The notes under the pieces: model-generated | Database searches by the model: none | Told to the model about the DNA's origin: nothing | Seen by the model: only the letters and a program-made list of their open reading frames with translations | Source: Pyrodictiaceae archaeon | GTDB taxonomy: Archaea > Thermoproteota > Thermoprotei_A > Sulfolobales > WANQ01 | Length of the DNA stretch: 64,000 bases | NCBI GenBank assembly: GCA_015521735.1 | Contig: WANQ01000043.1 | Location: 30,454-94,453 of the forward strand | Reading direction: 5' to 3' | Position numbers and translations under genes: made by a program | Part shown: positions 1-64,000 of the stretch, one piece after another | Layout: the number at the start of each line of letters is the position of its first letter | How positions within the stretch are numbered: the first letter of the stretch is position 1

Positions 1-1
1 A

Positions 2-208
2 CATCTTGCTCGTATGCTTATAGGCGGGGATAATAGGCAGGTAGTACCGTTATCGGCTATAATTGGTGGAAGTCTCTTAGTCTTAGCAGACGTAGCTGTA
101 AGAATTATTTCAGCATATGGTGTAGGTGAACTCCCTGTAAGCGCTATAACAAGTATTATAGGAGCTCCATTCTTCGCATACCTGCTAATAAGGAAGATGC
201 GGGGTTAG
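2..208 (+). CDS. FecCD/BtuC-family ABC permease, C-terminal fragment (runs off window)
   Basis: Frame is open from base 2 (HLARMLIG...); ends in ELPVSAITSIIGAPFF, the FecCD C-terminal signature; followed by a matching ATPase. Confidence 0.88.
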   Translation, partial: HLARMLIGGDNRQVVPLSAIIGGSLLVLADVAVRIISAYGVGELPVSAITSIIGAPFFAYLLIRKMRG

Positions 209-215
209 AGTGTAA

Positions 216-995
216 ATGAAGGTGAAGGTTCTAGGAGTTGAATTCTACTATGATTCCCTAAAAGTACTAGATAACGTGGAGTTCGAGGTTAATGAAGGTG
301 AACTAGTATCGATAATTGGCCCTAATGGAGCAGGTAAGACAACACTACTTAAATGCATTGCAAGAATACTTAAGCCTAGGAAAGGAGCCGTATACGTAGA
401 TGGAGTAAGCTTATGGAGTCTTAAGCCTAGAGAAGCTGCTAGAATAGTTGCCTATGCTGAAACAAGTATTGTACCAGAATTCCAGTTAACTGTACTAGAC
501 TATGTGTTAACCGCAAGATACCCGCATACTAATCCGGTAAAGTTATGGGAGGATTACAGGGATATAGAGATTGTAGAACAAGCACTTAGAGAGCTAGGTA
601 TAGCTCATTTAGCTAATCGTAAGCTTGGACAAATTAGTAGTGGTGAACTTCAACGTGTTATACTTGCACGGATAATTGCGCAGGAGCCAAAGGTACTGTT
701 AATTGATGAGCCAACAGCATTCCTAGACCTTAAGTATAGGCTTGAAGTAATGGAAATTTTAAGAAAGCTCTCAAAGGAGAAAAACCTTACAATTATAGTA
801 GCTATACATGACTTGGAGCTAGCAGCAAGATACTCAGATAAACTAATACTAATACATAAGGGAAAAATCGTAGCAGCAGGTAGTCCAAGAACTGTGCTTA
901 CACCAGAAAACATTGAGAAGACTTATGGCGTAAAAGTTGACGTAATAGAACACTTTAAGCACGGCTTAATAATTGTACCATTAGAGCCTCTCTAA
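216..995 (+). CDS. Iron-siderophore/cobalamin ABC transporter ATP-binding protein
   Basis: Walker A GPNGAGKTT, signature SSGELQR, Walker B LLIDEPT, H-loop IHDL. Confidence 0.92.
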   Translation: MKVKVLGVEFYYDSLKVLDNVEFEVNEGELVSIIGPNGAGKTTLLKCIARILKPRKGAVYVDGVSLWSLKPREAARIVAYAETSIVPEFQLTVLDYVLTARYPHTNPVKLWEDYRDIEIVEQALRELGIAHLANRKLGQISSGELQRVILARIIAQEPKVLLIDEPTAFLDLKYRLEVMEILRKLSKEKNLTIIVAIHDLELAARYSDKLILIHKGKIVAAGSPRTVLTPENIEKTYGVKVDVIEHFKHGLIIVPLEPL

Positions 996-1949
996 CTATA
1001 ACTCCATGACAAGTCTCCTAAGTACTGGATCAGATGTAACATAGGTTGCCCCCCTCTTCTCAACTATGAATGCATATTCAAGGTTACGGAGCATATCTCT
1101 CAACACCTTCTTATTAACATTTAAGCCTAGCTCTAGATCTCTCCAACGTGCTGGAAGCATCTTTAACAATCTAATATACTTGTCTCTATTCTTCTTGTTG
1201 GATAGGAAGCGTTCTAATTCATTCATCATTATCTTCTTACCCTCACTATATACTAGTTCCAATGCCTTACTGTGAGGTACTCTTCTAATACACCTATAGT
1301 TGCCGTAGTATGCCAGCCATCCAACATATCCATTAAATAACTCTACAACTTCGTCAATCTCACTATCACTAATCCTTAAACCGCATTCACTAAATCCTTG
1401 TAGAAGAAACTCCCTACTTAGTTCACGAGTGAAAGGATTAAGTCTTAGAATTGCAGGTTGCCTACCATACATGGGATTTAGTGGCCCAGGCTCTATTAAG
1501 TTCTTTATAACCCCCACCATGGAGCCTGTGAACACGAATCTTATGTCATATGTATCCCATACCCTCTTCAATATCTTTAAGAAATAATTTGATGGAAGCT
1601 CCTGAACTTCGTCTAACCCTATAACCCTACCTTCTAATTTGGAGAACACATCATCTACTATCTTAGTCCATGTAACTTTAGCTAATCCTAAATCAATACT
1701 TATCTTTAAATCCCTAACGTGCTTCATTAACTCTGCTATTAGTTCTCGTATACTTCTCATACCCATAGCATTAACATATATCCCGTCTACCTCGTTTAGA
1801 AATGTCTTCAACAATGATGTTTTACCTGTCATCCTCTTACCAAGAACTATTACCCATTCTGTTCTAGTAAGCCTATGCAATTCTCTTAACTCTTCTTCTC
1901 TATCAAATAGCTCATCCCTATTCTCCTTAGGTGTTAATTTAAACAACAT
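996..1949 (-). CDS. Archaeal ATPase (ATPase_2/AAA family, C-terminal winged helix)
   Basis: LFDREEEL N-terminus, GKRMTGKTS P-loop, LDEVQ, TGS and YGR motifs, C-terminal SDPVLR. Confidence 0.85.
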   Translation of the reverse strand: MLFKLTPKENRDELFDREEELRELHRLTRTEWVIVLGKRMTGKTSLLKTFLNEVDGIYVNAMGMRSIRELIAELMKHVRDLKISIDLGLAKVTWTKIVDDVFSKLEGRVIGLDEVQELPSNYFLKILKRVWDTYDIRFVFTGSMVGVIKNLIEPGPLNPMYGRQPAILRLNPFTRELSREFLLQGFSECGLRISDSEIDEVVELFNGYVGWLAYYGNYRCIRRVPHSKALELVYSEGKKIMMNELERFLSNKKNRDKYIRLLKMLPARWRDLELGLNVNKKVLRDMLRNLEYAFIVEKRGATYVTSDPVLRRLVMEL

Positions 1950-1952
1950 GAT

Positions 1953-1986
1953 AGGTTACCTAGGTAACTGGTTACCTAGGTAACCT
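1953..1986. promoter_or_regulatory. Double palindrome (2 x GTTACCTAGGTAAC) between the TATA box and the ATPase start; putative operator
   Basis: AGGTTACCTAGGTAAC-TG-GTTACCTAGGTAACCT, with 16-bp perfect arms. Confidence 0.65.
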
Positions 1987-2023
1987 TTATATTGTTTACT
2001 CAGACCACCTGCTTAACTAAGTA

Positions 2024-2824
2024 CTACTTGATTTCAAGGAATACTCCTTTCTGTGAAAGTTCCTTTAGTCTATCCATTATTATCTTTATCATTTCCCCTA
2101 AAACTTTCCTATTATCATATCTCTCTATTATCTCTCTTAGAACTTGTGGAGGTTCTTTTTTGAGTTTTAAAGCTTCCTTAACCATTAACGGCATTGCTCT
2201 TACAACGTTATCTACTATTGTTATGTTAGCCATTTGAGCTGTTCTTGAGAAGGGGTTAAGGTCTATTGCTATAACTGTTTTACCCATTCTCCTTAACGCT
2301 TCAGTTCTATCACCATCCTCTAATGGTACTAAGACCACGTCAGCTACGAGTATTCCACGTGGACTAACCCTCCTACGCTCACTATGTAGCTCCGGTATTG
2401 TAGCTGAAGCATCATCACCTACTCCTAAAACCTCTTTTGCACCATATTCTTTGAGTAGTTGAGCTATTTTTTCCTCTCTCTCCCTAGTACGGTAAAACAG
2501 GTTAACCTCTATTTTAGCACCAGTAGCCTCAGCTAATCTAACAATATGCTCTGGTACTAGTACAGCAGTATTACCGTTAACCGAGATCACGGGATGCTTA
2601 GCCAACAACATTGATGCTACAGCAGCCCTAATAGCCTCCATTGCAGGAGGCCAAGTTTTCTCACCGAGAATGTAGTCAAAGCACTCTCCTCGTCCATGAG
2701 CTATTAGTCCTTCTAAGACAACAATACCCTTCCTAACACCATCAACTATCTTCTCACGTAATAACAATGACTCATACCTAGGATGACTAGGAGGTATTTT
2801 AACCACGAAATACCAGCCTCCCAT
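2024..2824 (-). CDS. Archaeal phosphopantothenate synthetase (4-phosphopantoate--beta-alanine ligase)
   Basis: IPPSHPRYESL, GLIAHGRGECFDY, ISVNGN, LEDGDRTEAL and IDLNPFSRTA motifs; true start is probably the GTG near 2806. Confidence 0.93.
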   Translation of the reverse strand: MGGWYFVVKIPPSHPRYESLLLREKIVDGVRKGIVVLEGLIAHGRGECFDYILGEKTWPPAMEAIRAAVASMLLAKHPVISVNGNTAVLVPEHIVRLAEATGAKIEVNLFYRTREREEKIAQLLKEYGAKEVLGVGDDASATIPELHSERRRVSPRGILVADVVLVPLEDGDRTEALRRMGKTVIAIDLNPFSRTAQMANITIVDNVVRAMPLMVKEALKLKKEPPQVLREIIERYDNRKVLGEMIKIIMDRLKELSQKGVFLEIK

Positions 2825-2833
2825 CCTCCTCCT

Positions 2834-4513
2834 TCAACCTAATCCTGCTAGCCTACTAGATAACTCTGTCATAGAGTTAATGTACTCTCTAGCACCATCA
2901 ATACTTACAACACTATTTAGCAGACTAGATAAATAATCTATTCCGCCACTAAGAGACCATATACCTAACATAACTATGATCAAGGCTATAACAAATAATA
3001 CTGCTACTGGTAATGGATGCTCTTTAACTCTGCCTATAAGCTCTGTAGGCCTAGCTGGAACAATTAAACTCACAATAACCTTCATATAACCCAATATGCT
3101 AATAGCAGTTGACAAAACCAGTATTATAGCAAATACTACAAGCCCACTATTCATTAACGCATTATATATTAGCAACTTACTAAAGAAGCCACCCAAGGGA
3201 GGAATACCTAGTAAGTGAAGTAATCCTAAGATAAGAGCAAACGTTGTAAACGGTAACAGCTTACCCAGCCCCCTCATATCATTAATACTTCTCGAATCTA
3301 CAGCATCTATGTACACACCAGAGGCCATGAACAATAATGTTTTACCAAATGAGTGATTTATAATATGTAGTACTACACCTGTTATAGCTATAGAAGCTAT
3401 TCCCACATCAACACTACTTAACCCGACACCAATACCCATAAACACTATTCCTAGATGAGCAATAGTAGAGTATGCAAGCAATCTCTTAATATCATCCTGT
3501 ATAACCATTACCAGTGCTCCAAGAATAGCCGAAATAGCTCCCAGTATAAGCAAAACCACTAATATCGCATCACGTAAGCTAATACCACTTACAACCATAT
3601 CAAGCGTCGAGTTAACTCCAAATAGAGTATAAACGAATCTTAAAGTAGCATAAGCACCCATCTTAACAACTAAGCCAGATAAAGCAGCTGAAACAGGAGT
3701 AGGAGCTTCAGGATGTGCATCAGGTAACCAGAAGTGATTAGGGAATACAGCCGCCTTAAACGTGAAAGCCCATAAGGCTAAAGCCATAGCTATTGATGTA
3801 GCAATCAATGTATTACCATAGCCTGTACCAGATACAAGTGCTAGGTAACGGCACGAGTCAACATCATGAAGGCAAAGCCATGGTCTAGCCTTTAATGCTA
3901 AATCAGCCATATTAACTGTACCATAGGTTCCATAAATAAACACTATTGCTAGAAAATACATTGTTGTAGCAGTAGCACCTATAACAGAATACTTAACAGC
4001 TGCTTCAACAGCCTCTTTCTTAGACCTATGGAAAGCCACTAAACCATAAGCAGCAATAGCTAGTAACTCTATCATAACGAACAAGTTGAATATATCACCA
4101 GTATAAACTATACCAAGCATACCAGTCTCCAACAATAATAGCAACGTATAGTACCATTCAACACCATCTCTCTCCCACATATACCACCAACTATACAATA
4201 TAACAAGTAACATATCAAATGCTACTAGTAGTCCAAGTATAGCTCCAAGACCATCAACTTCATAGACTATGCCTATAGGCCCTGGCCAACCACCAAAGGG
4301 ATATATTATAGGCTTACCTAAAACAACAACCATATTATAGCTAACCAAAGCATAAACTAGAGCTACAACACCAAATACTAGACCATAGACATGATAAAAC
4401 CATTTTCTATCACCAACAACAAGAGATATCAATGGTAGTGCAAATGAAGCTATAGTTAGTATTAGTGGAGCTAAACCTAAACCCACATAAACCTCCATAA
4501 CATCACCCCTCAA
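2834..4513 (-). CDS. mnhD: Mrp/Mnh Na+/H+ antiporter subunit D
   Basis: GGWPGPIGI, TGDIFNLFVMIE, HFWLPDAHPEAPTPVSAALSG and KRLLAYS motifs. Confidence 0.9.
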   Translation of the reverse strand: MRGDVMEVYVGLGLAPLILTIASFALPLISLVVGDRKWFYHVYGLVFGVVALVYALVSYNMVVVLGKPIIYPFGGWPGPIGIVYEVDGLGAILGLLVAFDMLLVILYSWWYMWERDGVEWYYTLLLLLETGMLGIVYTGDIFNLFVMIELLAIAAYGLVAFHRSKKEAVEAAVKYSVIGATATTMYFLAIVFIYGTYGTVNMADLALKARPWLCLHDVDSCRYLALVSGTGYGNTLIATSIAMALALWAFTFKAAVFPNHFWLPDAHPEAPTPVSAALSGLVVKMGAYATLRFVYTLFGVNSTLDMVVSGISLRDAILVVLLILGAISAILGALVMVIQDDIKRLLAYSTIAHLGIVFMGIGVGLSSVDVGIASIAITGVVLHIINHSFGKTLLFMASGVYIDAVDSRSINDMRGLGKLLPFTTFALILGLLHLLGIPPLGGFFSKLLIYNALMNSGLVVFAIILVLSTAISILGYMKVIVSLIVPARPTELIGRVKEHPLPVAVLFVIALIIVMLGIWSLSGGIDYLSSLLNSVVSIDGAREYINSMTELSSRLAGLG

Positions 4514-5022
4514 TCAAATATCTTCTTAGCATATCTTTCAAACAATTCACTAATCTCAAGCCTAGCTTTCTCAGGCTCAGGGGTTTTAACATCTATCCAG
4601 TGCACATAGAATATCCTTCTATCCTTATCAAGATCTACAACAACTGTTCCAGGAGTATTAGTTATAGAGCATGCTACAAGTGCTTCAGCATAATCTGATT
4701 CAACACGATAAGGTACACGCACTATACCTGGATTAATAGGCATACGTGGACTAAGAGCACGCCTAATAACATCTAGGTGTGCTTTAACCTCACTTACAAG
4801 GAAATAGTGGAATACGTATTGGATAAGCCATCTAAGCCTATTAATACTGTAAGCTTTAGAAGGATTAGATACAACTACATTAGCTGTAATCAACCCTATA
4901 ACAACTGCTACAGCAATACCAGTAACAATATCATATAATCTAATAGACCCAGTAAACACTATGTACACGATAAACGATAACAGCATTAATGGTAACGCCT
5001 TAACTATTCTCACAGCACTCAA
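4510..5022 (-). CDS. mnhE: Mrp/Mnh antiporter subunit E
   Basis: INPGIV...SITNTPGTVVVD...YVHWID. Confidence 0.9.
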   Translation of the reverse strand: MSAVRIVKALPLMLLSFIVYIVFTGSIRLYDIVTGIAVAVVIGLITANVVVSNPSKAYSINRLRWLIQYVFHYFLVSEVKAHLDVIRRALSPRMPINPGIVRVPYRVESDYAEALVACSITNTPGTVVVDLDKDRRIFYVHWIDVKTPEPEKARLEISELFERYAKKIFD

Positions 5023-5414
5023 ATCCTCCTCACCTTACGAACATCAACTGTACCATAAAGCCTATAATACTGGATTATAATGAATGCAATAAACAATGTA
5101 ATAGCAAGACCAATAACTATAGCCGTAAGCACAAGCGCCTGAGGTAACGGGTCAACAGCAGAACTAGTATACTCCTCTAACACCCTACGTGTAACAGGTA
5201 GTTCAGGTATAACAGGGGGTTTCGGCAACGCGTTACGAGGCCAACGATAACCTACTAGTACAGCAAAAGCATTTGCTGTATCACTAAGAATTGTAATTGC
5301 AATAAGCTTCTTAACCAAACTAGGCCTAGCAAATATACCATACAATGCTATTCCAAGATTAACGTAAAGCGATAGCACTATAACGTAGGCTGTCAACACA
5401 GCTATATTAGTCAC
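5019..5414 (-). CDS. mnhC: Mrp/Mnh antiporter subunit C
   Basis: DPLPQALVLTAIVIG signature. Confidence 0.92.
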   Translation of the reverse strand: MTNIAVLTAYVIVLSLYVNLGIALYGIFARPSLVKKLIAITILSDTANAFAVLVGYRWPRNALPKPPVIPELPVTRRVLEEYTSSAVDPLPQALVLTAIVIGLAITLFIAFIIIQYYRLYGTVDVRKVRRI

Positions 5415-6210
5415 GTGTAACCACCTCCCTTACATCCTCTTCACTTACAGATAATAGTAGGAAGACTATCATGAAGCCAAAGGCTACTGCAATAAACTCT
5501 GATAAATTAAAGAACAATAAGCTTCCACCAAGAGTATAGTCATCTACAAGCGAAGGATAACTTAATGGAGCATCAAGTTTAGCTTGATTCTGGAATATAT
5601 AGGCGTTGACACCGAGAAGAAACGATATGAGTAATAATCCTATGCTAGTTAAGCCTACTCCAAGCAAACCAATACTACGTAAAAGCAATGCTCTCTCCTT
5701 AGATAATCCATGCCCTGGTAGAAAATACCTAGAAAACACTATTATGGCTAACACTATGACAACTGTTGCAATACTACCAGCTTGAAATCCTCCACCAGGG
5801 GTAAGGTGTCCGTGAAGTGCTACTGATGCAGCAACAGTGGGTATTAATACAAATGATAATCTGGTAACAGTTTTAGCTATAGGGCTAAGACCCGTACCTC
5901 CACGACTATGAGTAATCTTAACACCACGATACAATGCTATAGAAGCAATTATAGCACCATAAAATACTGCTGTTTCATACAATGTATCTAAGCCACGGAA
6001 ATCCCATATAATAGCAGTAACTGATTCAAGAGCAAACGATGTAAGAAACCTACGCCAAGGATTATATGTTAGGTTAAGATACTGGTAGGCAATATCCCTT
6101 ACATCAACTGGTGGTAATGGGCCTAACCCGCCAAGACTAGTGATGTATGCTAAGCTAAGCACAAATATAGCAATCGATATAGCTACAAATACATCTATCT
6201 TAGTAACCAC
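5407..6210 (-). CDS. mnhB: Mrp/Mnh antiporter subunit B (with an MrpA C-terminal/MbhE-like N-terminal part)
   Basis: VTAIIWDFRGLDTLYE followed by HGHLTPGGGFQAG. Confidence 0.88.
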   Translation of the reverse strand: MVTKIDVFVAISIAIFVLSLAYITSLGGLGPLPPVDVRDIAYQYLNLTYNPWRRFLTSFALESVTAIIWDFRGLDTLYETAVFYGAIIASIALYRGVKITHSRGGTGLSPIAKTVTRLSFVLIPTVAASVALHGHLTPGGGFQAGSIATVVIVLAIIVFSRYFLPGHGLSKERALLLRSIGLLGVGLTSIGLLLISFLLGVNAYIFQNQAKLDAPLSYPSLVDDYTLGGSLLFFNLSEFIAVAFGFMIVFLLLSVSEEDVREVVTRD

Positions 6211-6212
6211 GT

Positions 6213-6479
6213 TTACTCACCCTCATATCTCTCAGTCTTCTTTATCACAAACAATAGAACAGCAGGAATCAAGCCAACAGATACGGGAATGTAAACCAGA
6301 ACTATGTCTGGAGCCATTAACACATAGTAGATTAACGCATACATAGAACTCTGAATAGCAGAGAAAACAACAGCCCTAACAAGATCACGTTCACGTATAG
6401 CTAAGTAGGCAGCAACAACACTAGTTAACGCAAACAATGTAAGTAAAGCTAAAGTAAAGACCTCTAACACTACAATCAC
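6213..6479 (-). CDS. Mrp subunit, DUF4040/MbhD-like
   Basis: Small three-TM protein with RDLVRAV and LMAPDIVL motifs; lies inside the mnh operon. Confidence 0.82.
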   Translation of the reverse strand: MIVVLEVFTLALLTLFALTSVVAAYLAIRERDLVRAVVFSAIQSSMYALIYYVLMAPDIVLVYIPVSVGLIPAVLLFVIKKTERYEGE

Positions 6480-6850
6480 CCCTTAATCCTAGCTCTATCC
6501 TCCTCTAAGTGGTCAACAACTTTTGGTTTAACAGCAACTACTCCTGCTCTATGAGCTGCACGTGCAAGAACATGAGTACCTACTGGTGCTAAGATGACAA
6601 TTAATATTGCTGTAATAATGCTTGCACCAGCTAGGAAGAACCTATATGTGCCAAGCCATTCAGCTCCAAGAGCTATAAGGGCAACACCAATTAATGGTAC
6701 AAATGCTCCACCAATAGTACCAACTGTTGCAGCATGCAATCTTACATAGAAGTTAGGGAAACGTAGCATACCTATACTTGCAGCTAAATCACAGAAAACC
6801 CCTATAGCTACCAGTATCTCCCCTAAGTACACTAGTATCTCGTTAATCAT
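6476..6850 (-). CDS. mnhG: Mrp/Mnh antiporter subunit G
   Basis: IGMLRFPNFYVRLHAAT and APVGTHVLARAA. Confidence 0.9.
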   Translation of the reverse strand: MINEILVYLGEILVAIGVFCDLAASIGMLRFPNFYVRLHAATVGTIGGAFVPLIGVALIALGAEWLGTYRFFLAGASIITAILIVILAPVGTHVLARAAHRAGVVAVKPKVVDHLEEDRARIKG

Positions 6851-6853
6851 ATC

Positions 6854-7138
6854 TTAATCACCCATATCACGTGCTTCAAAGTACTTAGATACATATACAT
6901 CTAAAGCATAAACCCATAAGGATAATACAACAGCACATGATATGAGTATAGGTGACCTGTAGAGAATAGATAATAGGGCTAGGAAAGCCGCAATATCAAA
7001 CGATAGAGCATCAATCGCCAATACTGAGTCGGGTATAGTAGGGCCACGTATAGCACGTATAATATACAATGTGAATGCTAGAAGGTATAAGGGGAAAACA
7101 GCTAGTATGAACAGTGTAACTTGTTGTTCAAGGCTCAA
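6854..7138 (-). CDS. mnhF: Mrp/Mnh antiporter subunit F
   Basis: RAIRGPTIPDSVLAID motif. Confidence 0.88.
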   Translation of the reverse strand: MSLEQQVTLFILAVFPLYLLAFTLYIIRAIRGPTIPDSVLAIDALSFDIAAFLALLSILYRSPILISCAVVLSLWVYALDVYVSKYFEARDMGD

Positions 7139-7235
7139 ACCCCTTATCCCCCCACATAGTTAGCGTTAACCAGATAAAAACTTATGCAACTTTTGATATA
7201 ATCGTATAGTATTAGTAAAAGTATTGTTAGGTAAA

Positions 7236-7493
7236 TCAATCCTCTAACACCAACTTAACATATTCATCTCCACCTATTTCACGGCCAATAAGCTTCCGAA
7301 CCAATTCTAGATCAGTTACATCTAGTTCAAAATTCCTTGAAAGCAAATTAAGGTATTCTCTACCAATAAACGCTATATCATCTAAGCTTAACCTCTTAAC
7401 CAAACTACAAGTACTATAAGACGAGACTATATGCCTTGACACTGGATTAAGTACTTCATGGTACTTACAAACATATACTAGTATCCCCTTCAC
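7236..7493 (-). CDS. Small hypothetical protein at the end of the group 4 hydrogenase operon
   Basis: Start overlaps the small-subunit stop codon (translational coupling); no recognisable motif. Confidence 0.6.
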   Translation of the reverse strand: MKGILVYVCKYHEVLNPVSRHIVSSYSTCSLVKRLSLDDIAFIGREYLNLLSRNFELDVTDLELVRKLIGREIGGDEYVKLVLED

Positions 7494-7990
7494 TTTACCT
7501 CAACCACCTCCTCCTTAACCTTAGGCTTAGCTATACCAAGCAAAACCGCTACACCATAAATTATTGCTTCAGGTCTAGCAGGGCATCCTGGAACATAGAC
7601 TAGTTTATCTATTTCAACTCCATTCTCCTCTAACACCTTTTTCAATCCTTCAACACCACCACTAACACTATACGAGTCATGCCATATACCTCCACCTACA
7701 GCACAAGCACCAATAGCTAGCACTAGCCTTGGCCTAGGAACAGCTCTTAACGCATTTACAACCTTAGGCAATGTTTTACGCGTCACGGGCCCAGTCATTA
7801 ATACTAGATCAGCATGTCTAGGAGAAGCTACTGGCTTTATACCAAATCTCTCAACATCAAAGTATGGTGTAAGTACATCGAGTATCTCTATATCACAGGC
7901 ATTACAGCTACCAGTATTAAGGTGGAAAACCCAGATACTCCTACGTATAGCTTTAAGTGCTTCTAATAAGTTATCTCTCCGATTCTCCAT
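7490..7990 (-). CDS. Group 4 [NiFe]-hydrogenase small subunit (HycG/NuoB-like)
   Basis: TGSCNACDIE, SPRHAD, IGACAVGGG and VPGCPARPE. Confidence 0.93.
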   Translation of the reverse strand: MENRRDNLLEALKAIRRSIWVFHLNTGSCNACDIEILDVLTPYFDVERFGIKPVASPRHADLVLMTGPVTRKTLPKVVNALRAVPRPRLVLAIGACAVGGGIWHDSYSVSGGVEGLKKVLEENGVEIDKLVYVPGCPARPEAIIYGVAVLLGIAKPKVKEEVVEVK

Positions 7991-8510
7991 AAATCATCCC
8001 CCTACCCATCATTAATCCTTCAATAAATCTACGCTTACGGCACCTGGACCCCATGTGAACATATGTCTCAGTTACTGGTACCCTTGATACAACGTAGCTT
8101 ATCATTCTCTCAGTAGCAGTGGTTTCTTCACCACAACAACTACATGTAGCCTTATAGTGTATAACTCTAGAGTTGAGATCACCTATATTATCAGTGGCTA
8201 ACTCAAATTCCCTACTAATAGTTATAGCTCCTACAGGACATACATCAGCACATCTACCACAGTATATGCATCTACCTATAAAGTAGTTGAGAGCTCTTCT
8301 TTCACCATCATCTACTAGCGTTAACGCATTACTAGGACAAGCATTAACACATGCACCACAGCCAATACACTTACTTGCATCAATACGTATTCTTCCACGA
8401 AACTCCGGTGTAACTAGAGGTGGCTGGAAAGGATACCTAACAGTTACTACTCCGGATCTATGAGCTATTCCTATTAGTTTAAATGGCTTAAGGAGGCTCA
8501 TATCAAACAC
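7971..8510 (-). CDS. 2x[4Fe-4S] subunit (HycF/NuoI-like)
   Basis: TVRYPF...FRGRI, CIGCGACVNACP and CIYCGRCADVCP. Confidence 0.92.
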   Translation of the reverse strand: MFDMSLLKPFKLIGIAHRSGVVTVRYPFQPPLVTPEFRGRIRIDASKCIGCGACVNACPSNALTLVDDGERRALNYFIGRCIYCGRCADVCPVGAITISREFELATDNIGDLNSRVIHYKATCSCCGEETTATERMISYVVSRVPVTETYVHMGSRCRKRRFIEGLMMGRGMIYGESER

Positions 8511-10174
8511 CCAATACAGTTTATTTTAGATAGCTTACGTAGAGAGATAATTCTACGCTTACGTGTACGAGCATCTACTACGACTACACGATCAGTACAA
8601 GAAAAGCATGGATCAATACTCGCAATAGTTAATGGTGCATCAGCTAGTGGTGCATCCTTTAACATAACTTTTAGTGCAGGAATATTCTGGTATGTTGGAG
8701 CTCTAACTCTCCATCTATAGGGTCTACCCTTACCAGTTATAATGAAGTGTATGTCCTCACCACGTGGCGCTTCAACACTTGAAACACCTATCCTACCCTC
8801 TGGTATCTCTAGTTCCTCAGCCATTATTGGTCCTTGAGGTAGTTGGTCTAGTAGTTGGCGTATGATTTCAATACTCTCAAGGACCTCGTCAACTCTAACA
8901 AGTAGTCTAGCTAAATTATCTCCTTCACTATAGACTGGTACCTTAAATGAAACCTCCTTATACGCTGCATAGGGGTAATCTCTTCTAACATCGCGGTTCA
9001 GCCCCGAAGCCCTTGCTACGGGTCCTACAACACTATATGCTCTAGCATCATGTTTAGGAAGTATACCTGTACCTGTAGCACGCTTAACCACTTGCGGGAC
9101 ACTTGTTATAACTTCAACAAGTTTCTTGAACTCGTCCTCAACCCATTTAACTGTGTCTAAGACCTTACCTATCTTATCTCTATTAATGTCCTTTCTAACA
9201 CCTCCTACAAGGTTTATACCATATGTTTTACGGCTACCAGTTAACAGCTCAGCTAAAACCATTGTCTTCTCACGTATTCTCCAAGCATGCATAAAGCCAG
9301 CATCATATCCTAGGAGATGACATGCTACACCAATCCATAATAGGTGGCTGTGAAGCCTCTCTACCTCAAGTACAAGTGATCGTATATATAGTGCTCTTTC
9401 AGGAACATCTATTCTAGCAGCATTCTCAACTGCTTGTGTATAGCATACAGAGTGTACGAAGCCACAAATACCACATATACGTTCAGCTAAGAATGGTACT
9501 TGTTGATAAGTAAATCTTGATTCACCAAGCTTCTCAATACCTCTATGGACATGGAAGCCGTTGTATCTTACATCTACTACTCTTTCACCTTCAACATATA
9601 ACTCAAAGTACTCTGGCTCATGTAGTGCTGGATGATAGGGGCCTACTGGTATTCTTGGCCCACTTATAGCCTCTCTACTTCTAAGAGAGGGTTCAGGTCT
9701 AATATTGTAGGCTACATCCTTACGTAGAGGGTAAAGTCCTTCGGGCCAATCCTCAGGTAAAATAAATCTATATAGTCTTCTACCTTCAACTCTTATACCA
9801 AGTAGATCATACATTTCAAGCTCATACCAGTCAGCTGAAGGAGCAATATCTACAACACTAGGTATACTAGGCTTATCCGAGTCCATGTACGCTACTACTA
9901 TTATGTTAACGTGCTTACTGTCTAGGCCGAAAACATAGTACGCTGAAAACACGCCCTTAACTGGGCGTTCATCTACACCTGCAACTGTTCTAAGATACGC
10001 GTCTAAGTCATTATGTATGATCTTTACTGCTTCTCTAATCCTCTTAACGGGAACTTCAACTAGTATTCCTGCACCAGGAACATACTCTACACTACGTGCT
10101 ATATGGCCTAACTTCTCAGTCAACTGAGCTCTTACTTCTTCCAAGTCTTGTTTACTTGGCTCAAAATCTACCAT
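8498..10174 (-). CDS. Group 4 [NiFe]-hydrogenase large subunit (HycE-like, NuoC+NuoD fused)
   Basis: GPYHPALHEP, ERICGICGFVH (L1), IDPCFSCTDR (L2) and a C-terminal extension. Confidence 0.95.
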   Translation of the reverse strand: MVDFEPSKQDLEEVRAQLTEKLGHIARSVEYVPGAGILVEVPVKRIREAVKIIHNDLDAYLRTVAGVDERPVKGVFSAYYVFGLDSKHVNIIVVAYMDSDKPSIPSVVDIAPSADWYELEMYDLLGIRVEGRRLYRFILPEDWPEGLYPLRKDVAYNIRPEPSLRSREAISGPRIPVGPYHPALHEPEYFELYVEGERVVDVRYNGFHVHRGIEKLGESRFTYQQVPFLAERICGICGFVHSVCYTQAVENAARIDVPERALYIRSLVLEVERLHSHLLWIGVACHLLGYDAGFMHAWRIREKTMVLAELLTGSRKTYGINLVGGVRKDINRDKIGKVLDTVKWVEDEFKKLVEVITSVPQVVKRATGTGILPKHDARAYSVVGPVARASGLNRDVRRDYPYAAYKEVSFKVPVYSEGDNLARLLVRVDEVLESIEIIRQLLDQLPQGPIMAEELEIPEGRIGVSSVEAPRGEDIHFIITGKGRPYRWRVRAPTYQNIPALKVMLKDAPLADAPLTIASIDPCFSCTDRVVVVDARTRKRRIISLRKLSKINCIGCLI

Positions 10175-10176
10175 GC

Positions 10177-11085
10177 CTAAGCACCCAAGTATCCCAATAC
10201 ACTATAGGCTATAGTTAATGGTGTATAGATTTTAAGAAGACTACGTGGCGCTAAGTCTATTCTAGAACGCCCTAACACCACTGAGACTACTGCGAATACT
10301 ATCCACAACACTACTAGTACTAGTAGGAATACTCCTATAGACGCTAGTCCAAGTACATTAGCGAATGGCAATACTATTAGATCTGCTAATATAGCATACA
10401 GTATGAGCCTCTTCAAGTAATGAGCATAGAGAGCTAAGCCTAGTACTGGTCCACTAAACTCCACTAGTACTCCAGAAGCAAGCTCTGGTTCAGCTTCACC
10501 TATATCAAAAGGTATCCTCCCCGAAGCCACGTAACATGCAATACCTAGTACGACTAAGAGTAGGATATATGATAACGTTAACCTAAAACCAACCAAGCCA
10601 GTAAAGCTTGAAGACCCAGTAATCAATGCTAATGCTATAAGGCTTAACGCAAGGAAAAACTCGTTAACAAGACCCAGGCCTGCTTCACGGAAAACACCTA
10701 TAGTAGCATAAGGATTACCTGAGGCAAGCGAGCTAACAGTCCATAGAAGCTGTAATGCTATTACTAGGACTAGAACCAACAATATGTCAGGTAATCCTAG
10801 GGTAAACGGGTTAGGTACACCATAAGGTATTATGGAAAGTGTTACAAGTGCTAAAGTATAGAGTAAGCCTACAAGTAATGGTACAAGTAAGCCTCCTTCC
10901 GGTAAAACTAGTTCCTTAGAAAAGAGCTTTAAAATATCATACCATGTCTGAAGTATGCTTGGAGGACCTATACGACTATGTAGTTTTGCCCTAATCTTAC
11001 GTTCAATACCATCTAGGAGAGGAGCGAGTAAAGTCAAGCACACGAATAATACAATAGATAATGCAATGTTAACCTCTAGTTGCAT
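10177..11085 (-). CDS. Hydrogenase membrane subunit (HycD/NuoH-like)
   Basis: GIERKIRAKLHSRIGPP and RIPFDIGEAEPELASGVLVEFSG. Confidence 0.92.
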   Translation of the reverse strand: MQLEVNIALSIVLFVCLTLLAPLLDGIERKIRAKLHSRIGPPSILQTWYDILKLFSKELVLPEGGLLVPLLVGLLYTLALVTLSIIPYGVPNPFTLGLPDILLVLVLVIALQLLWTVSSLASGNPYATIGVFREAGLGLVNEFFLALSLIALALITGSSSFTGLVGFRLTLSYILLLVVLGIACYVASGRIPFDIGEAEPELASGVLVEFSGPVLGLALYAHYLKRLILYAILADLIVLPFANVLGLASIGVFLLVLVVLWIVFAVVSVVLGRSRIDLAPRSLLKIYTPLTIAYSVLGYLGA

Positions 11086-11374
11086 AGAGAAACACCGTTA
11101 ACACTACTATTGAGACTGTAAGCAAGAAGCCTATGTATAGAGATGACATTACAAGAGACTTCTCAATAGACTTCTGTAGCGTGTTAACAATTGATGCTAG
11201 CTTCTTAGAAAACGATATTATCTTCTGCTCAGTCTTCTCCCCCAAGCTAGTTGATGCAACAAATACTGTTGCGGCAAAGCCTATTATTGAGGGCTTAAGC
11301 TTCCCTAGACTACGCCTAATCTTCTCTAACGCCTTCTCAAAGCTAAATATCGTTGATGCTCTAGCATAACTCAT
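11069..11374 (-). CDS. Small membrane protein of the hydrogenase operon (possibly a detached antiporter-subunit C-terminal helix)
   Basis: Overlaps both neighbours; amphipathic region plus a C-terminal TM helix. Confidence 0.6.
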   Translation of the reverse strand: MSYARASTIFSFEKALEKIRRSLGKLKPSIIGFAATVFVASTSLGEKTEQKIISFSKKLASIVNTLQKSIEKSLVMSSLYIGFLLTVSIVVLTVFLYATRG

Positions 11375-12912
11375 GGGTAAGCACCACCTAACCAGATCTC
11401 CTCAGTTCTAATCTTTTTCTGCGCGAGTATAAATATATAGGACATTATTAAACCAAGTAATGCAACAAAATTTATAAATAATACTAACAATCCTAAAGTA
11501 GTATACTGGGCTAACAATGGGACTACTAGCCCTAAGGCAAAGTTTACTCCAAGACCATATCCTTCAGCAATTGACAAGAGCCTATACTTTAACACACGAC
11601 TACGTATAGGCTTATAGCCTCCATAATACGTGCTTAAATACTTTAACCCATATACTAGTCCTGAAGCAGAAAGGAATACTAGTGCTACTAATGGTATAAT
11701 TGATAGTACTCCATAGTTCATTGAAGCATAGACCAAGACTATGAAGGTATAGAGTTTTGCAGCAAACCCTATTGTTGATGGAGAACCTATGAGACTTAGA
11801 ACACCAGTTATTGTTGCTAATGAGCCTTGTTGATCTATTCTTGAAAGATATCCTAGCTCATATATATCTCTGGTATTAGCGAGTATCTCAATACTACCAG
11901 CATTAATAAATAGCAAAGACTTAGCTACACCATGCGCAATCATTAATGTATACAATGCATAGAGCACACTAATACTATACCCTGTATAAATGTATATTCC
12001 AAGTAGGGACATAAGCATACCAGAATAAGCCATAGTAGAATACGATAATAATCTCTTAACATCCCGTTGAACAAGTGCTTGAGCTGAAGCATATACTACT
12101 GTTACAGCACCTAGAACCACAAGTAAGTACTCCAACAATACTATGTGGGGTAAAACAACTTGTAGAATCCTTAAAACACCGTAAATACTCATTTTCTCCA
12201 TTACACCACTAAGCATAGCTGATGCTGGCGACGGAGCTAGGGTATAAGCATCTGGTAGCCAGAAGTGTAAGGGTACTAGTGCTGCCTTAGCTATAAAGCC
12301 TATGAATAAGAGTACAGTTATTATTGGTCCAACACTTATTCCTAAACCTGATAAGTCTGTAAAGCTGGCTGTTAAGGCCTTGTCCAAGCCTATATGATAT
12401 GATGTAACTGCTAGTAAGGTGAATAACGAGAAATCTGCTGTAAGAGCACCTACTATAAGATACTGGATACCTGCTCTCCAAGACTCACGTGTACCCTCAG
12501 ATAATATTATCATGAACCCTATAAGCTCTGTTATAATCCAGAATACTACGAACTCAAGTAACATAGTAGAAGTGTATAGTAAGAGTAGTGAAGCCGCGAA
12601 TATGTCCATGGGTAGTTGTAGTGTACGTGCAATACCATAGAGTACTCTTGAGTATCCCTCCGTATGCAGTGTTACTGCTATGCCTACTAAGCCCAGCAAT
12701 AAAAGGAATGGATATGATACTTGGTCAACGATCTCAAGGTAGAATGCCGATAAAGGTATCAATACTATTATAAGCGAGTAGCCTAAAAGCCTTAGAATCC
12801 TCGATAACCTTTGCTTACTATCAACTAGGATACTACCTAATATTATTAGAGCTGACGTAATGGTTACGTATAAGTACTTGTACATCAACATGTTAGCGAC
12901 CTGGATAAGCAT
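11371..12912 (-). CDS. Antiporter-like hydrogenase membrane subunit (HyfB/NuoL-M family)
   Basis: KAALVPLHFWLPDAYTLAPSPASAMLSG and KRLLSYST. Confidence 0.9.
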   Translation of the reverse strand: MLIQVANMLMYKYLYVTITSALIILGSILVDSKQRLSRILRLLGYSLIIVLIPLSAFYLEIVDQVSYPFLLLLGLVGIAVTLHTEGYSRVLYGIARTLQLPMDIFAASLLLLYTSTMLLEFVVFWIITELIGFMIILSEGTRESWRAGIQYLIVGALTADFSLFTLLAVTSYHIGLDKALTASFTDLSGLGISVGPIITVLLFIGFIAKAALVPLHFWLPDAYTLAPSPASAMLSGVMEKMSIYGVLRILQVVLPHIVLLEYLLVVLGAVTVVYASAQALVQRDVKRLLSYSTMAYSGMLMSLLGIYIYTGYSISVLYALYTLMIAHGVAKSLLFINAGSIEILANTRDIYELGYLSRIDQQGSLATITGVLSLIGSPSTIGFAAKLYTFIVLVYASMNYGVLSIIPLVALVFLSASGLVYGLKYLSTYYGGYKPIRSRVLKYRLLSIAEGYGLGVNFALGLVVPLLAQYTTLGLLVLFINFVALLGLIMSYIFILAQKKIRTEEIWLGGAYP

Positions 12913-14365
12913 AGCCTGCTACACCCTTCAGTATTCTAAGCCTAATATTATAGTAGAATGTGTATACGAGTAATATTATTAGGAGAAGTGAGAATGCGTT
13001 AACTAGTGTTAGAGTAAACATTATCTCAGTATACGATATTAGTGGTGATATAAAACCATAGACTATGTTCATTGAAGCTAGCGCTAGTTCTATGTATTGT
13101 GCTTGGTTTTCTACAGGCTTACCTGTAACTCTACCTGCTTCCCAGTGAACTCTAAGTATTCTTACACCATAGTATAGTGATACAAGTATACTATAGCCTA
13201 TGAGGAGTAATACAGCTATTGTTAATGGACTTAAACCAGCCTCCAATACACCTATTATTGATAATAGCTTGCTCATAAAGCCTATTGTTGGTGGAATACC
13301 TATAACCGATAGTATTGAGAATAGACTTGAAAGAGAAGATACGGGTACGTATGCTACAAGACCTTGTACTTCATCTAGAATTCGTGTATGTGTGGATAAC
13401 TCTATTGTACCAGCATTAATGAATAACGATGCCTTGTATAAGCCGTGAGCATATATACTTGTAATAAATGCTAGGTAAAGATACGTACTCGCGGGATGAA
13501 GGAAGTATAGTGCTTGTATTACTGCTATTAGCCCAGTATTACCTATTGTTGAGTAAGCAAGCAGTCTCTTAACATCACGTTGGCTAAGGAGCATGAGGAA
13601 GCCGTAAACACATGTAATGAAGCCCATACCCAGTAATAGATACTTTGACCACACATCCATTAATACTATGTTGTAGAGCCTCATTAATGCATAGAAGCCT
13701 AGCTTTACTGTAACACCACTAAGCACAGCTGATGCAGGAGATGGTGCAGTAGAATGTGCATGTGGTAGCCAGAAGTGTAGGGGTACTAGTGCTACTGTAG
13801 TAGTATAGCCTATCATTAATAGAAGAACATAGTATGGGTTAACACTTATTGCCGGAAGAGACCATAAACTCGTGAGTAACGCCTTTTCTATGCCTATCTT
13901 TGAGGATAGTATAGCTAGTAATGCTAGAGCTGATACCTCAAAAGTCAATGCTTTAAGGAAGAAAAACCTATAGCCAGCTCTAAATGCTTCAACACCGCCT
14001 TCAAACGATACTAGGAGGAAGCCAATTATTTCAGACATAGTCCATAGTGCTATGAATCCTACTAGATTTGGTGCAAGAACAGTATATATCAACGATATGT
14101 TGAACAAGTCTACCAGTAATTGTAGTCTATCCTGTGAGCCATACTTTATCCTAGAGTACCATGAAGTGTAAAGTGATGAAGCTATTGATACAGGTATTAG
14201 TAAGATGAGAAACATTAAGGATACTTGGTCTACTAGACCGTATGAGACAGCTATTAGTGGAATAAGATAGACTATAAGCCTTGTAGCAACAAGACTCCAA
14301 ATACTAGGTCTACGGAAGACTAGGATTATGAGGAGAGATACGAGTAGTAAAATATATGTAATCAA
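12893..14365 (-). CDS. Antiporter-like hydrogenase membrane subunit (HyfB/NuoL-M family)
   Basis: VPLHFWLPHAHSTAPSPASAVLSG and KRLLAYST; paralog of the next gene. Confidence 0.9.
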   Translation of the reverse strand: MITYILLLVSLLIILVFRRPSIWSLVATRLIVYLIPLIAVSYGLVDQVSLMFLILLIPVSIASSLYTSWYSRIKYGSQDRLQLLVDLFNISLIYTVLAPNLVGFIALWTMSEIIGFLLVSFEGGVEAFRAGYRFFFLKALTFEVSALALLAILSSKIGIEKALLTSLWSLPAISVNPYYVLLLMIGYTTTVALVPLHFWLPHAHSTAPSPASAVLSGVTVKLGFYALMRLYNIVLMDVWSKYLLLGMGFITCVYGFLMLLSQRDVKRLLAYSTIGNTGLIAVIQALYFLHPASTYLYLAFITSIYAHGLYKASLFINAGTIELSTHTRILDEVQGLVAYVPVSSLSSLFSILSVIGIPPTIGFMSKLLSIIGVLEAGLSPLTIAVLLLIGYSILVSLYYGVRILRVHWEAGRVTGKPVENQAQYIELALASMNIVYGFISPLISYTEIMFTLTLVNAFSLLLIILLVYTFYYNIRLRILKGVAGYAYPGR

Positions 14366-14390
14366 CTATGACCCCCAATAGGAGGGTCCA

Positions 14391-14900
14391 TTAACCTAAC
14401 GTTATCATTCCCTCAAGCCTAGCTCTAACAAGTTGTTCTGCTCTACGATGCCTTATCTCGTCTGAAACCTTTCTAGGCTCACCATAGATTATTGCACGTG
14501 CAGGACACATAGCATAACATGCTGGTTCTAATCCCTGTCTCCTCAAGTCCATACATAAATCACACTTAGTGCTAACTCTTAGATCAGGGTCTAGTTCTGG
14601 TACACCAAAGGGACAAGCATATAGGCATGCCATACATCCAATACACTTCATTGGATCAACATATACTGCACCACTTTCATCTCTTCTCATAGCCCCAGTA
14701 GGGCAAACCTCTATACATGGTGCTTTACTACAATGCATACATGATAGCGGTATTTTCACTCCTATACTTGTTTCATAGATCTTTATGAACGGTTTACCAT
14801 CGTGTATGAAATCGCATACTGATTCACAGGTGCCACAGCCCATACATCTATCAAGGTCTATGTATCTTAGAAACGTTATGGGGTCTGACTGCGAGGCCAA
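14391..14900 (-). CDS. 4x[4Fe-4S] electron-transfer protein (HycB/CooF/DmsB family)
   Basis: CMGCGTCESVC, CMHCSKAPCIEVCP, CIGCMACLYACP and KCDLC...PACYAMCP. Confidence 0.93.
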   Translation of the reverse strand: MASQSDPITFLRYIDLDRCMGCGTCESVCDFIHDGKPFIKIYETSIGVKIPLSCMHCSKAPCIEVCPTGAMRRDESGAVYVDPMKCIGCMACLYACPFGVPELDPDLRVSTKCDLCMDLRRQGLEPACYAMCPARAIIYGEPRKVSDEIRHRRAEQLVRARLEGMITLG

Positions 14901-14959
14901 GAATCCTCACCTAGTGGCTATGTAGGGTTACCACGTACACTAATGTAATAACGCCTATA

Positions 14960-14972
14960 TATACTTTGCAGT
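14960..14972 (-). promoter_or_regulatory. BRE/TATA promoter of the 4Fe-4S-hydrogenase operon
   Basis: Minus strand ACTGCAAAGTATA(TATA); an identical 13-mer is at 16266-16278. Confidence 0.55.
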
Positions 14973-15098
14973 AACCTTATAACGAAACTATTAGTAGCTG
15001 TAACTTATCGTGGTTCCGGGAATAGGTTAGTGGGAACTAAAACTAGGTTAAATAGACAGTTAAATAAACATACACTAGTTTTGGACTAGACTAGTTTA

Positions 15099-16166
15099 CT
15101 AGACTAGTTTCTTGGAAGTTAGCTCTAAGTGTATACTTTTTGCAGCGTATAGTCCTTGCTTTACAGCTGAGCCTATAAGACTAGGACCTGTAACAACATC
15201 TCCTGCTGCCCATATTTTTGGATTACCTGTTCTAAATCTCTCATCAACCTGTATTCTACCTCTACGATCAGCTTTAACTCCTAAATACTCGTTCTCGAAT
15301 GGTGGGGTTGCTATTTCACCTATAGCTTCTATGATTGTGTCTGCATCTAATATGAACTCGCTACCAGGTATTGGTATGGGTCTAGGCCTACCACTTTCAT
15401 CTGGTTCTCCAAGCTTCATTTTCTGTAACTCTATTCCCTTAACCCTATTGTTTTCACGTATAATTCTTGTAGGTGATACTAGCTCCATCCACTTTACTCC
15501 ACGGTTTATTAGCTTCCTAATCTCGTAGACACCTGCAGGAGCTTGCTTAATAGTTCTACGGTAAGCCATTATGACCTCTTTAGCTCCCTGGTTTAAAGCC
15601 TCCATTGCAGCGTCTACAGCACTTAATCCACCGCCTATAACTACTACTCTATTACCGATGTGTGGTTTATGTGGAATGTAGCCCTTATTGTATATTCTTA
15701 GCTCGTAGAGGAATTCTAGAGCAGACATTACACCTGGTCCTTCTTCTCCAGGACAGTGAAGTCTACGTGAACGCCATGTACCAGTAGTAATTAGTACTGC
15801 ATCATATTTGTCAACAAGGTCTTTCAACGAAACTATTCTCTCAACAAGTTTGTCTCCTTCATCTTCTCTAGGCTTACTATCACCAAACACCTTAGTCTTT
15901 GTAATGAATTCTACGTTAAATTTATCCCTTAACTCCTCAATACCCTCTAAGATATTTTCTGGTGGTATCCTCTCCTCCGGGATAGCAAATAACATGAGTC
16001 CTCCAGGTAGTGGTTGCTTGTCGTAGACGTGGACCTCGTATCCCCGACAAGCAAGGTATCCAGCAGCACTAAGACCAGCAGGTCCACCGCCAACTATAGC
16101 TATCTTGTACCTTCCTCTTCCAGGAACAATTGATGGAGGCTCCTTACACATAAACGTAAACTTCAA
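15099..16166 (-). CDS. GltD-like FAD/NAD(P)H oxidoreductase lacking the N-terminal Fe-S domain
   Basis: IVGGGPAGL, VIGGGLSAVD, AYRR (NADPH-type) and AAGDVVTGP. Confidence 0.9.
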   Translation of the reverse strand: MKFTFMCKEPPSIVPGRGRYKIAIVGGGPAGLSAAGYLACRGYEVHVYDKQPLPGGLMLFAIPEERIPPENILEGIEELRDKFNVEFITKTKVFGDSKPREDEGDKLVERIVSLKDLVDKYDAVLITTGTWRSRRLHCPGEEGPGVMSALEFLYELRIYNKGYIPHKPHIGNRVVVIGGGLSAVDAAMEALNQGAKEVIMAYRRTIKQAPAGVYEIRKLINRGVKWMELVSPTRIIRENNRVKGIELQKMKLGEPDESGRPRPIPIPGSEFILDADTIIEAIGEIATPPFENEYLGVKADRRGRIQVDERFRTGNPKIWAAGDVVTGPSLIGSAVKQGLYAAKSIHLELTSKKLV

Positions 16167-16265
16167 TACTTAGACACCTTCAACTAGTATAAGAGACGTT
16201 AATCTAGGATCCATGGCCTATAGTTTACGCTGTAGTTCAAGTACATTCTACCAGGGCCTAATATT

Positions 16266-16343
16266 TATACTTTGCAGTTGCTTAGTAGGAATATTCCTCC
16301 AACTAAATAATTTTGCTTATTTTCTTGGAAATATTCTAAGAAA
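16266..16343. promoter_or_regulatory. Divergent promoter region: BRE/TATA of the GltD-like gene plus two palindromes
   Basis: TATACTTTGCAGT at 16266-16278; AGGAATATTCCT at 16287-16298; TTTCTTGGAA-ATA-TTCTAAGAAA at 16321-16343. Confidence 0.5.
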
Positions 16344-16408
16344 TAAAACATGTTAGACAAGTATTTTTACTATTACATAAACCCTAGTCGTTTGAGGGTC
16401 TTAGCAGA

Positions 16409-17953
16409 ATGTTTAAGCATCCATTCTATTCAATGAGTGGTGTAGTAGCTTCGGAGCACCCCTTAGCATCTCTCATAGGCTCTAAGGTCTTAGAGAAAGG
16501 TAATAGTGTTGACGCTGCTATAGCTACAAGCCTAGTATTAGCTGTAACATTACCTCACCTTGGAGGTATTGGTGGAGACTTATTTGCCCTAGTACGTGAT
16601 CCTAATGGTAAGGTATACTTTGTTGATGGTAGTGGTTATGCTCCATCAAAGCTTACTCGAAAACTCCTGCTAAGTCTAGGATACAAGTCTATGCCCATGC
16701 ATGGCCCATTATCAATTAATGTGCCAGGCATGATTGATGGATTGAGGATTATGTGGGAGAACTGGGGAACAATTGAATGGCATGAACTAGTTGATTATGC
16801 TAGTAGAATTGCTAGTAAAGGATTTATTGTAACACGTAGTCTTGCATTAAGTCTTAGAAACCTATACGATGATCTCTCAGCTGATCCTGGTTCCAGGGAA
16901 ACATATTATCGTAATGGTATTCCACGTGAAGGTGAAGCAATATCATTTAAGGGCTTAGCTCAAGCACTTAAGCTAATAGGTGATGATCCTAGAAACTTCT
17001 ATGAGGGAGAAATAGCTGAAAGAATAGTAGACTATGTTAAAAGTAGGGGTGGAGTATTAGAACTAAGTGATCTTAAGAGGTATAGAGCGAGTCTTGGCGA
17101 GCCAATCAATATAGAGTATAAGGGTAGATTAATATATGAGATGCCCCCAAGTACCCAAGGTATAACATCACTACATTTACTAAAACTACTAGAAGAATAC
17201 GACTTAAAGTCCATGGGTTTGAATTCGAGTGAACGCGTAAAACTCTTCCTTAAAGCTGCTCAAATAGCTTATAGGGTTAGGGATTCATACATTACTGATC
17301 CAAGGTACATGAAGTTATCTGTAGAGTATCTACTCAGTAATAAGTTCATAGAGATGTTGAGAGATGAGATGAGGAGGAATACACGCAAAAATAATGGAAT
17401 AATACGTAAGCTAGATGGCGATACAACGTTTTTTGCAATAGCTGATAAAGACGGATGGATTGTAGCAGGTATTCAAAGCCTATTCTACCCATTCGGCTCC
17501 TATATAACAGAGCCCGAATTCAATATAACATTGAATTCTCGTGCATCATCATTTAGTCTTAGCGAAGACCATGTTAATAGACTTGAACCACTAAAGAAGA
17601 CTATGCACACACTGTCAGCAATGATAGTTGAGGATAACGGTAGGGTATTAGCAATAGGTTTATCGGGTGGACACTTTAGACCCCTTCTCCATGCACAAAT
17701 ACTAACCAATATAATAGACTATGGACTGGGCATTCAAGAAGCAATAGAGTATCCTAGATTCATATGGTATTTATGGACTAATAACGTTGACTACGAGGAA
17801 GGCCTAGACGTTAGTGGACTAGAAGGCTATGTGTTGAAGAAGAAAGCCTATCCCTCAAGACTTGGTGTAGCATCTATAGTAGAGGTTAGGGAGGGTGTTA
17901 GAGCAGGCTACACAGACATACGTGGTGATGGCATACCAATAGGTCTCCCATAG
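16409..17953 (+). CDS. ggt: Gamma-glutamyltransferase family protein
   Basis: GNSVDAAIA, GGIGGDLF, VPGMIDG, the GDTT nucleophile site and DIRGDG. Confidence 0.92.
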   Translation: MFKHPFYSMSGVVASEHPLASLIGSKVLEKGNSVDAAIATSLVLAVTLPHLGGIGGDLFALVRDPNGKVYFVDGSGYAPSKLTRKLLLSLGYKSMPMHGPLSINVPGMIDGLRIMWENWGTIEWHELVDYASRIASKGFIVTRSLALSLRNLYDDLSADPGSRETYYRNGIPREGEAISFKGLAQALKLIGDDPRNFYEGEIAERIVDYVKSRGGVLELSDLKRYRASLGEPINIEYKGRLIYEMPPSTQGITSLHLLKLLEEYDLKSMGLNSSERVKLFLKAAQIAYRVRDSYITDPRYMKLSVEYLLSNKFIEMLRDEMRRNTRKNNGIIRKLDGDTTFFAIADKDGWIVAGIQSLFYPFGSYITEPEFNITLNSRASSFSLSEDHVNRLEPLKKTMHTLSAMIVEDNGRVLAIGLSGGHFRPLLHAQILTNIIDYGLGIQEAIEYPRFIWYLWTNNVDYEEGLDVSGLEGYVLKKKAYPSRLGVASIVEVREGVRAGYTDIRGDGIPIGLP

Positions 17954-17981
17954 CCGTAAATAGTCGTTAGGGCTATAGGCA

Positions 17982-18761
17982 ATGATAGACTTGCTAGTAT
18001 ACTTTCTTATAGGTATCATAGCATCACTACTAGGCTCAATGGCTGGACTGGGGGGTGGATTCCTCGCTATACCATCACTATATTACCTAGGAGTTCAACT
18101 ACAATATGTTGTAGGGACATCTAAGTTCATGGTATTCGTGAACTCAATTGTAAGCACTTACCGTTACTCTAGGAAAATGAAGTTTCCAGCTAAGCTATAT
18201 GTATCAGTAGTTGTGCCAATGATACTAACAGCGTATGTGGGAGCATACTTAGTAGTAGTATTACCGTCTAAGATACTTGTCTTAGCTATAGGAGTAATAC
18301 TATTAGCTGGAAGCATAAGAATGATAATATCAACGCAAGGCCCCTTGACTACACAGAGCACCAAGCCTACGAGTAATAGAATGTATGCACTAGGTGTTCT
18401 TTCAGGTAGTATAGCAGGACTCGTAGCAGGTGTATCAGGACTGGGAGGCGGAATAGTGAATGTACCAGTATTCATATACCTACTAGGATTGGACCCGCAT
18501 CTAGCAGTATCATTGTCAATGGCCTGTATTCTACCATCAGCACTATCCTCTGTAATAAGGCATATAATAGACCATGTAGTAGACTGGAGTATAGCAATTC
18601 CACTAAGCATAGGAGCAGTAATAGGTGGATGGATTGGGCCAAGAATAGCATTAGGGATAAAGAAGGAAACCTTAAGAAAAATAATAGGGTTAATAATAGC
18701 GTTAGCAACAACTAGAATAATAATAGAAGCAGTAATAGAGCTAACAAGTATACAAGGATAA
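17982..18761 (+). CDS. TSUP (TauE/SafE) family sulfur-compound exporter
   Basis: Two GLGGG repeats; about 8 TM helices. Confidence 0.88.
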   Translation: MIDLLVYFLIGIIASLLGSMAGLGGGFLAIPSLYYLGVQLQYVVGTSKFMVFVNSIVSTYRYSRKMKFPAKLYVSVVVPMILTAYVGAYLVVVLPSKILVLAIGVILLAGSIRMIISTQGPLTTQSTKPTSNRMYALGVLSGSIAGLVAGVSGLGGGIVNVPVFIYLLGLDPHLAVSLSMACILPSALSSVIRHIIDHVVDWSIAIPLSIGAVIGGWIGPRIALGIKKETLRKIIGLIIALATTRIIIEAVIELTSIQG

Positions 18762-18874
18762 TGCTCTACGAGCAGCTTTATTACAGGCTATAAGTACAGT
18801 TAGGACAGAGTAATTAGAGGAAACATGTAGTCATTAATTATTAAAGTAAGGCGCTAAGTCATAGGTTTAAAGCT

Positions 18875-19552
18875 ATGACCATAGAGCCTCTAACAAGAGA
18901 GGAGAAAGAAAGGTTACTTAAGACTATAGAGGAAGACCGTGAGTTCCGCTATGCTCTAATGGGCCTTCTCGGCTTCAAAGAAGTCTTGGATAGAATTACT
19001 AAGCTAGAAGAACGATTCACTAAACTTGAGGAAGAATTCAAGAAGCTAGCTGAGAGACAACAAAAACTAGAAGAAAGGCAACAGAGATTAGAGGAGCAAT
19101 ACCAAGAACTAGCTAGAAGAATAACTAAAGTTGAGGAAAGACTTGAAAAGCTTGATAAGACCATAATAGCTATTGCCCATAGATTTGGCATATTAACGGA
19201 AGCAGGCTTCCGTGAAGCAATGAAGTATGTTGTAGAAGAAGTTCTTGGAGTAGCTAAAATAGAGAAATGGGTGTATAGAGATACAGAAGGAATAGTGTAT
19301 GGTTGTCCAGCAGTAGTAGAGGTAGACATCGTAGTTAGAGATAAAGAACACATTCTAGTAGAAGTGAAGTCCAGAGTATCTAGAAGTGATGTATCAGAGC
19401 TATATAGGATAGGTAAGCTATACGAAAAAGTCCGTGGCATAAAACCCAGACTACTCATAATCGGAGGATTCGTTGATACAACAGCATATGAGTTAGCAGT
19501 AAAACTAGGTGTTGAAATAAAACCTTTACTTAGAGAAGAATTGAGGATATAA
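18875..19552 (+). CDS. Coiled-coil PD-(D/E)XK nuclease-like protein (DUF3782/COG5493-type)
   Basis: EEDREFRYAL N-terminus, heptad repeats, RFGILTEAGFR and EVDIVV...LVEVKS. Confidence 0.85.
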   Translation: MTIEPLTREEKERLLKTIEEDREFRYALMGLLGFKEVLDRITKLEERFTKLEEEFKKLAERQQKLEERQQRLEEQYQELARRITKVEERLEKLDKTIIAIAHRFGILTEAGFREAMKYVVEEVLGVAKIEKWVYRDTEGIVYGCPAVVEVDIVVRDKEHILVEVKSRVSRSDVSELYRIGKLYEKVRGIKPRLLIIGGFVDTTAYELAVKLGVEIKPLLREELRI

Positions 19553-19763
19553 GCCCTAAAACAATTCCCAAGCCATATAGTTAACCCTTAAGCATCTACG
19601 TGAGCTAGAATTCTTATACACGGGTTTAAGATAAGAGATAAGATAGTGGTAGAATCCTTAATAGAGATGACAAGTTATAGGCTATTATAAGAGTTAAGCT
19701 AAGAACACTAATAGAGTATCCTAGAAGCTGTAGCTAAGACAGCTAGTACTATGAGGCTAAACC

Positions 19764-20657
19764 ATGGCTAAAGACAAGTATAGCGAAGTACTTAGACCCA
19801 TAAGGAATAAACCATTTATCTCCTTCGCTATACCATCATCAATAGTATCTGAAGCCCCCGATCTAAGAGAGAAGACACGGAAAATAGGCTACATAGGACG
19901 TGCTGCAGCAATATTTAGAGTAGAAGAAATACTCGTTTACAGAGACGATGACTACGATAACCTTAAACTAGTTGAAACAATACTTAGCTACCTAGAAACA
20001 CCCCCCTACCTTAAGAGACGACTTATACCACGAAATCCTCTACTAAGATATGCTGGAATACTACCTCCACTTAAAACACCACATCACGTACACCCAAGAA
20101 TATTTAATACAAGGTATAGGGAAGGCATAGTTACATCAACTACTGCTAACGGATCAATAGTAGATATAGGATTAGATAAACAAGGCCTAGTACCCAAGGT
20201 AAAGCTCAGAGTTGGCTCAAGAGTTACAGTTAAAGTAAAAGGTATTAATAGAGATAGATATATACTTGAACTAGTTGACAGAGAATCCATAGACATATAC
20301 TGGGGCTATAAGCTGGAAACATATAATTCCATGGAAGATATGCTTAGAGAAGCTACTAGGAAATATGATGTAGTAATAGGTGCTACTAAAAAAGGCGAAA
20401 TACTATACAACATAGAGAAACAGTTAATGAACAACCTCGTTGAGAAGAACAAGGTACTCATAGTATTTGGTGGACCAAAACACGATATAGATGAAATAGC
20501 TTCAAAAGAAGGAGTAGATATCAAGGAGTATTGTGACTACCTAGTTAACTTTATACCAAGACAGGGAGTAGAAAGTGTTAGAACAGAAGAGGCTATACTA
20601 ATAGTACTTGGCATAATCAATTACTTGAAAGAAAAATACCTACTTAACACTAACTAA
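19764..20657 (+). CDS. SPOUT RNA methyltransferase (COG2106/C9orf114 family)
   Basis: IGRAAAIFRV, YLETPPYL, GILPPLKTPHH and NFIPRQGVESVRTEEA. Confidence 0.92.
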   Translation: MAKDKYSEVLRPIRNKPFISFAIPSSIVSEAPDLREKTRKIGYIGRAAAIFRVEEILVYRDDDYDNLKLVETILSYLETPPYLKRRLIPRNPLLRYAGILPPLKTPHHVHPRIFNTRYREGIVTSTTANGSIVDIGLDKQGLVPKVKLRVGSRVTVKVKGINRDRYILELVDRESIDIYWGYKLETYNSMEDMLREATRKYDVVIGATKKGEILYNIEKQLMNNLVEKNKVLIVFGGPKHDIDEIASKEGVDIKEYCDYLVNFIPRQGVESVRTEEAILIVLGIINYLKEKYLLNTN

Positions 20658-20790
20658 AACCTATTATACTGAAACCGTAGCTCCAGTACACTCCATGTAG
20701 ACCTAAGTAGCCCATATCATTATAACACATAAATAAGCTAGACTATGCTAATAGGTCAGACTACAACATAGGTGTCAAACCTTAAATAGC

Positions 20791-21069
20791 GTGTTGGATA
20801 CTATTATACTGGTTGAACCCATGAGCCTAGTTATAGAGTCAAAGGTTGGTAGAAAAAGAGTAATTGTTATACCCAAGGCTATAGCTGAAGCAGTAAAGAT
20901 TCGTGAAGGACAAAAGATTAGGATAATGGCTGTAGAGGATAAGATAGTAATAGAGCCTGTAAGAGATGCAATATGGCTTGCACTCTATGGGGAAAAGATA
21001 GGTAGGATACTACCAGAAGAAATTGAAGAGGAGAGTATGCGTGAGCAAGAAAAGCTTGCAGAGAAGTAG
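20791..21069 (+). CDS. vapB: AbrB/MazE-family antitoxin (VapB)
   Basis: KVGRKRVIVIPKAI...IREGQKI swapped-hairpin motif; likely start 20821; overlaps the PIN gene. Confidence 0.85.
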   Translation: MLDTIILVEPMSLVIESKVGRKRVIVIPKAIAEAVKIREGQKIRIMAVEDKIVIEPVRDAIWLALYGEKIGRILPEEIEEESMREQEKLAEK

Positions 21070-21490
21070 ACTGCTACTTGATACATCATTTATTCTACCA
21101 GTTCTAGGCTTCGAGTCTTCAGCTAGAGTAATGAGGGCTTTTCAGAGACTCGGCTCCTACGAGTTATACTATAATGATATAAGTGTACTTGAAGCACTAT
21201 GGAAGATAGTAAAGGTAATTAAAGGGACAAGAAAAGAACTCCAACGCATTAAGGAAGGAGTTATAGCCATAAAGAAAACCATGAAGTATGCACCAATTAG
21301 TGGAGAAGTTGTTGAAAAAGCCATACACATGTATAAGCTAGGTCATAAGGACATGATAGATAACCTACTCTACTCAACTGCTATAGTAAATAAACTCAAA
21401 CTACTTACCGTGGATAGAGAGCTAATAGAGTTCGTGGAGAAACATGACCTTGTGAGAGACGCTATTATTACACCAGAAGAATTAGAGTAA
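21023..21490 (+). CDS. vapC: PIN-domain toxin (VapC)
   Basis: LLLDTSF, SVLEA, DMIDNLLYSTA and LLTVD acidic PIN motifs. Confidence 0.88.
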   Translation: MKRRVCVSKKSLQRSRLLLDTSFILPVLGFESSARVMRAFQRLGSYELYYNDISVLEALWKIVKVIKGTRKELQRIKEGVIAIKKTMKYAPISGEVVEKAIHMYKLGHKDMIDNLLYSTAIVNKLKLLTVDRELIEFVEKHDLVRDAIITPEELE

Positions 21491-21541
21491 TCCCAACCTG
21501 GTTCTACAAGTTATAAGAGAAGAATGCTTGTTTCACGGTGT

Positions 21542-22029
21542 TCATGGCTCTATGTCGAATGGTAGTTCAAGTAGTTGCTTTAATTTCCTAAATCTCGGTT
21601 TACCCAACTTTATTCTACCTATACACTTAGAGCTTGGTGTATGCTCTTTATTGCATGCGTTAATGTTCCATATACTACCATCTGTATCGTACACTATTGT
21701 TATGTAGAGTGTTTTACTTCAGATGGTACTGGAAATAAATCATATATTATGTTGCCATAGGTTTTCTCTGCTTCTTCTCTAGGCATAACCTTTACCTCTA
21801 TTCTAAGCCCTTCCTCAATTTTCTTATTGGCTAGTTCCTCTATAGCTTTAATTTCTTCTGGTGAGGGCTTTCTATTATACTTTACAGTTAGTCTACCATG
21901 TTTACCTTTAACATAGGTACTTGCAGTCCACATAGCCTCTTCTCCTAGAACCTTGACAACAGCGCCCTTGAGTATGTGTAAAGCTGTATGTGTTCGAACC
22001 TCTTCTGGATATTCATCAATACAGCTCAT
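21542..22029 (-). pseudogene. AlaX-S alanyl/seryl-tRNA editing protein with a single -1 frameshift
   Basis: HTALH motif in the annotated ORF; adding one A at 21712-21715 continues as [25 protein letters not shown]...RFRKLKQLLELPFDIEP*, restoring the CxxxH Zn motif. Confidence 0.85.
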
Positions 22030-22098
22030 AAGTAGTCCCTAACACATGTTAGGGGTGAGGGTTAGGGTAAAAGAACTTTACATGGTCTTAAATTATAC

Positions 22099-23385
22099 TT
22101 AGGCTTCTATGGGGTTAACTACATGTCCTATGAACAGTATTGTATTGGTATTTCTATCCCAGATCATGTATATGAATGGCTTATCAACTACTACTTCTTC
22201 ATCTACTACTGGAAGGGATTCCACAATTATTATTGCTGTAGCTGCAGCTGCTTCAGTTCCCTTCTCGTTTACCTTGATTACAGCTTGATGTACTACTTTA
22301 CTAACCCATATACTACCTACACCTACATTAGCCATCCTAGTTAAGTCAGCTCTACCTGGCGTGAAGACCTCTCTTACCCCTAGTTCTTTGAGTACTTCTA
22401 CTAGGTCTGTTCTCAATGTTATATTGAATTTAGGCATTATGAGCCAAATCTTTCTTCTAGAACTCTCCTCCTTAAGCTTGTTTAAGGCTTCTATAACTAG
22501 TTTTTGATACTTGTAGCGTATATCGTTGTGATTCTCGGGTACTATTACTATCATTGAAATACTTGTATTATTGTAGGGTACTTCTACTACTGTATAGCCA
22601 TCACCGTGTACTACTCTTAGCTTATCGCTAATCAACTCCATAGCTGGTACTTCAACATAGGTTTCACCAGTCCAGAACCTAATAGGTGATGTAGGCTTAA
22701 ACTCTTCAACCCAGTTAGCCTTAAAATAGATGACTGATACAATAACAGCTACAACATTTTCATCTACATCATCTCTACTAATTAGTTCTCTTATTAGGCC
22801 TCTCGTCTTAGTACTAACCCATTCATTGATATCCGAGACCAGCTGGCCAATACTTTCAAAGTACTTTACTTCTGCATCATAACATTTACGTACTAGTTCA
22901 ATATACTCTTCTCGGAAGGGGTATCCCTGCTTAAGCCAAATAGCATTAGCTACTATGAGTGCTGTATTATCATTATTGTTTAAAGGTAAAGAGCCTAGTA
23001 ATTCTTGATAAGCCTTACATAGGCTATTATCGGCTAAACCCATAACGCTACCTAGCTCTCTTCTAGTACTCCCATTAGCACCCTCATAGAGTAGTGTTAA
23101 CGCAATGTAAATGTTGAAAGGCGATACTACAGTATTCTTATTCCAGTTTCTCTCCAAGACCCTACCATATACTTTCAACGTGAAGTTGTTAATCCTTTCA
23201 ACTAGTTCGGGAACACTGACTTCATTAAAACTGGACTCATTGCTAGGATTTAGTACCCCAACATTTGCATTGTAGAGTTCTATGGATAACATAGTGAATG
23301 AGATAACTATAGTAGCTAGAATAATCATAGCTACTAGTACTATGAGAAACAATACCGTACTACGCATACATGCGCCCCATAACAT
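22099..23385 (-). CDS. Serpin (serine protease inhibitor) with N-terminal signal/TM anchor
   Basis: NTVVSPF, INEWVSTKTRGLI, IYFKANW, hinge EKGTEAAAAT and DKPFIYMI...ILFIGHVVNP. Confidence 0.95.
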   Translation of the reverse strand: MLWGACMRSTVLFLIVLVAMIILATIVISFTMLSIELYNANVGVLNPSNESSFNEVSVPELVERINNFTLKVYGRVLERNWNKNTVVSPFNIYIALTLLYEGANGSTRRELGSVMGLADNSLCKAYQELLGSLPLNNNDNTALIVANAIWLKQGYPFREEYIELVRKCYDAEVKYFESIGQLVSDINEWVSTKTRGLIRELISRDDVDENVVAVIVSVIYFKANWVEEFKPTSPIRFWTGETYVEVPAMELISDKLRVVHGDGYTVVEVPYNNTSISMIVIVPENHNDIRYKYQKLVIEALNKLKEESSRRKIWLIMPKFNITLRTDLVEVLKELGVREVFTPGRADLTRMANVGVGSIWVSKVVHQAVIKVNEKGTEAAAATAIIIVESLPVVDEEVVVDKPFIYMIWDRNTNTILFIGHVVNPIEA

Positions 23386-23522
23386 TATGCTTACCTAGTA
23401 TTGTTTAAACCTAGTTATTGGAACTAGGTGTTCGACTATCTAGAATCACTAGCTAGCGCAACTAGCTTGCTAGAGAAGTTTAAGTCTAATAGTTGATGTG
23501 GGAGATAAGATTGTATTAGTCC

Positions 23523-24422
23523 ATGTCAATAATTATACTGTGGGCTCTAATACTTGTTAGTGGGTTGATGTATATGAAAGCGTATGTTTCAATTGATTTA
23601 GAAGGTTTACCCGGTATATCCAGTATTTCTCAAGTGGGTCCTAGGTACTCTTTATACGATGATGCACGTAGGATTATGACTTGGATAACAAATACTGTGT
23701 CCAGGCAATTATTGAAGGAAGGATTTAGTCATGTAACTGTAGCTGATAGTCATGGGTATATGGCTAATATAGCATACATGGATGTAGTGGAGAATGTAGA
23801 GCTTATTCAAGGATACCCTAGACCATACTCTATGATGATAGGAGTAGAGGAGGGCTATGATGCAGTACTAATGATAGGATACCATGCACGTGCAGGTACT
23901 CTAAAAGGATTCCTAGACCATACATATAGTTCTACTACAATACACAGAATATACGTAAACAATGAGCTTGCAAGTGAGTACTACTTAAATGCACTTTATG
24001 CTGGATACTACGATGTACCAGTAATAATGGTTGCAGGAGACGAGTATCTAAGAGAAGAAGTAGAAAAACATACACCATGGGCTATTTTCATAGCATTAAA
24101 GAAGGGGTATAGTAGGTTATCAGCAAAATACTCGTCAACAAGAATAGTAGAAAAGAAACTTAGTGAAGGAATAAGAGAAGCTGTAAAAGTTTTAAAGAAA
24201 GGAGAGGCAAGACCACTAAAACCTAATGGTACGTTAAAGCTTAGAATTGAGTTGAAGAACCAAGTCTACGCTGATATGGCTCAACTAGTACCAGGTACTA
24301 GGAGAGTTGACGCCTATACTATTGAGTATGAAGCAAAGAATCCTGTAGAAGCACTAGGTGTTGTAGAAGTTGTCGCATGGCTTGGAATAGCAGGGTACAC
24401 TATGATTGAGCGTCAACGTTAG
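23523..24422 (+). CDS. dppA: D-aminopeptidase DppA (peptidase M55)
   Basis: YVSIDLEG, VADSHG, IGYHARAG and LDHTYS; likely start 23575. Confidence 0.92.
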   Translation: MSIIILWALILVSGLMYMKAYVSIDLEGLPGISSISQVGPRYSLYDDARRIMTWITNTVSRQLLKEGFSHVTVADSHGYMANIAYMDVVENVELIQGYPRPYSMMIGVEEGYDAVLMIGYHARAGTLKGFLDHTYSSTTIHRIYVNNELASEYYLNALYAGYYDVPVIMVAGDEYLREEVEKHTPWAIFIALKKGYSRLSAKYSSTRIVEKKLSEGIREAVKVLKKGEARPLKPNGTLKLRIELKNQVYADMAQLVPGTRRVDAYTIEYEAKNPVEALGVVEVVAWLGIAGYTMIERQR

Positions 24423-24514
24423 CTACAGTAATGCCTACTAAATAGTATTGTCTCCTAGAAACATTGTCTTTGCTGTACATGCTTTAAAACTTGTTTTTGC
24501 TTGTTATGTAGGGT

Positions 24515-24534
24515 TATAAAAATAAGTTTTTATA
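24515..24534. promoter_or_regulatory. Inverted repeat overlapping the TATA box of the sulfhydrogenase operon
   Basis: TATAAAAA-TAAG-TTTTTATA about 60 bp upstream of the hydB start. Confidence 0.45.
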
Positions 24535-24596
24535 CTAAGTTTTGCGTGAAATAATAACGTGTTTTCAATTACCAATAAGGACTAGGTTAAACCATC

Positions 24597-25685
24597 ATGT
24601 CTCTAACAGGATTATACTACGGTAAACCCGTGGAACTAGTAAAGCTTTTCAATACATTGAAGTCTAGAGGATACAAGGTAATAGGACCTAAGGTTGTTGA
24701 AGGTGTTATAAGGTTAGAGGAACTAGGCTCCTATGAAGAATTAGCAAGCAATGTAAGTGATATACAAGAACCTGGTAGATACAGGCTTGTAGACGGAGGC
24801 AAGTATTTTAGGCATGGACCTGATTCTCCTAAGAAGATGCTCTATCCGCCAAGACTAACATTGTTTAGGATTACTAAAGACTATAGGATAGAGGTACCAG
24901 AAGTAGAAGTACCTAAGATAGCCTTCTTCGCCTTAAAGCCATGTGATTTAGCGGCAATACAGGTTATGGACCGGGTTCAAGGCTGTTTAGGTGATGCATA
25001 CTATAACTTAGTAAGAAGGAATCTCGTCATAGTAGTTGAGAACTGTGTAGAACCTGGAGGAACATGTTTTTGTGCAACTATGGGTACTGGGCCAATAGCT
25101 TCTAAGGGATTTGATGTTGCTTTTACACGTATAAGAGATGACTTAGTGGTATTTGAGGCTGGTAGTAGCCTGGGAGTAGAGCTACTTGACGAACTAGAAC
25201 TAGAGCCTCTTGACGAGAAACTCTATAGGGAGTTCATTGATGTCGTACGTAGAGCTTACTCTAAGGCTAGACCCATAGAACTACCAGATAAGTTACCAGA
25301 ACTATTAGAGCTCACCTTAGACTCAGACATGTATAAGGAGATAGCTGAAAAATGCCTAGGATGCGCTAACTGCAACATGGTTTGCCCTACATGCTTCTGC
25401 TTTGACGTAATAGACATACCATACTATGATGGATCAGCTGAGAGAGTAAGGGTATGGGATGGATGCTTCTCCTACAATTACGCTGCAGTAGCTGGAGGAC
25501 ACTATCGTCCAGATCTATGGGCTAGGTATCGCCACTGGTTTCTACACAAATTCTCGTACTGGGTTAAGCAGTTTGGAACCTATGGATGTGTTGGATGTGG
25601 TAGATGTATCACATGGTGTCCTGTAGGAATAGATGTACGTGATACTCTCCGTAGAGCTATAAAGGAGGCTGAAAAACATGGTTAA
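24597..25685 (+). CDS. hydB: Group 3b sulfhydrogenase beta subunit (Fe-S)
   Basis: KPCDL, CFCATMGTGP, CLGCANCNMVCPTCFC and GCVGCGRCITWCP. Confidence 0.93.
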   Translation: MSLTGLYYGKPVELVKLFNTLKSRGYKVIGPKVVEGVIRLEELGSYEELASNVSDIQEPGRYRLVDGGKYFRHGPDSPKKMLYPPRLTLFRITKDYRIEVPEVEVPKIAFFALKPCDLAAIQVMDRVQGCLGDAYYNLVRRNLVIVVENCVEPGGTCFCATMGTGPIASKGFDVAFTRIRDDLVVFEAGSSLGVELLDELELEPLDEKLYREFIDVVRRAYSKARPIELPDKLPELLELTLDSDMYKEIAEKCLGCANCNMVCPTCFCFDVIDIPYYDGSAERVRVWDGCFSYNYAAVAGGHYRPDLWARYRHWFLHKFSYWVKQFGTYGCVGCGRCITWCPVGIDVRDTLRRAIKEAEKHG

Positions 25686-26514
25686 ACTTGAATACAAGCT
25701 CATACCTAAGATAGCTGTTGTAGAAGATGTTAGAGAGGAAACACCCAACGTAAGAACATTTTATTTAAGAGTAGATGATTTAGGCCAAGAACCACTACCA
25801 GGGCAATTCAATGAACTCTATATTCCTGGTGGTGGCGAGGTACCAATATCTGTTAGCGATATAGTTGAAGTGAACGGTAGGAAGCTTATAGCCCATACTG
25901 TTAGGTTTATTGGAAGTGTTACCTGGATGTTTAGTAGGCTAGAGAAGGGTTCACGTATAGGTATAAGAGGACCCTACGGTAAGGGCTGGCCTATTGAAAG
26001 GCTTAGAGGTAGGGATATACTATTAGTTGCAGGTGGCTTAGGCTTAGCTCCTCTTAGACCAGTTATACGTGAAGTAGAGAGGAACCGTGGCCTATATGGT
26101 AGACTCATAATACTGTATGGTGCACGTACACCAAGAGATCTCCTATACCGTTACGAATATCATCGATACGAGGATATACCTAATACAGAGCTATTAGTAA
26201 CAGTTGATAAAGCTACTAGTTCATGGAGAGGCCATGTAGGAGTTGTAACTAAGCTTATACCGCTAGTAGAGCTAGACGTTGAGAATACTATAGCTCTCGT
26301 ATGTGGACCAGAAATAATGATGAGGTTCACGGTTAAGGAGTTGAAGAAGAGGGGGTTCAAGGACAATCAAATCTACCTATCACTTGAAAGGAGAATGAAG
26401 TGTGGTGTAGGCTTATGTGGCCACTGTCAAATGGGACCCTACTTCGTATGTAAGCATGGACCTGTTTTCCCCTACTGGTTTATCAAGAAGTACTTCTGGG
26501 TGGATCAAATATGA
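25678..26514 (+). CDS. hydG: Group 3b sulfhydrogenase gamma subunit (FAD/NAD(P), 2Fe-2S)
   Basis: PGQF...GEVPIS, RGPYGKG, AGGLGLAP and MKCGVGLCGHC...VCKHGP. Confidence 0.93.
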   Translation: MVKLEYKLIPKIAVVEDVREETPNVRTFYLRVDDLGQEPLPGQFNELYIPGGGEVPISVSDIVEVNGRKLIAHTVRFIGSVTWMFSRLEKGSRIGIRGPYGKGWPIERLRGRDILLVAGGLGLAPLRPVIREVERNRGLYGRLIILYGARTPRDLLYRYEYHRYEDIPNTELLVTVDKATSSWRGHVGVVTKLIPLVELDVENTIALVCGPEIMMRFTVKELKKRGFKDNQIYLSLERRMKCGVGLCGHCQMGPYFVCKHGPVFPYWFIKKYFWVDQI

Positions 26515-27284
26515 AGAAGCTCCGTATAGCTGTTTACAAGTTTGCTAGTTGTGATGGATGCCAGCTACAGCTACTTAACCTTGAAGACGAGTTACTGGAT
26601 CTTGTAGAACACGTAGAGTTTGCAATGTTCTATGAGGCTAGTAGTGATGTTAAGCCAGGACCCTACGATGTAGCATTCATTGAAGGAGCAGTATCAACTC
26701 CTGAAGAAGAAGAAATCGTTAGGAAGGCTAGAGAGGAGTCTAAGATAGTTGTAGCTATTGGTGCATGTGCTACTGCTGGAGGAATACAGGCTCTTAGAAA
26801 CTGGGCTAATGTTGAAGAATACAAGAAGTACGTCTACCCTAACCCCGAATGGATTAAAGCCTTAGAGAAAGCCCACCCCATTTCAGATTACATTAAGGTA
26901 GACTACGAGATACGTGGATGCCCAGTAAGTAAGGAGCAGTTATCATTCTTTATAAGACAGTTACTCATAGGCAAGAAGCCTACACTACCAGTTGATAGCG
27001 TATGCATGGAGTGTAAGATGAAGGGTAATGTATGCTTAATGGTTACAAAGGGAATACCATGCCTAGGGCCCGTAACCATGGCTGGATGCGGTGCTATATG
27101 CCCAAGTTACGGACGTGGATGCTATGGATGCTATGGGCCCATGATTGACCCTAAACCCAGAGCATTAGCACAAGCATTCGTAAAGATGATGGGGTTGAGT
27201 AAACGGGATGTAGCTTTATTGTTCAAATCATTTACTGGTTGGAGTAAACCATTCCGTGAGGTGGTAGATGAGTATGGCAAGTGA
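26511..27284 (+). CDS. hydD: Group 3b [NiFe]-hydrogenase small (delta) subunit
   Basis: SCDGC, GACATAGG, RGCP and VCMEC...CLGPVTMAGCGAICP...CYGCYG. Confidence 0.94.
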   Translation: MKKLRIAVYKFASCDGCQLQLLNLEDELLDLVEHVEFAMFYEASSDVKPGPYDVAFIEGAVSTPEEEEIVRKAREESKIVVAIGACATAGGIQALRNWANVEEYKKYVYPNPEWIKALEKAHPISDYIKVDYEIRGCPVSKEQLSFFIRQLLIGKKPTLPVDSVCMECKMKGNVCLMVTKGIPCLGPVTMAGCGAICPSYGRGCYGCYGPMIDPKPRALAQAFVKMMGLSKRDVALLFKSFTGWSKPFREVVDEYGK

Positions 27285-28578
27285 AGTAGAAAGAACATTT
27301 AAAGTAGACTACCTTGCTAGAGTTGAAGGAGAAGGTAGAGTCTACGTTAAGATGAGAAATGGTAGAATAGAGAGAGTTGAAGTAGGAATATTTGAGCCTC
27401 CTAGATTCTTTGAAGCATTCCTTAGAGGTAGAAAATACCTTGAGGTACCAGATATTACAGCTAGAATCTGTGGTATATGCCCAATAGCATATATCATGAG
27501 CTCTAGCCGTGCATTCGAGAAATTATTTGGCATAGAGTTAACTGAAGAACTCAAAACGCTTAGAAGAATAATCTACCTAGGCGAATGGATAGAAAGCCAC
27601 ATGCTACACATAGCAATGCTCCATGCACCAGACTTCCTAGGATGCCATAGCATAATAGAGATAGCAAGAAAGCATCCACAATTCGCAAAAGACTCTCTAC
27701 TAGTCAAGGCATGGGGTAATAAGGTCATAGAAGTTATAGGTGGTAGATCAGTACACCCAGTTTCATGCCGTGTTGGGGGATTCCACCGAATAATAAAACG
27801 TGAACAACTACTAGGACTACTAAAGAAAATATATGATGTAAAAAATGCTGCTAAGAGAATACTTGAATTCGTACTACAACTACCAATACCAGATTTCAAA
27901 CGAGACATAGAGTTCATGTCACTTAAAGGAGATAAAGAGTACCCAATACTTGAAGGTAGAGTTGTATCCAATAAGGGCATAGATGTACCAGAAGACGAGT
28001 TCGAGAAAGTAGTAGAAGTACAACAAGTACCATACTCTAATGCACTAAGATACAGGGTTAAGGGTAGAGGAACATATGTTACCGGGCCTATAGCAAGATT
28101 CAATCTAAACTACAAGCTACTACTACCAGAGGTAAGAGAAGTAGTAGAAGCCTATGGATATAAGGCACCATTAACAAATACTTATCAAAGCATTATAGCA
28201 AGAGCAGCAGAAGTATACCAAGCAGTCCTAGAACTAGAAGAACTAATATTATCATATCGTGAACCTAGTCAACCATACATAGAAGGCGAAGTAAGAGAGG
28301 GGTGGAGTGCAGCTATAACGGAGGCACCAAGGGGAATGCTTTACCATGCCTATAGAGTAGATAGTGAAGGATACGTAGTAGATGCTAACATAATACCTCC
28401 TACAGCACAAAACCTAGCAGCAATGGAGGAGGACATAAAAGCACAGGAAGAAGTACTGTGGCGTGAACCCTATGAGAAAGCAAAACTACTAGTACAGCAA
28501 ACAATAAGAAACTATGATCCATGCATATCATGCTCCGTACATACGGTAAAAGTAATAATAGAGAAACAACATTCTTAG
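27268..28578 (+). CDS. hydA: Group 3b [NiFe]-hydrogenase large (alpha) subunit
   Basis: ARVEGEG, RICGICP, EAPRG and YDPCISCSVH plus extension. Confidence 0.95.
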   Translation: MSMASEVERTFKVDYLARVEGEGRVYVKMRNGRIERVEVGIFEPPRFFEAFLRGRKYLEVPDITARICGICPIAYIMSSSRAFEKLFGIELTEELKTLRRIIYLGEWIESHMLHIAMLHAPDFLGCHSIIEIARKHPQFAKDSLLVKAWGNKVIEVIGGRSVHPVSCRVGGFHRIIKREQLLGLLKKIYDVKNAAKRILEFVLQLPIPDFKRDIEFMSLKGDKEYPILEGRVVSNKGIDVPEDEFEKVVEVQQVPYSNALRYRVKGRGTYVTGPIARFNLNYKLLLPEVREVVEAYGYKAPLTNTYQSIIARAAEVYQAVLELEELILSYREPSQPYIEGEVREGWSAAITEAPRGMLYHAYRVDSEGYVVDANIIPPTAQNLAAMEEDIKAQEEVLWREPYEKAKLLVQQTIRNYDPCISCSVHTVKVIIEKQHS

Positions 28579-28596
28579 CTTAAAATACTCTTACAT

Positions 28597-30018
28597 TTAC
28601 TTTCTCAAATATTTTCCTTCAACTATTTTTAGCGTCCTATACCTACACTCCACACATACCTCAAATGGTGACCTTGAGTAGGGTTGTCCACCACCCATTA
28701 TACATCCATTAGGGCATATGTATAATACTATTGTTCCAGTCTTTATCAATCCTCTCTTAACAGCCTCTAGTATACCCTTTACTTCATAAGGTCCTACAGC
28801 TTTAACATACCCATATGTTTTAGGCATTATTTCTCCATCAGGTTTACTAGGTCTTAGGTCTTTTAGATCCATCTTTTTCAGCATTACTTGTAATTCTCTT
28901 GTAGTTATAACGTGTTCTCCATGTAGTTTTCTTGCAACACATTGCGTTATTAGTACACTATGATATCCTAGTCTTGGTGTTGGTGGACGTACAAGGTATT
29001 TCCTTAGTTCAGGGTAGAACTGGTTTACATACTTGTATTCTGCTTCGCTTACTGGCACTATGTTTAACTCGTGTGTGAGCTGTATGTCTGCTAAAGGCGA
29101 CCATATTATTATCCTAGTAAATCCTAGTTCTCTAAGCGCGGTAATAACCTTACCAGGATCTACTTCTTCTGCTTCTGCTAGTGCTGCTAATGCTTCTGGC
29201 TCTATGTATGCTATTGGATTATGTTTTGAGAGGAGCCCTTGAACGTTTTCTATATCATTTCTGTAAACTAGGGCTCCTACAGGACAGTAAGCTGTACATA
29301 AACCACATAGTATGCATGTAGTGTTCTCAAATGGCTCATAGAATGGTGTTGCAACTGCTATGTCTATTCCACGGTTAACGAATCCTAAAGCATTTACACC
29401 TAGACTACTACATACTCCAACGCATCTACCACAAATAATACATTTATCTGCATGGAGCCTTAGTATCTTACCCCTAATATCACGTAAGTATTCACGACAG
29501 AACTCAAATCTCCTCTCACCTTGCTTAAACCATGATCCTCCCACTATCTTGGCTATGAGTTCTACTAACTCCCACTTGTTAATTGGGCATCCTCTTAGCC
29601 AGTAATCAACTCTAACATATCTTGAAATAGGTTCTCCTTCAATGATTCCTTCATGCTTCTCTTCGCTTCCATAGACTTTCTTTACTCCATTAATGCTTCT
29701 TCCTTTCATAAGCCCTGGTATTCCTCCTAGGAGACTACATGTACCTAGGGCTACTAGTATCTTCGCCTTTCTCCTAATCTCCTTTAGCTTCTCAGCATCC
29801 TCTATGGAAGCTACTGCTCCTTCAACGAATACTATATCGTATTCCTCTCTTTCACTAGTATAGCCTAAAAGAGGTTCATAGGCTATTTCTATACCGTATT
29901 TCTCCATTAACTCGATTAGCTTCTCACCTAGATTAACTATTTCATGCCTACATCCCTCGCATCCTGCTAGAGAGTATATTCCTACAATAATTTTGTCTGC
30001 CATGGATTTATACCTCAA
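28597..30018 (-). CDS. Chimera: [NiFe] small-subunit proximal-cluster domain + 2x[4Fe-4S] + degenerate [FeFe]-hydrogenase H-cluster domain
   Basis: GCEGC/EGAV/GTC/RGCP; then CIICGRCVGVC...NRG...CILCGLCTAYCPVGAL; then ALRELGF, QFYPEL, QCVARK, VITTREL and CPNGCIMGGGQP. Likely start is the ATG at 30003. Confidence 0.88.
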   Translation of the reverse strand: MRYKSMADKIIVGIYSLAGCEGCRHEIVNLGEKLIELMEKYGIEIAYEPLLGYTSEREEYDIVFVEGAVASIEDAEKLKEIRRKAKILVALGTCSLLGGIPGLMKGRSINGVKKVYGSEEKHEGIIEGEPISRYVRVDYWLRGCPINKWELVELIAKIVGGSWFKQGERRFEFCREYLRDIRGKILRLHADKCIICGRCVGVCSSLGVNALGFVNRGIDIAVATPFYEPFENTTCILCGLCTAYCPVGALVYRNDIENVQGLLSKHNPIAYIEPEALAALAEAEEVDPGKVITALRELGFTRIIIWSPLADIQLTHELNIVPVSEAEYKYVNQFYPELRKYLVRPPTPRLGYHSVLITQCVARKLHGEHVITTRELQVMLKKMDLKDLRPSKPDGEIMPKTYGYVKAVGPYEVKGILEAVKRGLIKTGTIVLYICPNGCIMGGGQPYSRSPFEVCVECRYRTLKIVEGKYLRK

Positions 30019-30019
30019 C

Positions 30020-31291
30020 TTATTGTTTAACTACAACATGGACAGCACATGGAAGACATGGATCGTATGCTCTAACAAGCATTGACAAATACTTTTTAGC
30101 TTCAACTACGTCTAATTCTCCTTCAACTATCTTCTTACCCAAGGTCATAGCTGAGTGTTCTATGTGGAGGGCATTCATTGCTGTAGGCGTTATTATATTA
30201 GCGTATACTACTCTACCCTCACTATCAACCCTATAATGATGTATGAGTAGTCCTCTAGGTGCTTCAAGTACTCCTACTCCTTCACCACTACGTATGGTGT
30301 ATTCTGTTCTTAGCCTAAGATCCCTATCTTTCAGTTCATCTAGCTTCTCCTTAACATCCATTATAGTTGCTAGTATTTCTAGTGCCTTAGCCTTAATGTT
30401 GGCGTAGGGATTGTTTAGTTCCTTTACAATAGATGACACGTAGTCCTCTAATCCTACTAGTCTCTCACCATACTCCAACACTCTTGCACGTGAGCCAACA
30501 TAGAATACTCTACCATTATATCTGTAAACCTTGGAGTTTGAGTAGTCTACTACCTCCTCTGAGATATACTTAGGGTAGTCTACGGCCCTGAACTTCTCCC
30601 CAGTAGACGATAGAATATAGTCGCCTATGGAGAGATAGCCTATAGGTGATTCAGATACAAGGTATACTGGTGAAGGATCTACTAGTTCTGGTAGTTCAAG
30701 CCTAGTTACATGGTCTACTACTTCTCTTGCAAGCTTCTCTGCCTCACCTAGTATCCTCACAGCTTTCTCTACTTTATCCTTTGAAGGCTTCTTTGTAAAT
30801 CCTCCAATTCTATAAGTATTCGGGTTTACTATCCTACCTGCTAATAGCTCAACTACTTGTAAGCATAAGTTGTTTAGCTTAAACCCTACTTTAATTAAGT
30901 CTGGATTCCTTGATAGAAGCTCTGATAAAGTCCTAGCATTATAGTAGTCTGGTAGTGCTAGGAAGAATAAGTGTACTACATTGTTTTGTGCTACCTGTAT
31001 CTTGTTCATGGATTCTTTTAGCAGTATTATATCATCTGGTAGCTCTACTCCCAGCGCGTTTTCTATTGCTGTAATCGATGCTAAGAAATGTGCTATACTA
31101 CATGCTCCACATATTCTTGACGCTATTATTGGTGCTTCATCTACTTTTCTACCCTCTATTACAGCTTCTATAAGCCTCATATCATGTACTACACGGAATT
31201 TTGCGTCAACACTACCATTCCTTAAGCTTAGCCTTAACTCTAGGTGTCCGAATACTTTATCTATTCTCTCGCTTAGCTCGAGATAGCTCAC
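30020..31291 (-). CDS. Group 3-type [NiFe]-hydrogenase large subunit (divergent)
   Basis: SRICGACSIAH, EAPRGLLIHHY and YDPCLPCAVH followed by VVVKQ. Confidence 0.92.
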   Translation of the reverse strand: MSYLELSERIDKVFGHLELRLSLRNGSVDAKFRVVHDMRLIEAVIEGRKVDEAPIIASRICGACSIAHFLASITAIENALGVELPDDIILLKESMNKIQVAQNNVVHLFFLALPDYYNARTLSELLSRNPDLIKVGFKLNNLCLQVVELLAGRIVNPNTYRIGGFTKKPSKDKVEKAVRILGEAEKLAREVVDHVTRLELPELVDPSPVYLVSESPIGYLSIGDYILSSTGEKFRAVDYPKYISEEVVDYSNSKVYRYNGRVFYVGSRARVLEYGERLVGLEDYVSSIVKELNNPYANIKAKALEILATIMDVKEKLDELKDRDLRLRTEYTIRSGEGVGVLEAPRGLLIHHYRVDSEGRVVYANIITPTAMNALHIEHSAMTLGKKIVEGELDVVEAKKYLSMLVRAYDPCLPCAVHVVVKQ

Positions 31292-31959
31292 TTCTTTTCA
31301 CCTCCATTATAGGTTTCTAGTAATATGTTGTAGATCTTGTCTAGGCTTGGGTGATTATTCCAGAATAACTTCATCTTAGAGAATACTTCTTCTAATGGTA
31401 TTTTATGCTCCTTGTAGAGCCTAGCCGCCTCAACTAGTACGTCTCTACGTGTTATAGGGCCACGACATCCTATACATATAGTTCCTTCTCTAGTACAGGG
31501 GCTACCACAACCAGCTATAGTTATTGGGCCTAGGCATGGTTCTCCTCTTACTAGTAAACACTCGTTTCCGTGGAGAGGGCATTCAGCACATACTGGTATG
31601 CCTTCTACACCATATTCTCTTGCTAAGTCTAGTAGTTGGCAGAATCCGCCTTTCCTTGGACAAGACTGGCATTTAATTTTATGGGATGCTAGTATTAGTT
31701 CTAGTATTACTCTACGGTTACGTCTAACTCTCTCTGTATTAGTGTAGACTCTTAGCCCCTCTGATACAGGGTAGGCGCAAGCTGGTACTAGTCTACCGTT
31801 ACCTAGTTCTACAATACATATTCTACATGATGCTTCACGGTATATTCCCTTGAAGAAGCATAGTGTTGGAACACTATATCCAGCCTTAATTACAGCGTCA
31901 ATTATATATGATCCCTCCCCTACTTCTACTTCTTTATCATTAACGTAGACCTTAACCAT
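31288..31959 (-). CDS. Chimera: HydA/NuoG N-terminal [2Fe-2S] and His-ligated [4Fe-4S] domains + [NiFe] small-subunit C-terminal Fe-S domain
   Basis: VPTLC...SCRICIVE...PAC and HKIKCQSC...FCQL, then VCAEC...CLGPITIAGCGSPC...CIGCRGP. Confidence 0.88.
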   Translation of the reverse strand: MVKVYVNDKEVEVGEGSYIIDAVIKAGYSVPTLCFFKGIYREASCRICIVELGNGRLVPACAYPVSEGLRVYTNTERVRRNRRVILELILASHKIKCQSCPRKGGFCQLLDLAREYGVEGIPVCAECPLHGNECLLVRGEPCLGPITIAGCGSPCTREGTICIGCRGPITRRDVLVEAARLYKEHKIPLEEVFSKMKLFWNNHPSLDKIYNILLETYNGGEKK

Positions 31960-31968
31960 ACCGTATTA

Positions 31969-33924
31969 TCACCTCTTCTCAACTGCTCCTACAGGACAAA
32001 CAATATAGCATTGACCACAGTGAATACACTTTGACTTATCAATTACATGGGGCTTACCTAGTTCACCTGAAATAGCTTTAGATGGACAATTTCTTGCACA
32101 AGTACCACATCCAGTACATTTGTCAGGGTTAATCCAGTACTCTACTAGCTTAGTACATACTTTTGCAGGACAACGCTTACTACGAACATGTGCTAGGTAC
32201 TCGTCCTTGAAGTATCGTAGCGTTGACAATACTGGGTTAGGGGCTGTTCCACCGAGAGCACATAAGCTTGAACTCCTAATTACATTTCCTAGCTCTTCTA
32301 GTACTTCTAGATCCTCTTCACTTCCTTCACCATTAGTTATCTTTTCCAGTATATCGTAGAGTATCTTCATCCCTATGCGGCATGGGAAACACTTGCCACA
32401 GGATTCTGCTACAGTAAAGCTTGTAAAGAACTTAGCTACATCAACCATACAGCTATGGTCATCTATTACTACTATTCCACCAGAACCCATTATTGCTCCA
32501 GCTTTCTGCAATGTCTCGTAGTCTATTGGTGTTGATAGTAGGCTTGCAGGTACACATCCACCACTAGGCCCACCTATCTGTACTGCTTTGATTTTCCTAC
32601 CTTCTGGTGGTCCTCCAGCAATCTCTACTACTAGCTTCTCTATTGTTGTCCCTACTGGTACTTCGTAGGCACCAGTACGTTTAACTGAACCCGTTACACA
32701 GAACATCTTAGTACCCTTAGTCTTCTCTGTACCATACTTGGCGAACTTCTCCCATCCCTCAGCCATTATCGTTGCTACATGAGCTAGTGTCTCAACATTA
32801 TTGATTATGGTAGGTTTACCCCATAGTCCACGTGTTGCTGGATAAGGTGGTCTTTGCCTAGGCCTAGTCCTCCCCTCTATTGCTGCGATTAACGCTGTTT
32901 CTTCTCCACATACAAAGGCTCCTGCACTAAGGATTACTTCTACGTCAAAGCTAAAGCCTCTTCCAAGAATATTGTCTCCTAGTAGACCATACTTTCTTGC
33001 CTGCTCAACAGCTTTTGATAAGCGCTCAGCCATTAATGGTTTTTCTGCTCTAACGAATATGAAACCCTTACTCGCACCTATGGCGTAGGCTGCTATTATC
33101 ATTCCCTCAAGTACTCGGTGGGGATCTGATTCTGCTAGCAATCTATTCATGAATGCTCCAGGGTCTCCTTCATCAGCATTCATTATAATGTACTTGACGT
33201 CTCCTGGTTGCTCACGAGCAATCTTCCATTTCAGCCACGTTGGGAATCCTGCTCCTCCACGTCCACGTAGACCCGACTTCCTTATCTCCTCTATTACTTC
33301 CTCAGGCCTCATGTTTAGTGCTCGGTCTAGTCCACGGTATCCTCCAAGAGCTATGTACTCCTCTATTGACTCTGGATCAACTATTCCACAGTTCCTTGAA
33401 ACCCATCTTACCTGATTCCTCCATGGCTCAAGCTCGTCTAGTAGTGGCACCTTGTCTTCTCCTTTCGCATTACCAGTACGATTCCTTAATGCAAAAGCAC
33501 TTGATACATCTCCTTCAAGGTATTCTTTTATAATTCTTGGCACATCACTTGGCTTAACATTAGCGTAAATCGCTGAAGGCATACCCTTCTTAGACAGCTC
33601 TATCCATGGATCTATGTAGCACATCCCCATACATCCAGTTCTATGTATATCAGCTAGTATTCCACGTGACTTAACCTCTTTAACAACAGCTTCGTAGACT
33701 TCGTGTGCTCCAGCAGCAATAGTACAGCTAGCAAGTGGTACATTTATCTTAAACCCATGTCTACCATATCTTATCTCTTTAAGTCTTCTACTCCTCCTGA
33801 CACGGCATTCAACGTCTTCGTGACATAACGGTCCACTTAGTCTACACCTAATATAGTGGCGACAAGGATACTCAGGGCTATGCCAACATCTATTACAACA
33901 CTTATCCATTAATGTCCAGGTCAA
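31969..33924 (-). CDS. HydB/NuoF-type FMN/NADH subunit with Cys-rich and thioredoxin-like N-terminal domains and C-terminal 2x[4Fe-4S]
   Basis: GLRGRGGAGFPT, NADEGDPGAFM, CGEETAL, GGPSGG, ESCGKCFPCR, CPAKVC and two CxxCxxCxxxCP motifs. Confidence 0.94.
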   Translation of the reverse strand: MTWTLMDKCCNRCWHSPEYPCRHYIRCRLSGPLCHEDVECRVRRSRRLKEIRYGRHGFKINVPLASCTIAAGAHEVYEAVVKEVKSRGILADIHRTGCMGMCYIDPWIELSKKGMPSAIYANVKPSDVPRIIKEYLEGDVSSAFALRNRTGNAKGEDKVPLLDELEPWRNQVRWVSRNCGIVDPESIEEYIALGGYRGLDRALNMRPEEVIEEIRKSGLRGRGGAGFPTWLKWKIAREQPGDVKYIIMNADEGDPGAFMNRLLAESDPHRVLEGMIIAAYAIGASKGFIFVRAEKPLMAERLSKAVEQARKYGLLGDNILGRGFSFDVEVILSAGAFVCGEETALIAAIEGRTRPRQRPPYPATRGLWGKPTIINNVETLAHVATIMAEGWEKFAKYGTEKTKGTKMFCVTGSVKRTGAYEVPVGTTIEKLVVEIAGGPPEGRKIKAVQIGGPSGGCVPASLLSTPIDYETLQKAGAIMGSGGIVVIDDHSCMVDVAKFFTSFTVAESCGKCFPCRIGMKILYDILEKITNGEGSEEDLEVLEELGNVIRSSSLCALGGTAPNPVLSTLRYFKDEYLAHVRSKRCPAKVCTKLVEYWINPDKCTGCGTCARNCPSKAISGELGKPHVIDKSKCIHCGQCYIVCPVGAVEKR

Positions 33925-34451
33925 CTACCACCACCTTTAATCTTCTTCAATGCTAGTGAACGATATTTTGCAACAATACGTCTAGCATCACGTATGGTTA
34001 CATGCCCGTGAAGGTACCGCTCCTTACCATCCCTACTAATAACCATGACTACCGGTGCTAGACTACATGCACCAAAACATCTCGCCTTCTCTACACTAAC
34101 CGTTCCATCCTTTGCAGTATTCTCGTATTTCCCTAAACCCAAAAACCTCTTCATAGCCTCATAATTGTCTAGATTACCTTTAAGATGACAAGCCGTGCCC
34201 ATGCAGACTAGTATTATATAATACCCAGGTGGCTCAAGCTTAAACTGGTGATAGAATGTTGCAACATTAAGTACCTCACTTAACGGAATACCTGTTAACT
34301 TTGCAAGCTCCTCCAATGCTCTTCTAGGCAAATAGCCATAACGACTTTGTATCTCCTGTAACATACGCATAAGATACCTTCTCTCACCACGATACCTAGC
34401 AACTATACTAGATACCACGTTGACTACTGTTTGATTAACCAACGCATTCAC
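33921..34451 (-). CDS. HydC/NuoE-type [2Fe-2S] subunit
   Basis: YGYLP, VATFYHQF, VCMGTACHLKG and RCFGACSLAP. Confidence 0.94.
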   Translation of the reverse strand: MNALVNQTVVNVVSSIVARYRGERRYLMRMLQEIQSRYGYLPRRALEELAKLTGIPLSEVLNVATFYHQFKLEPPGYYIILVCMGTACHLKGNLDNYEAMKRFLGLGKYENTAKDGTVSVEKARCFGACSLAPVVMVISRDGKERYLHGHVTIRDARRIVAKYRSLALKKIKGGGS

Positions 34452-34512
34452 CGAGCTACTAGCTTACGCGTCCTGCAATGCCAGCAAACATGTTATTTAC
34501 TATGAGTCAAAA

Positions 34513-34566
34513 GTAATCATAATTACAGTATTAGTTTAAGTAACCGTAATTACACGTAATTACGGT
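34513..34566. promoter_or_regulatory. Palindromic operator(s) flanking the promoter of the hybrid hydrogenase operon
   Basis: ACCGTAATTAC-AC-GTAATTACGGT (34543-34566) and GTAAT-CATA-ATTAC (34513-34526) on either side of a minus-strand CTTAAA. Confidence 0.65.
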
Positions 34567-34617
34567 GAAAAGAGAATATGAGTAGCCGTAGCTCTATAGA
34601 GAATAGGTAGAGTAATA

Positions 34618-35655
34618 TTACTCTAGAAGTGGGAAGAATCGGCAACGACATGCTTTATCTCTTATACACCTACTAACAGTTATACGGGCTATGCTCATAG
34701 AACTTCTTATTACTGGTAGTATTTCCTCAGCTATCATAGTATTATGTTTTCCTAGTTCTCCTAAAAGCTCGTTAATATACTCCATTACGATTTCCTCTTT
34801 ACCTAATACCGTTAACGCCTTATTTATATCGTTACTTATATACGATGATATGGATGCTTCATATAGTTCTTGCAAGTAGCCTATGATTTTGTCTATTTCT
34901 TCTCCTAGTTCAACTCTATCCCTGCTAGGAGTACTAGCTATCATTCTAGCTAGTCTTGTAATAGAATCTGTTATCTCCTTGAGATCCCTTAAGACTATTA
35001 TGGAATCTATTATATCCTGTATATTCTTACCACGTACTACGTTTTTCTTAGAGGCTCTTAGGCCTAGATAGTATATTCCTTCAGCTTCCTCTTCTAAGTC
35101 TTTTAGCTCATCTAGTATTATTGTATTATTACTACGTACTAGTTTACGTGTTATACTGAATACTTGGTTAAGTGTAGTGGAGAACTTTTCTATAATGGGT
35201 TCAACGTTAACTGGAGCTTCCATGAACGTTAACTTATAGGAGTAGCCTTTAAGTCCGGGTAATACCACCATTCCGGGAAGCTTTTTCCTTAGTATCCTTA
35301 ATGATTCTCCTAGTACCTCTTGCTTGCCCTTCACGTGTATCTCGGATACACCTTCAATGTATGCTCCAATGACTTCTTCTACTAATTGCTTAGTACTTCT
35401 ACGAGTAGCATCCAATGCTATTCTTAGACCTAAAGGTTCTTCTGACACCTTCTCTCTTGGAGGGCGAACTATTATTGTATCTTCATGTTTTTCTAGTTCT
35501 ACTAGGTCTCCTACCTCTATACCTAGTTCACGACACCATTTCTTAGGTATGGTTATAGCATATGATGCTTCTCCTACTCTAAGTACTTTCCTTCGCTCCT
35601 TCTCTAAAGCCAATACACATAACACCCTACAATTACAAATTGTTGTAGTAGGCAA
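34618..35655 (-). CDS. AbrB-domain/PhoU-family transcriptional regulator
   Basis: ERRKVLRVGEASYAITIPKKW...GIEVGD AbrB domain, IGAYIEG and helical PhoU repeats; the start is probably some codons downstream. Confidence 0.85.
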   Translation of the reverse strand: MPTTTICNCRVLCVLALEKERRKVLRVGEASYAITIPKKWCRELGIEVGDLVELEKHEDTIIVRPPREKVSEEPLGLRIALDATRRSTKQLVEEVIGAYIEGVSEIHVKGKQEVLGESLRILRKKLPGMVVLPGLKGYSYKLTFMEAPVNVEPIIEKFSTTLNQVFSITRKLVRSNNTIILDELKDLEEEAEGIYYLGLRASKKNVVRGKNIQDIIDSIIVLRDLKEITDSITRLARMIASTPSRDRVELGEEIDKIIGYLQELYEASISSYISNDINKALTVLGKEEIVMEYINELLGELGKHNTMIAEEILPVIRSSMSIARITVSRCIRDKACRCRFFPLLE

Positions 35656-35823
35656 TTATATATCTTGACGCTAGAATAACTACAGCATTAAGTAGACCCC
35701 ACGGTAGACAATGGAGTTTAAGCCTTAATGTAGAGAGGTCACAGGTAGTGGAGGAGGATACTAGTAGAAGTAATTCTTAAGAATACTGGGTATAGGTAGT
35801 AAACGGTAAAGCAGATGAAATAG

Positions 35824-36114
35824 TTACTCTATGACTAATAGGTTATCCCTCTTCTCGACTACGCCTTTCTCTACAAAGGCTGTTAGTACGAGTCCTCTTG
35901 CTAGAACTGATGGGTTGACACGGACAATACCCTTAACTTCAACTTCGAGTACACCTTTAACTATGCCTTCTTTGACTTTCTCGCCAGTCTCGTTACGATA
36001 GATATGGTAATTGACGTCGAAGCCACTTTGGGTCTTCTCGGCTTCTTCGCCTTTAACCTTTATGGGTAATTCTACTTTAACTGGGGTAAGGTGAAGTAGT
36101 ATCATGTACTTCAA
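35824..36114 (-). CDS. Hypothetical protein
   Basis: GAGGAGG RBS upstream; host-like codon usage. Confidence 0.7.
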   Translation of the reverse strand: MKYMILLHLTPVKVELPIKVKGEEAEKTQSGFDVNYHIYRNETGEKVKEGIVKGVLEVEVKGIVRVNPSVLARGLVLTAFVEKGVVEKRDNLLVIE

Positions 36115-36276
36115 TCTACAATTACCTCCTCGCTGAGTGATTATGGCTTCTACCTAATATTTTATTCCCTTAGCTTCAGTCTTGTCTTCCTCTCTTGTTG
36201 ATTACATGGTATTAATAGTTGTTGCTTTAAAGTATTTTGTTAGAGGTGAAATATTATTTAGTAGTCTCGTGTATCG

Positions 36277-36702
36277 TTGTCTGGGTGTTGGGTTCTGCCA
36301 GTAATACTTGTTGAGGAGTTGTCTAAGAGTCGTACTGGTAAACATGCTGTCCGTAAACTTGCATTTATTGTTTCAAAGGATGGTGGTATACGTAGGGTTG
36401 AATGTAGAGAGTGGCTTGATGCACCTAAGACTTATACTCGTGGATGGAGTCGTGCATGTAGTGTTGAGTTAGGTGAAAACGAGTATGCTGTACAAGTACA
36501 TCTTGTAAAAAACCTTTACGGACATGTTAAGGGGTATATCTTAGTCTATGATCGTGAAGGAAACGTTGTCTTTAGAGCTGTTTATCGTAGACTTAAGCTT
36601 AGGAGAAGTTTCGGGCACCCACGTTATGCTTGGATAGTTAAGCGTGTAGCAGAGGAACTCAAACTACCAGTTAAAAGGTATAATCTAGGCGTAGTGGTGT
36701 AG
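36277..36702 (+). CDS. Basic hypothetical protein (crenarchaeal-type)
   Basis: SRTGKHA and YRRLKLRRSFG motifs; first gene of a three-gene unit. Confidence 0.75.
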   Translation: MSGCWVLPVILVEELSKSRTGKHAVRKLAFIVSKDGGIRRVECREWLDAPKTYTRGWSRACSVELGENEYAVQVHLVKNLYGHVKGYILVYDREGNVVFRAVYRRLKLRRSFGHPRYAWIVKRVAEELKLPVKRYNLGVVV

Positions 36703-36708
36703 CATGAA

Positions 36709-37071
36709 ATGCCCAGGCTTGTAGAGCCATTAAGTTCTGAGGAGAAGGAAGCTGCTCAGAGAATAATTAAGGCCTTCAACGTTTATGGAGCATTTGTTTT
36801 TGAAGCCCGGGAGAAGAACTTATTCTTCAACGTTATAAGGAAGGCTGGGCTTGAACCATTAATTAACATTAGAGAGCTTCGTAGAAGACGTGTACAAATA
36901 TACGTAGTACTATTAAACGAGAGGCCGTGTGTTAACGAGTGTAATTACAGGTGTCGTAGTGTAAGCGAAGATGAAAGAGACATGTGTGTTAACGAGTGTG
37001 TACGAGAGTGCCTAGCTAACCGTAGAAAGTATCTCATAGAGGCCTTAGAGAACGCGGTAGCTAACAGCTAG
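36709..37071 (+). CDS. Hypothetical protein with twin Cx3Cx3C motifs
   Basis: CVNECNYRC...CVNECVREC. Confidence 0.75.
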   Translation: MPRLVEPLSSEEKEAAQRIIKAFNVYGAFVFEAREKNLFFNVIRKAGLEPLINIRELRRRRVQIYVVLLNERPCVNECNYRCRSVSEDERDMCVNECVRECLANRRKYLIEALENAVANS

Positions 37072-37121
37072 ATACCCAGAAATAGGTTTTCCACACTAAT
37101 GGTTAGAGTGAGTGCTGGGCT

Positions 37122-37658
37122 GTGGCTAAAACACTTGTACTAAGCAATCTCTGGTATCCTTGGCCTGGAGCAAGTATGATGTTATCCATAGTATTCCGTA
37201 GAGAAGAACCAGAAACCATAGTCTTAAATGGCGATACAACATACTGTAGACGTGACCAAGAATGCCCCCATGTACTTGATGCTCTAGAAACCATTAGAGC
37301 TGCTGCACCCTGGGCTGACATAGTATACATTCCAGGAGACATAGATATCCATGCACCTAAATGCATTAAGCAAAACCCAGTATTCCGTAGAGAAGTAACA
37401 GTAGCTGAAACATATATTGTCGAGTCAATAGAAGCAAAATACTATATAACACACGGACACCAAGCAAGAGAAGACGAGCTTAGAAGAAAACTAAAACTAG
37501 GCCCATGGGACTGGCTAGTCCTAGGACATAGTGGTAGACTTGAAGAAAACCCCTTAACAAGAATAATACATGTAGGTGGACTAGGATTATACACACCACC
37601 AGCACTACAGGGATACCTAGTAATAGAGGATAAAGGACATAAACTCAAAAAACTATAA
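37122..37658 (+). CDS. Degenerate calcineurin-like metallophosphoesterase
   Basis: Motif order LSNLW / LNGD / PGDID / ITHGH / LGHSG corresponds to DxH / GD / GNHD / HG / GHxH. Confidence 0.75.
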   Translation: MAKTLVLSNLWYPWPGASMMLSIVFRREEPETIVLNGDTTYCRRDQECPHVLDALETIRAAAPWADIVYIPGDIDIHAPKCIKQNPVFRREVTVAETYIVESIEAKYYITHGHQAREDELRRKLKLGPWDWLVLGHSGRLEENPLTRIIHVGGLGLYTPPALQGYLVIEDKGHKLKKL

Positions 37659-37752
37659 AGTACACCATAGGGGGATGACCGGAAAAAGCGTCAGAACAAA
37701 ATAGATGAAGTATTCACGGACCGGGGGACCCCTTCCTCGTAACGTGAAGATA

Positions 37753-38229
37753 CTACTCTTTCTCTTCTTTTCTCAATGTAACTATTAATACTAGTATTAA
37801 GCCTATAATCAATAATGCTAATCCCACTATTGTCTTAGAGAACATAGTTGTATAATACCATAGAAACGATATTACTTCAATTATGTTTGGCCATAGACTC
37901 GATAAAAGTATTGTAGCACCTATTATCATTAATAATGCTCCAAGAACTAAAATGGCGTTTCTCATAATCTCTTCCCTTTTCATACCCTTCTTTACTTCTT
38001 CTACAACGCGTTTTGCTTCCTCATGTAATTCCTTTTTGGTACAAGGTTCTTTAGGCATTATTATACATGCTATTATGTAAGCTGTTAATACTGCACCAGG
38101 ATTAATTGCAAATAATGCTACTGCTGCAAGTCTTACAAGTACGGGGTCTATGTTGAAGTATTCTGCTATACCACCACATACCCCACAAAAAACCTTATAA
38201 TTTTCACTTCGACACAACATTTTCTTCAA
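37753..38229 (-). CDS. PspC-domain membrane protein
   Basis: GVCGGIAEYFNIDPVLVRL...AYIIACIIMP. Confidence 0.9.
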   Translation of the reverse strand: MKKMLCRSENYKVFCGVCGGIAEYFNIDPVLVRLAAVALFAINPGAVLTAYIIACIIMPKEPCTKKELHEEAKRVVEEVKKGMKREEIMRNAILVLGALLMIIGATILLSSLWPNIIEVISFLWYYTTMFSKTIVGLALLIIGLILVLIVTLRKEEKE

Positions 38230-38352
38230 AGACCATTAAACCTCTGTGGACTCAATCGTGGCCGTGTTCTATCTAGGCATTACATGGTTAAAAATAGTAT
38301 TACTTACAAAAACGTTTTAGCTAACATACCACTGTATTATTCGAGAGGGTCT

Positions 38353-39258
38353 TTACTCTCTCTTGTAGGGTCTACCTACGTGTGCTGGTGGTCTTGACCT
38401 ACCTATTAGTCCTGCTACTACTGCTATTGTTGCTATATAGGGTATTGTATTCATGAGTGTTACAGGTATTATTGCTTTTATTGCTGCCATGTTCTTTATC
38501 CACTCTGCTAGTGTCCAGAAGAATCCGAATAATGCTCCTCCACCTAGAGCTAGTATTGGGTTCCAGTTAGCAAAGTTTACTAGAGCTAACGCTATGAATC
38601 CACGCCCTGCTGGTAACTCCTTAGTTATTGCTGCAAGCCAGTCTATGCTTAGAAATGCTCCCGCTAAACCTGCTAAAGCTGCACCGTAAACTGCTGATAA
38701 TAATTGAGTTAACTCAACGTTAACTCCGACAACATCTGCTGCTTCAGGGTTTTCTCCTACAGCTCTTATCTTTAAGCCTATACTGGTCTTGTATAAGAGA
38801 TAGTATGTTCCTATGGTTATCAATATCATTACTATGAATAATGGGCTTATCTCTATGCCTGGTATAATTGGGACTTTTGCTTCTAGTGGTGGTGTATAGT
38901 ATCCTCTTACACCCCATACAGCTTCAATACCAAATGCCACTGTTCCTAATGCAAACAAGTTAATTCCCAGGCCACTAATAATGTGGTCTCCTTTAAGGTA
39001 AGCTGTTATGTATCCATGGATTAAGCCTATTAGTGCACCCATACCTATTCCTGCTAATACTCCAATCCATGGATTCATAGCCATTTCAGCAAATACTACT
39101 GCCATGAACCCTGATAAGAGCATTATTCCCTCTAATCCTATATTGACTATGCCTGCTCTCTCAGCTACAATCTCACCTACAGCTGCTAGGATGAGAGGTG
39201 TCATTGCATAACTTGTTCCACGTAGAATATCAAGTATCATAACTAATTCTTCTGTCAT
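38353..39258 (-). CDS. Nucleoside/sugar (CUT2/BMP-type) ABC permease
   Basis: ERAGIVNIGLEG, RAVGENPEAA and GRGFIALA. Confidence 0.92.
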   Translation of the reverse strand: MTEELVMILDILRGTSYAMTPLILAAVGEIVAERAGIVNIGLEGIMLLSGFMAVVFAEMAMNPWIGVLAGIGMGALIGLIHGYITAYLKGDHIISGLGINLFALGTVAFGIEAVWGVRGYYTPPLEAKVPIIPGIEISPLFIVMILITIGTYYLLYKTSIGLKIRAVGENPEAADVVGVNVELTQLLSAVYGAALAGLAGAFLSIDWLAAITKELPAGRGFIALALVNFANWNPILALGGGALFGFFWTLAEWIKNMAAIKAIIPVTLMNTIPYIATIAVVAGLIGRSRPPAHVGRPYKRE

Positions 39259-40361
39259 AGCTCAACACCTCTTCTCCTAATCATTCTTCTACGAATAAGT
39301 CTAATTAAACCAGGCATGGCCAGAGCCCAAACAATTATGCCTTGAACAGCTTTAACCATTTCTAATGGTACTCCTGCAGTTGTTTGCATACCACGTGATC
39401 CAGCTGATAATGCTCCAATAAATATTGCTGCTGGTATTATCCCTAATGGATGATTTGCACCTATAAGTGATACAGCTATTCCATCAAAACCGTAGCCAAA
39501 GAGATTCGATAAACCTGTAGTTATGGCGTAACTTGGTGGTCTACCAGTTATCTCGCTTACACCTGCAAGTCCTGCAGCAATACCTCCTATAATGAATGCC
39601 CATAGCATTGTCTTCTTAGGATTAATACCTCCATACCTAGCTGCTGTGGGGTTAAGTCCTGTTGCTCTTATCTCGTATCCTAGCACCATATGCCATAGCA
39701 GATAGTATACTATAAATACTGTTATTATAGCTATAATGAAGGATACTGAAAGCTCTGTACCCCTTATTAGTAATGGTAGTCTTCCTGGAGGAGGCATGCT
39801 AATGGTTTTTGAAGCATCTATAGGGTTAGGATAAACGTATACTCTAGCGTATTCTACTATCCAGAATGCAATCCAGTTCAACATTATAGTTGATACAACC
39901 TCGTTAACGCCTCTCAAAACCTTTAGTAGACCTGCTATTAGACCCCATGCTGCAGCTAATAGTGATCCTACGATAAATGCTAATGGGAGATACAATGGTC
40001 CTGGTAGAGTCCATGATGCTACTATTACTGCTCCAAGTGCTCCCATGTACATTTGTCCTTCAGCACCAATGTTGAAGAGACCTGCTCTTACACCTATAGC
40101 AAATGTTAGCGCTGTAAGCATTACTGGTGTTGCAAAGCTAAGCGTCATAGCGATATAGTATGGGTCTGTGAGACTAAGTGATGTTTCAAACATTGCAGCA
40201 TAAGCTTTTATGGGGTCAAAACCCCCCATATACATCATGAGTCCTGCTATGACGAAGCCTACTATAATAGCAAATATTATTTCAACTAACTTTTCAAGAG
40301 TACCCTTAAGGAGTACGAGTTTTCCTTTTAAACTACTTAAGCTACCCATGTAGATCACCAC
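39255..40361 (-). CDS. Nucleoside/sugar (CUT2/BMP-type) ABC permease
   Basis: GLFNIGAEGQ, NEVVSTIMLN and GFDGIAVSLIG. Confidence 0.92.
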   Translation of the reverse strand: MVIYMGSLSSLKGKLVLLKGTLEKLVEIIFAIIVGFVIAGLMMYMGGFDPIKAYAAMFETSLSLTDPYYIAMTLSFATPVMLTALTFAIGVRAGLFNIGAEGQMYMGALGAVIVASWTLPGPLYLPLAFIVGSLLAAAWGLIAGLLKVLRGVNEVVSTIMLNWIAFWIVEYARVYVYPNPIDASKTISMPPPGRLPLLIRGTELSVSFIIAIITVFIVYYLLWHMVLGYEIRATGLNPTAARYGGINPKKTMLWAFIIGGIAAGLAGVSEITGRPPSYAITTGLSNLFGYGFDGIAVSLIGANHPLGIIPAAIFIGALSAGSRGMQTTAGVPLEMVKAVQGIIVWALAMPGLIRLIRRRMIRRRGVEL

Positions 40362-40373
40362 GTACGAGTTTTC

Positions 40374-41942
40374 TTAAGAGGCTTCAAGCACTTTACGATT
40401 TGAAGAAGTATTCTTTAATTGATCCATGTGGTAGCCTCCCATCATTAATCCTATTTGCTCTTCTGTTAGTTCTTCGGGTTTGGCTATGCCCATGAATTCT
40501 CCTTCATACATTATTGCTACTCTATCACTTAGCTGTAATACCTCATCTAGGTCAGCTGAAACTAGTAGTACTGCTTTACCTTCATCTCTCATCTTTATCA
40601 GTATTTTACGTATATATTCAGTAGCTGCCACATCTAATCCACGTGTTGGTTGTGCAGCAACTATTACTACTGGTGTCTTGCTAAGTTCTCTTCCAACTAC
40701 TAGTTTCTGCTGGTTACCTCCACTAAGACTTCTTGCTGGTGCACGTACTCCTGGTGCTACTATTTCGAATCGCTCAATAATTTTCTTTGCATGTACGTTA
40801 ATGTTTTTCCACTTCATGTTTAATAACTTGCCTATGAATTTTTTCAATCTATGTATACCGAGTACACTGTTCTCGGCAACAGTCATGTCTAGTACAAGGC
40901 CTAGCTTCTGCCTATCTTCTGGTATGTGGCTTAAACCCATGCGGTATAGTTCTGATGGAGGCTTATTGGTTACATCCCTACCCATTAATATAACCTGGCC
41001 TTTCTCAACTCTTCTTAGCCCGGTTATTGCTTCAACTAACTCTGATTGACCATTACCCTCAACTCCTGCAATACCAAATATTTCTCCAGAATATACTGCA
41101 AACGATACGCCTTTAACAGCCCATCCTCCTAGATCACTTCTAACCCATAGATCCTTAACTACTAGTACTGGTTCACCTGGACGTGCAGGTTTTTTCTCAA
41201 TCCTAAACACTACTTCCCTACCAACCATCATCTTAGCAAGCATTTCAGGAGTTGCTTTACTAGTTTCTACTACTCCTACAACCCTTCCTCTACGGAGAAC
41301 TGTAACTCTATCGGTAACCTCTAATACTTCTCTAAGCTTATGTGTTATGAATATGATAGTCTTACCTTGCTTTTTCAAATTCCTTAAGGTTTCAAAGAGT
41401 TCTTTTGTTTCAATTGGTGTAAGATTAGTTGTAGGCTCATCAAGTATTAGTATATCGACGTTTCTGTAAAGCATTTTAAGTATCTCTATTCTCTGTCTTA
41501 CACCAAATGGTAAGTCCTCAACTTTAGCATCTAAGGGGATTTTTAGACCAGTAGTCTCCATCAACTCTTCTATTTTCTTACGATCAATTACCTTACCTGG
41601 TAGCCCTAATATGATATTCTCGTAGGCTGTAAATGCTGGTACTAGTGCTAGGTGTTGGTGAACCATTCCAATACCGTGTTTTAATGCTTCACTAGCACTC
41701 TTAAAATGCACTTTTCTTCCACGGATATAGATTTCACCAGAAGTTGGTCTAAGCAATCCTGACAGTATTTTCATTAACGTTGTTTTACCTGCACCATTTT
41801 CTCCTAGAAGCCCATGTATTTCTCCTTTCTTTACCTCAAAGTCTACTCCACGTAGTGCAACTGTTCCATCGGGGTATACTTTGACTATATCCTTCATGTA
41901 CACTATTGTATCATTTCGTGGCAAGGAACTACGCCCCAACAA
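40374..41942 (-). CDS. CUT2 ABC ATPase (tandem nucleotide-binding domains)
   Basis: GENGAGKTT, LDEPT, LSGGNQQK and QPTRGLD. Confidence 0.93.
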   Translation of the reverse strand: MLGRSSLPRNDTIVYMKDIVKVYPDGTVALRGVDFEVKKGEIHGLLGENGAGKTTLMKILSGLLRPTSGEIYIRGRKVHFKSASEALKHGIGMVHQHLALVPAFTAYENIILGLPGKVIDRKKIEELMETTGLKIPLDAKVEDLPFGVRQRIEILKMLYRNVDILILDEPTTNLTPIETKELFETLRNLKKQGKTIIFITHKLREVLEVTDRVTVLRRGRVVGVVETSKATPEMLAKMMVGREVVFRIEKKPARPGEPVLVVKDLWVRSDLGGWAVKGVSFAVYSGEIFGIAGVEGNGQSELVEAITGLRRVEKGQVILMGRDVTNKPPSELYRMGLSHIPEDRQKLGLVLDMTVAENSVLGIHRLKKFIGKLLNMKWKNINVHAKKIIERFEIVAPGVRAPARSLSGGNQQKLVVGRELSKTPVVIVAAQPTRGLDVAATEYIRKILIKMRDEGKAVLLVSADLDEVLQLSDRVAIMYEGEFMGIAKPEELTEEQIGLMMGGYHMDQLKNTSSNRKVLEAS

Positions 41943-42053
41943 TAATGTGATAGAATGTTACTTCCAGCCCTGACTCAGTGTGTGATAGAAGGGGGTAGTT
42001 TGGGATAAAAAACTAGTGGTTTAAACAAGTATATTCTATTGTCAATGCTTGAG

Positions 42054-43484
42054 TTAGCCTGCTGGTACTCCTAGTTTCTCACGTATTTGCTTAATCTCGT
42101 TAGCATCTAATGGTATCATCTTCTCAATATCAGAGAACTTTAAGCCCCATACAGCTACGTCTGGAGTAGTCTTTAGCTTTTCTGCTAGTTTGTCAACCTC
42201 CTCCCATATCCATGCTGGTATACTCTCTCTCATCTTCTTAACCTTCTCTATTATCTCGGTCTTGTTTACCTTTCTACCTGCTTGCTCTGCTATTGCTAGG
42301 AATGTTTCTAGGTCTTCTAGCTTACTTATACCTACACCTCCCTCCTTGAGGCCTAGTTCTAGTACACCACCATACTTGTCTAGTTTACCTGCATAGTAGT
42401 CTAGTGCCCTCTGAACAGCTGTATACACACCTACGTCTACGCGCTTCATCATGCTAGCGATTATGAATCCTGGCTTAATCCAGTCCTGGTCACTGTCAAC
42501 ACCGATCGCGAACGGTGGTCCCATGTCTCTACCCTGTGCTTTACCAGCCTCTTCTACTGCTTCGAATATTCCTAAACCAGTAGCGCCAGCAACGTTGTAT
42601 ACTATACATGCTCCTTGTGCTAGCTGTGCTTCAGTTGCAGTCTTACCTCTTGCTGGATCATTAAATGCTCCAGTATATGTCCAGAGCACGTTTAGCGGCT
42701 TAATTTCTTTACCTGTGTACTCCTTGTATATTTCTTCACCGTATCTTATACCCCAATAGTATCCTGCTTCGAACTTGTATAGTACTGGTATCTCCATTCC
42801 TAGGACTACTCCTACTGCTGAGCAGTTGAAGTAGTGGGCTACCATTCCAGCTAGTGCTCCAACTAGAGCACTACCCTCATGCTCCTTGAACAGTACGCTT
42901 AGAACGTTAGGCTTGTCTGGTATGTATCCGTCAATTATAGCGAATAATTGGTCGGGGTATTCGTCTGCTACTTGTTTTACTGCATCTGTCATTAGGAATC
43001 CTACTGCTACTATTACTAGGTATTCACCTGTTCTAGCAAGGCTTCTTAGGTTTGGTAAGTAGTCTGCTTCAGTCTTGCTCTGTACTTCTACTAGCTCTAA
43101 GCCAAAGTCCTTTGCTGCTCTACTACCACCTAGGTATGCCATGTCATTGAAGCTTAGGTCTCCTCTACCACCTATGTCGTATACTACTGCTATCTTCTTT
43201 CTAGGCGGCTTATAGGTTGGTGTAGGTGATGGGCTAGGTGTTGTAGTAGGACTCGGTGAGGGAGTAGTGGTGGGTGAAGGCGTGGTTGTTGGTGTTGGAG
43301 ATGCTGCAACAGTTGTTGTGACTGTGACTGTGCTTGTGACAGTCTGTGTTACTGTTTGTGTTATTGTTGTTGGTGCTCCAGCCATTGTTCCAGCATAATA
43401 TGCTGCTATACCGACAACTATTATTAACACGATGAATATGGCTGCTAGAGCTGAAGTTGATATAGCCTTATATAGTTTTCTCAT
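42054..43484 (-). CDS. BMP-family (purine nucleoside) ABC substrate-binding protein with class III signal peptide and Thr/Ser/Pro linker
   Basis: KA/ISTS pilin-like cleavage site, GGRGDLSFNDMA, IGVDSDQD and SMMKRVD. Confidence 0.92.
   Translation of the reverse strand: MRKLYKAISTSALAAIFIVLIIVVGIAAYYAGTMAGAPTTITQTVTQTVTSTVTVTTTVAASPTPTTTPSPTTTPSPSPTTTPSPSPTPTYKPPRKKIAVVYDIGGRGDLSFNDMAYLGGSRAAKDFGLELVEVQSKTEADYLPNLRSLARTGEYLVIVAVGFLMTDAVKQVADEYPDQLFAIIDGYIPDKPNVLSVLFKEHEGSALVGALAGMVAHYFNCSAVGVVLGMEIPVLYKFEAGYYWGIRYGEEIYKEYTGKEIKPLNVLWTYTGAFNDPARGKTATEAQLAQGACIVYNVAGATGLGIFEAVEEAGKAQGRDMGPPFAIGVDSDQDWIKPGFIIASMMKRVDVGVYTAVQRALDYYAGKLDKYGGVLELGLKEGGVGISKLEDLETFLAIAEQAGRKVNKTEIIEKVKKMRESIPAWIWEEVDKLAEKLKTTPDVAVWGLKFSDIEKMIPLDANEIKQIREKLGVPAG
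43213..43372 (-). repeat. Low-complexity T/V and (TTTPSP)n coding linker
   Basis: TTITQTVTQTVTSTVTVTTT...PTTTPSPTTTPSPSPTTTPSPSPTPT. Confidence 0.8.
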
Positions 43485-43689
43485 ATAGAATCAACCCCGT
43501 TTTAAACCATGCTGTAGTTGTAGGCTACTGTCAGGTCTAGTATAGTGTAGGTGAGGGAATTAAAGCTAACTTTTAATAGATGCTAAATTAACAACAATGC
43601 GACTTATACAGGTAAACTCTACCTAGTAATACTTGCTTTAACCCATTATACACTATCTAGGAGTATTTTGTTATGTAGGGTAAGACAAG

Positions 43690-44652
43690 CTATCTTAGAT
43701 GTTCTACGTCGCCAGCATAGACTAATATTCTTGTACCATTAGTTAGTTTTACTACTAGTGATCCATCATCTGCTATGTCTTCAGCTAAACCTTCAATTGT
43801 TCTACCATCTATTAAGTGTACTCTAACTCTGCTACCTATAGTTGTAGAGTATTTTCTCCATAAACTTGTTATTCTATCGTATTGTTCCTCAACTAATGCC
43901 TTATAGTTTTCGTTGAATCTGTAGAGTATTGATCTAAGTAGTGGTATTCGTGGGAGCTTTCTACCAGTTATGTTTGCTAGAGTAGTAGCCTTGTCTTTAA
44001 GCCAGCTAGGTAGGTCATTGTTTACGTTTAATCCTATGCCTAATAGGATGTAGTCCACTATGTCTGCTTCTACTCTACCTTCAACTAGAATACCTGCAAG
44101 CTTTAAGTCATTGTATAATACGTCGTTAGGCCATTTAAGCATTGTTTTAACTCCTAGAAACCCTTCTATACCTTCTACAATAGATGCTCCTGCAACGAGG
44201 CTTAGTAGTTGTAGATACCTTATTTTCCTTGGCCTAAGAATTATTGTAAACCATAGTCCTCCTTTGGATGCAATCCATTCTCTACCCATTCTCCCCCTAC
44301 CCTTACTCATTTCCTCTGCTAGTACTATTGTTCCTTCAGGCACGCCTTGCCTAGCTAGAGCTTCTGCTATATCTTGTGTAGAAGCACATTTCTCTACGTA
44401 GTGTACTCTAAATTTCAGTGGTCCAGGGATATCTCTTACATATCTATCAGCTAGTGATAGGTCATCTGATACAAGTAACCTATACCCACGTCTTGGATGA
44501 GTTTCAATAACGTATCCTAGGAGTTTAAGCTCCTCTACTAGTCTGTGGACCATTGCCCTAGATAATCCTAGTCTACGTGCTATTACTGGCCCAGGAACAT
44601 AGTCTTTGGTACTAGAGAGTATGTTTAGAATCTCCCTTAGCCTTTGATCCAA
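43690..44652 (-). CDS. birA: Bifunctional biotin ligase/repressor BirA (with HTH)
   Basis: N-terminal HTH, STQD, GRGRMGREW, KWPND and KLAGILVE. Confidence 0.95.
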   Translation of the reverse strand: MDQRLREILNILSSTKDYVPGPVIARRLGLSRAMVHRLVEELKLLGYVIETHPRRGYRLLVSDDLSLADRYVRDIPGPLKFRVHYVEKCASTQDIAEALARQGVPEGTIVLAEEMSKGRGRMGREWIASKGGLWFTIILRPRKIRYLQLLSLVAGASIVEGIEGFLGVKTMLKWPNDVLYNDLKLAGILVEGRVEADIVDYILLGIGLNVNNDLPSWLKDKATTLANITGRKLPRIPLLRSILYRFNENYKALVEEQYDRITSLWRKYSTTIGSRVRVHLIDGRTIEGLAEDIADDGSLVVKLTNGTRILVYAGDVEHLR

Positions 44653-45292
44653 GTGTCTCCTTACCCATCCCCTTATACCTGGTATTGCGTGTAATTAAGT
44701 ATTTACGAGTGTAAAAGTATTCTATGAACGATAGTGTTGATGTTAGAGCTAAATACGTAGTTGCAGTTAGGGTTGCAGTCAGCCTCTTAATGAAGCCTGC
44801 TCTTCTAAGGTTAACACTGTAGACTTCTAGAATCCTAGTATAGTCAATGTATAATGTATATGCTAATCTAAAAACCAGTGCAAGAGCTAGTGCTAGGTTG
44901 GGTGACTTACTTGAAATAACTGCTATGAGGTGTAAGGGGTCTATTAAAGCTATTGTAGTAGAAGACAATAATACCAATACCATGAGTCTTAAAGAGCTAA
45001 TAGTAGTGAACTCAAGGTCTATGAATCCCATGATATACTGGAATGTTGTTGATAGTAGCATGAATGGTACTAGTAGTACTAGTAATGCCTTTGATACCTT
45101 AAACAATACCTTGAGTCCACGTAGCTTCAATAAAACTACTAGTAATACTGCTACATACAGTAGCAACCATATAGGCTTAACCATGAACACGGTAAGCGAT
45201 AGGATAGTAGTAGACACTATAACTATGATAGGATTAATTCTCCTATGGATTCCAGGTATGAATAACTCGAATATCTCAGCTAGTAGCTTCAA
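44612..45292 (-). CDS. ECF transporter transmembrane (T) component, divergent
   Basis: Hydrophobic, INP start motif; lies between the ECF ATPase and birA. Confidence 0.7.
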   Translation of the reverse strand: MKLLAEIFELFIPGIHRRINPIIVIVSTTILSLTVFMVKPIWLLLYVAVLLVVLLKLRGLKVLFKVSKALLVLLVPFMLLSTTFQYIMGFIDLEFTTISSLRLMVLVLLSSTTIALIDPLHLIAVISSKSPNLALALALVFRLAYTLYIDYTRILEVYSVNLRRAGFIKRLTATLTATTYLALTSTLSFIEYFYTRKYLITRNTRYKGMGKETLGSKAKGDSKHTL

Positions 45293-46529
45293 TTATTTTA
45301 CGCCCTCTTATCTCATATACTTTATCAGCTACTCTAGAAAACAATTTGCTATGGCTGAATACTAGTACACTACGCTTGCCCGTATAGAGCAGTGTATTAA
45401 CTAGTCTTAGCGACTCATAGTCATCTAAGCCTATTAGTGGTTCATCTAGAATTATTATGTCTGCTCCACTAGCCATTGCTAAAGCTATACTTAGTAGTCT
45501 TGCTTCTCCAATACTTAGCGTATACGTATGCTTTTCCAAGATCTCCTCAATGCCTATGGTTTCCACTATTTGTTCTAAGCTAAGTCTTCTATCACCAATA
45601 GCATGGTAGAATCTTAGTTCTTCTCTAACAGTTCTATGAGAAAACCAGTAGATAGGTGATTGTGGTATGTAGAACAATCTACCATTTATCTTAACCTCTC
45701 CCTTCAACGGCTTTAGTATTCCAGCAATGGTTTTTGCTAGAGTTGTTTTACCTACACCGTTTCGCCCATAAACTAGGACTACTTCACCTTCCTTTACCGT
45801 TAAGTTTACGTTGTCTAGTAATGGTCTACTGTAGCCTACGGAAACATCTACTACTTCTAATAATACCTTATTACCGCTACGTCTAGGTACATGGGGTTGT
45901 CTAGGTGTTTGCACGGAATTCCTATGACTAGGCATGTATATGGTATAGTCTGTATAACTTTCCAGTAACTTTACTCTATGGTCAACTAACAGTATTGTCA
46001 GTTTCTGGATCCTTGCAAGTCTTCTAGCATGTTTCATGAAGTTTTCTAGGCTTTCACTATCTAGGTGGGATGTAGGTTCATCTAAGAGTAGTACTTTAAC
46101 GTTACCATTTAGCGCCATAGTTGATATAAACTTGTAGAGCTGACCTAATGATAACTGATCTACTCTTACATTAAGGTCGCCGATAAACCTTGGGGGATAG
46201 GAATTTATGGGTGATACTAGGTTTTGTTCACTTATAATCCATGGGCTAATGTTGTAGGCTATAGGGTCTTGTGGTACATACGCAATAAGTCCTTTCTCAA
46301 CTGCTTGTCGTGGCTCTAGGCCTAGTACTCGGATAACGCCTTCTACATTATACTTACTATACAGGTATGGGATTATGCCAGCAATTACCTTAAGTAGTGT
46401 TGTTTTACCCGAACCTGTTGGACCTGTAATTAGGACTATTTCCCCCTTGTTTACGTTGAGGTTGAAGTTGTTGATTATGGTGTAGCCGTTGATTTCTACT
46501 ACTAGATTTCTCACCTCTACTGCCTTCAC
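45276..46529 (-). CDS. ECF transporter tandem ATPase
   Basis: GPTGSGKTT...LLDEPT and GRNGVGKTT...ILDEP. Confidence 0.88.
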   Translation of the reverse strand: MKAVEVRNLVVEINGYTIINNFNLNVNKGEIVLITGPTGSGKTTLLKVIAGIIPYLYSKYNVEGVIRVLGLEPRQAVEKGLIAYVPQDPIAYNISPWIISEQNLVSPINSYPPRFIGDLNVRVDQLSLGQLYKFISTMALNGNVKVLLLDEPTSHLDSESLENFMKHARRLARIQKLTILLVDHRVKLLESYTDYTIYMPSHRNSVQTPRQPHVPRRSGNKVLLEVVDVSVGYSRPLLDNVNLTVKEGEVVLVYGRNGVGKTTLAKTIAGILKPLKGEVKINGRLFYIPQSPIYWFSHRTVREELRFYHAIGDRRLSLEQIVETIGIEEILEKHTYTLSIGEARLLSIALAMASGADIIILDEPLIGLDDYESLRLVNTLLYTGKRSVLVFSHSKLFSRVADKVYEIRGRKIIEATS

Positions 46530-47161
46530 TTTATACGTACACCTCTTGCTTCTAAAAGTCTGGCTATAGTTCTAGCACTATGTATTGCTAGTAAGTGGTC
46601 CATGAGCAAGTCCTGGGGTAGGAATATGAGTATTGAAGCGATAAGTAATAGTATGAATCTGTTACTTATTCCTCCAGCAACTGTTAGAGCCCATTCGTAG
46701 AGCTTAGTACCTGGTAGAGCGTAGTATGAGAATACTATGAAGCCTAGTATGTAGGTTGGTGTAAAGGCGATGAGGGTTAAGGCTAAGAGTACTACTACGT
46801 TTCTTAGCCTTAGACTACTTAGCTTTACACTACGTGTTTTAAGGTATAGCCTACTTAGAATAGAGGTTAGGTAAGCTGATAATGGAAAACCCCATAGGTA
46901 TCCAGCAGTATATCCCAAGAGAACGCCTATACCTCCAGTAAGGTTTGATGCGAAGGGTAGTCCTAGGGCTATTAATGCAAGGTATAGTGTTTGGCTTAGC
47001 AGAGCATATCTTGGCGGAAGAAGTAAGCCTGATAGAACTACTGCATAGTTCTGCATAGTATATGGTATTGGGCCTAAGTAGAATCTTAGCTGTGCACTAA
47101 TAGCTGTTAAACCAGCCATAAACGATGCTAGTCCAGTATACATTAACTTGTTTTCATTCAA
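46526..47161 (-). CDS. bioY: Biotin ECF S-component BioY
   Basis: PIPYTMQ, GLPFAS...GG and TAGYLWGF. Confidence 0.92.
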   Translation of the reverse strand: MNENKLMYTGLASFMAGLTAISAQLRFYLGPIPYTMQNYAVVLSGLLLPPRYALLSQTLYLALIALGLPFASNLTGGIGVLLGYTAGYLWGFPLSAYLTSILSRLYLKTRSVKLSSLRLRNVVVLLALTLIAFTPTYILGFIVFSYYALPGTKLYEWALTVAGGISNRFILLLIASILIFLPQDLLMDHLLAIHSARTIARLLEARGVRIK

Positions 47162-47314
47162 TCTAGGCCCTAAAACAGTTTAATTAAACCCAGTATAAGA
47201 ATCTTAATATCCATATTAAACTATTTCTTGAAGAATCGTAACCGTGGTAGAGCCTTACTCACTACTATTATTTTAGTGTCATGTATTTCAGTGCTGAATA
47301 ATTGTTTTACTACT

Positions 47315-48760
47315 CTATTCTTCTATGTTTTCCTTAATTTTCTTTCGTGTAAGGTTTACTTTTATCTTCATCTTAGCATAGCTTATGTCCATTTTCTTTG
47401 GCTTTACTTGTCTTGTAAACGCTTTTATAATTACTTGTCCCTCCATGTAGCTTGGTATGGGTAGGTTTAGGGCGTATAGTATTGTTGGCGTGATATCGGT
47501 TATCTTTACTTTGCCTAAATGCCTGTTTTCTACATGTCTTCCTAGTATGGCAAATACACCGTACTTGGAATGGGTTGCTCTAATGGTTTTATGCCATAGT
47601 GGTAGGCCTATTTTATTAGAAAAGCTATAGGTTTCTGATTCTATTAGTATGCTTGGGCCTAGACTATCGTCTTCAATACTATATGCTAGTATTCCGTTAA
47701 CATTGTTTAGTTTTCTTAATGCTTTTTCCGAGACTAGCTTCTTGTATGCTTCGTTGACTCCTACTATGAATACTCCTCCTTCTTCTGAAGGCATGTATGC
47801 TCCTAGTATACGCGTCTTGTTGTTCTCATGGTCTTCAAGACCGTGTTTTCTTAGTCTTCTAGCTAAGCCTGTCTTGTAGGCTATTTTTCTAGCTATTGTT
47901 AGTGGTATGTAATTGTTTGATACTAGGTGGTCTACTAGGAGCTTTACTCTATACCTAATGTTTACTCCTTCTACTGCTAACAGGTTATTTAGTGCTAGGT
48001 ATTGGTTGACGTTGAATGCTTTAACTGGTTTTTGGAAGCCGTGGTCTGAGACAATGATCTTGTATGCCTCGTCATCGAGGTTGTCAATGATTTTGGCGAC
48101 TAGTTTATCGAGTACTTCATAGTATTTTTCTATTATACTCCACCTAGTTTTAAGGAATCTATGCTGCATCCTATCCGTTTCTGTGAATACTATTATTCCT
48201 AGGTCTATTTGTTTAAGCTTTCTAGCTAGTTCTAAGAATAGAGCTGTTCTTTTTTCAGCTGATTTCACGTTTACCTCGAAGTATTCTTCATCTGTAATTG
48301 GCTTAGAGTCTATAATGTCTACAATGTATCCTGTTGTCTCTAATACCTTGTTTACCCATTTAGGGTATGCTAGGTTGAGTCTATTGGCTATGAATCCTGC
48401 TATTATAGCGCCTTTTACTGGTTTAGCTGTGTATATGCATGGAATGTTTACTGCTAAGGTCTTCTTATCATATACTGATAGTATGTCCCAAACGTAAACT
48501 ATGTCGTCTAGCTTGTAGGTTATGGGCTTAAACGTGTTATCCTCTAGTTTTAGAAAGGAGTATAGTTTCATGGACTTAGGTGTTAGCCCGCTAAATAGTG
48601 AGTTCCATGCAGGGATACTCCATGGAGGACTAGTACTTTCGAGAATAGCCCATGCAGATGTCTTCTCCAGAGATTTCTTGCTAAGTACTTCTAATCCCTT
48701 TATCTTTTCAAGGATGTTCCAGGAAGCTCCATCTACTCCTATCACTACTAGTTTCAACAA
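47315..48760 (-). CDS. Alkaline phosphatase superfamily / nucleotide pyrophosphatase (COG3379-like)
   Basis: IGVDGASW, STSPPWSIPAW, DRMQH, VSDHGF and DITPTIL. Confidence 0.88.
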   Translation of the reverse strand: MLKLVVIGVDGASWNILEKIKGLEVLSKKSLEKTSAWAILESTSPPWSIPAWNSLFSGLTPKSMKLYSFLKLEDNTFKPITYKLDDIVYVWDILSVYDKKTLAVNIPCIYTAKPVKGAIIAGFIANRLNLAYPKWVNKVLETTGYIVDIIDSKPITDEEYFEVNVKSAEKRTALFLELARKLKQIDLGIIVFTETDRMQHRFLKTRWSIIEKYYEVLDKLVAKIIDNLDDEAYKIIVSDHGFQKPVKAFNVNQYLALNNLLAVEGVNIRYRVKLLVDHLVSNNYIPLTIARKIAYKTGLARRLRKHGLEDHENNKTRILGAYMPSEEGGVFIVGVNEAYKKLVSEKALRKLNNVNGILAYSIEDDSLGPSILIESETYSFSNKIGLPLWHKTIRATHSKYGVFAILGRHVENRHLGKVKITDITPTILYALNLPIPSYMEGQVIIKAFTRQVKPKKMDISYAKMKIKVNLTRKKIKENIEE

Positions 48761-48776
48761 CTTTACCTCTAGGAAG

Positions 48777-49751
48777 CTATATTTCTATTACTCTTATTCC
48801 TCCCCCATGTATGTATCCTGAAGGCATTCCCTCTGTATCGTATGCTAGGCATACCTCGCCTTCTACTGTTACGGCTATTATCCCTATAACTCTCTTACCT
48901 CCTATTTCTTCTGCTTTAATTATTGTCTTCTTGCATGCTTCTTCTAAGCTTAGTCCCTGAGATACTAGGTCTACTAGTGTTTTAGATGCCATGGATTTTA
49001 CTATTACTTCGCCGAATCCTGTAGCAGTTGCTGCAGCCTTATTGTTTGCGTAGAATCCTGCTCCAGGTATTGGTGTATCTCCTAGTCTACCTGGGTGTTT
49101 TAGCCATATTCCTCCAGTACTTGAAGCTGATGCTAGAGTATTGTTTGTGTCTAATGCTACTGCTCCAACAGTATCTCCTAGTAGCCCATACCTTAATGCT
49201 AGCTCTCTAATACGTTTCCATCTAAGTGTTGTGGTTTTGCCTTGGCGTAGCTCGGACATAAGTCTATTGTATCTTTTAACTACATGGTCTGGTGGATGAG
49301 TTCTCTCAGGTAGTCCATGGCTTTTTGCTAGCATATCTGCTCCATTACCAACAAGTACTATGTGGTCTGTTTCCTTTGCTACTATGTATGCTAGCTCAAT
49401 TGGATTCCTAGGATACTTTACAGCACCTACTGCTCCTATAAGGCCATTGGATGCCATTATTCCTGCATCCATTTCTGCTTCTCCTAGAAGATTTAATGCA
49501 CTACCTAAGCCTGCATTAAGCATTCCGGAGTCTTCAAGGACTTTTACAGCACTAATTACTCCTCTAACAGCACCGTTTGCTTTGAGTTCTCTATAACCTT
49601 CCTCAAGGCTTAAGCGTATTAGCTTTCCTATATCACTTAGAGTATAAGGGTAGTCTGGGTCATCGAATACCCTTTTCCATGAGCCAGCTCCACCATGTAC
49701 AACGAGTACTGGTGGTTTAACACGTTCAACTATTACGTGCATGTATTTCAC
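48777..49751 (-). CDS. Isoaspartyl peptidase/L-asparaginase (Ntn hydrolase)
   Basis: VVHGGAG, NAGLGS, MDAGIM, GDTVGAVA and GRLGDTP. Confidence 0.93.
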   Translation of the reverse strand: MKYMHVIVERVKPPVLVVHGGAGSWKRVFDDPDYPYTLSDIGKLIRLSLEEGYRELKANGAVRGVISAVKVLEDSGMLNAGLGSALNLLGEAEMDAGIMASNGLIGAVGAVKYPRNPIELAYIVAKETDHIVLVGNGADMLAKSHGLPERTHPPDHVVKRYNRLMSELRQGKTTTLRWKRIRELALRYGLLGDTVGAVALDTNNTLASASSTGGIWLKHPGRLGDTPIPGAGFYANNKAAATATGFGEVIVKSMASKTLVDLVSQGLSLEEACKKTIIKAEEIGGKRVIGIIAVTVEGEVCLAYDTEGMPSGYIHGGGIRVIEI

Positions 49752-49818
49752 CTAAATCACGTCCTACACGCTTAACTAGAGCTTAGACTTAGCTGTTTCG
49801 AGGAGAAGTGTCTTGGAG

Positions 49819-50142
49819 CTAATCTTTCATCTTCTCTAAACGTTTAACTCGGAAGACTACTGTTCCACCACAAGTATATGGTTTACCTGGGTCAGGGCAT
49901 TGAAGATAGCCTTCATCATCGTGTTCTCCTATACCTAGGAGCCTAGCTGATACGCCGTGAATAAATGGTGATAGTAGGCTGGTCATGGATGTTAAGGCGT
50001 GAATACATATCCTTGTATTATTGTTTTTAGGGTCTAGGTAGAATCCATCCACTATTATCCTATCACCTACCTTATAGCCTAATGCACACTTACCTCTAAC
50101 CTCCACTACCTCGATTAGAATCCTATACAATCCCTCTTCCAC
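49819..50142 (-). CDS. TIGR04076-family Cys-motif protein
   Basis: GKCALGYKVGD, ICIHAL and QCPDPG...GGTVVF. Confidence 0.85.
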   Translation of the reverse strand: MEEGLYRILIEVVEVRGKCALGYKVGDRIIVDGFYLDPKNNNTRICIHALTSMTSLLSPFIHGVSARLLGIGEHDDEGYLQCPDPGKPYTCGGTVVFRVKRLEKMKD

Positions 50143-50195
50143 TTAAGCTCACCCAAGCATCTAATACTATGCTAGCTGAGCTGTTATCTTAACGT

Positions 50196-50636
50196 CTAGT
50201 ACTTAAAGTCCTTGTACTCTATGAAGCTATAGCCTTCTTTCTCCATTACGTTGGCCAGATCCTTATCTCCTGTAATAAGCGTTAAATTGTTTTCAACTGC
50301 TAATGCTATATGTATTGAGTCGAAGTACGTTAAGTTACTATACTTTGATCTAAGCTTTTCAGCTAATACCATTGTACTAAGAGTTATAGGTACATAGTCT
50401 ACTACATTGTATTCTACTAGTTTAAGCTCCATTAACTCTAAGACACGGATAGCTTTATCATAGCTTATTCCCCTTGAACGCATTACTAGTAATGCTTCAA
50501 TAGGTGCTGCTGAAGATACGTGTACTCTTATTCTACGCTTTCTATGGAGTTCTAGAACAACTCTAACATAGGGGTGTAGTTTATCCTTAGCGTTAAGGCC
50601 GAAAAGAAAGTCTGTTTCAACCAAGTAGTTTGTCAT
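50196..50636 (-). CDS. vapC: PIN-domain toxin (VapC)
   Basis: LVETDFL, PIEAL, TYFDSIHIA and ITGD. Confidence 0.88.
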   Translation of the reverse strand: MTNYLVETDFLFGLNAKDKLHPYVRVVLELHRKRRIRVHVSSAAPIEALLVMRSRGISYDKAIRVLELMELKLVEYNVVDYVPITLSTMVLAEKLRSKYSNLTYFDSIHIALAVENNLTLITGDKDLANVMEKEGYSFIEYKDFKY

Positions 50637-50905
50637 CTAATATCCTCTAATAACATCTTCTCAGCTCTAACCCTATCCTTACGAGTTAACGTGAATTCTC
50701 CTAGTATTTCTGCAATCTCTTCTGAAGGATCCCTACTTACCAGTTTTACTACGATTTCACCACTACCCCTAGTATAGACCACTAGCCTTGACCCAGGCTT
50801 TATCCCAGCTTTCTCCCTAACCTCCTTGGGTAAGGTGATTCTCCCCTTAGAGTCTACTCTAACTACGCTCACAGGTACACCTATCCTAACTAGGTGGGAG
50901 CCCAC
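50633..50905 (-). CDS. vapB: AbrB/MazE-family antitoxin (VapB)
   Basis: VDSKGRITLPKEVREKAGIKPG; start/stop overlap with the PIN gene. Confidence 0.9.
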   Translation of the reverse strand: MGSHLVRIGVPVSVVRVDSKGRITLPKEVREKAGIKPGSRLVVYTRGSGEIVVKLVSRDPSEEIAEILGEFTLTRKDRVRAEKMLLEDIR

Positions 50906-50958
50906 TTAATTAAATTAATCCTACTATAGAAAATATTGTTTAAGTATAAGCTATGATC

Positions 50959-52596
50959 CTATTCTATTGTTTTAGTTATCCTATAAGCTTTCTCTACTAC
51001 TATTTTCTCCAGTACCTTCAATGGTAGGTTTCCTTCCTCTAATAGTAGTTTATGGAATAACTTGTTGGTGAATCTTTTTCCGAGGATTTCTTTTACCTTT
51101 TCTCGTAGGGCTTTTATCTTTCGTTTACCATAGTTGTAGCTAATCTGGTATCCAGGGCTTAAGGTGTATCTAAGTGCTTCAGAGTATGCTCCATCTCTTG
51201 GGAGATAAGCGTCTTTAACTAGCTTCTCTACTGCTTGCTCAAACGTTATCATACCAGTACTTAACTCTACGTCTACGTATACTCTTACTGCCCTCCATAA
51301 TGCGTCATGGTATACTTTTAACCTGTATTCTGGTGACTTGTCTATGCCTAGTTCTAGCATTAATTCTTCTGTGTAGTGAGCCCATCCCTCAATGAACTCG
51401 TTTGCTTGTATTAGTATTTTCCTTGTTAGGTATGGGTTTAGTTTTGCGTAGACTAGTTGTGTATGGTGTCCAGGGTATGCTTCATGTACTATGGTGTTGA
51501 GTATATCGTATACGTTGTGGTGTTTAAGCATTTCTTCACTAGCTGGAGGTGTTACGAAGAATATTCCAGTAAAACTCCACCCAAATACTTCTGGTGGCAT
51601 GTAGGCTGCGAATGGTAATAGTGGTCTCATGAACTCTGGTGTTTCTACAACCCTAATATTCTCCATGGGCGGGAGCTCTACTACTTCTTTCTCAACAACG
51701 AACTTCTTAACATACTCTATTGTCTTCTTATACTCCTCTAATACTTTCTCTGGTGAAGCTACGTGCTTCTCCTTTACTTTTTCAAGAGCCTCACTAATAC
51801 TGCTAGCACCTATCTTCTTCGCTTCCTCCAACATGAGTTTCCTATACTTTTCTGCTTCAACGTATCCTTGCCTACGTAGTTCTTCTATGTCTTCATCAAT
51901 CATTCTAGCCTTTAACAACCTCCTATATAGTTCTAGTCCTATTGGCTTGAACCCAGGCTTAGCCTTCTCCTTTAACTCTTGTAGTAGTTCTAAGTACTTG
52001 TTGAACTCTTCACTGAGCTTCTCGCATGCTTCAACTAGTTCACTGCGTCCATGTCTTAATCCCATTGTTTTAACTAGTCCTATAAGTGATGGTAGTCCTT
52101 TAGCTGATAATAATACATAGTCTATCCATAAGCTATATGGCTCATCTACAGCGTTAATAGACTCTTTAATCATTTTACCTAGTCCTCTAACACGACTGTA
52201 GAGTGCATTGAGTCTATGCTCTAATGGTAAATGCTCCTTAATTATTAGTGAGTACAAGGCTTCACCTGCAACCATGAATCCTGTAGGATACATCCTCCAC
52301 GTAGGCCAATCACGTAAAGTTATCAACGACTCCACAAGCCCATTGAGTAGTGGCTCGTAGTCTACTCTACGATACCCTGTTAGCTTCTCTTTATCTATAC
52401 TTGAGAACTCCTTGTAATAGTATTCTACTAGTTTTATGGCCTTCTCCATTGCCTCCTTACTAAGCTTAGGGAGCAGTACATCATACTCGTGGAGTCCAAG
52501 ATGAGTACCTGCTGTAGGGTATAGTTCGAGAACATCTCTTATTAACTTCAAGACCAGTTCATCAAATAATTCATCTTCTCTCGTAGCCAAAAGCAT
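50959..52596 (-). CDS. DUF885 family protein (zincin-like)
   Basis: HEAYPGHHTQ, EGWAHYTE, LWRAVR and PGYQISYNYG. Confidence 0.9.
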   Translation of the reverse strand: MLLATREDELFDELVLKLIRDVLELYPTAGTHLGLHEYDVLLPKLSKEAMEKAIKLVEYYYKEFSSIDKEKLTGYRRVDYEPLLNGLVESLITLRDWPTWRMYPTGFMVAGEALYSLIIKEHLPLEHRLNALYSRVRGLGKMIKESINAVDEPYSLWIDYVLLSAKGLPSLIGLVKTMGLRHGRSELVEACEKLSEEFNKYLELLQELKEKAKPGFKPIGLELYRRLLKARMIDEDIEELRRQGYVEAEKYRKLMLEEAKKIGASSISEALEKVKEKHVASPEKVLEEYKKTIEYVKKFVVEKEVVELPPMENIRVVETPEFMRPLLPFAAYMPPEVFGWSFTGIFFVTPPASEEMLKHHNVYDILNTIVHEAYPGHHTQLVYAKLNPYLTRKILIQANEFIEGWAHYTEELMLELGIDKSPEYRLKVYHDALWRAVRVYVDVELSTGMITFEQAVEKLVKDAYLPRDGAYSEALRYTLSPGYQISYNYGKRKIKALREKVKEILGKRFTNKLFHKLLLEEGNLPLKVLEKIVVEKAYRITKTIE

Positions 52597-52749
52597 ACAC
52601 CGAGTTAAACCATTAAACTACACAAAGATAAAGGTAGTGTGGAGCCTAGTTAACACCCTCCTTTGACTACAAGCCTAATTATTCTTAGCAATAATGTATT
52701 GTAGAGATGTAGAATAGAATGCAGATATTCGTTAAGTGTACTTAGCCTA

Positions 52750-53838
52750 TCAGTCTATGATGTGGGGGTTGGTTATTTTTATGCAGATTATTCCACTGTT
52801 AACTGCTTCACCATATAGCTCGTTTATGTAGCCTCTACCTACCTCAACAACCATGTCATTGCCTCCAATACTTAGTGTTAGTTTTACACTACACTTTGTA
52901 ATCCTATAGTTTTTGATTCTGCATGCTATGGTTCTTAGGTCTTTACTGCAATGAGTGATTACTATGTCGTCTGGCCTGAATACTAGTTTAACTTTTGCTC
53001 CTTTACTGTATGTTCTATTATTACTCTTGGTTACCAGTAGCTTAGCTTCTCCTAAATCTACTATAATGTTGTCTCCTAGATCCTTGTCTACTATGCCTTC
53101 AACTATGTTTAATCCTAGAAACTCTGCTACATCGACATCACTTATAGCGTTGAATATGGTTGTAGGTGTACCTTGTGCCTTAATAGCCCCCTTCATTAGG
53201 ACTAGGATTTTATCGGATAGAGTCCATGCATCGTTTAGGTCATGTGTTACGATTAGTGCTGTAACACCTAGTTTACGTAGCATGTACTTTAACTCTACTC
53301 TAAGTGTATCCTTGACTCCAGGATCTATTGCACTTAACGGCTCGTCGAGTAGGACTAGTTTAGGCCATGGAGCTAGAGCTCTAGCTAAAGCTACTTTTTG
53401 TTTTTGTCCACCACTTAGTTGATGTGGATACTTGTTTTCAAGTCCTTTAAGCCCAAGTACATCTACTAGTTCCTTAACCCTAGCGTCAACATCTGCTCTA
53501 CTAAGCTTTAGCCTCCTTAACCCAAAAGCTATGTTATCGTAGACTGTTAGGTGTGGAAATAAGGCGTAGTCTTGGGGGACATAGCCTACTCTACGCTTTT
53601 CCGGTGGAACATACTTCTTCAACACTCCTCTATGCTTTTCAAATACTATGTCACCATTAATTGCCACTAATCCTTCATCAGCAACTTCTAGCCCAGCTAC
53701 TATGTTTAATAGAGTAGTCTTACCCGAACCATTAGGTCCTACTAATACTGCTATCTCAGACTTACCTACACTAAACTCTACATTCCTTAAAACCTCTACA
53801 CCATCATACCGTTTAACTAGTCTCTCTACTATAAGCAT
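52750..53838 (-). CDS. modC: Molybdate/tungstate ABC ATPase
   Basis: GPNGSGKTT, QDYALFPHL, LSGGQKQ and a TOBE-like C-terminus. Confidence 0.85.
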   Translation of the reverse strand: MLIVERLVKRYDGVEVLRNVEFSVGKSEIAVLVGPNGSGKTTLLNIVAGLEVADEGLVAINGDIVFEKHRGVLKKYVPPEKRRVGYVPQDYALFPHLTVYDNIAFGLRRLKLSRADVDARVKELVDVLGLKGLENKYPHQLSGGQKQKVALARALAPWPKLVLLDEPLSAIDPGVKDTLRVELKYMLRKLGVTALIVTHDLNDAWTLSDKILVLMKGAIKAQGTPTTIFNAISDVDVAEFLGLNIVEGIVDKDLGDNIIVDLGEAKLLVTKSNNRTYSKGAKVKLVFRPDDIVITHCSKDLRTIACRIKNYRITKCSVKLTLSIGGNDMVVEVGRGYINELYGEAVNSGIICIKITNPHIID

Positions 53839-53843
53839 TACTA

Positions 53844-54671
53844 CTACACCAGTCTTAGCCTCCCATGCTTATCTACAATGTTCATTACGAATAATATCGC
53901 AAAGGAAACCATTACCAGCAACGTTATTAGAGCTACGGTTAACCTTACCTCACCTGAGCTAAGTGTAAGGTATATTGCTATAGGTAGGGTTTCAGTCTTA
54001 AACCGTGTTGCACCAGCAAGTGTTACTGACGCACCAAATTCTCCTAGTGCTCGGGTAAAGCCAAGTATATATGCTGATGCAACACCACTCTTAGCCATAG
54101 GTAGTAGGACGAGATATAGTGTTGAAACTCTACTATAGCCTAGTGTTCTAGCTACGAACTCGTATTTAACGTCTACTAAGTCGAATGCCGACTTAAGAAC
54201 CCTTATCATCATAGGTAGTATGACTACATATTGTGCAACTATTAGTCCTGGTACCTCAAAGACTATTCCAACCAAGTTGTCGAGTATTTTACCCAACCAT
54301 GTATTGGTGAAGAATATGAGGAGAACTGCTCCAAGAGCTACTGGAGGCATTGCAAAGGGTAAGAGTAGTATTGACTCGAGAATACTCTTACCCTTAAACC
54401 TATACCTAGATAGAGCATAGGCTATGGGGATGCTTGTAGCTAGTGCTAGTGTAGTAGAAGTAAATGATGTAAGTAGGCTTAACTTTACCGAGAAGAAAAC
54501 CTCATTTGACGAAATAATACTGGATAATGATGCTAGCCCACCCCAATGTATAATTGAAACTATAATGTATAATAGAAGAGCTGAAAACAATACTGGTGTT
54601 AAGAGGAATACTAAGTCAGCTTTCTGGTAGTTCAGGCACCTTAGCATAAGGAGCATACCTCTTAGCCTCAT
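53844..54671 (-). CDS. modB: Molybdate/tungstate ABC permease
   Basis: LPFAMPPVALG, ARTLG, FTRALGEFGA and TLPIAIY. Confidence 0.88.
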   Translation of the reverse strand: MRLRGMLLMLRCLNYQKADLVFLLTPVLFSALLLYIIVSIIHWGGLASLSSIISSNEVFFSVKLSLLTSFTSTTLALATSIPIAYALSRYRFKGKSILESILLLPFAMPPVALGAVLLIFFTNTWLGKILDNLVGIVFEVPGLIVAQYVVILPMMIRVLKSAFDLVDVKYEFVARTLGYSRVSTLYLVLLPMAKSGVASAYILGFTRALGEFGASVTLAGATRFKTETLPIAIYLTLSSGEVRLTVALITLLVMVSFAILFVMNIVDKHGRLRLV

Positions 54672-55467
54672 CTATTGTAGCAAAGTAGTGATACTTTCTA
54701 AATACTTCCTTAGCGTACTCAGAATTTACTACAAAGTCTATGAACTTCTTAGCTTCTTCAACATGCTTACCATACTTTGTTACAGCTATTGGTATATAGG
54801 ATATCTTTGGTATTTGCTCCGGCTTAAGCCATATAATATCGGTCTTATTCGGATACCAGTAATGAAATACATGCCAGCCAATAATAGCATCAACAGCTCC
54901 AGTAGCAGCAAGCATTGCTGTCTTAGAACAACTACTAGCATAAACTACTATGTTCTTCTTAACCTTATCATATAGTCCATTGTACTTAAGCAAGTCTACA
55001 GCGTACTCACCAACACATACAGTCTTAGGATCAGCTATTCCTACCCTAACGCCAGGTTTAGCTAGATCTTTCAAACTAGTAATGTTCTTAGGATTATCCT
55101 TAGGCACTATTATTGCTGGAACCATGTATGCTACTATTCTAATTGTATCAGTATAGACTATTCCATCCCTTATAGCCTTAACCATATAGTCTGGTGATCC
55201 TGGAGCAAAAAGATCACCACTTTTAGTAATCTTCAATGCTGATAAAACACTACCAGAACCACCATAATAGGCTACTACCCTAATACCCGTCTCCTCTTCA
55301 AATTTCCTTATAATCTCCTCCCAAGCCTTCTCGGCTGCAGCACCAGCAAACAATGTTATAGTTACCCGTCTTTCTTCTTCTTCGACATTAACGTGTAATG
55401 AGTAGCCTATAACTATTCCTATGATCAATGAGAACGCTATAGCTAAAGCTATAACGCTATTACGCAT
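54616..55467 (-). CDS. modA: Molybdate/tungstate ABC substrate-binding protein
   Basis: FAGAA, YGGSGSV, DLFAPGS, NPKNITSLKDL and IADPKTVCVG. Confidence 0.88.
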   Translation of the reverse strand: MRNSVIALAIAFSLIIGIVIGYSLHVNVEEEERRVTITLFAGAAAEKAWEEIIRKFEEETGIRVVAYYGGSGSVLSALKITKSGDLFAPGSPDYMVKAIRDGIVYTDTIRIVAYMVPAIIVPKDNPKNITSLKDLAKPGVRVGIADPKTVCVGEYAVDLLKYNGLYDKVKKNIVVYASSCSKTAMLAATGAVDAIIGWHVFHYWYPNKTDIIWLKPEQIPKISYIPIAVTKYGKHVEEAKKFIDFVVNSEYAKEVFRKYHYFATIDEAKRYAPYAKVPELPES

Positions 55468-55523
55468 AGTTTCTCACAGTCTAACTAGCTAATATTACTA
55501 GTATTTAAGCCTATGTAGTTTGG

Positions 55524-55545
55524 TGTCAAATAATATTACTTGACA
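55524..55545. promoter_or_regulatory. 22-bp near-perfect palindrome upstream of modA
   Basis: TGTCAAATAATATTACTTGACA; the TAATATTA core recurs at 55490-55497. Confidence 0.6.
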
Positions 55546-55621
55546 AGTTGCTGGAAAGCTATTAAGATCACCTTTATAGGCTTAGCAAGGCTATTATAAT
55601 ACTTAGGTTAAGGTAAAGATT

Positions 55622-55870
55622 ATGGATCAACTAGGCGTATTTATAGTACTGGGATTCATCCTAGTATTCGTGGGAATGTTAATTATATTGCTAGGTATTA
55701 TTAAGGGAAGCAGTAGAGTTGAAGGTGGAGGTGTAGTAGTTATTGGCCCTATACCAATAGTATTTGGGACAAGCATTAAGGTAACCAAGATGTTAATGAT
55801 CTTAGCAATAGTATTAATGCTGTTAACCATATTCTTATTCATAATAACCCAGTCAGCTAGCTTAAGGTGA
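55622..55870 (+). CDS. DUF131 (TIGR00304) membrane protein
   Basis: GGGVVVIGPIPIVFGT. Confidence 0.9.
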   Translation: MDQLGVFIVLGFILVFVGMLIILLGIIKGSSRVEGGGVVVIGPIPIVFGTSIKVTKMLMILAIVLMLLTIFLFIITQSASLR

Positions 55871-56181
55871 AGAAAATGACGTATAGGCCACCCTACTATA
55901 GAAGAGATAGTTCATTCAAGCTAGTTATGCTAGGCTTTATCATAATATTCATAGGGTTCATGTTGATTGTATTGTCTACTGTGTTTACTGTTTTCTCAGG
56001 GCTTAAGTCTACTCCAAGCAATACTAGTATTGGTGTTGGCGGATGTATTCTCGTATTCTTTGTACCAATATGTTTCGGTGCTGGCACACACGGCTTAGGC
56101 TTAATCACTTTACTATTAGCAGTAGTGTTAACCATAGTAGCATTAATGTTCTTCTTCCTAACCCGTATGCTACTTAAATAA
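55867..56181 (+). CDS. DUF131-like membrane protein (paralog)
   Basis: GGCILVFFVPICFG; overlaps the upstream paralog. Confidence 0.75.
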   Translation: MKKMTYRPPYYRRDSSFKLVMLGFIIIFIGFMLIVLSTVFTVFSGLKSTPSNTSIGVGGCILVFFVPICFGAGTHGLGLITLLLAVVLTIVALMFFFLTRMLLK

Positions 56182-56397
56182 GCTTCCGCTAGTTCAACAA
56201 CCAATCCCTAATTATTCCAGTTTATTCACAAGTACGTAAATCAAGCCATAAATTCTCTTACTAGTATTATCAACTATTCATAGAGCCATTAATTGGTTTA
56301 CCTGCCCCCTAATGCTGGTAATAGTGTAATTAAGATTATGTGGGTACATGTACTTGAAACTAAGAATTACGATTAGAAGTGCTTTTAGTTTAATGAA

Positions 56398-57819
56398 ATG
56401 CTTAGTCTTATTAGCTTATTTAGCCGTACATATATGTATTATATCCTATACTATGGGGTACGTGGAGTGGGTAGTAAGCTTAGGCTAAGTACACGTGATT
56501 TGAGGATACTTGTTGACGCTGTAAGGCTTGCAGAGGAGGTTAAGCCTAGCCAAGATGCTAAGAGAAGGGTTTTTGAGGAGTATGGTATTATTGGTACTGG
56601 GCTTGATAGGTTATTGACTGCTATATTCTATGATGTGATGAAGAAGATGGGTATTTTAGATAAAATTATTGAAAGGAGGGTAGGAGTTAACCCACTAGTA
56701 CTTGATCCTTGGCTTAGAGCAGGGCTTAGAGTAGCCTTAGACCTACTAGTATACCATGATCTAACCAATACAACGTTAAAGCACTTGAAATGGGGTGTAG
56801 CTGATTATCTATCAGCTAAAACGCATCCATTCGTTGGAATGTATTATTGGAGACTAGTTGATGAGTGGATTAATAATGGAGTAGAACTTAAACCGCGAAA
56901 CAAGGTTGAGGAGCTGGAGTTTAAGTACCTACTACCTGCTTGGTTCATTAACCGTATGAAGGAGTTGTTAGGTGAGAGTGAAGCTATAGAGTTGTTCAAG
57001 TCGCTTAACCAGCCATTACCAATAAGTATTAGGGTAAATACATTGAAAGCTAGTGTAAAAGAGGTATTAGAAGAGCTAAGACGTGAAGGCGTAAATGCTG
57101 AGGTTAGTAGTAGAGTTCCAGTAGTCATTAGATTCAATGGACCATACAACTTCGATAAATCTAGACTATTCCGTACTGGGAGAATAGTTATACAAGATGA
57201 ACCTGCTGCCTATGCATCTATTGTTTTAGACCCTAAGCCTGGTATGACTGTAGTTGACATGTGTGCTGCACCAGGAGGAAAGACCTCACATATCGTAGAG
57301 TTGATGAAGGGTGAAGGACTGGTGTACGCATTTGATGTTGACTCTCAGAGAGTTAAGAGGATGAGAGAGTTGTTGAGGAGAACAGGTACTCATAGGATAG
57401 TAAAGATCTATGTTGAGGATGCTACTAAGGCACCAGAAATACTGGGTGAAGAGATAGCTGATAGAGTACTCCTTGATCCTCCATGTAGTAGTACTGGTAC
57501 ACTGCCCAAGAACCCTGAACTACGCTGGAGGCTCATAGAGGATAAGCTACGTGACATAATAGACCTTCAACGTAGATTGCTTAAGGCTTCTGTAAAGTTA
57601 TTGAAGCCTGGTGGTAGACTACTCTACACTACATGTAGTCTGTTATTTGAGGAAAACGAAGGAAACGTTAAGTGGGTGTTAAGCCAGTATCCTGAACTAA
57701 GACTAGTACCAGTGAAAGGACCTTATAGTGAAGGCTTTATTCCTGGTACTATGAGGGCTTGGCCTCACAGGCATGGAGTAACTGGTTTCTTCTATGCATT
57801 GTTTGAGAAGAAAGCTTAG
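56398..57819 (+). CDS. RsmB/NOP2-family RNA m5C methyltransferase
   Basis: IRVNTLK, IQD, DMCAAPGGKT, LLDPPCS, YTTCS and EENE; start probably the GTG near 56467. Confidence 0.94.
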   Translation: MLSLISLFSRTYMYYILYYGVRGVGSKLRLSTRDLRILVDAVRLAEEVKPSQDAKRRVFEEYGIIGTGLDRLLTAIFYDVMKKMGILDKIIERRVGVNPLVLDPWLRAGLRVALDLLVYHDLTNTTLKHLKWGVADYLSAKTHPFVGMYYWRLVDEWINNGVELKPRNKVEELEFKYLLPAWFINRMKELLGESEAIELFKSLNQPLPISIRVNTLKASVKEVLEELRREGVNAEVSSRVPVVIRFNGPYNFDKSRLFRTGRIVIQDEPAAYASIVLDPKPGMTVVDMCAAPGGKTSHIVELMKGEGLVYAFDVDSQRVKRMRELLRRTGTHRIVKIYVEDATKAPEILGEEIADRVLLDPPCSSTGTLPKNPELRWRLIEDKLRDIIDLQRRLLKASVKLLKPGGRLLYTTCSLLFEENEGNVKWVLSQYPELRLVPVKGPYSEGFIPGTMRAWPHRHGVTGFFYALFEKKA

Positions 57820-58990
57820 TGCTTCTAAGATCAATTTCTTCTGCTAACTCTACTAGCTTATCTATGAGGTCTAATATACCGGATTCCTCCTCAAACTTTC
57901 TTGCCTCGTCTAGTTTAGCTCTAGTTGTAGGCTTGGAGACCCCTAGAGCACAGTATTCTTGTAGCTTCTTAGATTCCTCATAAGTACCTATCTCTATAGC
58001 CTTATTCACTATCTCTTGCTTGTCAAAACCTATTAGTGGTCTTAGCACTAGTATTGACGTAGCATCATCTATTACCCTAAGATTCCTAAGTGTTTGTGAA
58101 GCAACTTGACCTAGGCTTTCACCAGTAACGAGTGCTTCAGCACCTATCCTTAATGCTAACTTCTCAGCTAGCCTCATCATTGCTCTACGAAGCACTATTA
58201 TCCTATAATGTTCTGGTACTCTATCCGATATCAACTGGACTATGGGTCTAACATCTATTACGTAGAGTTTAGGCTTATACCCATACATCCACTTGTCAGC
58301 TAACACCTTAGCTACTCTTAGTGCTCCCTCTAGGTGTGGTTTACCGCCAATGTTAAAGAACAATAAGTGTACAATGCATCCACGCTTAAGCATCATCCAT
58401 GAAGCTACAGGTGAGTCTATGCCTCCCGAGAACAGTGATAGAACTACGCCTTCACTACCAACTGGTAAGCCTCCAGGCCCTCTCACAATCTTATCGTAGA
58501 AGTATACTTGCCCCCAGCGTATTTCAACAAATGCCTCGTATTCAGGGTTCTCAAGGTTTACTCCACGAGCACCCTCCTTTAACAATGCTTCACCTAGTAG
58601 TTTCTCTACGTCTTTACTCGTAAAATCGTGTTCTCCTACACGATGTGCTCTTACAGCAAACACCTTACCCTTAACCCTCTCCTTAAAGAACTCTCTTCCA
58701 AGCTCTACTAGGTGGTTTAAGTCATGGAATACTTGCTCTACTACTGGTGAAACACTAACAACCCCCATAACCCTTGCAACATGCTCAGCTACCCTGAATG
58801 CTTCAACCTCATCTCTAAAACAGCAAACCCATACTCTTGCATCCCTAGCCCAAACACGTTTACCTTTAACACCATTACTCGCAAGAGCATCCCTAATATT
58901 CTCTACTAGTAATCTCTCCATTCTCCTCCTACTAGCCCGGCCCTTCAATGCTATTTCACTATACCTTACCAGTAACATCCACTCAACCAT
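57749..58990 (-). CDS. thiI: tRNA 4-thiouridine synthase ThiI (THUMP + PP-loop, no rhodanese domain)
   Basis: VRYSEIALKG, GPGGLPVG, SGGIDSPVA, GESLGQVASQT and RPLIGFDK. Confidence 0.95.
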   Translation of the reverse strand: MVEWMLLVRYSEIALKGRASRRRMERLLVENIRDALASNGVKGKRVWARDARVWVCCFRDEVEAFRVAEHVARVMGVVSVSPVVEQVFHDLNHLVELGREFFKERVKGKVFAVRAHRVGEHDFTSKDVEKLLGEALLKEGARGVNLENPEYEAFVEIRWGQVYFYDKIVRGPGGLPVGSEGVVLSLFSGGIDSPVASWMMLKRGCIVHLLFFNIGGKPHLEGALRVAKVLADKWMYGYKPKLYVIDVRPIVQLISDRVPEHYRIIVLRRAMMRLAEKLALRIGAEALVTGESLGQVASQTLRNLRVIDDATSILVLRPLIGFDKQEIVNKAIEIGTYEESKKLQEYCALGVSKPTTRAKLDEARKFEEESGILDLIDKLVELAEEIDLRSTKLSSQTMHRRNQLLHACEAKPS

Positions 58991-59180
58991 TACTAGTCAC
59001 CACGTTACCTCCTCTCCCATATAGGGCAAAGCACTTTTAACTAGAATAAATGTTGCGAACTAACCTAGAGTTAACACTGTTATTGTAGCACAGGTCCTAG
59101 AGCCATTGACTTGAAGTAAGGTGCCAACTAAGAGCGTGAGATTAAGAGGTAAAGCTATAGCTCTCCTAATATAACCTGGT

Positions 59181-59251
59181 TAGTGGGATGATGTAGACAC
59201 ACCCTTTAGATGACCAAGGTGAATGATCGAAGTGGCCAGGGCTGACCACTA
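59181..59251 (+). ncRNA. C/D box sRNA (2'-O-methylation guide)
   Basis: Terminal stem TAGTGG/CCACTA; C box ATGATGT, D' ATGA, C' ATGATCG, D box CTGA (59242-59245); intergenic. Confidence 0.7.
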
Positions 59252-59257
59252 CTAGAC

Positions 59258-60229
59258 CTAGATCTTATTTAGTCTAAAGAGTGATTTACCGTGTTTTACA
59301 GCATATAAGCTTATAGATGATACTATGAGGTCAGCTGTAGATCCAGGATTATAGCCTTTATCAGACCATTCCTTGTCTAGGTTTCTTACATGCTTCCAGA
59401 ATTTCTCTCCCTTAAGCTTTAGTGCTTCTCTTGCCTGCTCTGATACTTTTCTAGCTATGTCTGCTCCATGTTTTCTCTGGATTAGCGTGTCTATATCGTA
59501 TGATAGGAGTATGAGTAGTGCTCTTACAACTGCTTCATTCCAGTCCATTCCAGAGAGCAAGCTCTCTTCAAGATAGTTTACCATCTTCTTAGACTTAACG
59601 TATCCTTCAACTATTTCTTTTGCAACAATATCTCTCTCGGAACTATATACTAGTATATCCCATAGTCTTAGATTCTTTTCTACAAGTTTACGTGTAAACT
59701 CTTTATCCCAGACATTAGGATATTCTCCCGTGTAATCACTACTCCTAATATATGATGGCCTAACTCTACGTATAGCTCTATAGAAGTACACTGCATCGTA
59801 TGGTGTAGAGTAGGTGTTAATGTCCATGCTAGCAGCTATGGTTAGTTCTTCTAGTGTAAAGTTATCTCCACTCCTAAGCAGGTTACCTAAGCTTACAGCT
59901 AAGGGTACTAGTAGTAGGCTAGAACCTAGACAAGTATTACCTCCTCCATGTAGTTTTAGTGAAGTATCAACTATACCGTATATTAGGTCTCCATAGACTA
60001 TTCTTCTTCCCCTAAGACCCTTATAGCCTCTAAGTATTCCACGGTAAAGATACGGTACAAATACAAGTCCCGTTACAAGAAAGTCCTCAAACCTCGTATC
60101 ACTTAGGTCACGTAGCCTATGTACATTACCTGGCTTAGGATACCCTGCAGCTTCTAAGACTACTCCCGTAGAGAGTAGTATAGCGTATTTCCACATGTCT
60201 CTTCTACGTATACCCATACTTCCTACCAT
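59258..60229 (-). CDS. CitG-family triphosphoribosyl-dephospho-CoA synthase-like protein
   Basis: LEAAGYPKPGNVHR, GNTCLG, DTLIQRKHG and NPGSTADL. Confidence 0.9.
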   Translation of the reverse strand: MVGSMGIRRRDMWKYAILLSTGVVLEAAGYPKPGNVHRLRDLSDTRFEDFLVTGLVFVPYLYRGILRGYKGLRGRRIVYGDLIYGIVDTSLKLHGGGNTCLGSSLLLVPLAVSLGNLLRSGDNFTLEELTIAASMDINTYSTPYDAVYFYRAIRRVRPSYIRSSDYTGEYPNVWDKEFTRKLVEKNLRLWDILVYSSERDIVAKEIVEGYVKSKKMVNYLEESLLSGMDWNEAVVRALLILLSYDIDTLIQRKHGADIARKVSEQAREALKLKGEKFWKHVRNLDKEWSDKGYNPGSTADLIVSSISLYAVKHGKSLFRLNKI

Positions 60230-60310
60230 TACCTCCTAGCTGTCCCGTCTAATACGTAGAGGGTTAAATAGAGTTACCCTATGAGTGGGTTAAGTGTACA
60301 ACAAGTATTG

Positions 60311-60383
60311 AGGCTCGGAGCCATCCTCTAAACTCATCACCTCAAGGGAAGGGTTCGGATAGCTCACCTCTTCCTCATAGCCC
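60311..60383 (-). ncRNA. C/D box sRNA with both guides antisense to the 23S rRNA GTPase-associated (L11-binding) region
   Basis: Minus strand: GGGCT-ATGAGGA(C)-AGAGGTGAGCTAT-CCGA(D')...GTGATGA(C')-GTTTAGAGGATGGCT-CCGA(D)-GCCT; TATA-like AAATATAT about 30 nt upstream. Confidence 0.82.
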
Positions 60384-60530
60384 TATCCTAAATCTATAAC
60401 CATTGCCTGGGGATATATTTTGCCCCGATAAGCTACAGGTGGGAATATCATCTAACACTAAGAGTAATACACTTATTTGTAAAAGGAATTAGCTTATATA
60501 GTCTGAGGGACTTGTAGCTAAATATGTTCT

Positions 60531-61631
60531 TTACAAGATCTTTTCAATTAAATCTATCATCTTCAACCCTGAGCCAGTTAATGGTGCGAGTACTTCATTA
60601 CCTCTTGCTATGTTACCAGATTCTATTAGCTTCTTTAGTGCTGCTAAAACTGTAGCTGATGTTGGCTCTACTATTAAGCCATACATGTATAGCTCTTTTA
60701 ACGCCTCAACTATTTCCTTATCGCTTACAACTACTACCTTTCCCCTAGTCTCTTTCAAAGCCTCGACTATTTCGTTAAGTCTTGGTGGTTTTGGAACCAT
60801 TATTCCATCAGCTAGCTTTGACTCACCAGTGATATTGGGTTTACCTCCATATAGCCTAGGGTATAATCTAATAGTTGATGAGCCCTCAACAGCTATCATT
60901 ACATGTCTTCTATTCCTTAAACCCCATTTCAATAAGTCTTTAAAGCCTTTGTGAAGTCCAAGGAATAGTCCACCAGAACCTACTGGAGCTATAACTATGT
61001 CTCCATTGAATCCTTGCTCCCATGCTTCATAAGCTATCGTCTTAGTAGCTTCAACGTATAAGGGGCTATAAGTGTGTGCTACATAGTAGTTCGCGTTGTC
61101 TCTAGCTAGTTCTAGTACTTTAACTGCTGCATCTCCACGTGTAGGTGTCTCTATGATTTTTCCTCCAAGTGCTTTTACTAGAGCTTTCTTCCCCTTAGGA
61201 GCATATTGTGGCATTACTATTATAGACTCCATATTGTAGAGGCTAGCATAGGCTGTAACAGATATACCAGTATTCCCTGAGGTATCCTCTACTACTCTAC
61301 GATAGCCTAGTAGATAGGCTAATCCTATAGCTAAACTAGATCCACGATCCTTAAAGCTTCCAGTAGGGTTAAGGTACTCTAGCTTAAACTTAACGGTTAC
61401 TCCACGGTAATCTAGTTCTATGAGTGGTGTACTTCCTTCACCAAGACTTTTAGGCGGAGTTAATGGTAGACTACTTGCATATCTCTTCAACCCTACTCCA
61501 CTAGGCTTCCATTCACTAGCATACTCTACCTCCAAAGGCGAACCACACTTAGGGCAACGCCAATAATATTCACTACCCCTACTCCTAAACCCACAGCTAG
61601 GGCAATAGAATACTACGTTAACCTTCTTCAA
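60531..61631 (-). CDS. Threonine synthase-like PLP enzyme with N-terminal Zn ribbon
   Basis: CPSCG...CPKCG, SLGEGSTPL, NPTGSFKDRG, DTSGNTG, PVGSGG and LTGSGLK. Confidence 0.9.
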   Translation of the reverse strand: MKKVNVVFYCPSCGFRSRGSEYYWRCPKCGSPLEVEYASEWKPSGVGLKRYASSLPLTPPKSLGEGSTPLIELDYRGVTVKFKLEYLNPTGSFKDRGSSLAIGLAYLLGYRRVVEDTSGNTGISVTAYASLYNMESIIVMPQYAPKGKKALVKALGGKIIETPTRGDAAVKVLELARDNANYYVAHTYSPLYVEATKTIAYEAWEQGFNGDIVIAPVGSGGLFLGLHKGFKDLLKWGLRNRRHVMIAVEGSSTIRLYPRLYGGKPNITGESKLADGIMVPKPPRLNEIVEALKETRGKVVVVSDKEIVEALKELYMYGLIVEPTSATVLAALKKLIESGNIARGNEVLAPLTGSGLKMIDLIEKIL

Positions 61632-61686
61632 GCCAAGTATACACCAGCATAAGGGTTATACGGTACCAGATATTATATCCTAAACT

Positions 61687-61752
61687 GGCCCTCGCCTCTC
61701 CAACCGTTCCCCGTAGCCACGGGGTGGGATGAGGAGAGGTTCCGTCGGGCGG
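61687..61752. ncRNA. GC-rich intergenic extended hairpin; candidate H/ACA-like or other structured sRNA
   Basis: Nested stems GCCC/GGGC, CCTCTCC/GGAGAGG and CCCCGT/ACGGGG with an internal GGATGA. Confidence 0.5.
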
Positions 61753-61794
61753 CAATCACTACTACTTATCTCAGCCTCCTAGGTTAGTAGAGAA

Positions 61795-62304
61795 TTGAGT
61801 AGAGTAGACAATAGAAGATACGCTGCAGTAAACATAGTGTTACGCGACATTAGCGGTAAACGCGAGTTATTGTTCATTAAGCGTAGAATTAACCCATTTG
61901 ATCCATGGAGCGGCGATGTAGGATTTCCTGGAGGAGGCCTTGAACTCGGCGAAGACTATATTGAAGCCGCGTTACGTGAAACTGAGGAAGAAGTTGGAAT
62001 TAAACGTCAGTACCTAGATGTTGTAGGTGTTCTAGGAGTAGAACATACATTGATCATACCCTGGCTTAAAATAGGAGTTGTTGTATCTAAGCTAAAGATC
62101 GTAAACCCCGAGATAAATCCTTCATGGAATGAAGTTGAAGAAGTATTCTGGGCTCCCATAAACGATATTATCGGTCCCGTAAGATTATTCCACTCATTCA
62201 AAGGCATAGTCGTTAACGCCTACATTGTTAAGAACAGGTACATTGTATGGGGTTTTACTAAGAGAATCCTTGACAAATACCTAAATGTTATTAGACGAAT
62301 ATGA
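61795..62304 (+). CDS. Nudix hydrolase (CoA pyrophosphatase-like)
   Basis: DPWSGDVGFPGG...AALRETEEEVG and IVWGFT. Confidence 0.9.
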   Translation: MSRVDNRRYAAVNIVLRDISGKRELLFIKRRINPFDPWSGDVGFPGGGLELGEDYIEAALRETEEEVGIKRQYLDVVGVLGVEHTLIIPWLKIGVVVSKLKIVNPEINPSWNEVEEVFWAPINDIIGPVRLFHSFKGIVVNAYIVKNRYIVWGFTKRILDKYLNVIRRI

Positions 62305-63052
62305 ATGCTAGTACTAGTGCTATAAGACCAGACAAGTATATGCCATCAAAAGTACCTGCTCCACCAATACTTACAATTGATGGACCCAGCATGTTAACGA
62401 ATTTCTCTTTATCGGTCATCAATCTTAGTATATCAGCACCAATAAGGCTTCCAAGTGTACCTGAGATATAGGATGCTGGTAGTATTATTGGTGAAGTACC
62501 TAGGAGTAACATGGTTGTTGTTACTGCTACTGTTGGAGGTAGAAACATTGGTACTGCTATCCCAATGCCCGGTATAGGTTTTGCTGCAAAGTATACTATA
62601 ATAGATGTTGTAGTTAACGCTAGTAGTAGTCTAGGTATAATAGCAGGCTCATTCACTAATATACCATAGGCCATAAGTAAACTAATAGCTAATGGTATAA
62701 GTGCTCCACCAACATTAAGAGTTACCAGTATCTTGTTCTCAACTAAACGCTTACTTATTACTGGAACAGGTATTCCATAGAAGTAGACGTATTCTGCTTC
62801 ATATCTAACACTGTATATCTTTGTCCCAATCTCCTTTAACACTATGTTTACTGGGCTTAAAGCAAGACTTAGATAAAACATTGTAAACGATAACATTACC
62901 CCTACAGCAGGACTGAATCCTAGGAGCGTGAAGGCTTTTACAACAACTATTTGTGCAACTAGTATTAAGGGAAGCACTGTTATCATGTAGAATACAAGCA
63001 TTACCGGGTGTATAGGCAATGATATTATTACACGTCTACTCAGACCAAGCAC
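62291..63052 (-). CDS. DUF1614 membrane protein
   Basis: NVGGALIP, PIPGIGI, LIGADIL and SIGGAGTFDGIYLSG. Confidence 0.9.
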   Translation of the reverse strand: MLGLSRRVIISLPIHPVMLVFYMITVLPLILVAQIVVVKAFTLLGFSPAVGVMLSFTMFYLSLALSPVNIVLKEIGTKIYSVRYEAEYVYFYGIPVPVISKRLVENKILVTLNVGGALIPLAISLLMAYGILVNEPAIIPRLLLALTTTSIIVYFAAKPIPGIGIAVPMFLPPTVAVTTTMLLLGTSPIILPASYISGTLGSLIGADILRLMTDKEKFVNMLGPSIVSIGGAGTFDGIYLSGLIALVLAFIFV

Positions 63053-63085
63053 ACCCCAACATCCATAGCTTTAAGCTATTATCTC

Positions 63086-63670
63086 CTAGATAGGCTCCTT
63101 CGACAACAATATATGGTTTCCACTACGTTTAATAAACCACACTCTTCCAAGAAATACTATTGTACGTAAACTACTATGTGAGCCTACTACAACGCTTACT
63201 AGCTCTTTAACTAGGCTATTATACCTCTCCCTATACCCTTCATCCTCCTCTAAGAGTACTCTATGGGCCTTGGTAAGCCTTACACTACGATATATGTACA
63301 AGGCGTAGTCTAGTATCATCACTAATCCTACGACTAGAACTGCTATGAATGCATAGTCAATGCCTAGGAGGATTACCAGTATAGTTGCTAGAAGCGATGC
63401 TAGGAGAATCAATGGTTTAGTATACTTACCAGCCATAATACTACCTAGATATATGTGCTCATACCATAAGCCTACATCATCCACCGTCAACTCCTTCATA
63501 TACTCTACCACAGTCTTAGAGCCCTTAAACCTAACCCAGAACCTATACCCTCTAGTTTCATAGCTTAACCTATTATTGTGTTTAAACAATATGGTTTTAC
63601 TTAACCTAAGCCTCTCTAGGAGACCCTCAACAGCGTTTACGACTTCTACTCTTTCACTGCCCTTATACAT
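63086..63670 (-). CDS. Hypothetical membrane protein (2 TM)
   Basis: 194-aa ORF with a central hydrophobic hairpin; overlaps the upstream gene. Confidence 0.7.
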   Translation of the reverse strand: MYKGSERVEVVNAVEGLLERLRLSKTILFKHNNRLSYETRGYRFWVRFKGSKTVVEYMKELTVDDVGLWYEHIYLGSIMAGKYTKPLILLASLLATILVILLGIDYAFIAVLVVGLVMILDYALYIYRSVRLTKAHRVLLEEDEGYRERYNSLVKELVSVVVGSHSSLRTIVFLGRVWFIKRSGNHILLSKEPI

Positions 63671-64000
63671 ACAAAGCCTTTACCTCTAATATCTTCTGAC
63701 GGCTCCTCCCACCTAGGCTTATCAAGGGGTCCAAAGCTTAGTACTCCAAGCATTTTATCTACCCTAAACCTAGCCTTCCTAAGCCTATCTACTAGTTCAT
63801 TTACTGAGAGAAACCTTGCACGTGAGTAGAAGGGGTGTCCTTCTCTAGCTAACAATAAGTAGTATTGCCCCCAAGGGCTTTCACGAGGAATAATACATGA
63901 TATAACATCACCTCCATTTCTCAACACTCTATGAGACTCTCTTAAAACCTCGTCTACATCGTCTACAAAGCATAGGGTTACAATTAGCAGTATTGTATTG
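63646..64000 (-). CDS. Class I SAM-dependent methyltransferase, C-terminal fragment (runs off window)
   Basis: Frame extends to the window end: TILLIVTLCFVDDVDEVLRESHRVLRNGG...SPWGQYY...GHPFYSRARF. Confidence 0.85.
   Translation of the reverse strand, partial: NTILLIVTLCFVDDVDEVLRESHRVLRNGGDVISCIIPRESPWGQYYLLLAREGHPFYSRARFLSVNELVDRLRKARFRVDKMLGVLSFGPLDKPRWEEPSEDIRGKGFVCIRAVKE

Follow-up and report, generated by a model that had tools for sequence, protein, structure and literature searches.

The five-gene operon in the window (the whole 64,000-nucleotide stretch of DNA that was analysed) raises the question of what enzyme is encoded when two genes, X and Y, appear to join parts of an [FeFe] HydA to parts of a [NiFe] small subunit. 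The operon belongs to the known group F [FeFe]/group 3f [NiFe] hybrid hydrogenase family, as its domain architecture, its gene set, and the published description agree. In the portion of the text cited here, Greening et al. (2024, Cell; PMC11216029) report this family from 21 genomes of uncultivated archaea, with host classes that include Thermoproteia. Its genes are a HyhS-HydA fusion, HyhL, HydB, HydC, and a NuoG-like four-cluster HydD: the same five genes, with the same fusion order, as in the window operon. The five-gene architecture, which the initial annotation had taken to be new, was thus already in print. We read the window operon, with a probability of roughly 60%, as encoding a [NiFe] hydrogenase of the Bfu-type bifurcating kind, in which the H-cluster-fold domain (H-domain) would probably serve as no more than an Fe-S relay. 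What is shown in support is homology of the domains, conservation of the ligands and of the operon, the phylogeny, and the predicted pairing of X and Y.

Operon layout and integrity of the chimeric genes

All five ORFs of the proposed coupled set lie exactly where they had been placed, on the minus strand, in the order hydC-hydB-X(hydD)-hyhL-Y (Table 1). They are separated by 4-nt overlaps, as between hydC and hydB, or by gaps of 1-9 nt. A group 3b sulfhydrogenase copy adjoins the operon at 24597-28578.

Table 1. Coordinates of the hybrid hydrogenase genes and their parts in the window.
Feature	Coordinates	Strand	Description
hydC	33921..34451	(-)	NuoE-like thioredoxin-fold [2Fe-2S] subunit (BfuC, cluster C1), 176 aa
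hydB	31969..33924	(-)	Bfu-type FMN/NAD(H) subunit, 651 aa
HydB residues 4-52	33769..33915	(-)	extra Cys-rich N-terminal "CCxxC NuoF prefix"; NF040902, 74.5 bits (cut-off 45)
X (hydD), whole ORF	31288-31959	(-)	HydA/NuoG N-half + small-subunit C-half
X N-half, residues 1-120	31600..31959	(-)	HydA/NuoG-type [2Fe-2S] + His-ligated [4Fe-4S]
X C-half, residues 121-223	31291..31599	(-)	medial/distal two-cluster domain of group 3 [NiFe] small subunit
hyhL	30020..31291	(-)	group 3 [NiFe] hydrogenase large subunit, 423 aa
Y, whole ORF	28597-30018	(-)	proximal-cluster domain + 2x[4Fe-4S] + H-cluster fold
Y N-terminal domain, residues 8-172	29503..29997	(-)	group 3 small-subunit proximal-cluster domain; C20, C23, C94, C144
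Y F-cluster domain, residues 184-260	29239..29469	(-)	2x[4Fe-4S], HydA type, not small-subunit type
Y H-cluster-fold domain, residues 261-473	28600..29238	(-)	shortened; Fe_hyd_lg_C and structural matches
Y L1-equivalent segment VSEAE, residues 323-327	29038..29052	(-)	alignment position of the canonical HydA CC pair
Y L3 motif CPNGCIMGGGQP	28681..28716	(-)	both Cys kept in 56/56

The genome is in 44 contigs and looks like a MAG, since the stretch occurs in hydrothermal-vent metagenome runs. Both points lend some weight to reading X and Y as an assembly or binning artefact in which pieces of separate hydA and small-subunit genes were joined. However, contigs from other samples span the junction near 29500 in Y as well as that near 31600 in X, and one contig of 40.5 kb, which comes from another study, runs across all of the stretch at issue. 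Moreover, both chimeras occur in 57 protein clusters, 22 of the 151 genomes of the order, and loci from other phyla. As independent contigs span both junctions and the architecture recurs in every related locus examined, X and Y are not misassemblies, and the artefact reading, whose probability we consider negligible, is refuted.

A small subunit and a HydA divided crosswise

The initial annotation described X as a HydA/NuoG N-terminus that switches at about residue 120 to a small-subunit medial/distal domain, and the profile matches and alignments agree. Matches to Fer2_4 (residues 1-75) and NADH-G_4Fe-4S_3 (residues 82-120) account for the N-half, in which the [2Fe-2S] ligands C34, C45, C48, and C61 and the His-[4Fe-4S] ligands H93, C97, C100, and C107 are invariant in all 11 aligned X proteins. 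This half (residues 5-125) aligns to residues 7-127 of Acetobacterium woodii HydA1 (7q4v_A; E 4.7e-24). The expected small-subunit C-domain was likewise found. Residues 121-221 align to 161-260 of the delta subunit of Pyrococcus furiosus sulfhydrogenase I (SHI; E 8.7e-20), residues 121-213 fall on 164-258 of the 261 positions of the sulfhydrogenase delta model, and residues 124-169 align to 165-211 of the neighbouring delta subunit. The cysteines of this half (C124, C127, C134, C142, C151, C155, C162, and C165) are invariant in 11/11 aligned X proteins, and X carries the delta C-terminal domain in each of the 10 related loci having an X ORF.

Y was described as the complement: a proximal-cluster domain followed by a HydA 2x[4Fe-4S] domain and an H-cluster fold. 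All three expected Pfam domains were matched, and profiles, the delta alignment, and structure comparison support this order. The N-terminal domain matches Oxidored_q6 (residues 20-157, 84 bits), and residues 9-161 share 34% identity with the stretch 3-154 of the neighbouring delta subunit. The predicted structure (pLDDT 87.9) superposes on SHI delta 1-162 (9e15_A) with a VIA Z of 21.7 and an rmsd of 2.1 Å over 159 aligned residues. Thus, the Y N-domain and the X C-domain together cover SHI delta 1-162 and 161-260. The F-cluster domain (profile match, residues 188-250), when scanned alone, scored 70.6 bits for FeFe A6, 57.4 for FeFe group A, and 44.5 for HoxU, with no small-subunit model among the best 25 families listed. 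Residues 188-317 and 406-451 of Y match 141-278 and 467-512 of Thermoanaerobacter kivui HydA1. Overall, the X N-half and Y 184-473 are collinear with HydA of the [FeFe] HydABC enzymes (T. maritima, T. kivui, and A. woodii). The main text of PMC11216029 places three [4Fe-4S] clusters of the fusion within its small-subunit portion; in the window, by contrast, the two F-clusters score as HydA-type, and it is X that has the true homologue of the medial/distal domain. Some of the differences from that paper noted here may already stand in its figures or supplements.

These comparisons support one ancestral three-cluster [NiFe] small subunit and one ancestral M3-type HydA, each apparently halved and the halves fused crosswise. 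New here is that this crosswise split is common to all family members examined. The claim that X and Y hold one full HydA and one full small subunit stands as to the crosswise parse but not as to a full HydA, as the H-domain of about 215 residues has no L1 Cys. A predicted X-Y complex supports the crosswise pairing: it scored 0.86 against 0.00 for the best control, and this mark was attained by 58 of the 80 solved complexes and by 2 of the 110 mismatched pairs. The runs agreed in at least 90% of contacts, with partner pLDDT of at least 89. Predicted contacts join X 128-203 to Y 88-148, X 87-109 to Y 184-259, and X 20-61 to Y 369-448. As solved small subunits and HydA exist, the result shows likeness to them and may reflect model memory. 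Clasped together, X and Y would restore both a whole small subunit and an uninterrupted HydA-like conduit.

HyhL (PF00374, 113.8 bits) is closest to the alpha subunit of P. furiosus SHI (residues 25-420 to 29-426, E 7e-62). The NiFe ligand pairs are C61/C64 and C412/C415. The genome encodes HypD and a maturation protease, both above cut-off, and with the four NiFe cysteines these indicate that the [NiFe] side is maturable. Unlike the soluble group 3b sulfhydrogenases (P. furiosus I and II and the adjoining copy), the window hybrid lacks beta and gamma (GltD-like FAD) subunits, its diaphorase is of the NuoEF/Bfu type, and the two parts of its delta subunit are each joined to a HydA half.

The H-cluster-fold domain

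Similarity to Fe_hyd_lg_C, by which the proposed H-cluster fold was to be judged, is present in the C-terminal half of Y (34 bits, E 3.2e-8; cut-off 22.1). The best Foldseek match of the H-domain was T. kivui HydA1 (8a6t_A, 2e-19), and the model superposes on CpI 86-540 with a VIA Z of 27.4. This clear fold, together with invariant L2 and L3 Cys and GGGQ, favours a hybrid with two catalysts, in which the [NiFe] site and an H-cluster in Y, matured by an archaeal pathway, both turn over H2. This is how the Cell paper reads group F (PMC11216029), with the complex as a redox valve in which one module evolves H2 and the other consumes it. We consider this reading rather unlikely for the window operon.

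One argument against a second catalyst is the ligand set. The H-domain of window Y has cysteines at L2 (C360), L3 (C435 and C439), and a C-terminal CxxC (C455 and C458), the last present in only 11 of 56 relatives; invariant among the 56 aligned clade members are three, those of L2 and L3. Window Y has no Cys between C245 and C360, and neither L1 position holds one in any of the 56, where the pair reads x-Ser; within VSEAE, the Ser and the second Glu are each conserved in 56/56. The group F/3f paper, by contrast, reports conserved H-cluster cysteines (PMC11216029, in the text cited). Much shorter than that of CpI, the H-domain is about a third shorter in this clade, with the L2-L3 stretch of bacterial HydA largely deleted, and whole fusions measure 428-484 aa without the L1 Cys versus 485-622 aa with it.

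In trees built by a quick method and containing long branches, Y falls within the clade of all HyhS-HydA fusions (SH-aLRT 99-100); when outgroup-rooted, the L1-Cys forms branch first and the L1-less forms make up one nested clade (SH-aLRT 97). The placement of window Y in this derived clade, with x-Ser at L1 and a shortened H-domain in 56/56 members, is new here. A Thermoplasmata group F fusion evolved H2 after artificial maturation (PMC11216029), which speaks for two catalysts, but the basal fusions keep an L1 Cys, and so does that assayed lineage among them (16/16). This lineage has W at the proton-relay Cys position, so the assayed enzyme presumably lacks that Cys.

The site does not resemble a decayed remnant: L3 (CPxGCxxGGGQ), E268, E270, S319, and E322 (P0001 numbering) are invariant, which points to selection. 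Among the nearest bacterial HydA relatives listed, 61 of 63 have Ser at the second L1 position (TSCSPGW). Given this and the invariant Ser of the clade, Ser plus three Cys may be a functional ligand set and not a defect, a point that also favours the two-catalyst reading.

Maturation genes weigh on both sides. No HydE, HydF, or HydG was above cut-off in the window's genome, scored 100% complete, which counts against an active H-cluster. HydG was above cut-off in none of the 151 genomes of the order, nor in the five genomes with L1-Cys fusions, three of which are 77-82% complete. According to PMC11216029, in the text cited, most [FeFe]-bearing archaea are without these genes, and their lack is argued to be usual in archaea with active [FeFe] enzymes. 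As HydG was likewise not above cut-off in the L1-Cys fusion genomes, absence of HydE/F/G does not discriminate active from inactive forms. With the fold and three Cys kept, but with Ser for the fourth Cys, no proton-relay Cys, and about a third of its length gone, the H-domain of the window clade most likely holds a side-branch [4Fe-4S]-type cluster. It may no longer make hydrogen and would probably act only as an Fe-S relay, not as a second H2 catalyst.

The HydB/HydC core and a proposed electron path

HydB comprises an N-terminal [2Fe-2S]-type domain, an FMN site, B1 and B2 sites, and a C-terminal 2x[4Fe-4S]; HydC (PF01257, 135 bits) has Cys 83, 88, 125, and 129 in a CxxxxC...CxxxC pattern. 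HydB is alignable in full with NfnB, Acetomicrobium mobile HydB, and T. maritima HydB, and every one of its best solved matches is a Bfu-type B subunit, with E at or below 1e-190. Residues 60-649 align to NfnB 7-593 (9n5u_B, E 2.5e-221), and 66-650 to 15-596 of A. mobile NiFe-HydB (7t2r_B, E 7e-208). The B2 ligand positions C492, T530, H579, C585, and C590 match those named in the cited portion of PMC9304861. New here is the presence of the Bfu bifurcation-core ligands in HydB and HydC of the window operon. The earlier suggestion of a soluble H2:NAD+/ferredoxin oxidoreductase would fit this complete core.

Modules resembling NuoE, NuoF, and NuoG are also found in enzymes that do not bifurcate, namely Hox, Fdh, and complex I (PMC8880783 and PMC9304861, in part). 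The operon might thus encode a Hox-like NAD(P)-linked [NiFe] hydrogenase with HydB/HydC as a plain diaphorase and ferredoxin no substrate. In its favour, the window HydB has Ala where the N-terminal B5 domain of A. mobile HydB has its fourth Cys. In addition, the Thermoplasmatota hybrid loci examined (order hydC-hydB-Y-X-hyhL) have a 432-aa HydB without terminal Fe-S domains, in contrast to the Bfu-type 651-aa HydB of the window, so not every hybrid need bifurcate. However, the window HydB has all the B2 residues, the B3/B4 2x[4Fe-4S], and the N-terminal domain, features that non-bifurcating homologues lack according to the cited text of PMC9304861, and its closest solved matches are Bfu-type. 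We regard the Hox-like reading as very unlikely.

For the bifurcating [NiFe] reading, we infer the cluster order, bifurcation, and direction solely from homology and the predicted complex. H2 would be oxidised at the HyhL [NiFe] site and electrons passed to the proximal cluster in Y, then to the medial and distal clusters in the X C-half and the His-[4Fe-4S] in the X N-half. From there they would move via an F-cluster (Y) and the [2Fe-2S] (X) to B1/FMN in HydB. The Bfu-type core (FMN, B2, C1, B3/B4) would couple NAD+/NADH with ferredoxin by bifurcation or confurcation, as in A. mobile. By analogy, the reaction is probably that of A. mobile NiFe-HydABCSL: H2 + NAD+ + oxidised ferredoxin, reversible.

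The two systems share a Bfu HydB/HydC core in which every B2 ligand position is kept, an Fe-S conduit that derives from HydA but has no canonical H-cluster site, and a group 3 [NiFe] module feeding electrons beside the His-ligated cluster (Feng et al. 2022, PMC8880783; Schut et al. 2022, PMC9304861, in part). In A. mobile, however, HydA is a single 692-aa chain, which matches Y over the ferredoxin domain only (E 7.7e-7), and HydS, a subunit of its own with 179 aa, has one cluster. In the window, HydA is divided, all three clusters of the small subunit are present, the halves are fused crosswise, the host is archaeal, and the stretch occurs in hydrothermal-vent metagenomes. In the electron-bifurcating [FeFe] HydABC enzymes, HydB and HydC are homologous to the window's along their full length, whereas the window lacks the L1 cysteines, has a shortened H-domain and an added [NiFe] module, and HydE/F/G were not found. 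Finally, solved HydB/NfnB chains align from HydB residue 43-93 onward only.

Organization of the operon and composition of its two fusion proteins

The operon comprises hydC, hydB, X (HydD), hyhL, which encodes the [NiFe] large subunit, and Y, a small-subunit/HydA fusion (HyhS-HydA). ORF calling recovered all five genes on the minus strand at exactly the coordinates proposed in the initial annotation (see table). They overlap by 4 nt or are separated by gaps of 1-9 nt, spacing that identifies them as a single operon. The database form of Y begins at an ATG five residues downstream of the ORF's TTG. The neighboring sulfhydrogenase operon is complete, with four genes, and converges on the hybrid operon, leaving 18 nt between the stop codons of its alpha side and Y. 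This adjacency is absent from a related locus, L006. The gene immediately upstream of hydC, also on the minus strand, encodes an AbrB/MazE-type protein, a possible regulator of the hybrid operon. A scan for sigma-70 promoters and terminators, a model not applicable to archaea, returned chance-level results (19 sites versus 15.9 expected).

Features of the hybrid operon and its surroundings (window coordinates)
Feature	Coordinates	Strand	Description
hydC	33921-34451	-	ORF, 176 aa
hydB	31969-33924	-	ORF, 651 aa
HydB "CCxxC NuoF prefix" domain	33769-33915	-	HydB residues 4-52; NF040902, 74.5 bits; seven Cys
X	31288-31959	-	ORF, 223 aa
[NiFe] large subunit (hyhL)	30020-31291	-	ORF, 423 aa
Y	28597-30018	-	ORF, 473 aa, TTG start
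Group 3b-type sulfhydrogenase operon	24597-28578	+	beta 24597-25685, gamma 25678-26514, delta 26511-27284, alpha 27268-28578
345-aa protein	34618-35655	-	AbrB/MazE-type DNA-binding domain, residues 29-68, PF04014, E 2.4e-11

The operon stretch is present in hydrothermal-vent metagenome runs, with no RNA run among those listed, and the source genome is thus probably a MAG. Assemblies of other samples include contigs that read through the junction near 29500 (X2 record 2, X3 record 9, and X4 record 17) and further ones that read through that near 31600 (X2 record 8 and X3 record 14). Further, a 40.5-kb contig from a different study (X5 record 25) spans all 5855 bases, of which 224 letters differ. 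Together with the occurrence of the same chimeras in related loci, these contigs ruled out that X and Y are products of misassembly. The X5 contig represents a related strain, approximately 96% identical across the operon. It is missing 5 letters at the hyhL/Y boundary, 4 and 1 of them within positions 30019-30025 of the window, at the hyhL stop and the Y start. Thus, the HyhL C-terminus and the Y N-terminus differ from strain to strain.

X is composed of a HydA/NuoG-type N-terminus followed by the medial/distal-cluster domain of a small subunit, as had been proposed. Domain searches placed Fer2_4 at residues 1-75 and NADH-G_4Fe-4S_3 at residues 82-120, with residues 121-213 corresponding to positions 164-258 of the 261 in the sulfhydrogenase delta model. 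Among solved chains, residues 5-125 matched residues 7-127 of A. woodii HydA1 (E 4.7e-24) and residues 121-221 matched residues 161-260 of the delta subunit of P. furiosus sulfhydrogenase I (SHI; E 8.7e-20). The neighboring delta subunit aligns as well, its residues 165-211 matching 124-169 of X. Across 11 aligned X proteins, every ligand of the four clusters is invariant: C34, C45, C48, and C61; H93, C97, C100, and C107; and eight further Cys residues within 124-165. The delta C-terminal domain was present in X at each of the 10 related loci that include the X ORF.

Y was also parsed as initially described, into a proximal-cluster domain, a 2x[4Fe-4S] domain, and an H-cluster fold. The respective domain matches were Oxidored_q6 at residues 20-157, a two-cluster ferredoxin domain at 188-250, and Fe_hyd_lg_C at 370-443; the last of these, in the C-terminal half, scored 34 bits against a cut-off of 22.1. 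Residues 9-161 share 34% identity with residues 3-154 of the delta subunit next door. Modelled with AlphaFold from 56 relatives, Y had a mean pLDDT of 87.9, and Foldseek returned T. kivui HydA1 first (2e-19) and CpI, a solved [FeFe] hydrogenase, next. Using VIA-align, residues 3-167 of the model superposed on residues 1-162 of SHI delta (9e15_A; Z 21.7, rmsd 2.1 Å, 159 aligned) and residues 164-468 on residues 86-540 of CpI (Z 27.4, rmsd 3.1 Å, 302 aligned).

An alternative parse, in which the first 250 residues of Y are a complete FrhG-type small subunit (a proximal domain and a ferredoxin-type medial/distal pair), was rejected because the ferredoxin stretch scores as HydA-type and is collinear with HydA into the H-domain. 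Scanned alone, this domain scored 70.6 bits for [FeFe] A6, 57.4 for [FeFe] group A, and 44.5 for HoxU, and no small-subunit model was among the best 25 families listed. Thus, the crosswise parse is right: an M3-type HydA and a small subunit have each been severed at a single point and their halves joined crosswise. By sequence and fold, what Y retains of the small subunit is the proximal-cluster domain alone. Two additional clusters in Y are the F-clusters of HydA, and the genuine medial/distal domain makes up the C-terminal half of HydD.

Pairing of Y and X was also modelled. Since solved small subunits and HydA exist, the score of the predicted complex (0.86, versus 0.00 for the best of three controls) measures likeness to those structures, perhaps memory of them, rather than demonstrating binding. 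Of 80 solved complexes, 58 attained this mark, as did 2 of 110 mismatched pairs. Contacts agreed between runs to at least 90%, with a partner pLDDT of at least 89. In the model, X 128-203 packs on Y 88-148 around the proximal-cluster ligands (e.g., Y R137 with X R166), the His-cluster region of X (87-109) on the F-clusters of Y (184-259), and the [2Fe-2S] domain of X (20-61) on the H-domain (Y 369-448). These predicted contacts are those required by crosswise assembly.

Relationship to published hybrid hydrogenases

The architecture in the initial annotation stands, and its soluble H2:NAD+/ferredoxin function is, by inference, likely. The complex is not, however, of a new kind: group F [FeFe] hydrogenases complexed with group 3 [NiFe] hydrogenases, of the same five-gene architecture and with X as HydD, have been described in archaea (Greening et al. 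2024, Cell, PMC11216029). As in that group F/3f family, Y combines in one polypeptide a group 3 small-subunit domain at its N-terminus with an H-cluster domain of HydA at its C-terminus, is contiguous with HyhL, HydB, HydC, and a NuoG-like four-cluster HydD, and is placed phylogenetically among HyhS-HydA fusions. The window operon is a new member of this family, in a large derived branch in which the [FeFe] half differs. In the published work, the complex of a Thermoplasmatota MAG was modelled, and the Cys ligands of the H-cluster are stated to be conserved in the modelled enzyme (PMC11216029); Y, in contrast, has only the L2 and two L3 cysteines of the three H-cluster motifs (L1-L3). The published hosts are uncultivated, and the only two fusions assayed for H2 production after addition of the synthetic [2Fe] cofactor, both from Thermoplasmata SG8-5, had 5% of the activity of an algal enzyme in one case and were barely active in the other (PMC11216029). 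The presence of two "seemingly redundant" hydrogenase modules was called peculiar (PMC11216029). A search of later literature on group F/3f hybrids yielded nothing relevant beyond this study; the available text of PMC11376134 is silent on them.

Relative to the main text of PMC11216029, the branch of fusions without Cys at L1 (hereafter L1-less) and the homology of the C-terminal half of HydD are modest, testable additions. Table S2 and Figures S1, S2, S4, and S7 of that paper may already cover L1 and the origin of the HydD domains.

The altered H-domain and its distribution

We favor, with a probability of roughly 0.6, a soluble bifurcating/confurcating [NiFe] hydrogenase of the Bfu type (the family of HydABC and NiFe-HydABCSL), the H-domain of which is a non-catalytic side branch. 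The L1 motif of canonical HydA contains a pair of cysteines; the sequence of the T. kivui HydA1 structure has CCP at this position. Among the 56 aligned relatives of Y, the invariant cysteines are four at the proximal cluster, eight at the F-clusters, and three in the H-domain, the last comprising one at L2 (C360) and two at L3 (C435 and C439; 56/56). None of the 56 has Cys at L1, and Y of the window has no Cys between residues 245 and 360. Its L1 reads VSEAE, with V-S at the canonical Cys pair. Across the clade, the Ser is invariant (56/56), as is the Glu three residues on, and the residue preceding the Ser is variable. Thus, the proposal that the two fusions contain one full HydA held for the fold and for the L2 and L3 cysteines that Y shares with canonical HydA, but not for the L1 pair or the length of the H-domain.

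These features bear on a rival reading, that of Greening et al., in which both hydrogenase modules are active and the H-cluster is built by an unidentified pathway. The lack of Cys at either L1 position speaks against it, as do the residue three after the L2 Cys, which is Arg instead of Lys in Y, and the stretch between L2 and L3 of bacterial HydA, which is mostly deleted in L1-less fusions. Overall, L1-less fusions are 428-484 aa long versus 485-622 aa for those keeping Cys. A further point against a second catalyst is that the [NiFe] side is fully equipped: HyhL shares full-length homology with group 3 large subunits (residues 25-420 versus SHI alpha, E 7e-62) as well as both CxxC pairs of the NiFe site (C61/C64 and C412/C415), and the genome encodes HypD and a maturation protease.

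By contrast, Thermoplasmatota-type fusions have W-C-P in 16 of 16 cases, with Cys at the second position of CCP, and two Hadarchaeota fusions also retain Cys at the second L1 position. Several points temper the argument from L1. In the Thermoplasmata lineage that was assayed, the first (proton-relay) Cys of that motif is presumably missing as well. Among the nearest bacterial HydA relatives listed (P0058-P0120), L1 is TSCSPGW in 61 of 63 and TSCCPGW in the other 2; TSCSPGW has Ser at the second Cys of the canonical pair. Because 61 of these 63 share that Ser, Ser plus three Cys may be a workable ligand set. The argument that loss of the L1 cysteines precludes a cluster was softened given this and the invariant Ser of the clade. 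The TSCSPGW-type variant has one passing mention in the consulted part of PMC3787301; literature on whether it binds a normal H-cluster was not found, its existence only being mentioned.

The maturases were uninformative. HydE, HydF, and HydG, which would accompany a canonical HydA, had no match above cut-off in the source genome (scored 100% complete), and HydG had none in 151 genomes of the order or in the 5 genomes whose fusions keep L1 Cys. Maturase genes are likewise absent from most archaea with [FeFe] hydrogenases (PMC11216029). Based on these last two observations, the absence does not discriminate; it was dropped as proof of a dead H-domain and is compatible with two catalysts. Considering both sides, we regard two active modules as possible but rather doubtful.

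Judging from the alignment, the strict conservation of L3, the Ser, and several Glu argues for a maintained site, which is also compatible with an active H-cluster. Conceivably, though improbably, the H-pocket was rebuilt on the invariant Ser, Glu, and Glu-Pro-Glu plus three Cys as a new Ser/Glu-ligated Fe-S site, with an open or exchangeable iron serving non-H2 chemistry or sensing, e.g., acting on sulfur or another substrate, or gating bifurcation. If so, the majority of "hybrid hydrogenases" would form an enzyme class new in function, not a pair of redundant hydrogenases.

Y has 57 relatives of 428-484 aa with scores down to 255 bits, after which bacterial HydA follows at 101 bits; one truncated relative (P0042, 328 aa) was left out of the fusion alignment. 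Among 151 genomes sampled from the order, 22 carried the fusion, representing 11 of 59 genera. Of 401 sampled genomes of the phylum, 18 had fusion-size frames; G400, G179, G270, G380, G465, G330, G172, and G129 were left out. In the 9 such fusions besides that of the source genome, L1 was P-C-C in two, P-C-S in one, and without Cys in six, the counts of L1-less versus L1-containing fusions being those of word-seeded searches and genome samples only. Across twelve related loci, the gene order was hydC-hydB-X-hyhL-Y in the close clade, hydC-hydB-Y-X-hyhL in three Thermoplasmatota loci, and Y-hydC-hydB-X in the Hadarchaeota locus.

Trees were built by a quick method from 51 and then 44 rows, with 32 of the 56 L1-less proteins in the first and 23 in the second, and not including the reference sequences of PMC11216029. 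The fusions were monophyletic, apart from bacterial HydA, in both (SH-aLRT 99 and 100, respectively). In the outgroup-rooted 44-row tree, Thermoplasmatota and Hadarchaeota branched first (SH-aLRT 100), followed by three Cys-keeping proteins of the window's phylum (SH-aLRT 91). The L1-less proteins formed one nested clade of 28 rows that includes the window (SH-aLRT 97), in agreement with the 51-row tree. The simplest reading is that the L1 Cys was lost once, on the L1-less stem, along with shortening of the H-domain.

Two related loci depart from the pattern. In L012, from a Bathyarchaeia MAG, the Y homologue is broken into two overlapping ORFs (1170-1448 and 1445-2350), which could be a frameshift, a sequencing error, or a real break. 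In L008 (6962-8302), L3 of the Y homologue reads CPGGCAKGSG instead of GGGQ, and the protein sits on a long branch; its H-domain may have degenerated further.

The diaphorase and a proposed electron path

Residues 60-649 of HydB aligned end to end with NfnB (9n5u_B, E 2.5e-221), NiFe-HydB of A. mobile (7t2r_B, E 7e-208), and also T. maritima HydB. The ligands of cluster B2 in A. mobile HydB are C438, C476 (Thr in approximately two-thirds of sequences), H525, C531, and C536 (PMC9304861), and non-bifurcating homologues do not have the B2 His (Schut et al. 2022, PMC9304861). Aligned to 7t2r_B, the window HydB has C492, T530, H579, C585, and C590 at the corresponding positions. A Hox-like, non-bifurcating enzyme is very unlikely for this HydB. 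The C-terminal 2x[4Fe-4S] (B3 and B4) was detected as a Fer4 pair at residues 597-648 and aligned to the chain ends of 7t2r_B and 9n5u_B. In the N-terminal B5 [2Fe-2S] domain, residues 60-150 aligned and three Cys match A. mobile; the fourth position is Ala in the window and Tyr in NfnB and 9bov_B. HydC matched PF01257 (135 bits), with Cys 83, 88, 125, and 129 for [2Fe-2S] cluster C1. Sharing with the Bfu family the B2 ligands, the C-terminal 2x[4Fe-4S], and BfuC with C1, the diaphorase is, as judged by sequence, probably a complete Bfu core.

In the favored [NiFe]-driven enzyme, H2 would be split or made at HyhL. Electrons would pass from the proximal cluster of Y to the medial and distal clusters in the C-terminal half of X and on to the His-[4Fe-4S] cluster in its N-terminal half, and then via an F-cluster of Y and the [2Fe-2S] cluster of X to B1 and FMN of HydB. 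The FMN/B2/C1 unit of HydB would couple NAD(H) with ferredoxin through B3/B4, and the same coupling has been proposed for NiFe-HydABCSL of A. mobile (PMC8880783; Schut et al. 2022). The H-domain would form a side branch whose cluster, of the [4Fe-4S] type, would correspond to cluster A5 in HydA of A. mobile. We infer the cluster order, bifurcation, direction, and non-catalytic H-domain of this scheme.

By analogy, the window enzyme may work like NiFe-HydABCSL without being a member of that group: in the A. mobile enzyme, HydA is one chain and HydS, with one cluster, is a subunit of its own, whereas in the window HydA and the small subunit are each split and crosswise-fused. The docking site of HydS in A. 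mobile is next to the His-ligated cluster (Feng et al. 2022, PMC8880783; Schut et al. 2022); in the window, by contrast, the His-cluster domain is followed immediately, in the same polypeptide, by the medial/distal domain. Such a covalent link would fit the A. mobile geometry plus two relay clusters.

The hybrid complex was discovered recently and its physiological logic is puzzling. If most members lack the Cys pair in the H-domain, the redundancy puzzle would be solved simply for that clade, in which a Bfu bifurcating hydrogenase would run on its [NiFe] module and retain the [FeFe] part as wiring. The reciprocal splitting and fusing of two Fe-S proteins is a clean natural case of domain-swapped subunit evolution, and the vent source suggests possible thermostability, useful for structural work on bifurcation.

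The prefix domain of HydB, approximately 50 residues, lies upstream of where the solved HydB and NfnB chains start aligning. In related loci L006, L008, L009, and L010, the HydB alignments begin at residue 1-2. In Thermoplasmatota, HydB (L014 5703-7001, L016 1709-3007, and L017 5703-7001) is 432 aa long and matches only residues 170-590 of the window HydB; thus, it has neither the domain at the N-terminus nor the 2x[4Fe-4S] at the C-terminus. The Hadarchaeota locus encodes an 883-aa HydB (L015 4750-7401). Fusions that keep L1 Cys may therefore sit with a different, possibly non-Bfu, diaphorase.

Follow-up and report, generated by a model that had tools for sequence, protein, structure and literature searches.

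Hybrid hydrogenases that combine a group F [FeFe] with a group 3f [NiFe] enzyme have been described in Archaea; they consist of a HydA-HyhS fusion together with HydB, HydC, HydD, and HyhL (Greening et al., Cell 2024, PMC11216029). In the parts of this paper that are drawn on here, the group F fusions are called true [FeFe] hydrogenases, in which the Cys ligands of the H-cluster are conserved. H2 production was measured for one of two tested group F proteins, Th1, and the complex was modelled with four potential electron arms. According to the same parts, the rooting of the [FeFe] hydrogenase tree is prevented by a missing non-hydrogenase relative of the sort considered below (PMC11216029).

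A bacterial system that has to be compared is NiFe-HydABCSL from Acetomicrobium mobile (PDB 7T2R/7T30; Feng et al. 2022, PMC8880783). In the sections of that work used here, the electron path is given as FMN-B1-A1-A2-A3-S1-[NiFe]. The H-cluster is replaced by a [4Fe-4S] cluster, A5, which is a dead end at the dimer interface and "most likely nonfunctional". The A4/A5 region was attributed a structural role at this interface, and ferredoxin was assigned to the C-terminal clusters of HydB (PMC8880783).

Here, a 64-kb stretch of DNA from a Pyrodictiaceae archaeon (the window) was analysed, in which one gene codes for a fusion of a [NiFe] small-subunit domain with a HydA-like part. The layout of this protein, with the small-subunit domain N-terminal and the HydA domain C-terminal, is that of group F, and it belongs to the same five contiguous genes, including the four-cluster "HydD" conduit, as far as the group F loci are described in the parts of PMC11216029 considered. 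The initial annotation, which regarded the HydA-like part as a vestigial H-cluster domain analogous to Nar1/IOP1, had missed both the fusion to the [NiFe] small-subunit domain and the published group F hybrid operon.

Architecture of the fusion protein and its operon

Features of the locus are compiled in Table 1. Residues were assigned to CpI positions by a register that is gap-free with the FYPE motif, in the numbering of CpI.

Table 1. Position and supporting evidence of the features of the hydrogenase locus in the window.
Feature	Position	Strand	Evidence or remarks
Fusion protein, 473 aa	28597..30018	(-)	translation, Pfam/NCBIfam matches, AF2 model
[NiFe] small-subunit N-domain, residues 1-165	29524..30018	(-)	PF01058, 84 bits, residues 20-157
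2x[4Fe-4S] ferredoxin module (F-domain), residues 186-255, 8 Cys	29254..29463	(-)	Fer4 family matches
Compact H-domain-like module, residues 256-450	28669..29253	(-)	PF02906
L1 remnant IVPVSEAE, residues 320-327	29038..29061	(-)	V323=C299, S324=C300, E327=W303 (CpI)
L2 remnant TQCVARKLH, residues 358-366	28921..28947	(-)	C360=C355, R363=K358 (CpI)
L3 VLYICPNGCIMGGGQP, residues 431-446	28681..28728	(-)	C435=C499, C439=C503 (CpI)
CVEC, clade-specific, residues 455-458	28645..28656	(-)	N-terminus of last helix (helix 452-470, AF2 model)
HydC / NuoE-like thioredoxin-like [2Fe-2S] subunit, 176 aa, first operon gene	33921..34451	(-)	PF01257, 135 bits
HydB / NuoF-like flavoprotein, 651 aa	31969..33924	(-)	Pfam and NCBIfam matches
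"HydD", 223-aa reciprocal chimera	31288..31959	(-)	NCBIfam, Pfam, and sequence matches
HyhL, group 3 [NiFe] hydrogenase large subunit, 423 aa	30020..31291	(-)	PF00374, 113.8 bits

For the fusion gene, 28597..30018(-), gene callers place the ATG at residue 6, which corresponds to a protein of 468 aa. We rejected a pseudogene or an assembly artefact, since the reading frame is intact and 8 of 40 related genomes have orthologues in addition to the own one, which makes 9 out of 41. The region 28597-29260, to which the initial annotation refers, comprises residues 254-473 and is the H-like domain. All strings quoted there, namely IVPVSEAEYKYVNQFYPEL (residues 320-338), TQCVARKLH, VLYICPNGCIMGGGQP, and CVEC, were recovered from the translation.

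The Cys residues of the proximal cluster in the N-domain are C20, C23, C94, and C144; all four are invariant in the 56 members of the family sample introduced below. The domain superposes on the single-cluster HydS of A. mobile (7t2r_E) with a VIA Z of 20.5. The ferredoxin module aligns to the F-domain of HydA, and its eight Cys are likewise invariant in 56/56 members. The assignment of the following module to the H-domain is not due to chance. PF02906 matched with 34 bits (cut-off 22.1, E 3.2e-8), phmmer run with the fusion yielded a match to T. kivui HydA1 (8a6t) over L3, and residues 174-473 of the AF2 model superpose on residues 128-540 of CpI with a VIA Z of 20.7 and an rmsd of 3.1-3.3 Å for 299 aligned residues. 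The pLDDT blocks of the H-like module lie at 84-98. Four internal segments of HydA and its C-terminal tail are missing from the module.

The fusion gene is the last of five in an operon that combines NuoE/NuoF/NuoG-like genes with a [NiFe] large-subunit gene. HydC occupies the same position in five related loci. HydB is of the Bfu type: it possesses a CCxxC prefix, is extended at the N-terminus, and has a 2x[4Fe-4S] domain at the C-terminus. Bfu-type B subunits were its best matches in the PDB, among them NiFe-HydB of A. mobile (7t2r_B, 695 bits, residues 66-650). The N-terminal part of HydD is a HydA/NuoG N-terminus with a [2Fe-2S] and a His-ligated [4Fe-4S] cluster (residues 5-125 match residues 7-127 of A. 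woodii HydA1, 88.6 bits). Its C-terminal part corresponds to the second half of a [NiFe] small subunit, with 8 Cys for medial- and distal-type clusters (residues 121-221 match residues 161-260 of P. furiosus SHI delta, 74.7 bits). HyhL scores 220-225 bits with the ShyA and HydA (sulfhydrogenase alpha) models and contains the motifs RICGAC and DPCLPCAVH. The five genes were found in identical order in 4 of 12 related loci examined (L006, L008, L010, L011). The order is also kept in L007, which is cut inside HydB, and only HyhL is lacking from L009 within the DNA fetched. In Thermoplasmatota loci, in contrast, the fusion gene is located between HydB and HydD.

The complex of A. mobile resembles the one deduced for the window in that a Bfu-type HydB and HydC are combined with a [NiFe] large subunit, as far as described in the sections of PMC8880783 used here. 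Both systems also possess a single-cluster small-subunit module and a HydA-like part without the H-cluster motif. However, HydA and HydS of this bacterium are separate whole polypeptides, whereas in the window both are split and rejoined as two reciprocal chimeras, and HydD contains two additional small-subunit-type clusters. The sequence match to A. mobile HydA (7t2r_A) is confined to the ferredoxin part, and the protein is not among the best 50 structural matches listed. A close relationship between the C-terminal module and HydA of A. mobile was therefore ruled out; the H-cluster was lost independently in the two systems, as a convergent parallel and not as a homologous loss. Nar1 and IOP1 (NARFL) are also derived from HydA; they make no H-cluster and probably retain Fe-S clusters. 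These proteins are eukaryotic, stand alone, and act in cytosolic Fe-S protein assembly, outside hydrogenase operons. The sequence and structure searches run with the fusion gave no Nar1-type entry. As an analogy, cluster A5 of A. mobile NiFe-HydA is probably nearer to the H-like site than Nar1/IOP1.

Conservation of the H-like domain

The L1 motif of catalytic HydA contains a proton-relay Cys (C299) and a Cys that ligates the cubane (C300). Alignment to CpI places V323 and S324 at these positions, and realignment gave no intact motif, in agreement with the initial annotation, which had found this motif (there named P1) to be devoid of Cys. A Cys at the C299 or C300 position was present in 0/56 members of the family sample and in 0/63 after seven further members had been added, although C360 of L2 and the CxxxC of L3 (C435, C439) are kept in 56/56 and 63/63 sequences, which otherwise range down to ~35% identity. 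Three cubane Cys thus remain, as had been stated initially. The accompanying claim that one cubane ligand is missing is correct with respect to the Cys; the position is not vacant, however, but holds Ser324, which is invariant in 56/56 members. Position 323, the equivalent of the proton-relay Cys, is hypervariable and accommodates 11 different residues.

The residues of the H-like domain that were found to be invariant in 56/56 members are E273, E275, S324, E327, C360, C435, C439, G444, and Q445. The GGGQP of L3 is present, including the equivalent of the bridging Cys, C439 (=C503). The position of K358 is taken by R363 in the window protein; in the family it is mostly Arg, with Trp in 10 and Lys in 2 members. 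Further equivalents of the [2Fe] pocket are changed as well, namely A230 to Glu, S232 to Glu, M353 to Thr, and M497 to Tyr, and the two Glu are invariant. E327 is specific to the Cys-less sequences; Cys-bearing relatives contain Ala or Lys at this position.

The C300 position is likewise occupied by Ser in the solved structure of A. woodii HydA1, a group A enzyme with the motif TSCSPGW (PDB 7Q4V), and in 74 of 86 bacterial HydA-like matches, a sample biased to sequences that share words with the queries. C299 is a Cys in every HydA of this Cys-Ser type that was examined. In the A. woodii-type HydA, C299 and K358 are retained, the H-domain is complete, and the enzyme is active, whereas the window protein has neither C299 nor K358.

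Mean pairwise identity is 0.40 in the H-like domain; the other two domains reach 0.46 and 0.56. Judged by these values, the domain is under constraint, with a degree of conservation similar to that of the remaining protein. With residues that are invariant specifically in this family, the term "vestigial" overstates its decay.

The CVEC close to the C-terminus, which had been highlighted as a new element, does exist. It occurs in 7 of 9 orthologues of the own and related genomes and in only 11/56 family members, and was therefore ruled out as a general fourth ligand of the family. A homodimer prediction with two copies of residues 174-473 gave a score of 0.00, which is no verdict either way.

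Phylogeny and distribution of the Cys-less fusions

A tree was calculated by a quick search from 72 archaeal fusions and was rooted with six bacterial HydA sequences. All 72 fusions lie on one side of the branch that separates them from the six HydA (SH-aLRT 98); the window protein thus groups with the fusions of Brockarchaeota, Thermoplasmatota, and Hadarchaeota, and the bacterial HydA remain outside. The 63 rows without L1 Cys constitute a single clade (SH-aLRT 99), which includes the window protein and is nested among Cys-bearing fusions of the three groups just named. These relatives have kept at least one L1 Cys; in Thermoplasmatota it is the C300 Cys, as part of TWCP, and Brockarchaeota have PCC. 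A deletion of 53 residues is common to the Cys-less clade and the Cys-bearing Brockarchaeota clade, so that compaction alone is no argument for inactivity.

The 63 representative sequences of the Cys-less clade originate from Thermoproteota, Bathyarchaeia, and Asgard lineages. They lack the L1 Cys and possess three of the four cubane Cys, in contrast to group F as published, for which the Cys ligands are reported as conserved in the parts of PMC11216029 considered. Note that the 21 group F entries of Greening et al. include some from Thermoproteia, Bathyarchaeia, and Lokiarchaeia, which may be of the Cys-less type. Cys-less group F proteins are not discussed in the papers from 2024 on that were consulted. 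A literature search with "HyhS" led, among hydrogenase work, to the paper of Greening et al. only, and the matches listed for "TSCSP" included no hydrogenase work.

Maturation genes

In line with the initial annotation, hydE, hydF, and hydG are not found in the 64-kb window, and none of the three exceeded its cut-off when the entire genome (100% complete) was searched. The best scores were 21.4 bits for HydE (cut-off 254.6) and 44.1 bits for HydF (cut-off 325.6); HydG gave no match. HypD (422 bits) and a HycI-type protease (35.8 bits) were detected in the same genome. A genome-wide search with PF02906 returned nothing at E<=0.001 and also missed the weak match of the window's own protein; a stronger [FeFe] gene was thus not seen. 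The absence of HydEFG is weak evidence because most archaeal genomes with [FeFe] hydrogenases lack these genes, as reported in the parts of PMC11216029 considered.

Putative role of the H-like module

The H-like module forms the C-terminus of a fusion subunit in a NuoE/NuoF/NuoG-linked [NiFe] hydrogenase. We consider it probable, with a rough probability of 0.6, that it constitutes a non-catalytic, conserved [4Fe-4S]-type site that ends a side arm. The whole complex is probably electron-bifurcating. The [NiFe] site of the adjoining HyhL would be where H2 is formed or cleaved, and electrons would exit via the proximal [4Fe-4S] cluster of the fused small-subunit domain. They would then proceed along the HydA-type clusters, which are split between the fusion and the 223-aa HydD, to the flavin of HydB. 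No H-cluster would be made in the H-like module because the L1 Cys have been lost together with almost all residues that hold the [2Fe] subcluster. Instead, a single ordinary [4Fe-4S]-type cluster is predicted, with C360, C435, C439, and one O-donor as putative fourth ligand; the invariant residues Glu273, Glu275, and Glu327 would be close to it, as would Ser324. It is plausible to assign a ligand role to the three Cys, since they are invariant in 63/63 sequences despite identities down to ~35%, and a cluster is therefore probably bound, as judged from sequence conservation. The predicted cluster would end an arm similar to A4/A5 and might serve a structural or electron-parking role, as proposed for A5 of A. 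mobile. The initial annotation had likewise argued against a catalytic [FeFe] site, and this part fits the results: the L1 Cys is missing, K358, M353, M497, A230, and S232 are replaced, HydEFG are absent, and an intact [NiFe] large subunit adjoins. Its proposal that an Fe-S cluster may still be bound is compatible with the three invariant cubane Cys.

In a true two-catalyst hybrid, the H-like domain would be a working or sensory [FeFe] site with a [2Fe]-type subcluster on a cubane ligated by three Cys and Ser. The gene design is that of group F, of which one protein, Th1, produced H2 when assayed, and most archaeal [FeFe] genomes are without HydEFG anyway, according to the parts of PMC11216029 used. 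Moreover, C439 and GGGQP are invariant, and the Ser at C300 is shared with A. woodii HydA1 and with most bacterial HydA-like matches of the biased sample (74/86). However, the Cys-Ser type HydA examined all keep C299, a position that is hypervariable here; the equivalents of K358, M353, M497, A230, and S232 are replaced, two of them by invariant Glu; and none of HydE, HydF, and HydG was detected although the genome is 100% complete. In the fusions of Thermoplasmatota, the phylum that includes the type assayed by Greening et al., the C300 Cys is retained, unlike in the Cys-less clade. A two-catalyst complex is therefore very improbable. We regard it as just as doubtful that the domain binds no cofactor and is a protein scaffold which holds the complex together. 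This would fit the missing Cys ligand and the structural role of the A4/A5 region at the dimer interface of A. mobile, as described in the sections of PMC8880783 used, but not the invariance of C360, C435, and C439 in 63/63 sequences at down to ~35% identity.

Four non-Cys pocket residues are invariant in 56/56 members across Thermoproteota, Bathyarchaeia, and Asgard, and one of them, E327, is limited to the Cys-less clade, with Ala or Lys in relatives. Both observations would suit a working third arm with O-rich ligation (S324, E273, E275, E327), at which e.g. ferredoxin docks or electron flow is tuned or gated, and the model of Greening et al. comprises four potential electron arms (PMC11216029, parts considered). 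On the other hand, the invariant Glu could form salt bridges with R363 and fill the empty pocket, and in A. mobile ferredoxin was assigned to the C-terminal clusters of HydB (PMC8880783, sections used), a domain that HydB of the window also has. A third arm is thus unlikely. It is quite improbable that the module, with its three Cys, Ser324, and three Glu, is a distinct selected metal site, O-rich or mixed-metal and active in redox chemistry or sensing, or that it is a surviving pre-H-cluster form, the latter if the root of HydA lay inside the archaeal fusions.

Counterpoints to a non-catalytic [4Fe-4S]-type site that terminates a side arm, which we nevertheless prefer, are the retention of C439 (=C503) together with the whole GGGQP, the conservative nature of Arg at the K358 position, and the four invariant acidic and Ser residues, which seem too many for a dead-end cluster. 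The first two would also be compatible with a modified binuclear site or a site of another kind.

Implications for the classification of archaeal hybrids

The archaeal hybrids have been published as enzymes with two H2-activating sites; judged by its residues, a broad clade among them would be unable to ligate an H-cluster in the canonical manner. In organisms of the Cys-less clade, the complex is probably a [NiFe]-only hydrogenase of the Bfu type, and surveys of metabolism or evolution would be wrong to list these genes among the [FeFe] hydrogenases. The L1 series from CC via CS or WC to xS offers natural variants for asking what the L1 Cys and the pocket residues add to H-cluster binding. 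Only 26 of 57 close homologues have a precomputed match to PF02906, so that screens will split the clade arbitrarily.

Architecture of the fusion protein and its operon

The H-like module corresponds to the last 221 codons of an ORF coding for a 473-residue protein (the fusion), which is split into three parts by Pfam and NCBIfam profiles (see table). The ferredoxin module scored 112 bits with the group A6 model, 100.7 bits with T. kivui HydA1 (8a6t) and 88.8 bits with T. maritima HydA. The AlphaFold2 model, which was based on 56 family sequences as input, is confident (mean pLDDT 87.8; 84–98 for the blocks from residue 251). Residues 174–473 superpose on residues 128–540 of the reference [FeFe]-hydrogenase CpI (Z 20.7, rmsd 3.1–3.3 Å, 299 residues aligned), and residues 7–172 on the single-cluster HydS of A. 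mobile (7t2r_E; Z 20.5, rmsd 2.5 Å); the P. furiosus SHI delta subunit also superposes on the latter region. Due to the profile matches, the model confidence and these superpositions, the assignment of the H-like domain is solid.

Features of the window.
Feature	Position	Strand	Description
HydC	33921-34451	-	NuoE-like
HydB	31969-33924	-	NuoF-like, 651 aa
HydD	31288-31959	-	223 aa; chimera reciprocal to the fusion; corresponds to the published "HydD" conduit
HyhL	30020-31291	-	group 3 [NiFe] large subunit, both Cys motifs
Fusion	28597-30018	-	473 aa
Fusion, [NiFe] small-subunit domain	residues 20-157		PF01058, 84 bits
Fusion, 2x[4Fe-4S] ferredoxin module	residues ~186-255		top matches: F-domains of HydA proteins
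Fusion, Fe_hyd_lg_C domain	C-terminal part		PF02906, 34 bits (cut-off 22.1)
Soluble [NiFe] hydrogenase set	24597-28578	+	Fer4_22 protein, 362 aa; NAD-binding/DHODB Fe-S protein, 278 aa; small subunit, 257 aa; large subunit, 436 aa
Group 4-type [NiFe] set	2834-14900, with 15099-16166	-	Mrp antiporter-like subunits; fused NuoC/NuoD-type large subunit, 558 aa; NuoB-, NuoI-, NuoH-like proteins
Serpin	22099-23385	-	428 aa; PF00079, 313 bits

The gene of the fusion closes an operon of five minus-strand genes. Greening et al. (Cell 2024, PMC11216029) published this design under the name group F [FeFe] / group 3f [NiFe] hybrid hydrogenase. HydD aligns over residues 5–125 with the N-terminal part of HydA ([2Fe-2S] and a His-ligated [4Fe-4S], HydA/NuoG type) and over residues 121–221 with the C-terminal half of a [NiFe] small subunit, the half with the medial and distal clusters (eight Cys). 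Judging from the domain make-up of HydD and the fusion, a HydA and a small subunit were each cut and recombined as two reciprocal chimeras. Among solved structures, HydB is closest to Bfu-type B subunits, A. mobile NiFe-HydB among them (695 bits, residues 66–650). At its N-terminus, residues 4–52 form a CCxxC "NuoF prefix" domain (NF040902, 74.5 bits) that lies outside the alignments with solved Bfu B subunits, which begin at residues 43–67.

The order HydC-HydB-HydD-HyhL-fusion recurs in four loci of relatives (L006, L008, L010, L011) and also in L007, a locus that is cut within HydB. In the Thermoplasmatota loci, in contrast, the fusion lies between HydB and HydD. The Bathyarchaeia contig JAWCGL010000029.1 (L009) contains HydC, HydB, HydD and the fusion at 3794–8380. 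In the DNA analysed, no [NiFe] large subunit is found between HydD and the fusion; the contig stops about 480 bases past the fusion, and a downstream copy is possible.

An archaeal family without L1 cysteines

The strings quoted in the initial annotation for the three H-cluster motifs (here L1, L2 and L3) and CVEC were all found in the translation of the ORF. CpI numbers come from a phmmer alignment between a bacterial HydA and chains of CpI; a shared FYPE motif anchors the register, which contains no gaps. Residues E273, E275, V323, S324, E327, T358, C360, R363, Y433, C435 and C439 of the fusion correspond to CpI A230, S232, C299, C300, W303, M353, C355, K358, M497, C499 and C503, respectively. 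In this register, L1 contains no Cys and three of the four cubane Cys are left. Nearly all equivalents of the CpI residues in contact with the [2Fe] subcluster are substituted. Relative to a bacterial HydA, the family has four internal deletions and no C-terminal tail (279–292, 328–346, 364–378, 409–461 and 550–580 in the numbering of bacterial HydA P0058). The biggest deletion of the H-module is common to Cys-bearing relatives and is therefore alone no argument for inactivity.

A word-indexed search yielded 57 close homologues of 328–484 residues; the next matches were bacterial HydA proteins (E about 1e-23). Named sources were Sulfolobales, Desulfurococcaceae, Ignisphaera, Zestosphaera, Thermoprotei, Bathyarchaeota, Njordarchaeales, Odinarchaeota and Asgardarchaeia. 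Without the truncated P0042, the family alignment comprised 56 sequences. All 56 share the four Cys of the proximal cluster, the eight of the ferredoxin module and also C360, C435 and C439; S324, E327, E273 and E275 are invariant as well. A Cys at either L1 position occurs in none of the 56 sequences, and position 323, the equivalent of the proton-relay Cys, is occupied by 11 different residues. Pairwise identity averages 0.40 in the H-like module, compared with 0.46 in the small-subunit domain and 0.56 in the ferredoxin module. The H-like module is conserved rather than drifting. The C-terminal CVEC (residues 455–458) is present in 11 of the 56 members, every one within the closest subclade. 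Full-length orthologues were found in nine of 41 genomes (the genome of the window, one of the same genus, four of the same family and three of the same order); all nine lack the L1 Cys and keep the Ser, and seven contain CV[ED]C. Four phmmer matches, P0122, P0125, P0130 (184–196 aa) and P0127 (242 aa), consist of the Cys-less H-like module alone and may be stand-alone genes or fragments from contig ends.

The serine at the position of CpI C300

The initial annotation considered one cubane ligand missing. The Cys at the C300 position is indeed gone, but the position is filled by an invariant Ser. This residue also occurs outside the Cys-less clade: the solved and active A. woodii HydA1 (7q4v) reads TSCSPGW. 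Among 86 bacterial HydA-like matches, a sample biased towards sequences with words in common with the queries, 74 have Cys-Ser, 11 Cys-Cys and one no match. The bacterial Cys-Ser proteins all kept the C299 Cys, whereas it is gone from the archaeal clade. Ser324 may be a genuine O-donor or an H-bond partner of the cubane. In 71 of the 74 Cys-Ser proteins, a Cys follows 22 residues past the first L1 Cys (CpI position 321). A literature search with the motif "TSCSP" found no report on the cubane-ligating residue in TSCSPGW-type group A HydA.

Cysteine-bearing relatives and phylogeny

When the C-terminal 220 residues served as query in an exhaustive phmmer search, only 20 proteins reached E<=1e-3. 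Among these and their homologues, L1 reads "PCC" in P0131, P0136 and P0137 and "PCS" in P0138, all from a Brockarchaeota clade, and "PCS" in P0129. A genome scan added fusions of about 500–620 residues from Thermoplasmatota (L013, L016, L017) and Hadarchaeota (L014, L015). Their L1 is "TWCP" or "SWC", with the C300 Cys retained and a Trp at C299. The proteins modelled and assayed by Greening et al. are from Thermoplasmatota (PMC11216029).

A tree of 78 sequences was calculated from the ferredoxin module onward (291 columns, L1 columns included; IQ-TREE quick search, LG+C20), with six bacterial HydA as outgroup. The archaeal fusions all fall on one side (SH-aLRT 98), and the Trp-Cys clade is the first branch among them. 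The 63 sequences that lack the L1 Cys group together in one clade (SH-aLRT 99), which adjoins the Brockarchaeota clade and P0129. Rooting with bacterial HydA thus suggests a single loss of the L1 cysteines, given a quick search with the L1 columns kept in. Greening et al. acknowledge that the root of the HydA tree is uncertain (PMC11216029).

Maturation genes and putative role of the H-like module

The genome (2.03 Mb, 44 contigs, completeness 100%, contamination 0.87%) contains no HydE (best 21.4 bits versus a cut-off of 254.6) or HydF (44.1 versus 325.6) above cut-off and no match to HydG, which extends to the whole genome the earlier statement that hydE/F/G are absent from the window. [NiFe] maturation genes are present (HypD, 422 bits; HycI-type protease, 35.8 bits).

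Of the systems that have been worked out, A. mobile NiFe-HydABCSL comes closest; its HydA is described as having a [4Fe-4S] cluster, A5, at the site of the missing H-cluster motif (PMC8880783). Electrons follow the path FMN-B1-A1-A2-A3-S1-[NiFe]; a third arm, made up of A4 and A5, is a dead end at the dimer interface and was termed "most likely nonfunctional" (PMC8880783). In the fusion, an S1-type domain is covalently linked to an A3/A4-type ferredoxin module, which fits the S1-A3 contact in A. mobile. Based on this arrangement and the matching linkage, the H-like module is read as the probable equivalent of A5. It would bind a plain [4Fe-4S]-type cluster, with C360, C435 and C439 as three of the ligands and an oxygen of S324 or a Glu as the fourth. 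The cluster would lie off the main electron path and be retained for a stabilising role or for parking electrons. The H2 chemistry would occur at the [NiFe] site, which HydB and HydC would couple to NAD(P) and probably also to ferredoxin. This A5-like reading is sequence-based, and a bound cluster, its fourth ligand and electron bifurcation are all putative. With four non-Cys residues invariant, the module may also have a more active role. The initial annotation had proposed a non-catalytic site that might bind a cluster as relay, sensor or scaffold; its motif strings and L1 state are confirmed, and this interpretation is partly supported.

The hybrid gene design and the loss of the H-cluster from the HydA-like subunit of a bacterial [NiFe] Bfu enzyme are already published. 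According to the main text of Greening et al., the Cys ligands are conserved and group F consists of true [FeFe] hydrogenases (PMC11216029); in contrast, the clade described here lacks the L1 Cys. A large archaeal hybrid-fusion clade without L1 Cys and with its own invariant Ser/Glu set was not found in the literature searched; it may already be apparent from the supplementary data of that paper (Table S2, Dataset S1, Figure S4).

Other genes of the window

The window holds two further [NiFe] hydrogenase gene sets. The soluble one points towards the hybrid operon and is similar to sulfhydrogenase (group 3b); the other is membrane-bound and Mrp-linked, and is followed by a pyridine nucleotide-disulfide oxidoreductase gene. 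Beside a D-aminopeptidase gene, this archaeal genome also encodes a serpin.

Follow-up and report, generated by a model that had tools for sequence, protein, structure and literature searches.

What kind of enzyme is built around the sole NuoF-type flavoprotein of this archaeal genome, and what does the cysteine-rich extension at the N-terminus of that flavoprotein add to it? The gene, hydB (BfuB; 31969..33924, 651 aa), lies on the minus strand of the window, by which we mean the whole 64,000-nucleotide stretch of DNA that was analysed, and all other features described here are on the same strand. The genome, with a completeness score of 100%, has no other PF01512 gene, and hydB is accompanied there by a membrane-bound hydrogenase-like complex and a group 3b hydrogenase. 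For bifurcation, Bfu-type enzymes use one FMN together with clusters close to it, and there is dispute over what the B5 end of their B subunits does, this N-terminal end having been described as essential in one [FeFe] enzyme, as a possible relic in a [NiFe] enzyme and as Zn-filled in an archaeal Nfn (PMC12018979, PMC8880783). The operon and its predicted bifurcation are already on record (PMC11216029), as is a sequence model of the extension (NF040902); the under-studied part is the extension, or prefix, itself.

Domains, motifs and cluster sites of HydB

An earlier note on this DNA, made from the letters alone, had read the protein as a bifurcating-type HydB. The motif strings that it quoted are all present in the minus-strand translation of 31969-33924, and the plus-strand frame of that region has many stops. 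The start codon is a TTG at 33924 that overlaps the hydC stop (TTGA); orthologues have ATG at the same start position, and in the database copy of HydB the start is called 5 residues later (646 aa). Following the prefix, a thioredoxin-like N-terminal domain (B5 site; 33505..33750, residues 59-140), with SCTIAAGA from residue 66 and GCMGMC from residue 97, aligned with the N-terminal domains of solved Bfu B subunits starting at query residue 59-66, as the earlier reading of this domain implied; its Cys 67, 98 and 102 are invariant in 19/19 orthologues. The FMN/NAD(H) domain (32773..33285, residues 214-384; PF01512, 6.8e-47) contains GDPGAFM (253-259), of which AFM (257-259) is encoded at 33148-33156, AEKP (293-296) with K295 at 33040-33042, F337 at 32914-32916, and E342. 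The SLBB domain (32557..32706, residues 407-456; PF10531, 1.3e-08) has KMFCVTG (406-412) at its start and GGPSG (451-455; 32560-32574) within it, and is followed by the [4Fe-4S] B1 (N3-type) domain (32188..32442, residues 495-579; PF10589, 1.7e-32), whose Cys 509, 512, 515 and 555 are likewise invariant in 19/19 orthologues. The protein ends in a 2x[4Fe-4S] ferredoxin domain (B3/B4; 31981..32136, residues 597-648; Fer4, PF00037, 3.3e-16) with two CxxCxxCxxxC motifs at 603-613 and 633-643 (Cys 603/606/609/613 and 633/636/639/643). This motif set exceeds chance by far.

We take PF01512, PF10531, PF10589 and Fer4 to be the equivalents of the InterPro entries IPR011538, IPR019554, IPR019575 and IPR017896. 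The presence of these four entries in a single protein defines BfuB (Schut et al. 2022, PMC9304861), and HydB carries all four; its partners are also in place, BfuC (NuoE-like, IPR002023) being hydC and the features of BfuA being split over hydD (Fer2_4) and hyhS-hydA (4Fe-4S dicluster). Bifurcating and non-bifurcating B subunits have been told apart by AFM, by a Phe where Nqo1 has Tyr and by GGPSG (PMC8880783, PMC7311640, PMC12018979). HydB has all three, with F337 as the Phe and with AFM invariant in 19/19 orthologues; the mechanistic role of these motifs is called unknown by the authors, and they are to be read as correlates (PMC7311640). KMFCVTG, which the earlier note had counted as a further mark of bifurcation, is present but is not among the discriminators given in the published descriptions (PMC8880783, PMC7311640), and we rejected it as a signature: solved bifurcating enzymes read K-V/I-F-A-L-S/T-G there.

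The same note had correctly seen EKP for the usual EYP, a substitution common to the whole clade, with Tyr at the Lys295 position in the three solved Bfu B subunits that we aligned. The discriminating flavin-site Tyr of complex I aligns with F337 and not with K295 (PMC8880783, PMC7311640), and Lys295 as its replacement was rejected. A link between Lys295 and the prefix was rejected too: Lys also occurs in 5 prefix-less orthologues, and in prefix-bearing proteins of bacteria the usual residue is Tyr.

Comparisons with solved proteins gave the same picture. Each of the nine best PDB sequences was the B subunit of a bifurcating enzyme (608-740 bits, residues ~59-650), and the best non-bifurcating match, Thermus thermophilus Nqo1, reached 404 bits over residues 178-585 only, which leaves the bifurcating subunits ahead by 200-340 bits and ~190 extra residues covered. 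For the full-length AF2 model of HydB (pLDDT 91.1, pTM 0.89), the 14 best Foldseek matches were all bifurcating enzymes (TMt 0.85-0.95), with FdsB and complex I NuoF ranking below.

H579-x5-C585-P-A-x2-C590, together with C492 upstream, forms the B2 ('hinge') site (32155..32190, with C492 at 32449-32451). These ligands aligned residue by residue with 7t2r_B and 9n5u_B and are invariant among orthologues, H579 in 19/19. In Acetomicrobium mobile the B2 ligands are described as H525, C438, C531, C536 and C476 (PMC9304861); the fifth of these, C476, corresponds to Thr530 in HydB and to Thr, Val or Ile across orthologues. The B2-site His is reported to be missing from just 8/1558 BfuB sequences and absent in non-bifurcating homologues (PMC9304861). 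Because the ligand set comprises only three Cys and one His, and because the fifth ligand is replaced, as it is by Thr in Thermococcus sibiricus NfnB, whose B2 site contains Zn (PMC12018979), the B2 site of HydB most likely holds Zn. Taken by its domains, motifs, B2 His and nearest solved relatives, HydB is classed as a bifurcation-type (Bfu, HydB/BfuB) B subunit, as the earlier note had proposed.

The operon and its hydrogenase module

The gene order is hydC-hydB-hydD-hyhL-hyhS/hydA. The first gene, hydC (33921..34451, 176 aa; PF01257, 2.1e-39), encodes a BfuC/NuoE-like, [2Fe-2S] C1 subunit (Cys 83, 88, 125 and 129) that scores under the NuoE and HoxE equivalog cut-offs (HoxE NF005747, 106 bits versus 224). 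The product of hydD (31288..31959, 223 aa; Fer2_4, NADH-G_4Fe-4S_3) is composite, its N-terminal part resembling the start of HydA/NuoG, with a [2Fe-2S] and a His-ligated [4Fe-4S] site, and its C-terminal part corresponding to the C-terminal half of a group-3 [NiFe] small subunit (profile matches to FeFe_hydrog_A6 at positions 1-121 and to sulfhydrogenase delta at positions 164-258; PDB matches to 7q4v_A at 7-127 and to 9nez_A at 161-260). The group-3 [NiFe] large subunit, hyhL (30020..31291, 423 aa; PF00374, 1.4e-32), has RICGACSIAH at residue 59 and DPCLPCAVH at residue 410, and its best matches are of ShyA/HydA type, under their cut-offs. The hyhS-hydA fusion (28597..30018, 473 aa) joins the N-terminal half of a [NiFe] small subunit with the proximal cluster (Oxidored_q6, 7.3e-24, residues 20-157), a 2x[4Fe-4S] segment and a shortened [FeFe] H-domain without the L1 cysteines (Fe_hyd_lg_C, 3.2e-08, residues 370-443, covering profile positions 151-245 only).

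Among the prefix-bearing loci, all 21 of which are contigs from metagenome bins, 11 keep this order over all five genes, and another 8, which contig ends interrupt, agree with it as far as they go. A candidate regulator (34618..35655, 345 aa; AbrB/SpoVT-type N-terminus, PF04014, 2.4e-11; weak PhoU, 0.0019) lies next to the operon, and a homologue of it is found there in 9/21 prefix-bearing and 4/5 prefix-less loci.

The earlier note had placed HydB in a HydABC-type [FeFe] enzyme. That assignment fell: hydB is one of five operon genes, among them that of a group-3 [NiFe] large subunit and a fusion of [NiFe] small subunit and HydA that is contiguous with hyhL, hydB, hydC and hydD, and by this gene content the operon is the published archaeal 'hybrid' hydrogenase and not a classical [FeFe] HydABC. 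Its H-domain departs from a complete one in several respects. In the window and 9 orthologues (10/10, a comparison from which a filter removed three loci), the L1 motif position reads VP-x-S-x-AE-Y/H in place of TSCCPGW, and only 3 of the 4 [4Fe-4S]H cysteines stand at aligned positions; in HyhS-HydA C360, C435 and C439 are kept, and the set of H-cluster ligands is incomplete. When the clade was aligned with two canonical-type HydA proteins, the same was seen, with no L1 Cys, in 21/21 members. Since the [FeFe] domain of the clade misses one H-cluster cysteine, the clade's bifurcating hydrogenase probably uses its [NiFe] site alone, and in spite of its hybrid architecture we do not count it among proven [FeFe] catalysts. 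The locus is thereby reread as a published archaeal hybrid operon that, in this Thermoproteota clade, probably has the [NiFe] catalyst only, which bears on the reach of the claim of two hydrogenases in one complex.

With HydB in this setting, it probably acts as the NAD(H)- and ferredoxin-reactive flavoprotein of a cytoplasmic flavin-based bifurcating or confurcating hydrogenase, in which both the bifurcation and the direction of electron flow are predicted. The [NiFe] site of HyhL would split or form H2, and electrons would pass to small-subunit clusters shared between the HyhS-HydA fusion and HydD. By way of the HydA/NuoG-type clusters they would then reach HydB, at its B1 [4Fe-4S] cluster and FMN. 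At an FMN-B1-C1 'flavobicluster', one electron pair would go to NAD+ at the flavin, and single low-potential electrons would go through C1 (HydC) and B3/B4 to ferredoxin. In reverse, NADH and reduced ferredoxin would be disposed of as H2.

Two other readings of the complex were weighed. HydB could be a plain non-bifurcating NAD(P)H diaphorase (HoxF/NuoF-like) that passes electrons from the [NiFe] site to NAD(P)+ only, its ferredoxin-type domains being relics; it does match the NuoF family strongly, the A. mobile authors saw the B5 cluster and one HydA branch of their enzyme as possible relics (PMC8880783), and the discriminator motifs are correlative. Its score on the complex I NuoF equivalog TIGR01959, however, is 457.4 bits, under the cut-off of 558.65, and HydB has all three motifs, the B2 His and a 2x[4Fe-4S] domain at its C-terminus, with the positions tested invariant in 19/19 orthologues; together with the lead of the bifurcating B subunits in score, coverage and fold ranking, this makes a simple diaphorase very improbable. 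The other reading leaves bifurcation in place and adds a second catalyst, as a true hybrid (group F [FeFe] / group 3f [NiFe]) whose active H-cluster and [NiFe] site would both feed the HydBC core. The gene order and fusion are as published, a Thermoplasmata fusion protein evolved H2 once artificially matured (PMC11216029), and here the Fe_hyd_lg_C match is above the Pfam cut-off with the motif ICPNGCIMGGGQP intact. The missing L1 cysteine speaks against it, as does an H-domain ~100 residues shorter than solved HydA; HydE, HydF and HydG were not found over cut-off by profile search in this genome scored 100% complete, though archaea often lack them (PMC11216029). We consider two working catalysts unlikely in this clade, and keep to a bifurcating enzyme with [NiFe] as its probable sole catalyst.

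The CCxxC prefix

The prefix (33769..33915, residues 4-52, including the CCNRCWH... stretch at 9-40) is what the earlier note had described as an extra Cys/His-rich N-terminal module and a candidate extra metal site. A profile search of the protein returned NCBIfam NF040902 (NuoF_pre_CCxxC; 4.4e-21, 74.5 bits versus a cut-off of 45, and 78.6 bits in the genome search), from which the module is a real conserved Cys/His domain, already catalogued. The candidate ligands C9, C10, C13, H15, C21, C27, C34, H35 and C40 are invariant in 19/19 archaeal orthologues. Across a diverse alignment of 58 rows, C10, C13, C21, C34 and H35 remain invariant and C9, H15, C27 and C40 are conserved in at least 90%, so that all seven prefix Cys and His35 stand at or above this level; at the H15 position some bacterial members have N, D or E instead.

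This domain is rare. An exhaustive profile search of 1.84 billion proteins yielded 69 clusters, and a word-index search with residues 1-58 found 5 near-identical proteins only, the wider set coming from the profile search. It is present in ~5% of the Thermoproteota genomes sampled and in some bacteria, where four proteins (P0039, P0058, P0061 and P0069) carry it between fused HydC and HydB. It occurs on NuoF homologues of both bifurcating and non-bifurcating motif pattern, which suggests that it is not needed for bifurcation. Five sister operons with the same gene order encode HydBs of 606-611 aa that are 68-70% identical and lack the prefix, and in a quick maximum-likelihood tree, rooted on two long bacterial branches only, these form one clade nested within the prefix-bearing sequences (SH-aLRT 100). 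By this topology, the prefix was lost in one sister lineage that retains the same operon. A natural experiment is at hand, one operon with and without a Cys7His module at the B5 end, which offers a direct test of that end. Literature searches for NF040902, the NuoF prefix, or CCxxC with NuoF, HydB or diaphorase returned no paper, and no structure or assay of the domain was found in the literature or the PDB.

The AF2 model of the prefix is compact (pLDDT 84 alone, 82-91 within full HydB), and searches for a solved fold came back empty: Foldseek gave no match at E <=0.001 (best 9.5), the best Z of VIA-align over 48,161 chains was 2.5, the rows of a PDB profile search were all at chance level (haptoglobin 0.0011, cytochrome c3 0.35), and the ESM Atlas held nothing at >=0.9 and no informative family. 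When the prefix was modelled as a separate chain against the HydB core and HydC, the median score was 0.57 (best control 0.00; verdict 'weak support'), with contact agreement of at least 96% between runs and partner pLDDT of at least 72, and replacing the HydB core brought the score to 0.00. The mark used here is reached by 116/157 solved complexes and 2/215 mismatched pairs, and scores at or below 0.60 within it comprise only 18 of the 157 solved complexes and both mismatches. This score hints that the prefix, an accessory and dispensable mini-domain, may dock on the HydB core near the mobile B5/C1 region and tune or extend that end.

The prefix, a small, rare Cys-rich domain, probably binds metal. 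It may carry structural zinc only (one or two ions), stabilising or positioning the N-terminal domain outside electron transfer, and its 8-9 Cys/His ligands in 32 residues would suit two tetrahedral sites. It has just one CxxC pair plus an adjoining CC pair, an arrangement that is unusual for simple zinc ribbons. The rest of the host protein is also dense with Fe-S clusters, and in the bacterial HydC-HydB fusions the prefix adjoins the redox-active C1/B5 region; these points against zinc alone are not decisive. Zinc would fit with the loss of the prefix by a lineage keeping the whole operon and with its presence on NuoF homologues of non-bifurcating pattern, and it has precedents in T. sibiricus NfnB, an active enzyme with Zn in both its B2 and B5 Cys sites, and at B2 of [FeFe] enzymes (PMC12018979). 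A purely structural zinc module is thus a prospect to be taken seriously, if short of even. We consider it more likely that the prefix holds an iron-sulfur cluster than Zn alone, and the fuller proposal that we advance, tentatively, is of an unrecognised Fe-S (or mixed Fe-S/Zn) mini-domain with its own fold, which would put one more redox centre next to the mobile B5/C1 end. If true, electrons could enter or leave some enzymes, bifurcating and non-bifurcating alike, at an additional point, or the prefix could be a redox switch gating the conformational cycle, and in combination with the clade-wide Lys295 it could mean that electron partitioning in this archaeal hydrogenase is unlike that of every solved Bfu enzyme.

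Comparison with known enzymes

The closest described architecture is the archaeal hybrid hydrogenase of Greening et al. 2024, found in 21 genomes, predicted to bifurcate or confurcate and listed for class Thermoproteia among others (PMC11216029). It shares with this locus the same five genes, among them one for a four-cluster, NuoG-like conduit protein and the one for the HyhS-HydA fusion. In the modelled Thermoplasmatota enzyme, HydB has a glutamate-synthase-type domain and the H-cluster cysteine ligands are conserved, whereas the HydB described here ends in 2x[4Fe-4S] and one of these ligands is missing in its clade; the CCxxC prefix with which our HydB starts goes unmentioned in the main text of that paper (PMC11216029). 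The earlier note had named no demonstration of such bifurcation in Desulfurococcales. Our literature search did find no description of a bifurcating NiFe enzyme in that order and no report of biochemical bifurcation by a hybrid-type enzyme in any archaeon, but the architecture is published, with bifurcation predicted and Thermoproteia listed.

The alignments proposed in the earlier note, with T. maritima and A. mobile HydB, were strong in both cases. The B subunits of the [FeFe] HydABC enzymes of Thermotoga maritima, Acetobacterium woodii and Thermoanaerobacter kivui (7P5H, 7Q4V, 8A6T) match at 1e-192 to 1e-200 and share the BfuBC core, with Zn at their B2 site (PMC12018979); they differ in having a true [FeFe] HydA catalyst, no [NiFe] module and no prefix. 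By sequence, the enzyme described here resembles them at the BC core and is not itself a HydABC. NfnABC of Thermococcus sibiricus (9N5U/9N5V), the only archaeal Bfu enzyme characterised in the literature covered (PMC12018979), supplies the best-scoring solved B subunit (2.5e-221, 740 bits; TMt 0.91-0.92), which likewise has Thr at the fifth B2-ligand position. It differs in its NADPH third substrate, reached via another A subunit, and in having no hydrogenase module (PMC12018979), and its NfnB has no prefix and a Tyr in place of Lys295.

NiFe-HydABCSL of A. mobile (7T2R/7T30; PMC8880783) matches HydB with an E-value of 7.2e-208 across residues 66-650, every motif and cluster ligand lining up save B2 C476, and has the same combination of a HydA-like subunit without H-cluster, a group-3 [NiFe] large subunit and HydC (PMC8880783). 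Its HydB has no prefix and a Tyr at the Lys295 position. In place of its single 692-aa HydA and separate 179-aa HydS, the locus described here has a HydA and a small subunit of three-cluster type that are each cut in two and cross-fused, and the five separate subunits of NiFe-HydABCSL are not found. Because HydA and HydS are cut and rejoined differently, the electron path from the [NiFe] site is expected to be unlike that of A. mobile. The enzyme described here would work like the NiFe-HydABCSL type, with a different subunit architecture.

The HydB gene and the class of its product

The 651-aa open reading frame of HydB lies on the minus strand of 31969-33924, where the plus strand holds many stop codons, and all of the strings quoted in the earlier note are present in it: GDPGAFM (residues 253-259), KMFCVTG (406-412), GGPSG (451-455), H579-x5-CPAKVC (CPAKVC at 585-590), two CxxCxxCxxxC motifs (603-643), a Cys/His run (9-40), SCTIAAGA (residue 66), GCMGMC (residue 97) and AEKP (293-296). 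The TTG start of hydB shares bases with the stop codon of hydC (TTGA). Because orthologues have ATG at this position and the residues ahead of the first internal Met are conserved, the long form of HydB was accepted; the database copy is annotated 5 residues shorter.

Pfam assigns to HydB the FMN and [4Fe-4S] domains of NuoF, an SLBB domain and, at the C-terminus, a dicluster ferredoxin domain; Schut et al. use this domain set to define BfuB, the B subunit of the bifurcating family (PMC9304861). Bifurcating B subunits are separated from NADH-only ones by A-F-M, a Phe replacing the flavin-site Tyr of Nqo1, and GGPSG (PMC7311640, PMC8880783, PMC12018979), and HydB has all three (257-259, F337 and 451-455). 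KMFCVTG, proposed earlier as a further mark of bifurcation, is present in HydB but was not found among the published discriminators. The string C..HxxxxxCPAxxC is the B2 site, as C492, H579, C585 and C590 fall on C438, H525, C531 and C536 of A. mobile HydB in a residue-by-residue alignment; of 1558 BfuB sequences only 8 reportedly lack this His, which non-bifurcating homologues do not have (PMC9304861). The fifth B2 ligand of A. mobile HydB (C476) is replaced by Thr530 (T, V or I in 19/19 orthologues), and T. sibiricus NfnB also has Thr here. Zn occupies the B2 site of T. sibiricus NfnB and that of the [FeFe] enzymes (PMC12018979), and is therefore expected at B2 of the window HydB as well.

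The nine best PDB sequences for HydB are B subunits (608-740 bits over residues ~59-650), with Nqo1 as the best non-bifurcating relative (404 bits over 178-585). Fold comparison agrees with this ranking: for the full-length AF2 model (pLDDT 91.1, pTM 0.89; 27-row alignment), every one of the 14 best Foldseek matches is titled as an electron-bifurcating enzyme, namely NfnABC of C. saccharolyticus and T. sibiricus, HydABC of T. kivui, T. maritima and A. woodii, StnABC of S. ovata and a tungsten aldehyde oxidoreductase, and FdsB and complex I NuoF rank after these. Neither HydB with the complex I NuoF equivalog nor HydC with HoxE reached the cut-off, and hydB is the sole PF01512 gene of a genome scored 100% complete. 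Given the domain set, the three discriminators, the B2 His and the nearest solved relatives, the assignment of HydB as a bifurcation-type B subunit is sound.

The reading of EKP for the usual EYP also held: K295 (33040-33042, minus strand) stands for the Tyr of the widespread A/G-E-Y-P motif. Tyr occupies this position in the three solved bifurcating B subunits aligned and mostly in bacterial prefix-bearing proteins, whereas Lys is invariant in all 24 archaeal HydBs of the operon type that were examined (19/19 with and 5/5 without the Cys/His-rich prefix, residues 4-52). A role of Lys295 as the Tyr/Phe switch of the flavin site was rejected, the switch position being F337. By its distribution among these sequences Lys295 is a clade marker, and its clade-wide occurrence is new within the searches made.

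A [NiFe]-linked hybrid operon and its neighbours

The HydABC-type assignment in the earlier note did not hold, as the operon is not an [FeFe] HydABC but is [NiFe]-linked. On the minus strand, hydC (33921-34451) and hydB are accompanied by hydD (31288-31959; 223 aa), hyhL (30020-31291), whose product is a group-3 [NiFe] large subunit in which the two Ni-binding motifs are present, and the 473-aa fusion hyhS-hydA (28597-30018). The first ~120 residues of HydD are HydA/NuoG-like ([2Fe-2S] and His-ligated [4Fe-4S]) and the rest is the C-terminal half of a small subunit of sulfhydrogenase type, of which the N-terminal half begins the 473-aa protein and is followed by a HydA dicluster domain and a shortened H-domain. 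Set against the undivided small subunit whose gene lies close by, the [NiFe] small subunit of this operon comes in two halves flanking hyhL, the N-terminal one (proximal cluster) heading hyhS-hydA and the C-terminal one (medial/distal cluster region) ending hydD; each is joined to the complementary HydA/NuoG-like part, as if two genes had swapped 3' parts.

This operon encodes the 'hybrid' hydrogenase that Greening et al. (2024) described in archaea: a HyhS-HydA fusion with HyhL, HydB, HydC and the conduit protein HydD, reported in 21 genomes including the class Thermoproteia, for which their AlphaFold models predict bifurcation or confurcation (PMC11216029). HydB is thus part of a published operon type. 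The suggestion that bifurcation of such a type was unknown in this lineage has been overtaken as a prediction by that paper, but we found no assay of the whole complex for an archaeal hydrogenase of this kind in the parts of the literature consulted. Overall, the original observation is confirmed and its interpretation partly supported.

Adjoining the operon, a 345-aa protein (34618-35655, minus strand) has a DNA-binding N-terminus of the AbrB/SpoVT type and weakly matches PhoU; homologues flank the operon, often divergently, at 9/21 prefix-bearing and 4/5 prefix-less loci, making it a candidate regulator. Converging with the hybrid operon, the two stop codons only ~20 bp apart, is a [NiFe] hydrogenase operon of group 3b with four genes (24597-28575, plus strand; sulfhydrogenase-type, ShyBCDA/HydBGDA-like). 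A membrane-bound Mbh/Mbx-like complex (2837-16166, minus strand; Mrp-antiporter-type and NuoB/C-D/H/I-like subunits and a [NiFe]-large-subunit-like protein), with a DmsB-like 4Fe-4S protein and then a GltD/SudA-like flavoprotein after it, brings the hydrogenase-type systems of the window to three. Five [NiFe] large-subunit-like genes occur in the genome as a whole.

The CCxxC prefix of HydB

HydB residues 4-52 match the NCBIfam family NF040902, 'CCxxC motif-containing NuoF prefix domain' (74.5 bits, cut-off 45). The extra Cys/His module noticed at the N-terminus is thus a real conserved domain, probably metal-binding, but one already catalogued; our literature search found no publication on it. 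A profile of ten archaeal copies, run against 1.84 billion representative proteins, gave 69 matches with an E-value of at most 0.001, of which 18 reached 1e-10, named bearers including MAG proteins of Polyangia, Planctomycetota and Coatesbacteria. In every case inspected the host is a NuoF-like protein and the prefix lies directly ahead of its thioredoxin-like domain; four of these have it between fused HydC and HydB. One such bacterial HydC-HydB fusion (P0069, 824 aa; its cluster has 116 members, and one of these is named after a Polyangia MAG) has the module between its NuoE-like part and HydB N-terminal domain, so the module can be internal. P0024 (601 aa) and P0030 (594 aa), one cluster of which is named from a Coatesbacteria MAG, have the prefix and a thioredoxin-like start; the remainder matched no Pfam family at 1e-5 and its FMN-site motifs were unrecognisable, and these proteins may no longer be flavoproteins. 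Across 58 rows C10, C13, C21, C34 and H35 are invariant, and conservation is 90% or higher at C9, H15, P20, C27, G31, P32 and C40.

The prefix exceeded the cut-off in 17/201 sampled genomes of the window's order (3/13 families), 20/401 of the phylum and 0/14 control genomes. A scan with one genome per species gave 21 prefix-bearing loci, all metagenome bins, labelled Desulfurococcales, Sulfolobales, Thermofilaceae, Thermoproteales, Thermoprotei or Bathyarchaeota; all five genes stand in the window's order at 11 of them and 8 more agree though cut by contig ends. At the two Bathyarchaeota loci (L029 and L033, the latter fragmented into several short frames) hyhS-hydA directly follows hydD, and hyhL is absent from the locus DNA examined.

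Modelled alone with AF2 (mean pLDDT 84.2), the prefix forms a long ligand-rich loop and then helices 24-30 and 38-53, a shape retained in the full-length model, and sequence profile, Foldseek and VIA-align detected no solved-structure relative. Co-folded as a separate chain with the HydB core (59-651) and HydC, it reached a median score of 0.57 (runs 0.56, 0.57 and 0.73; best control 0.00; verdict 'weak support'), where the mark was reached by 116/157 solved complexes and 2/215 mismatches, and at 0.60 or lower by only 18/157 solved complexes and by both mismatches. The runs share at least 96% of contacts with a partner pLDDT of at least 72, and the score fell to 0.00 when the HydB core was replaced. 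From this score and the position between HydC and HydB in fused bacterial proteins, we infer that the prefix would pack on HydB near the mobile B5/C1 cluster region.

The fused hyhS-hydA gene occurs in 27/201 genomes of the order versus 17/201 for the prefix. Five of the extra genomes carry this five-gene set as well; their HydB measures 606-611 aa, is 68-70% identical and starts within what would be the final turn of the second prefix helix. A quick maximum-likelihood tree, built from 26 HydB rows without their first 59 residues (the window and 18 loci, three truncated loci being excluded, 5 prefix-less and 2 bacterial prefix-bearing) and rooted only by the two long bacterial branches, places the prefix-less proteins in one clade (SH-aLRT 100; sister group support 97) nested among prefix-bearing ones, and because of this nesting a single loss in the sister lineage would be the simplest history. 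Outside the archaeal clade, the full-length prefix-bearing P0059 and P0069 have the bifurcating pattern and a ferredoxin domain, and P0037, P0068, P0070 and P0074 the non-bifurcating pattern (S-x-K or similar, Tyr where readable, no GGPSG) and no ferredoxin domain. The prefix thus appears dispensable and not tied to bifurcation. Its description as a rare, autonomous, probably metal-binding domain without known fold, its occurrence on both motif classes of NuoF homologues and its loss in the sister lineage are new within the searches made.

The H-domain of HyhS-HydA

The fused domain of the hybrid hydrogenase was published as a genuine [FeFe] catalytic domain in which the H-cluster ligands are conserved, and activity was shown for a Thermoplasmata fusion protein (PMC11216029). 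Three of the four [4Fe-4S]H ligands are indeed conserved in the window clade (C360, C435 and C439; 10/10 and 21/21 sequences). Unlike the published hybrid as described, however, this clade is short of one H-cluster cysteine: at the position of the L1 motif (TSCCPGW), the window protein and 9 orthologues have VP-x-S-x-AE-Y/H (10/10, three further loci having been filtered out), and the cysteine is absent in 21/21 clade members aligned with two canonical-type HydA proteins reading TSCSPGW, an absence that is new within the searches made. The H-domain is also ~100 residues shorter than in solved HydA, and a C-terminal CxxC occurs in some clade members only. HydE, HydF and HydG were not over cut-off in the genome, although their absence is usual in archaea (PMC11216029). 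An active [FeFe] domain as a second catalyst is quite unlikely in this clade, and the H-domain is probably an H-cluster-less conduit. Because the L1 cysteine is missing and the three Hyd proteins did not reach cut-off, the clade probably works like the NiFe-HydABCSL of A. mobile, whose HydA is an H-cluster-less electron conduit.
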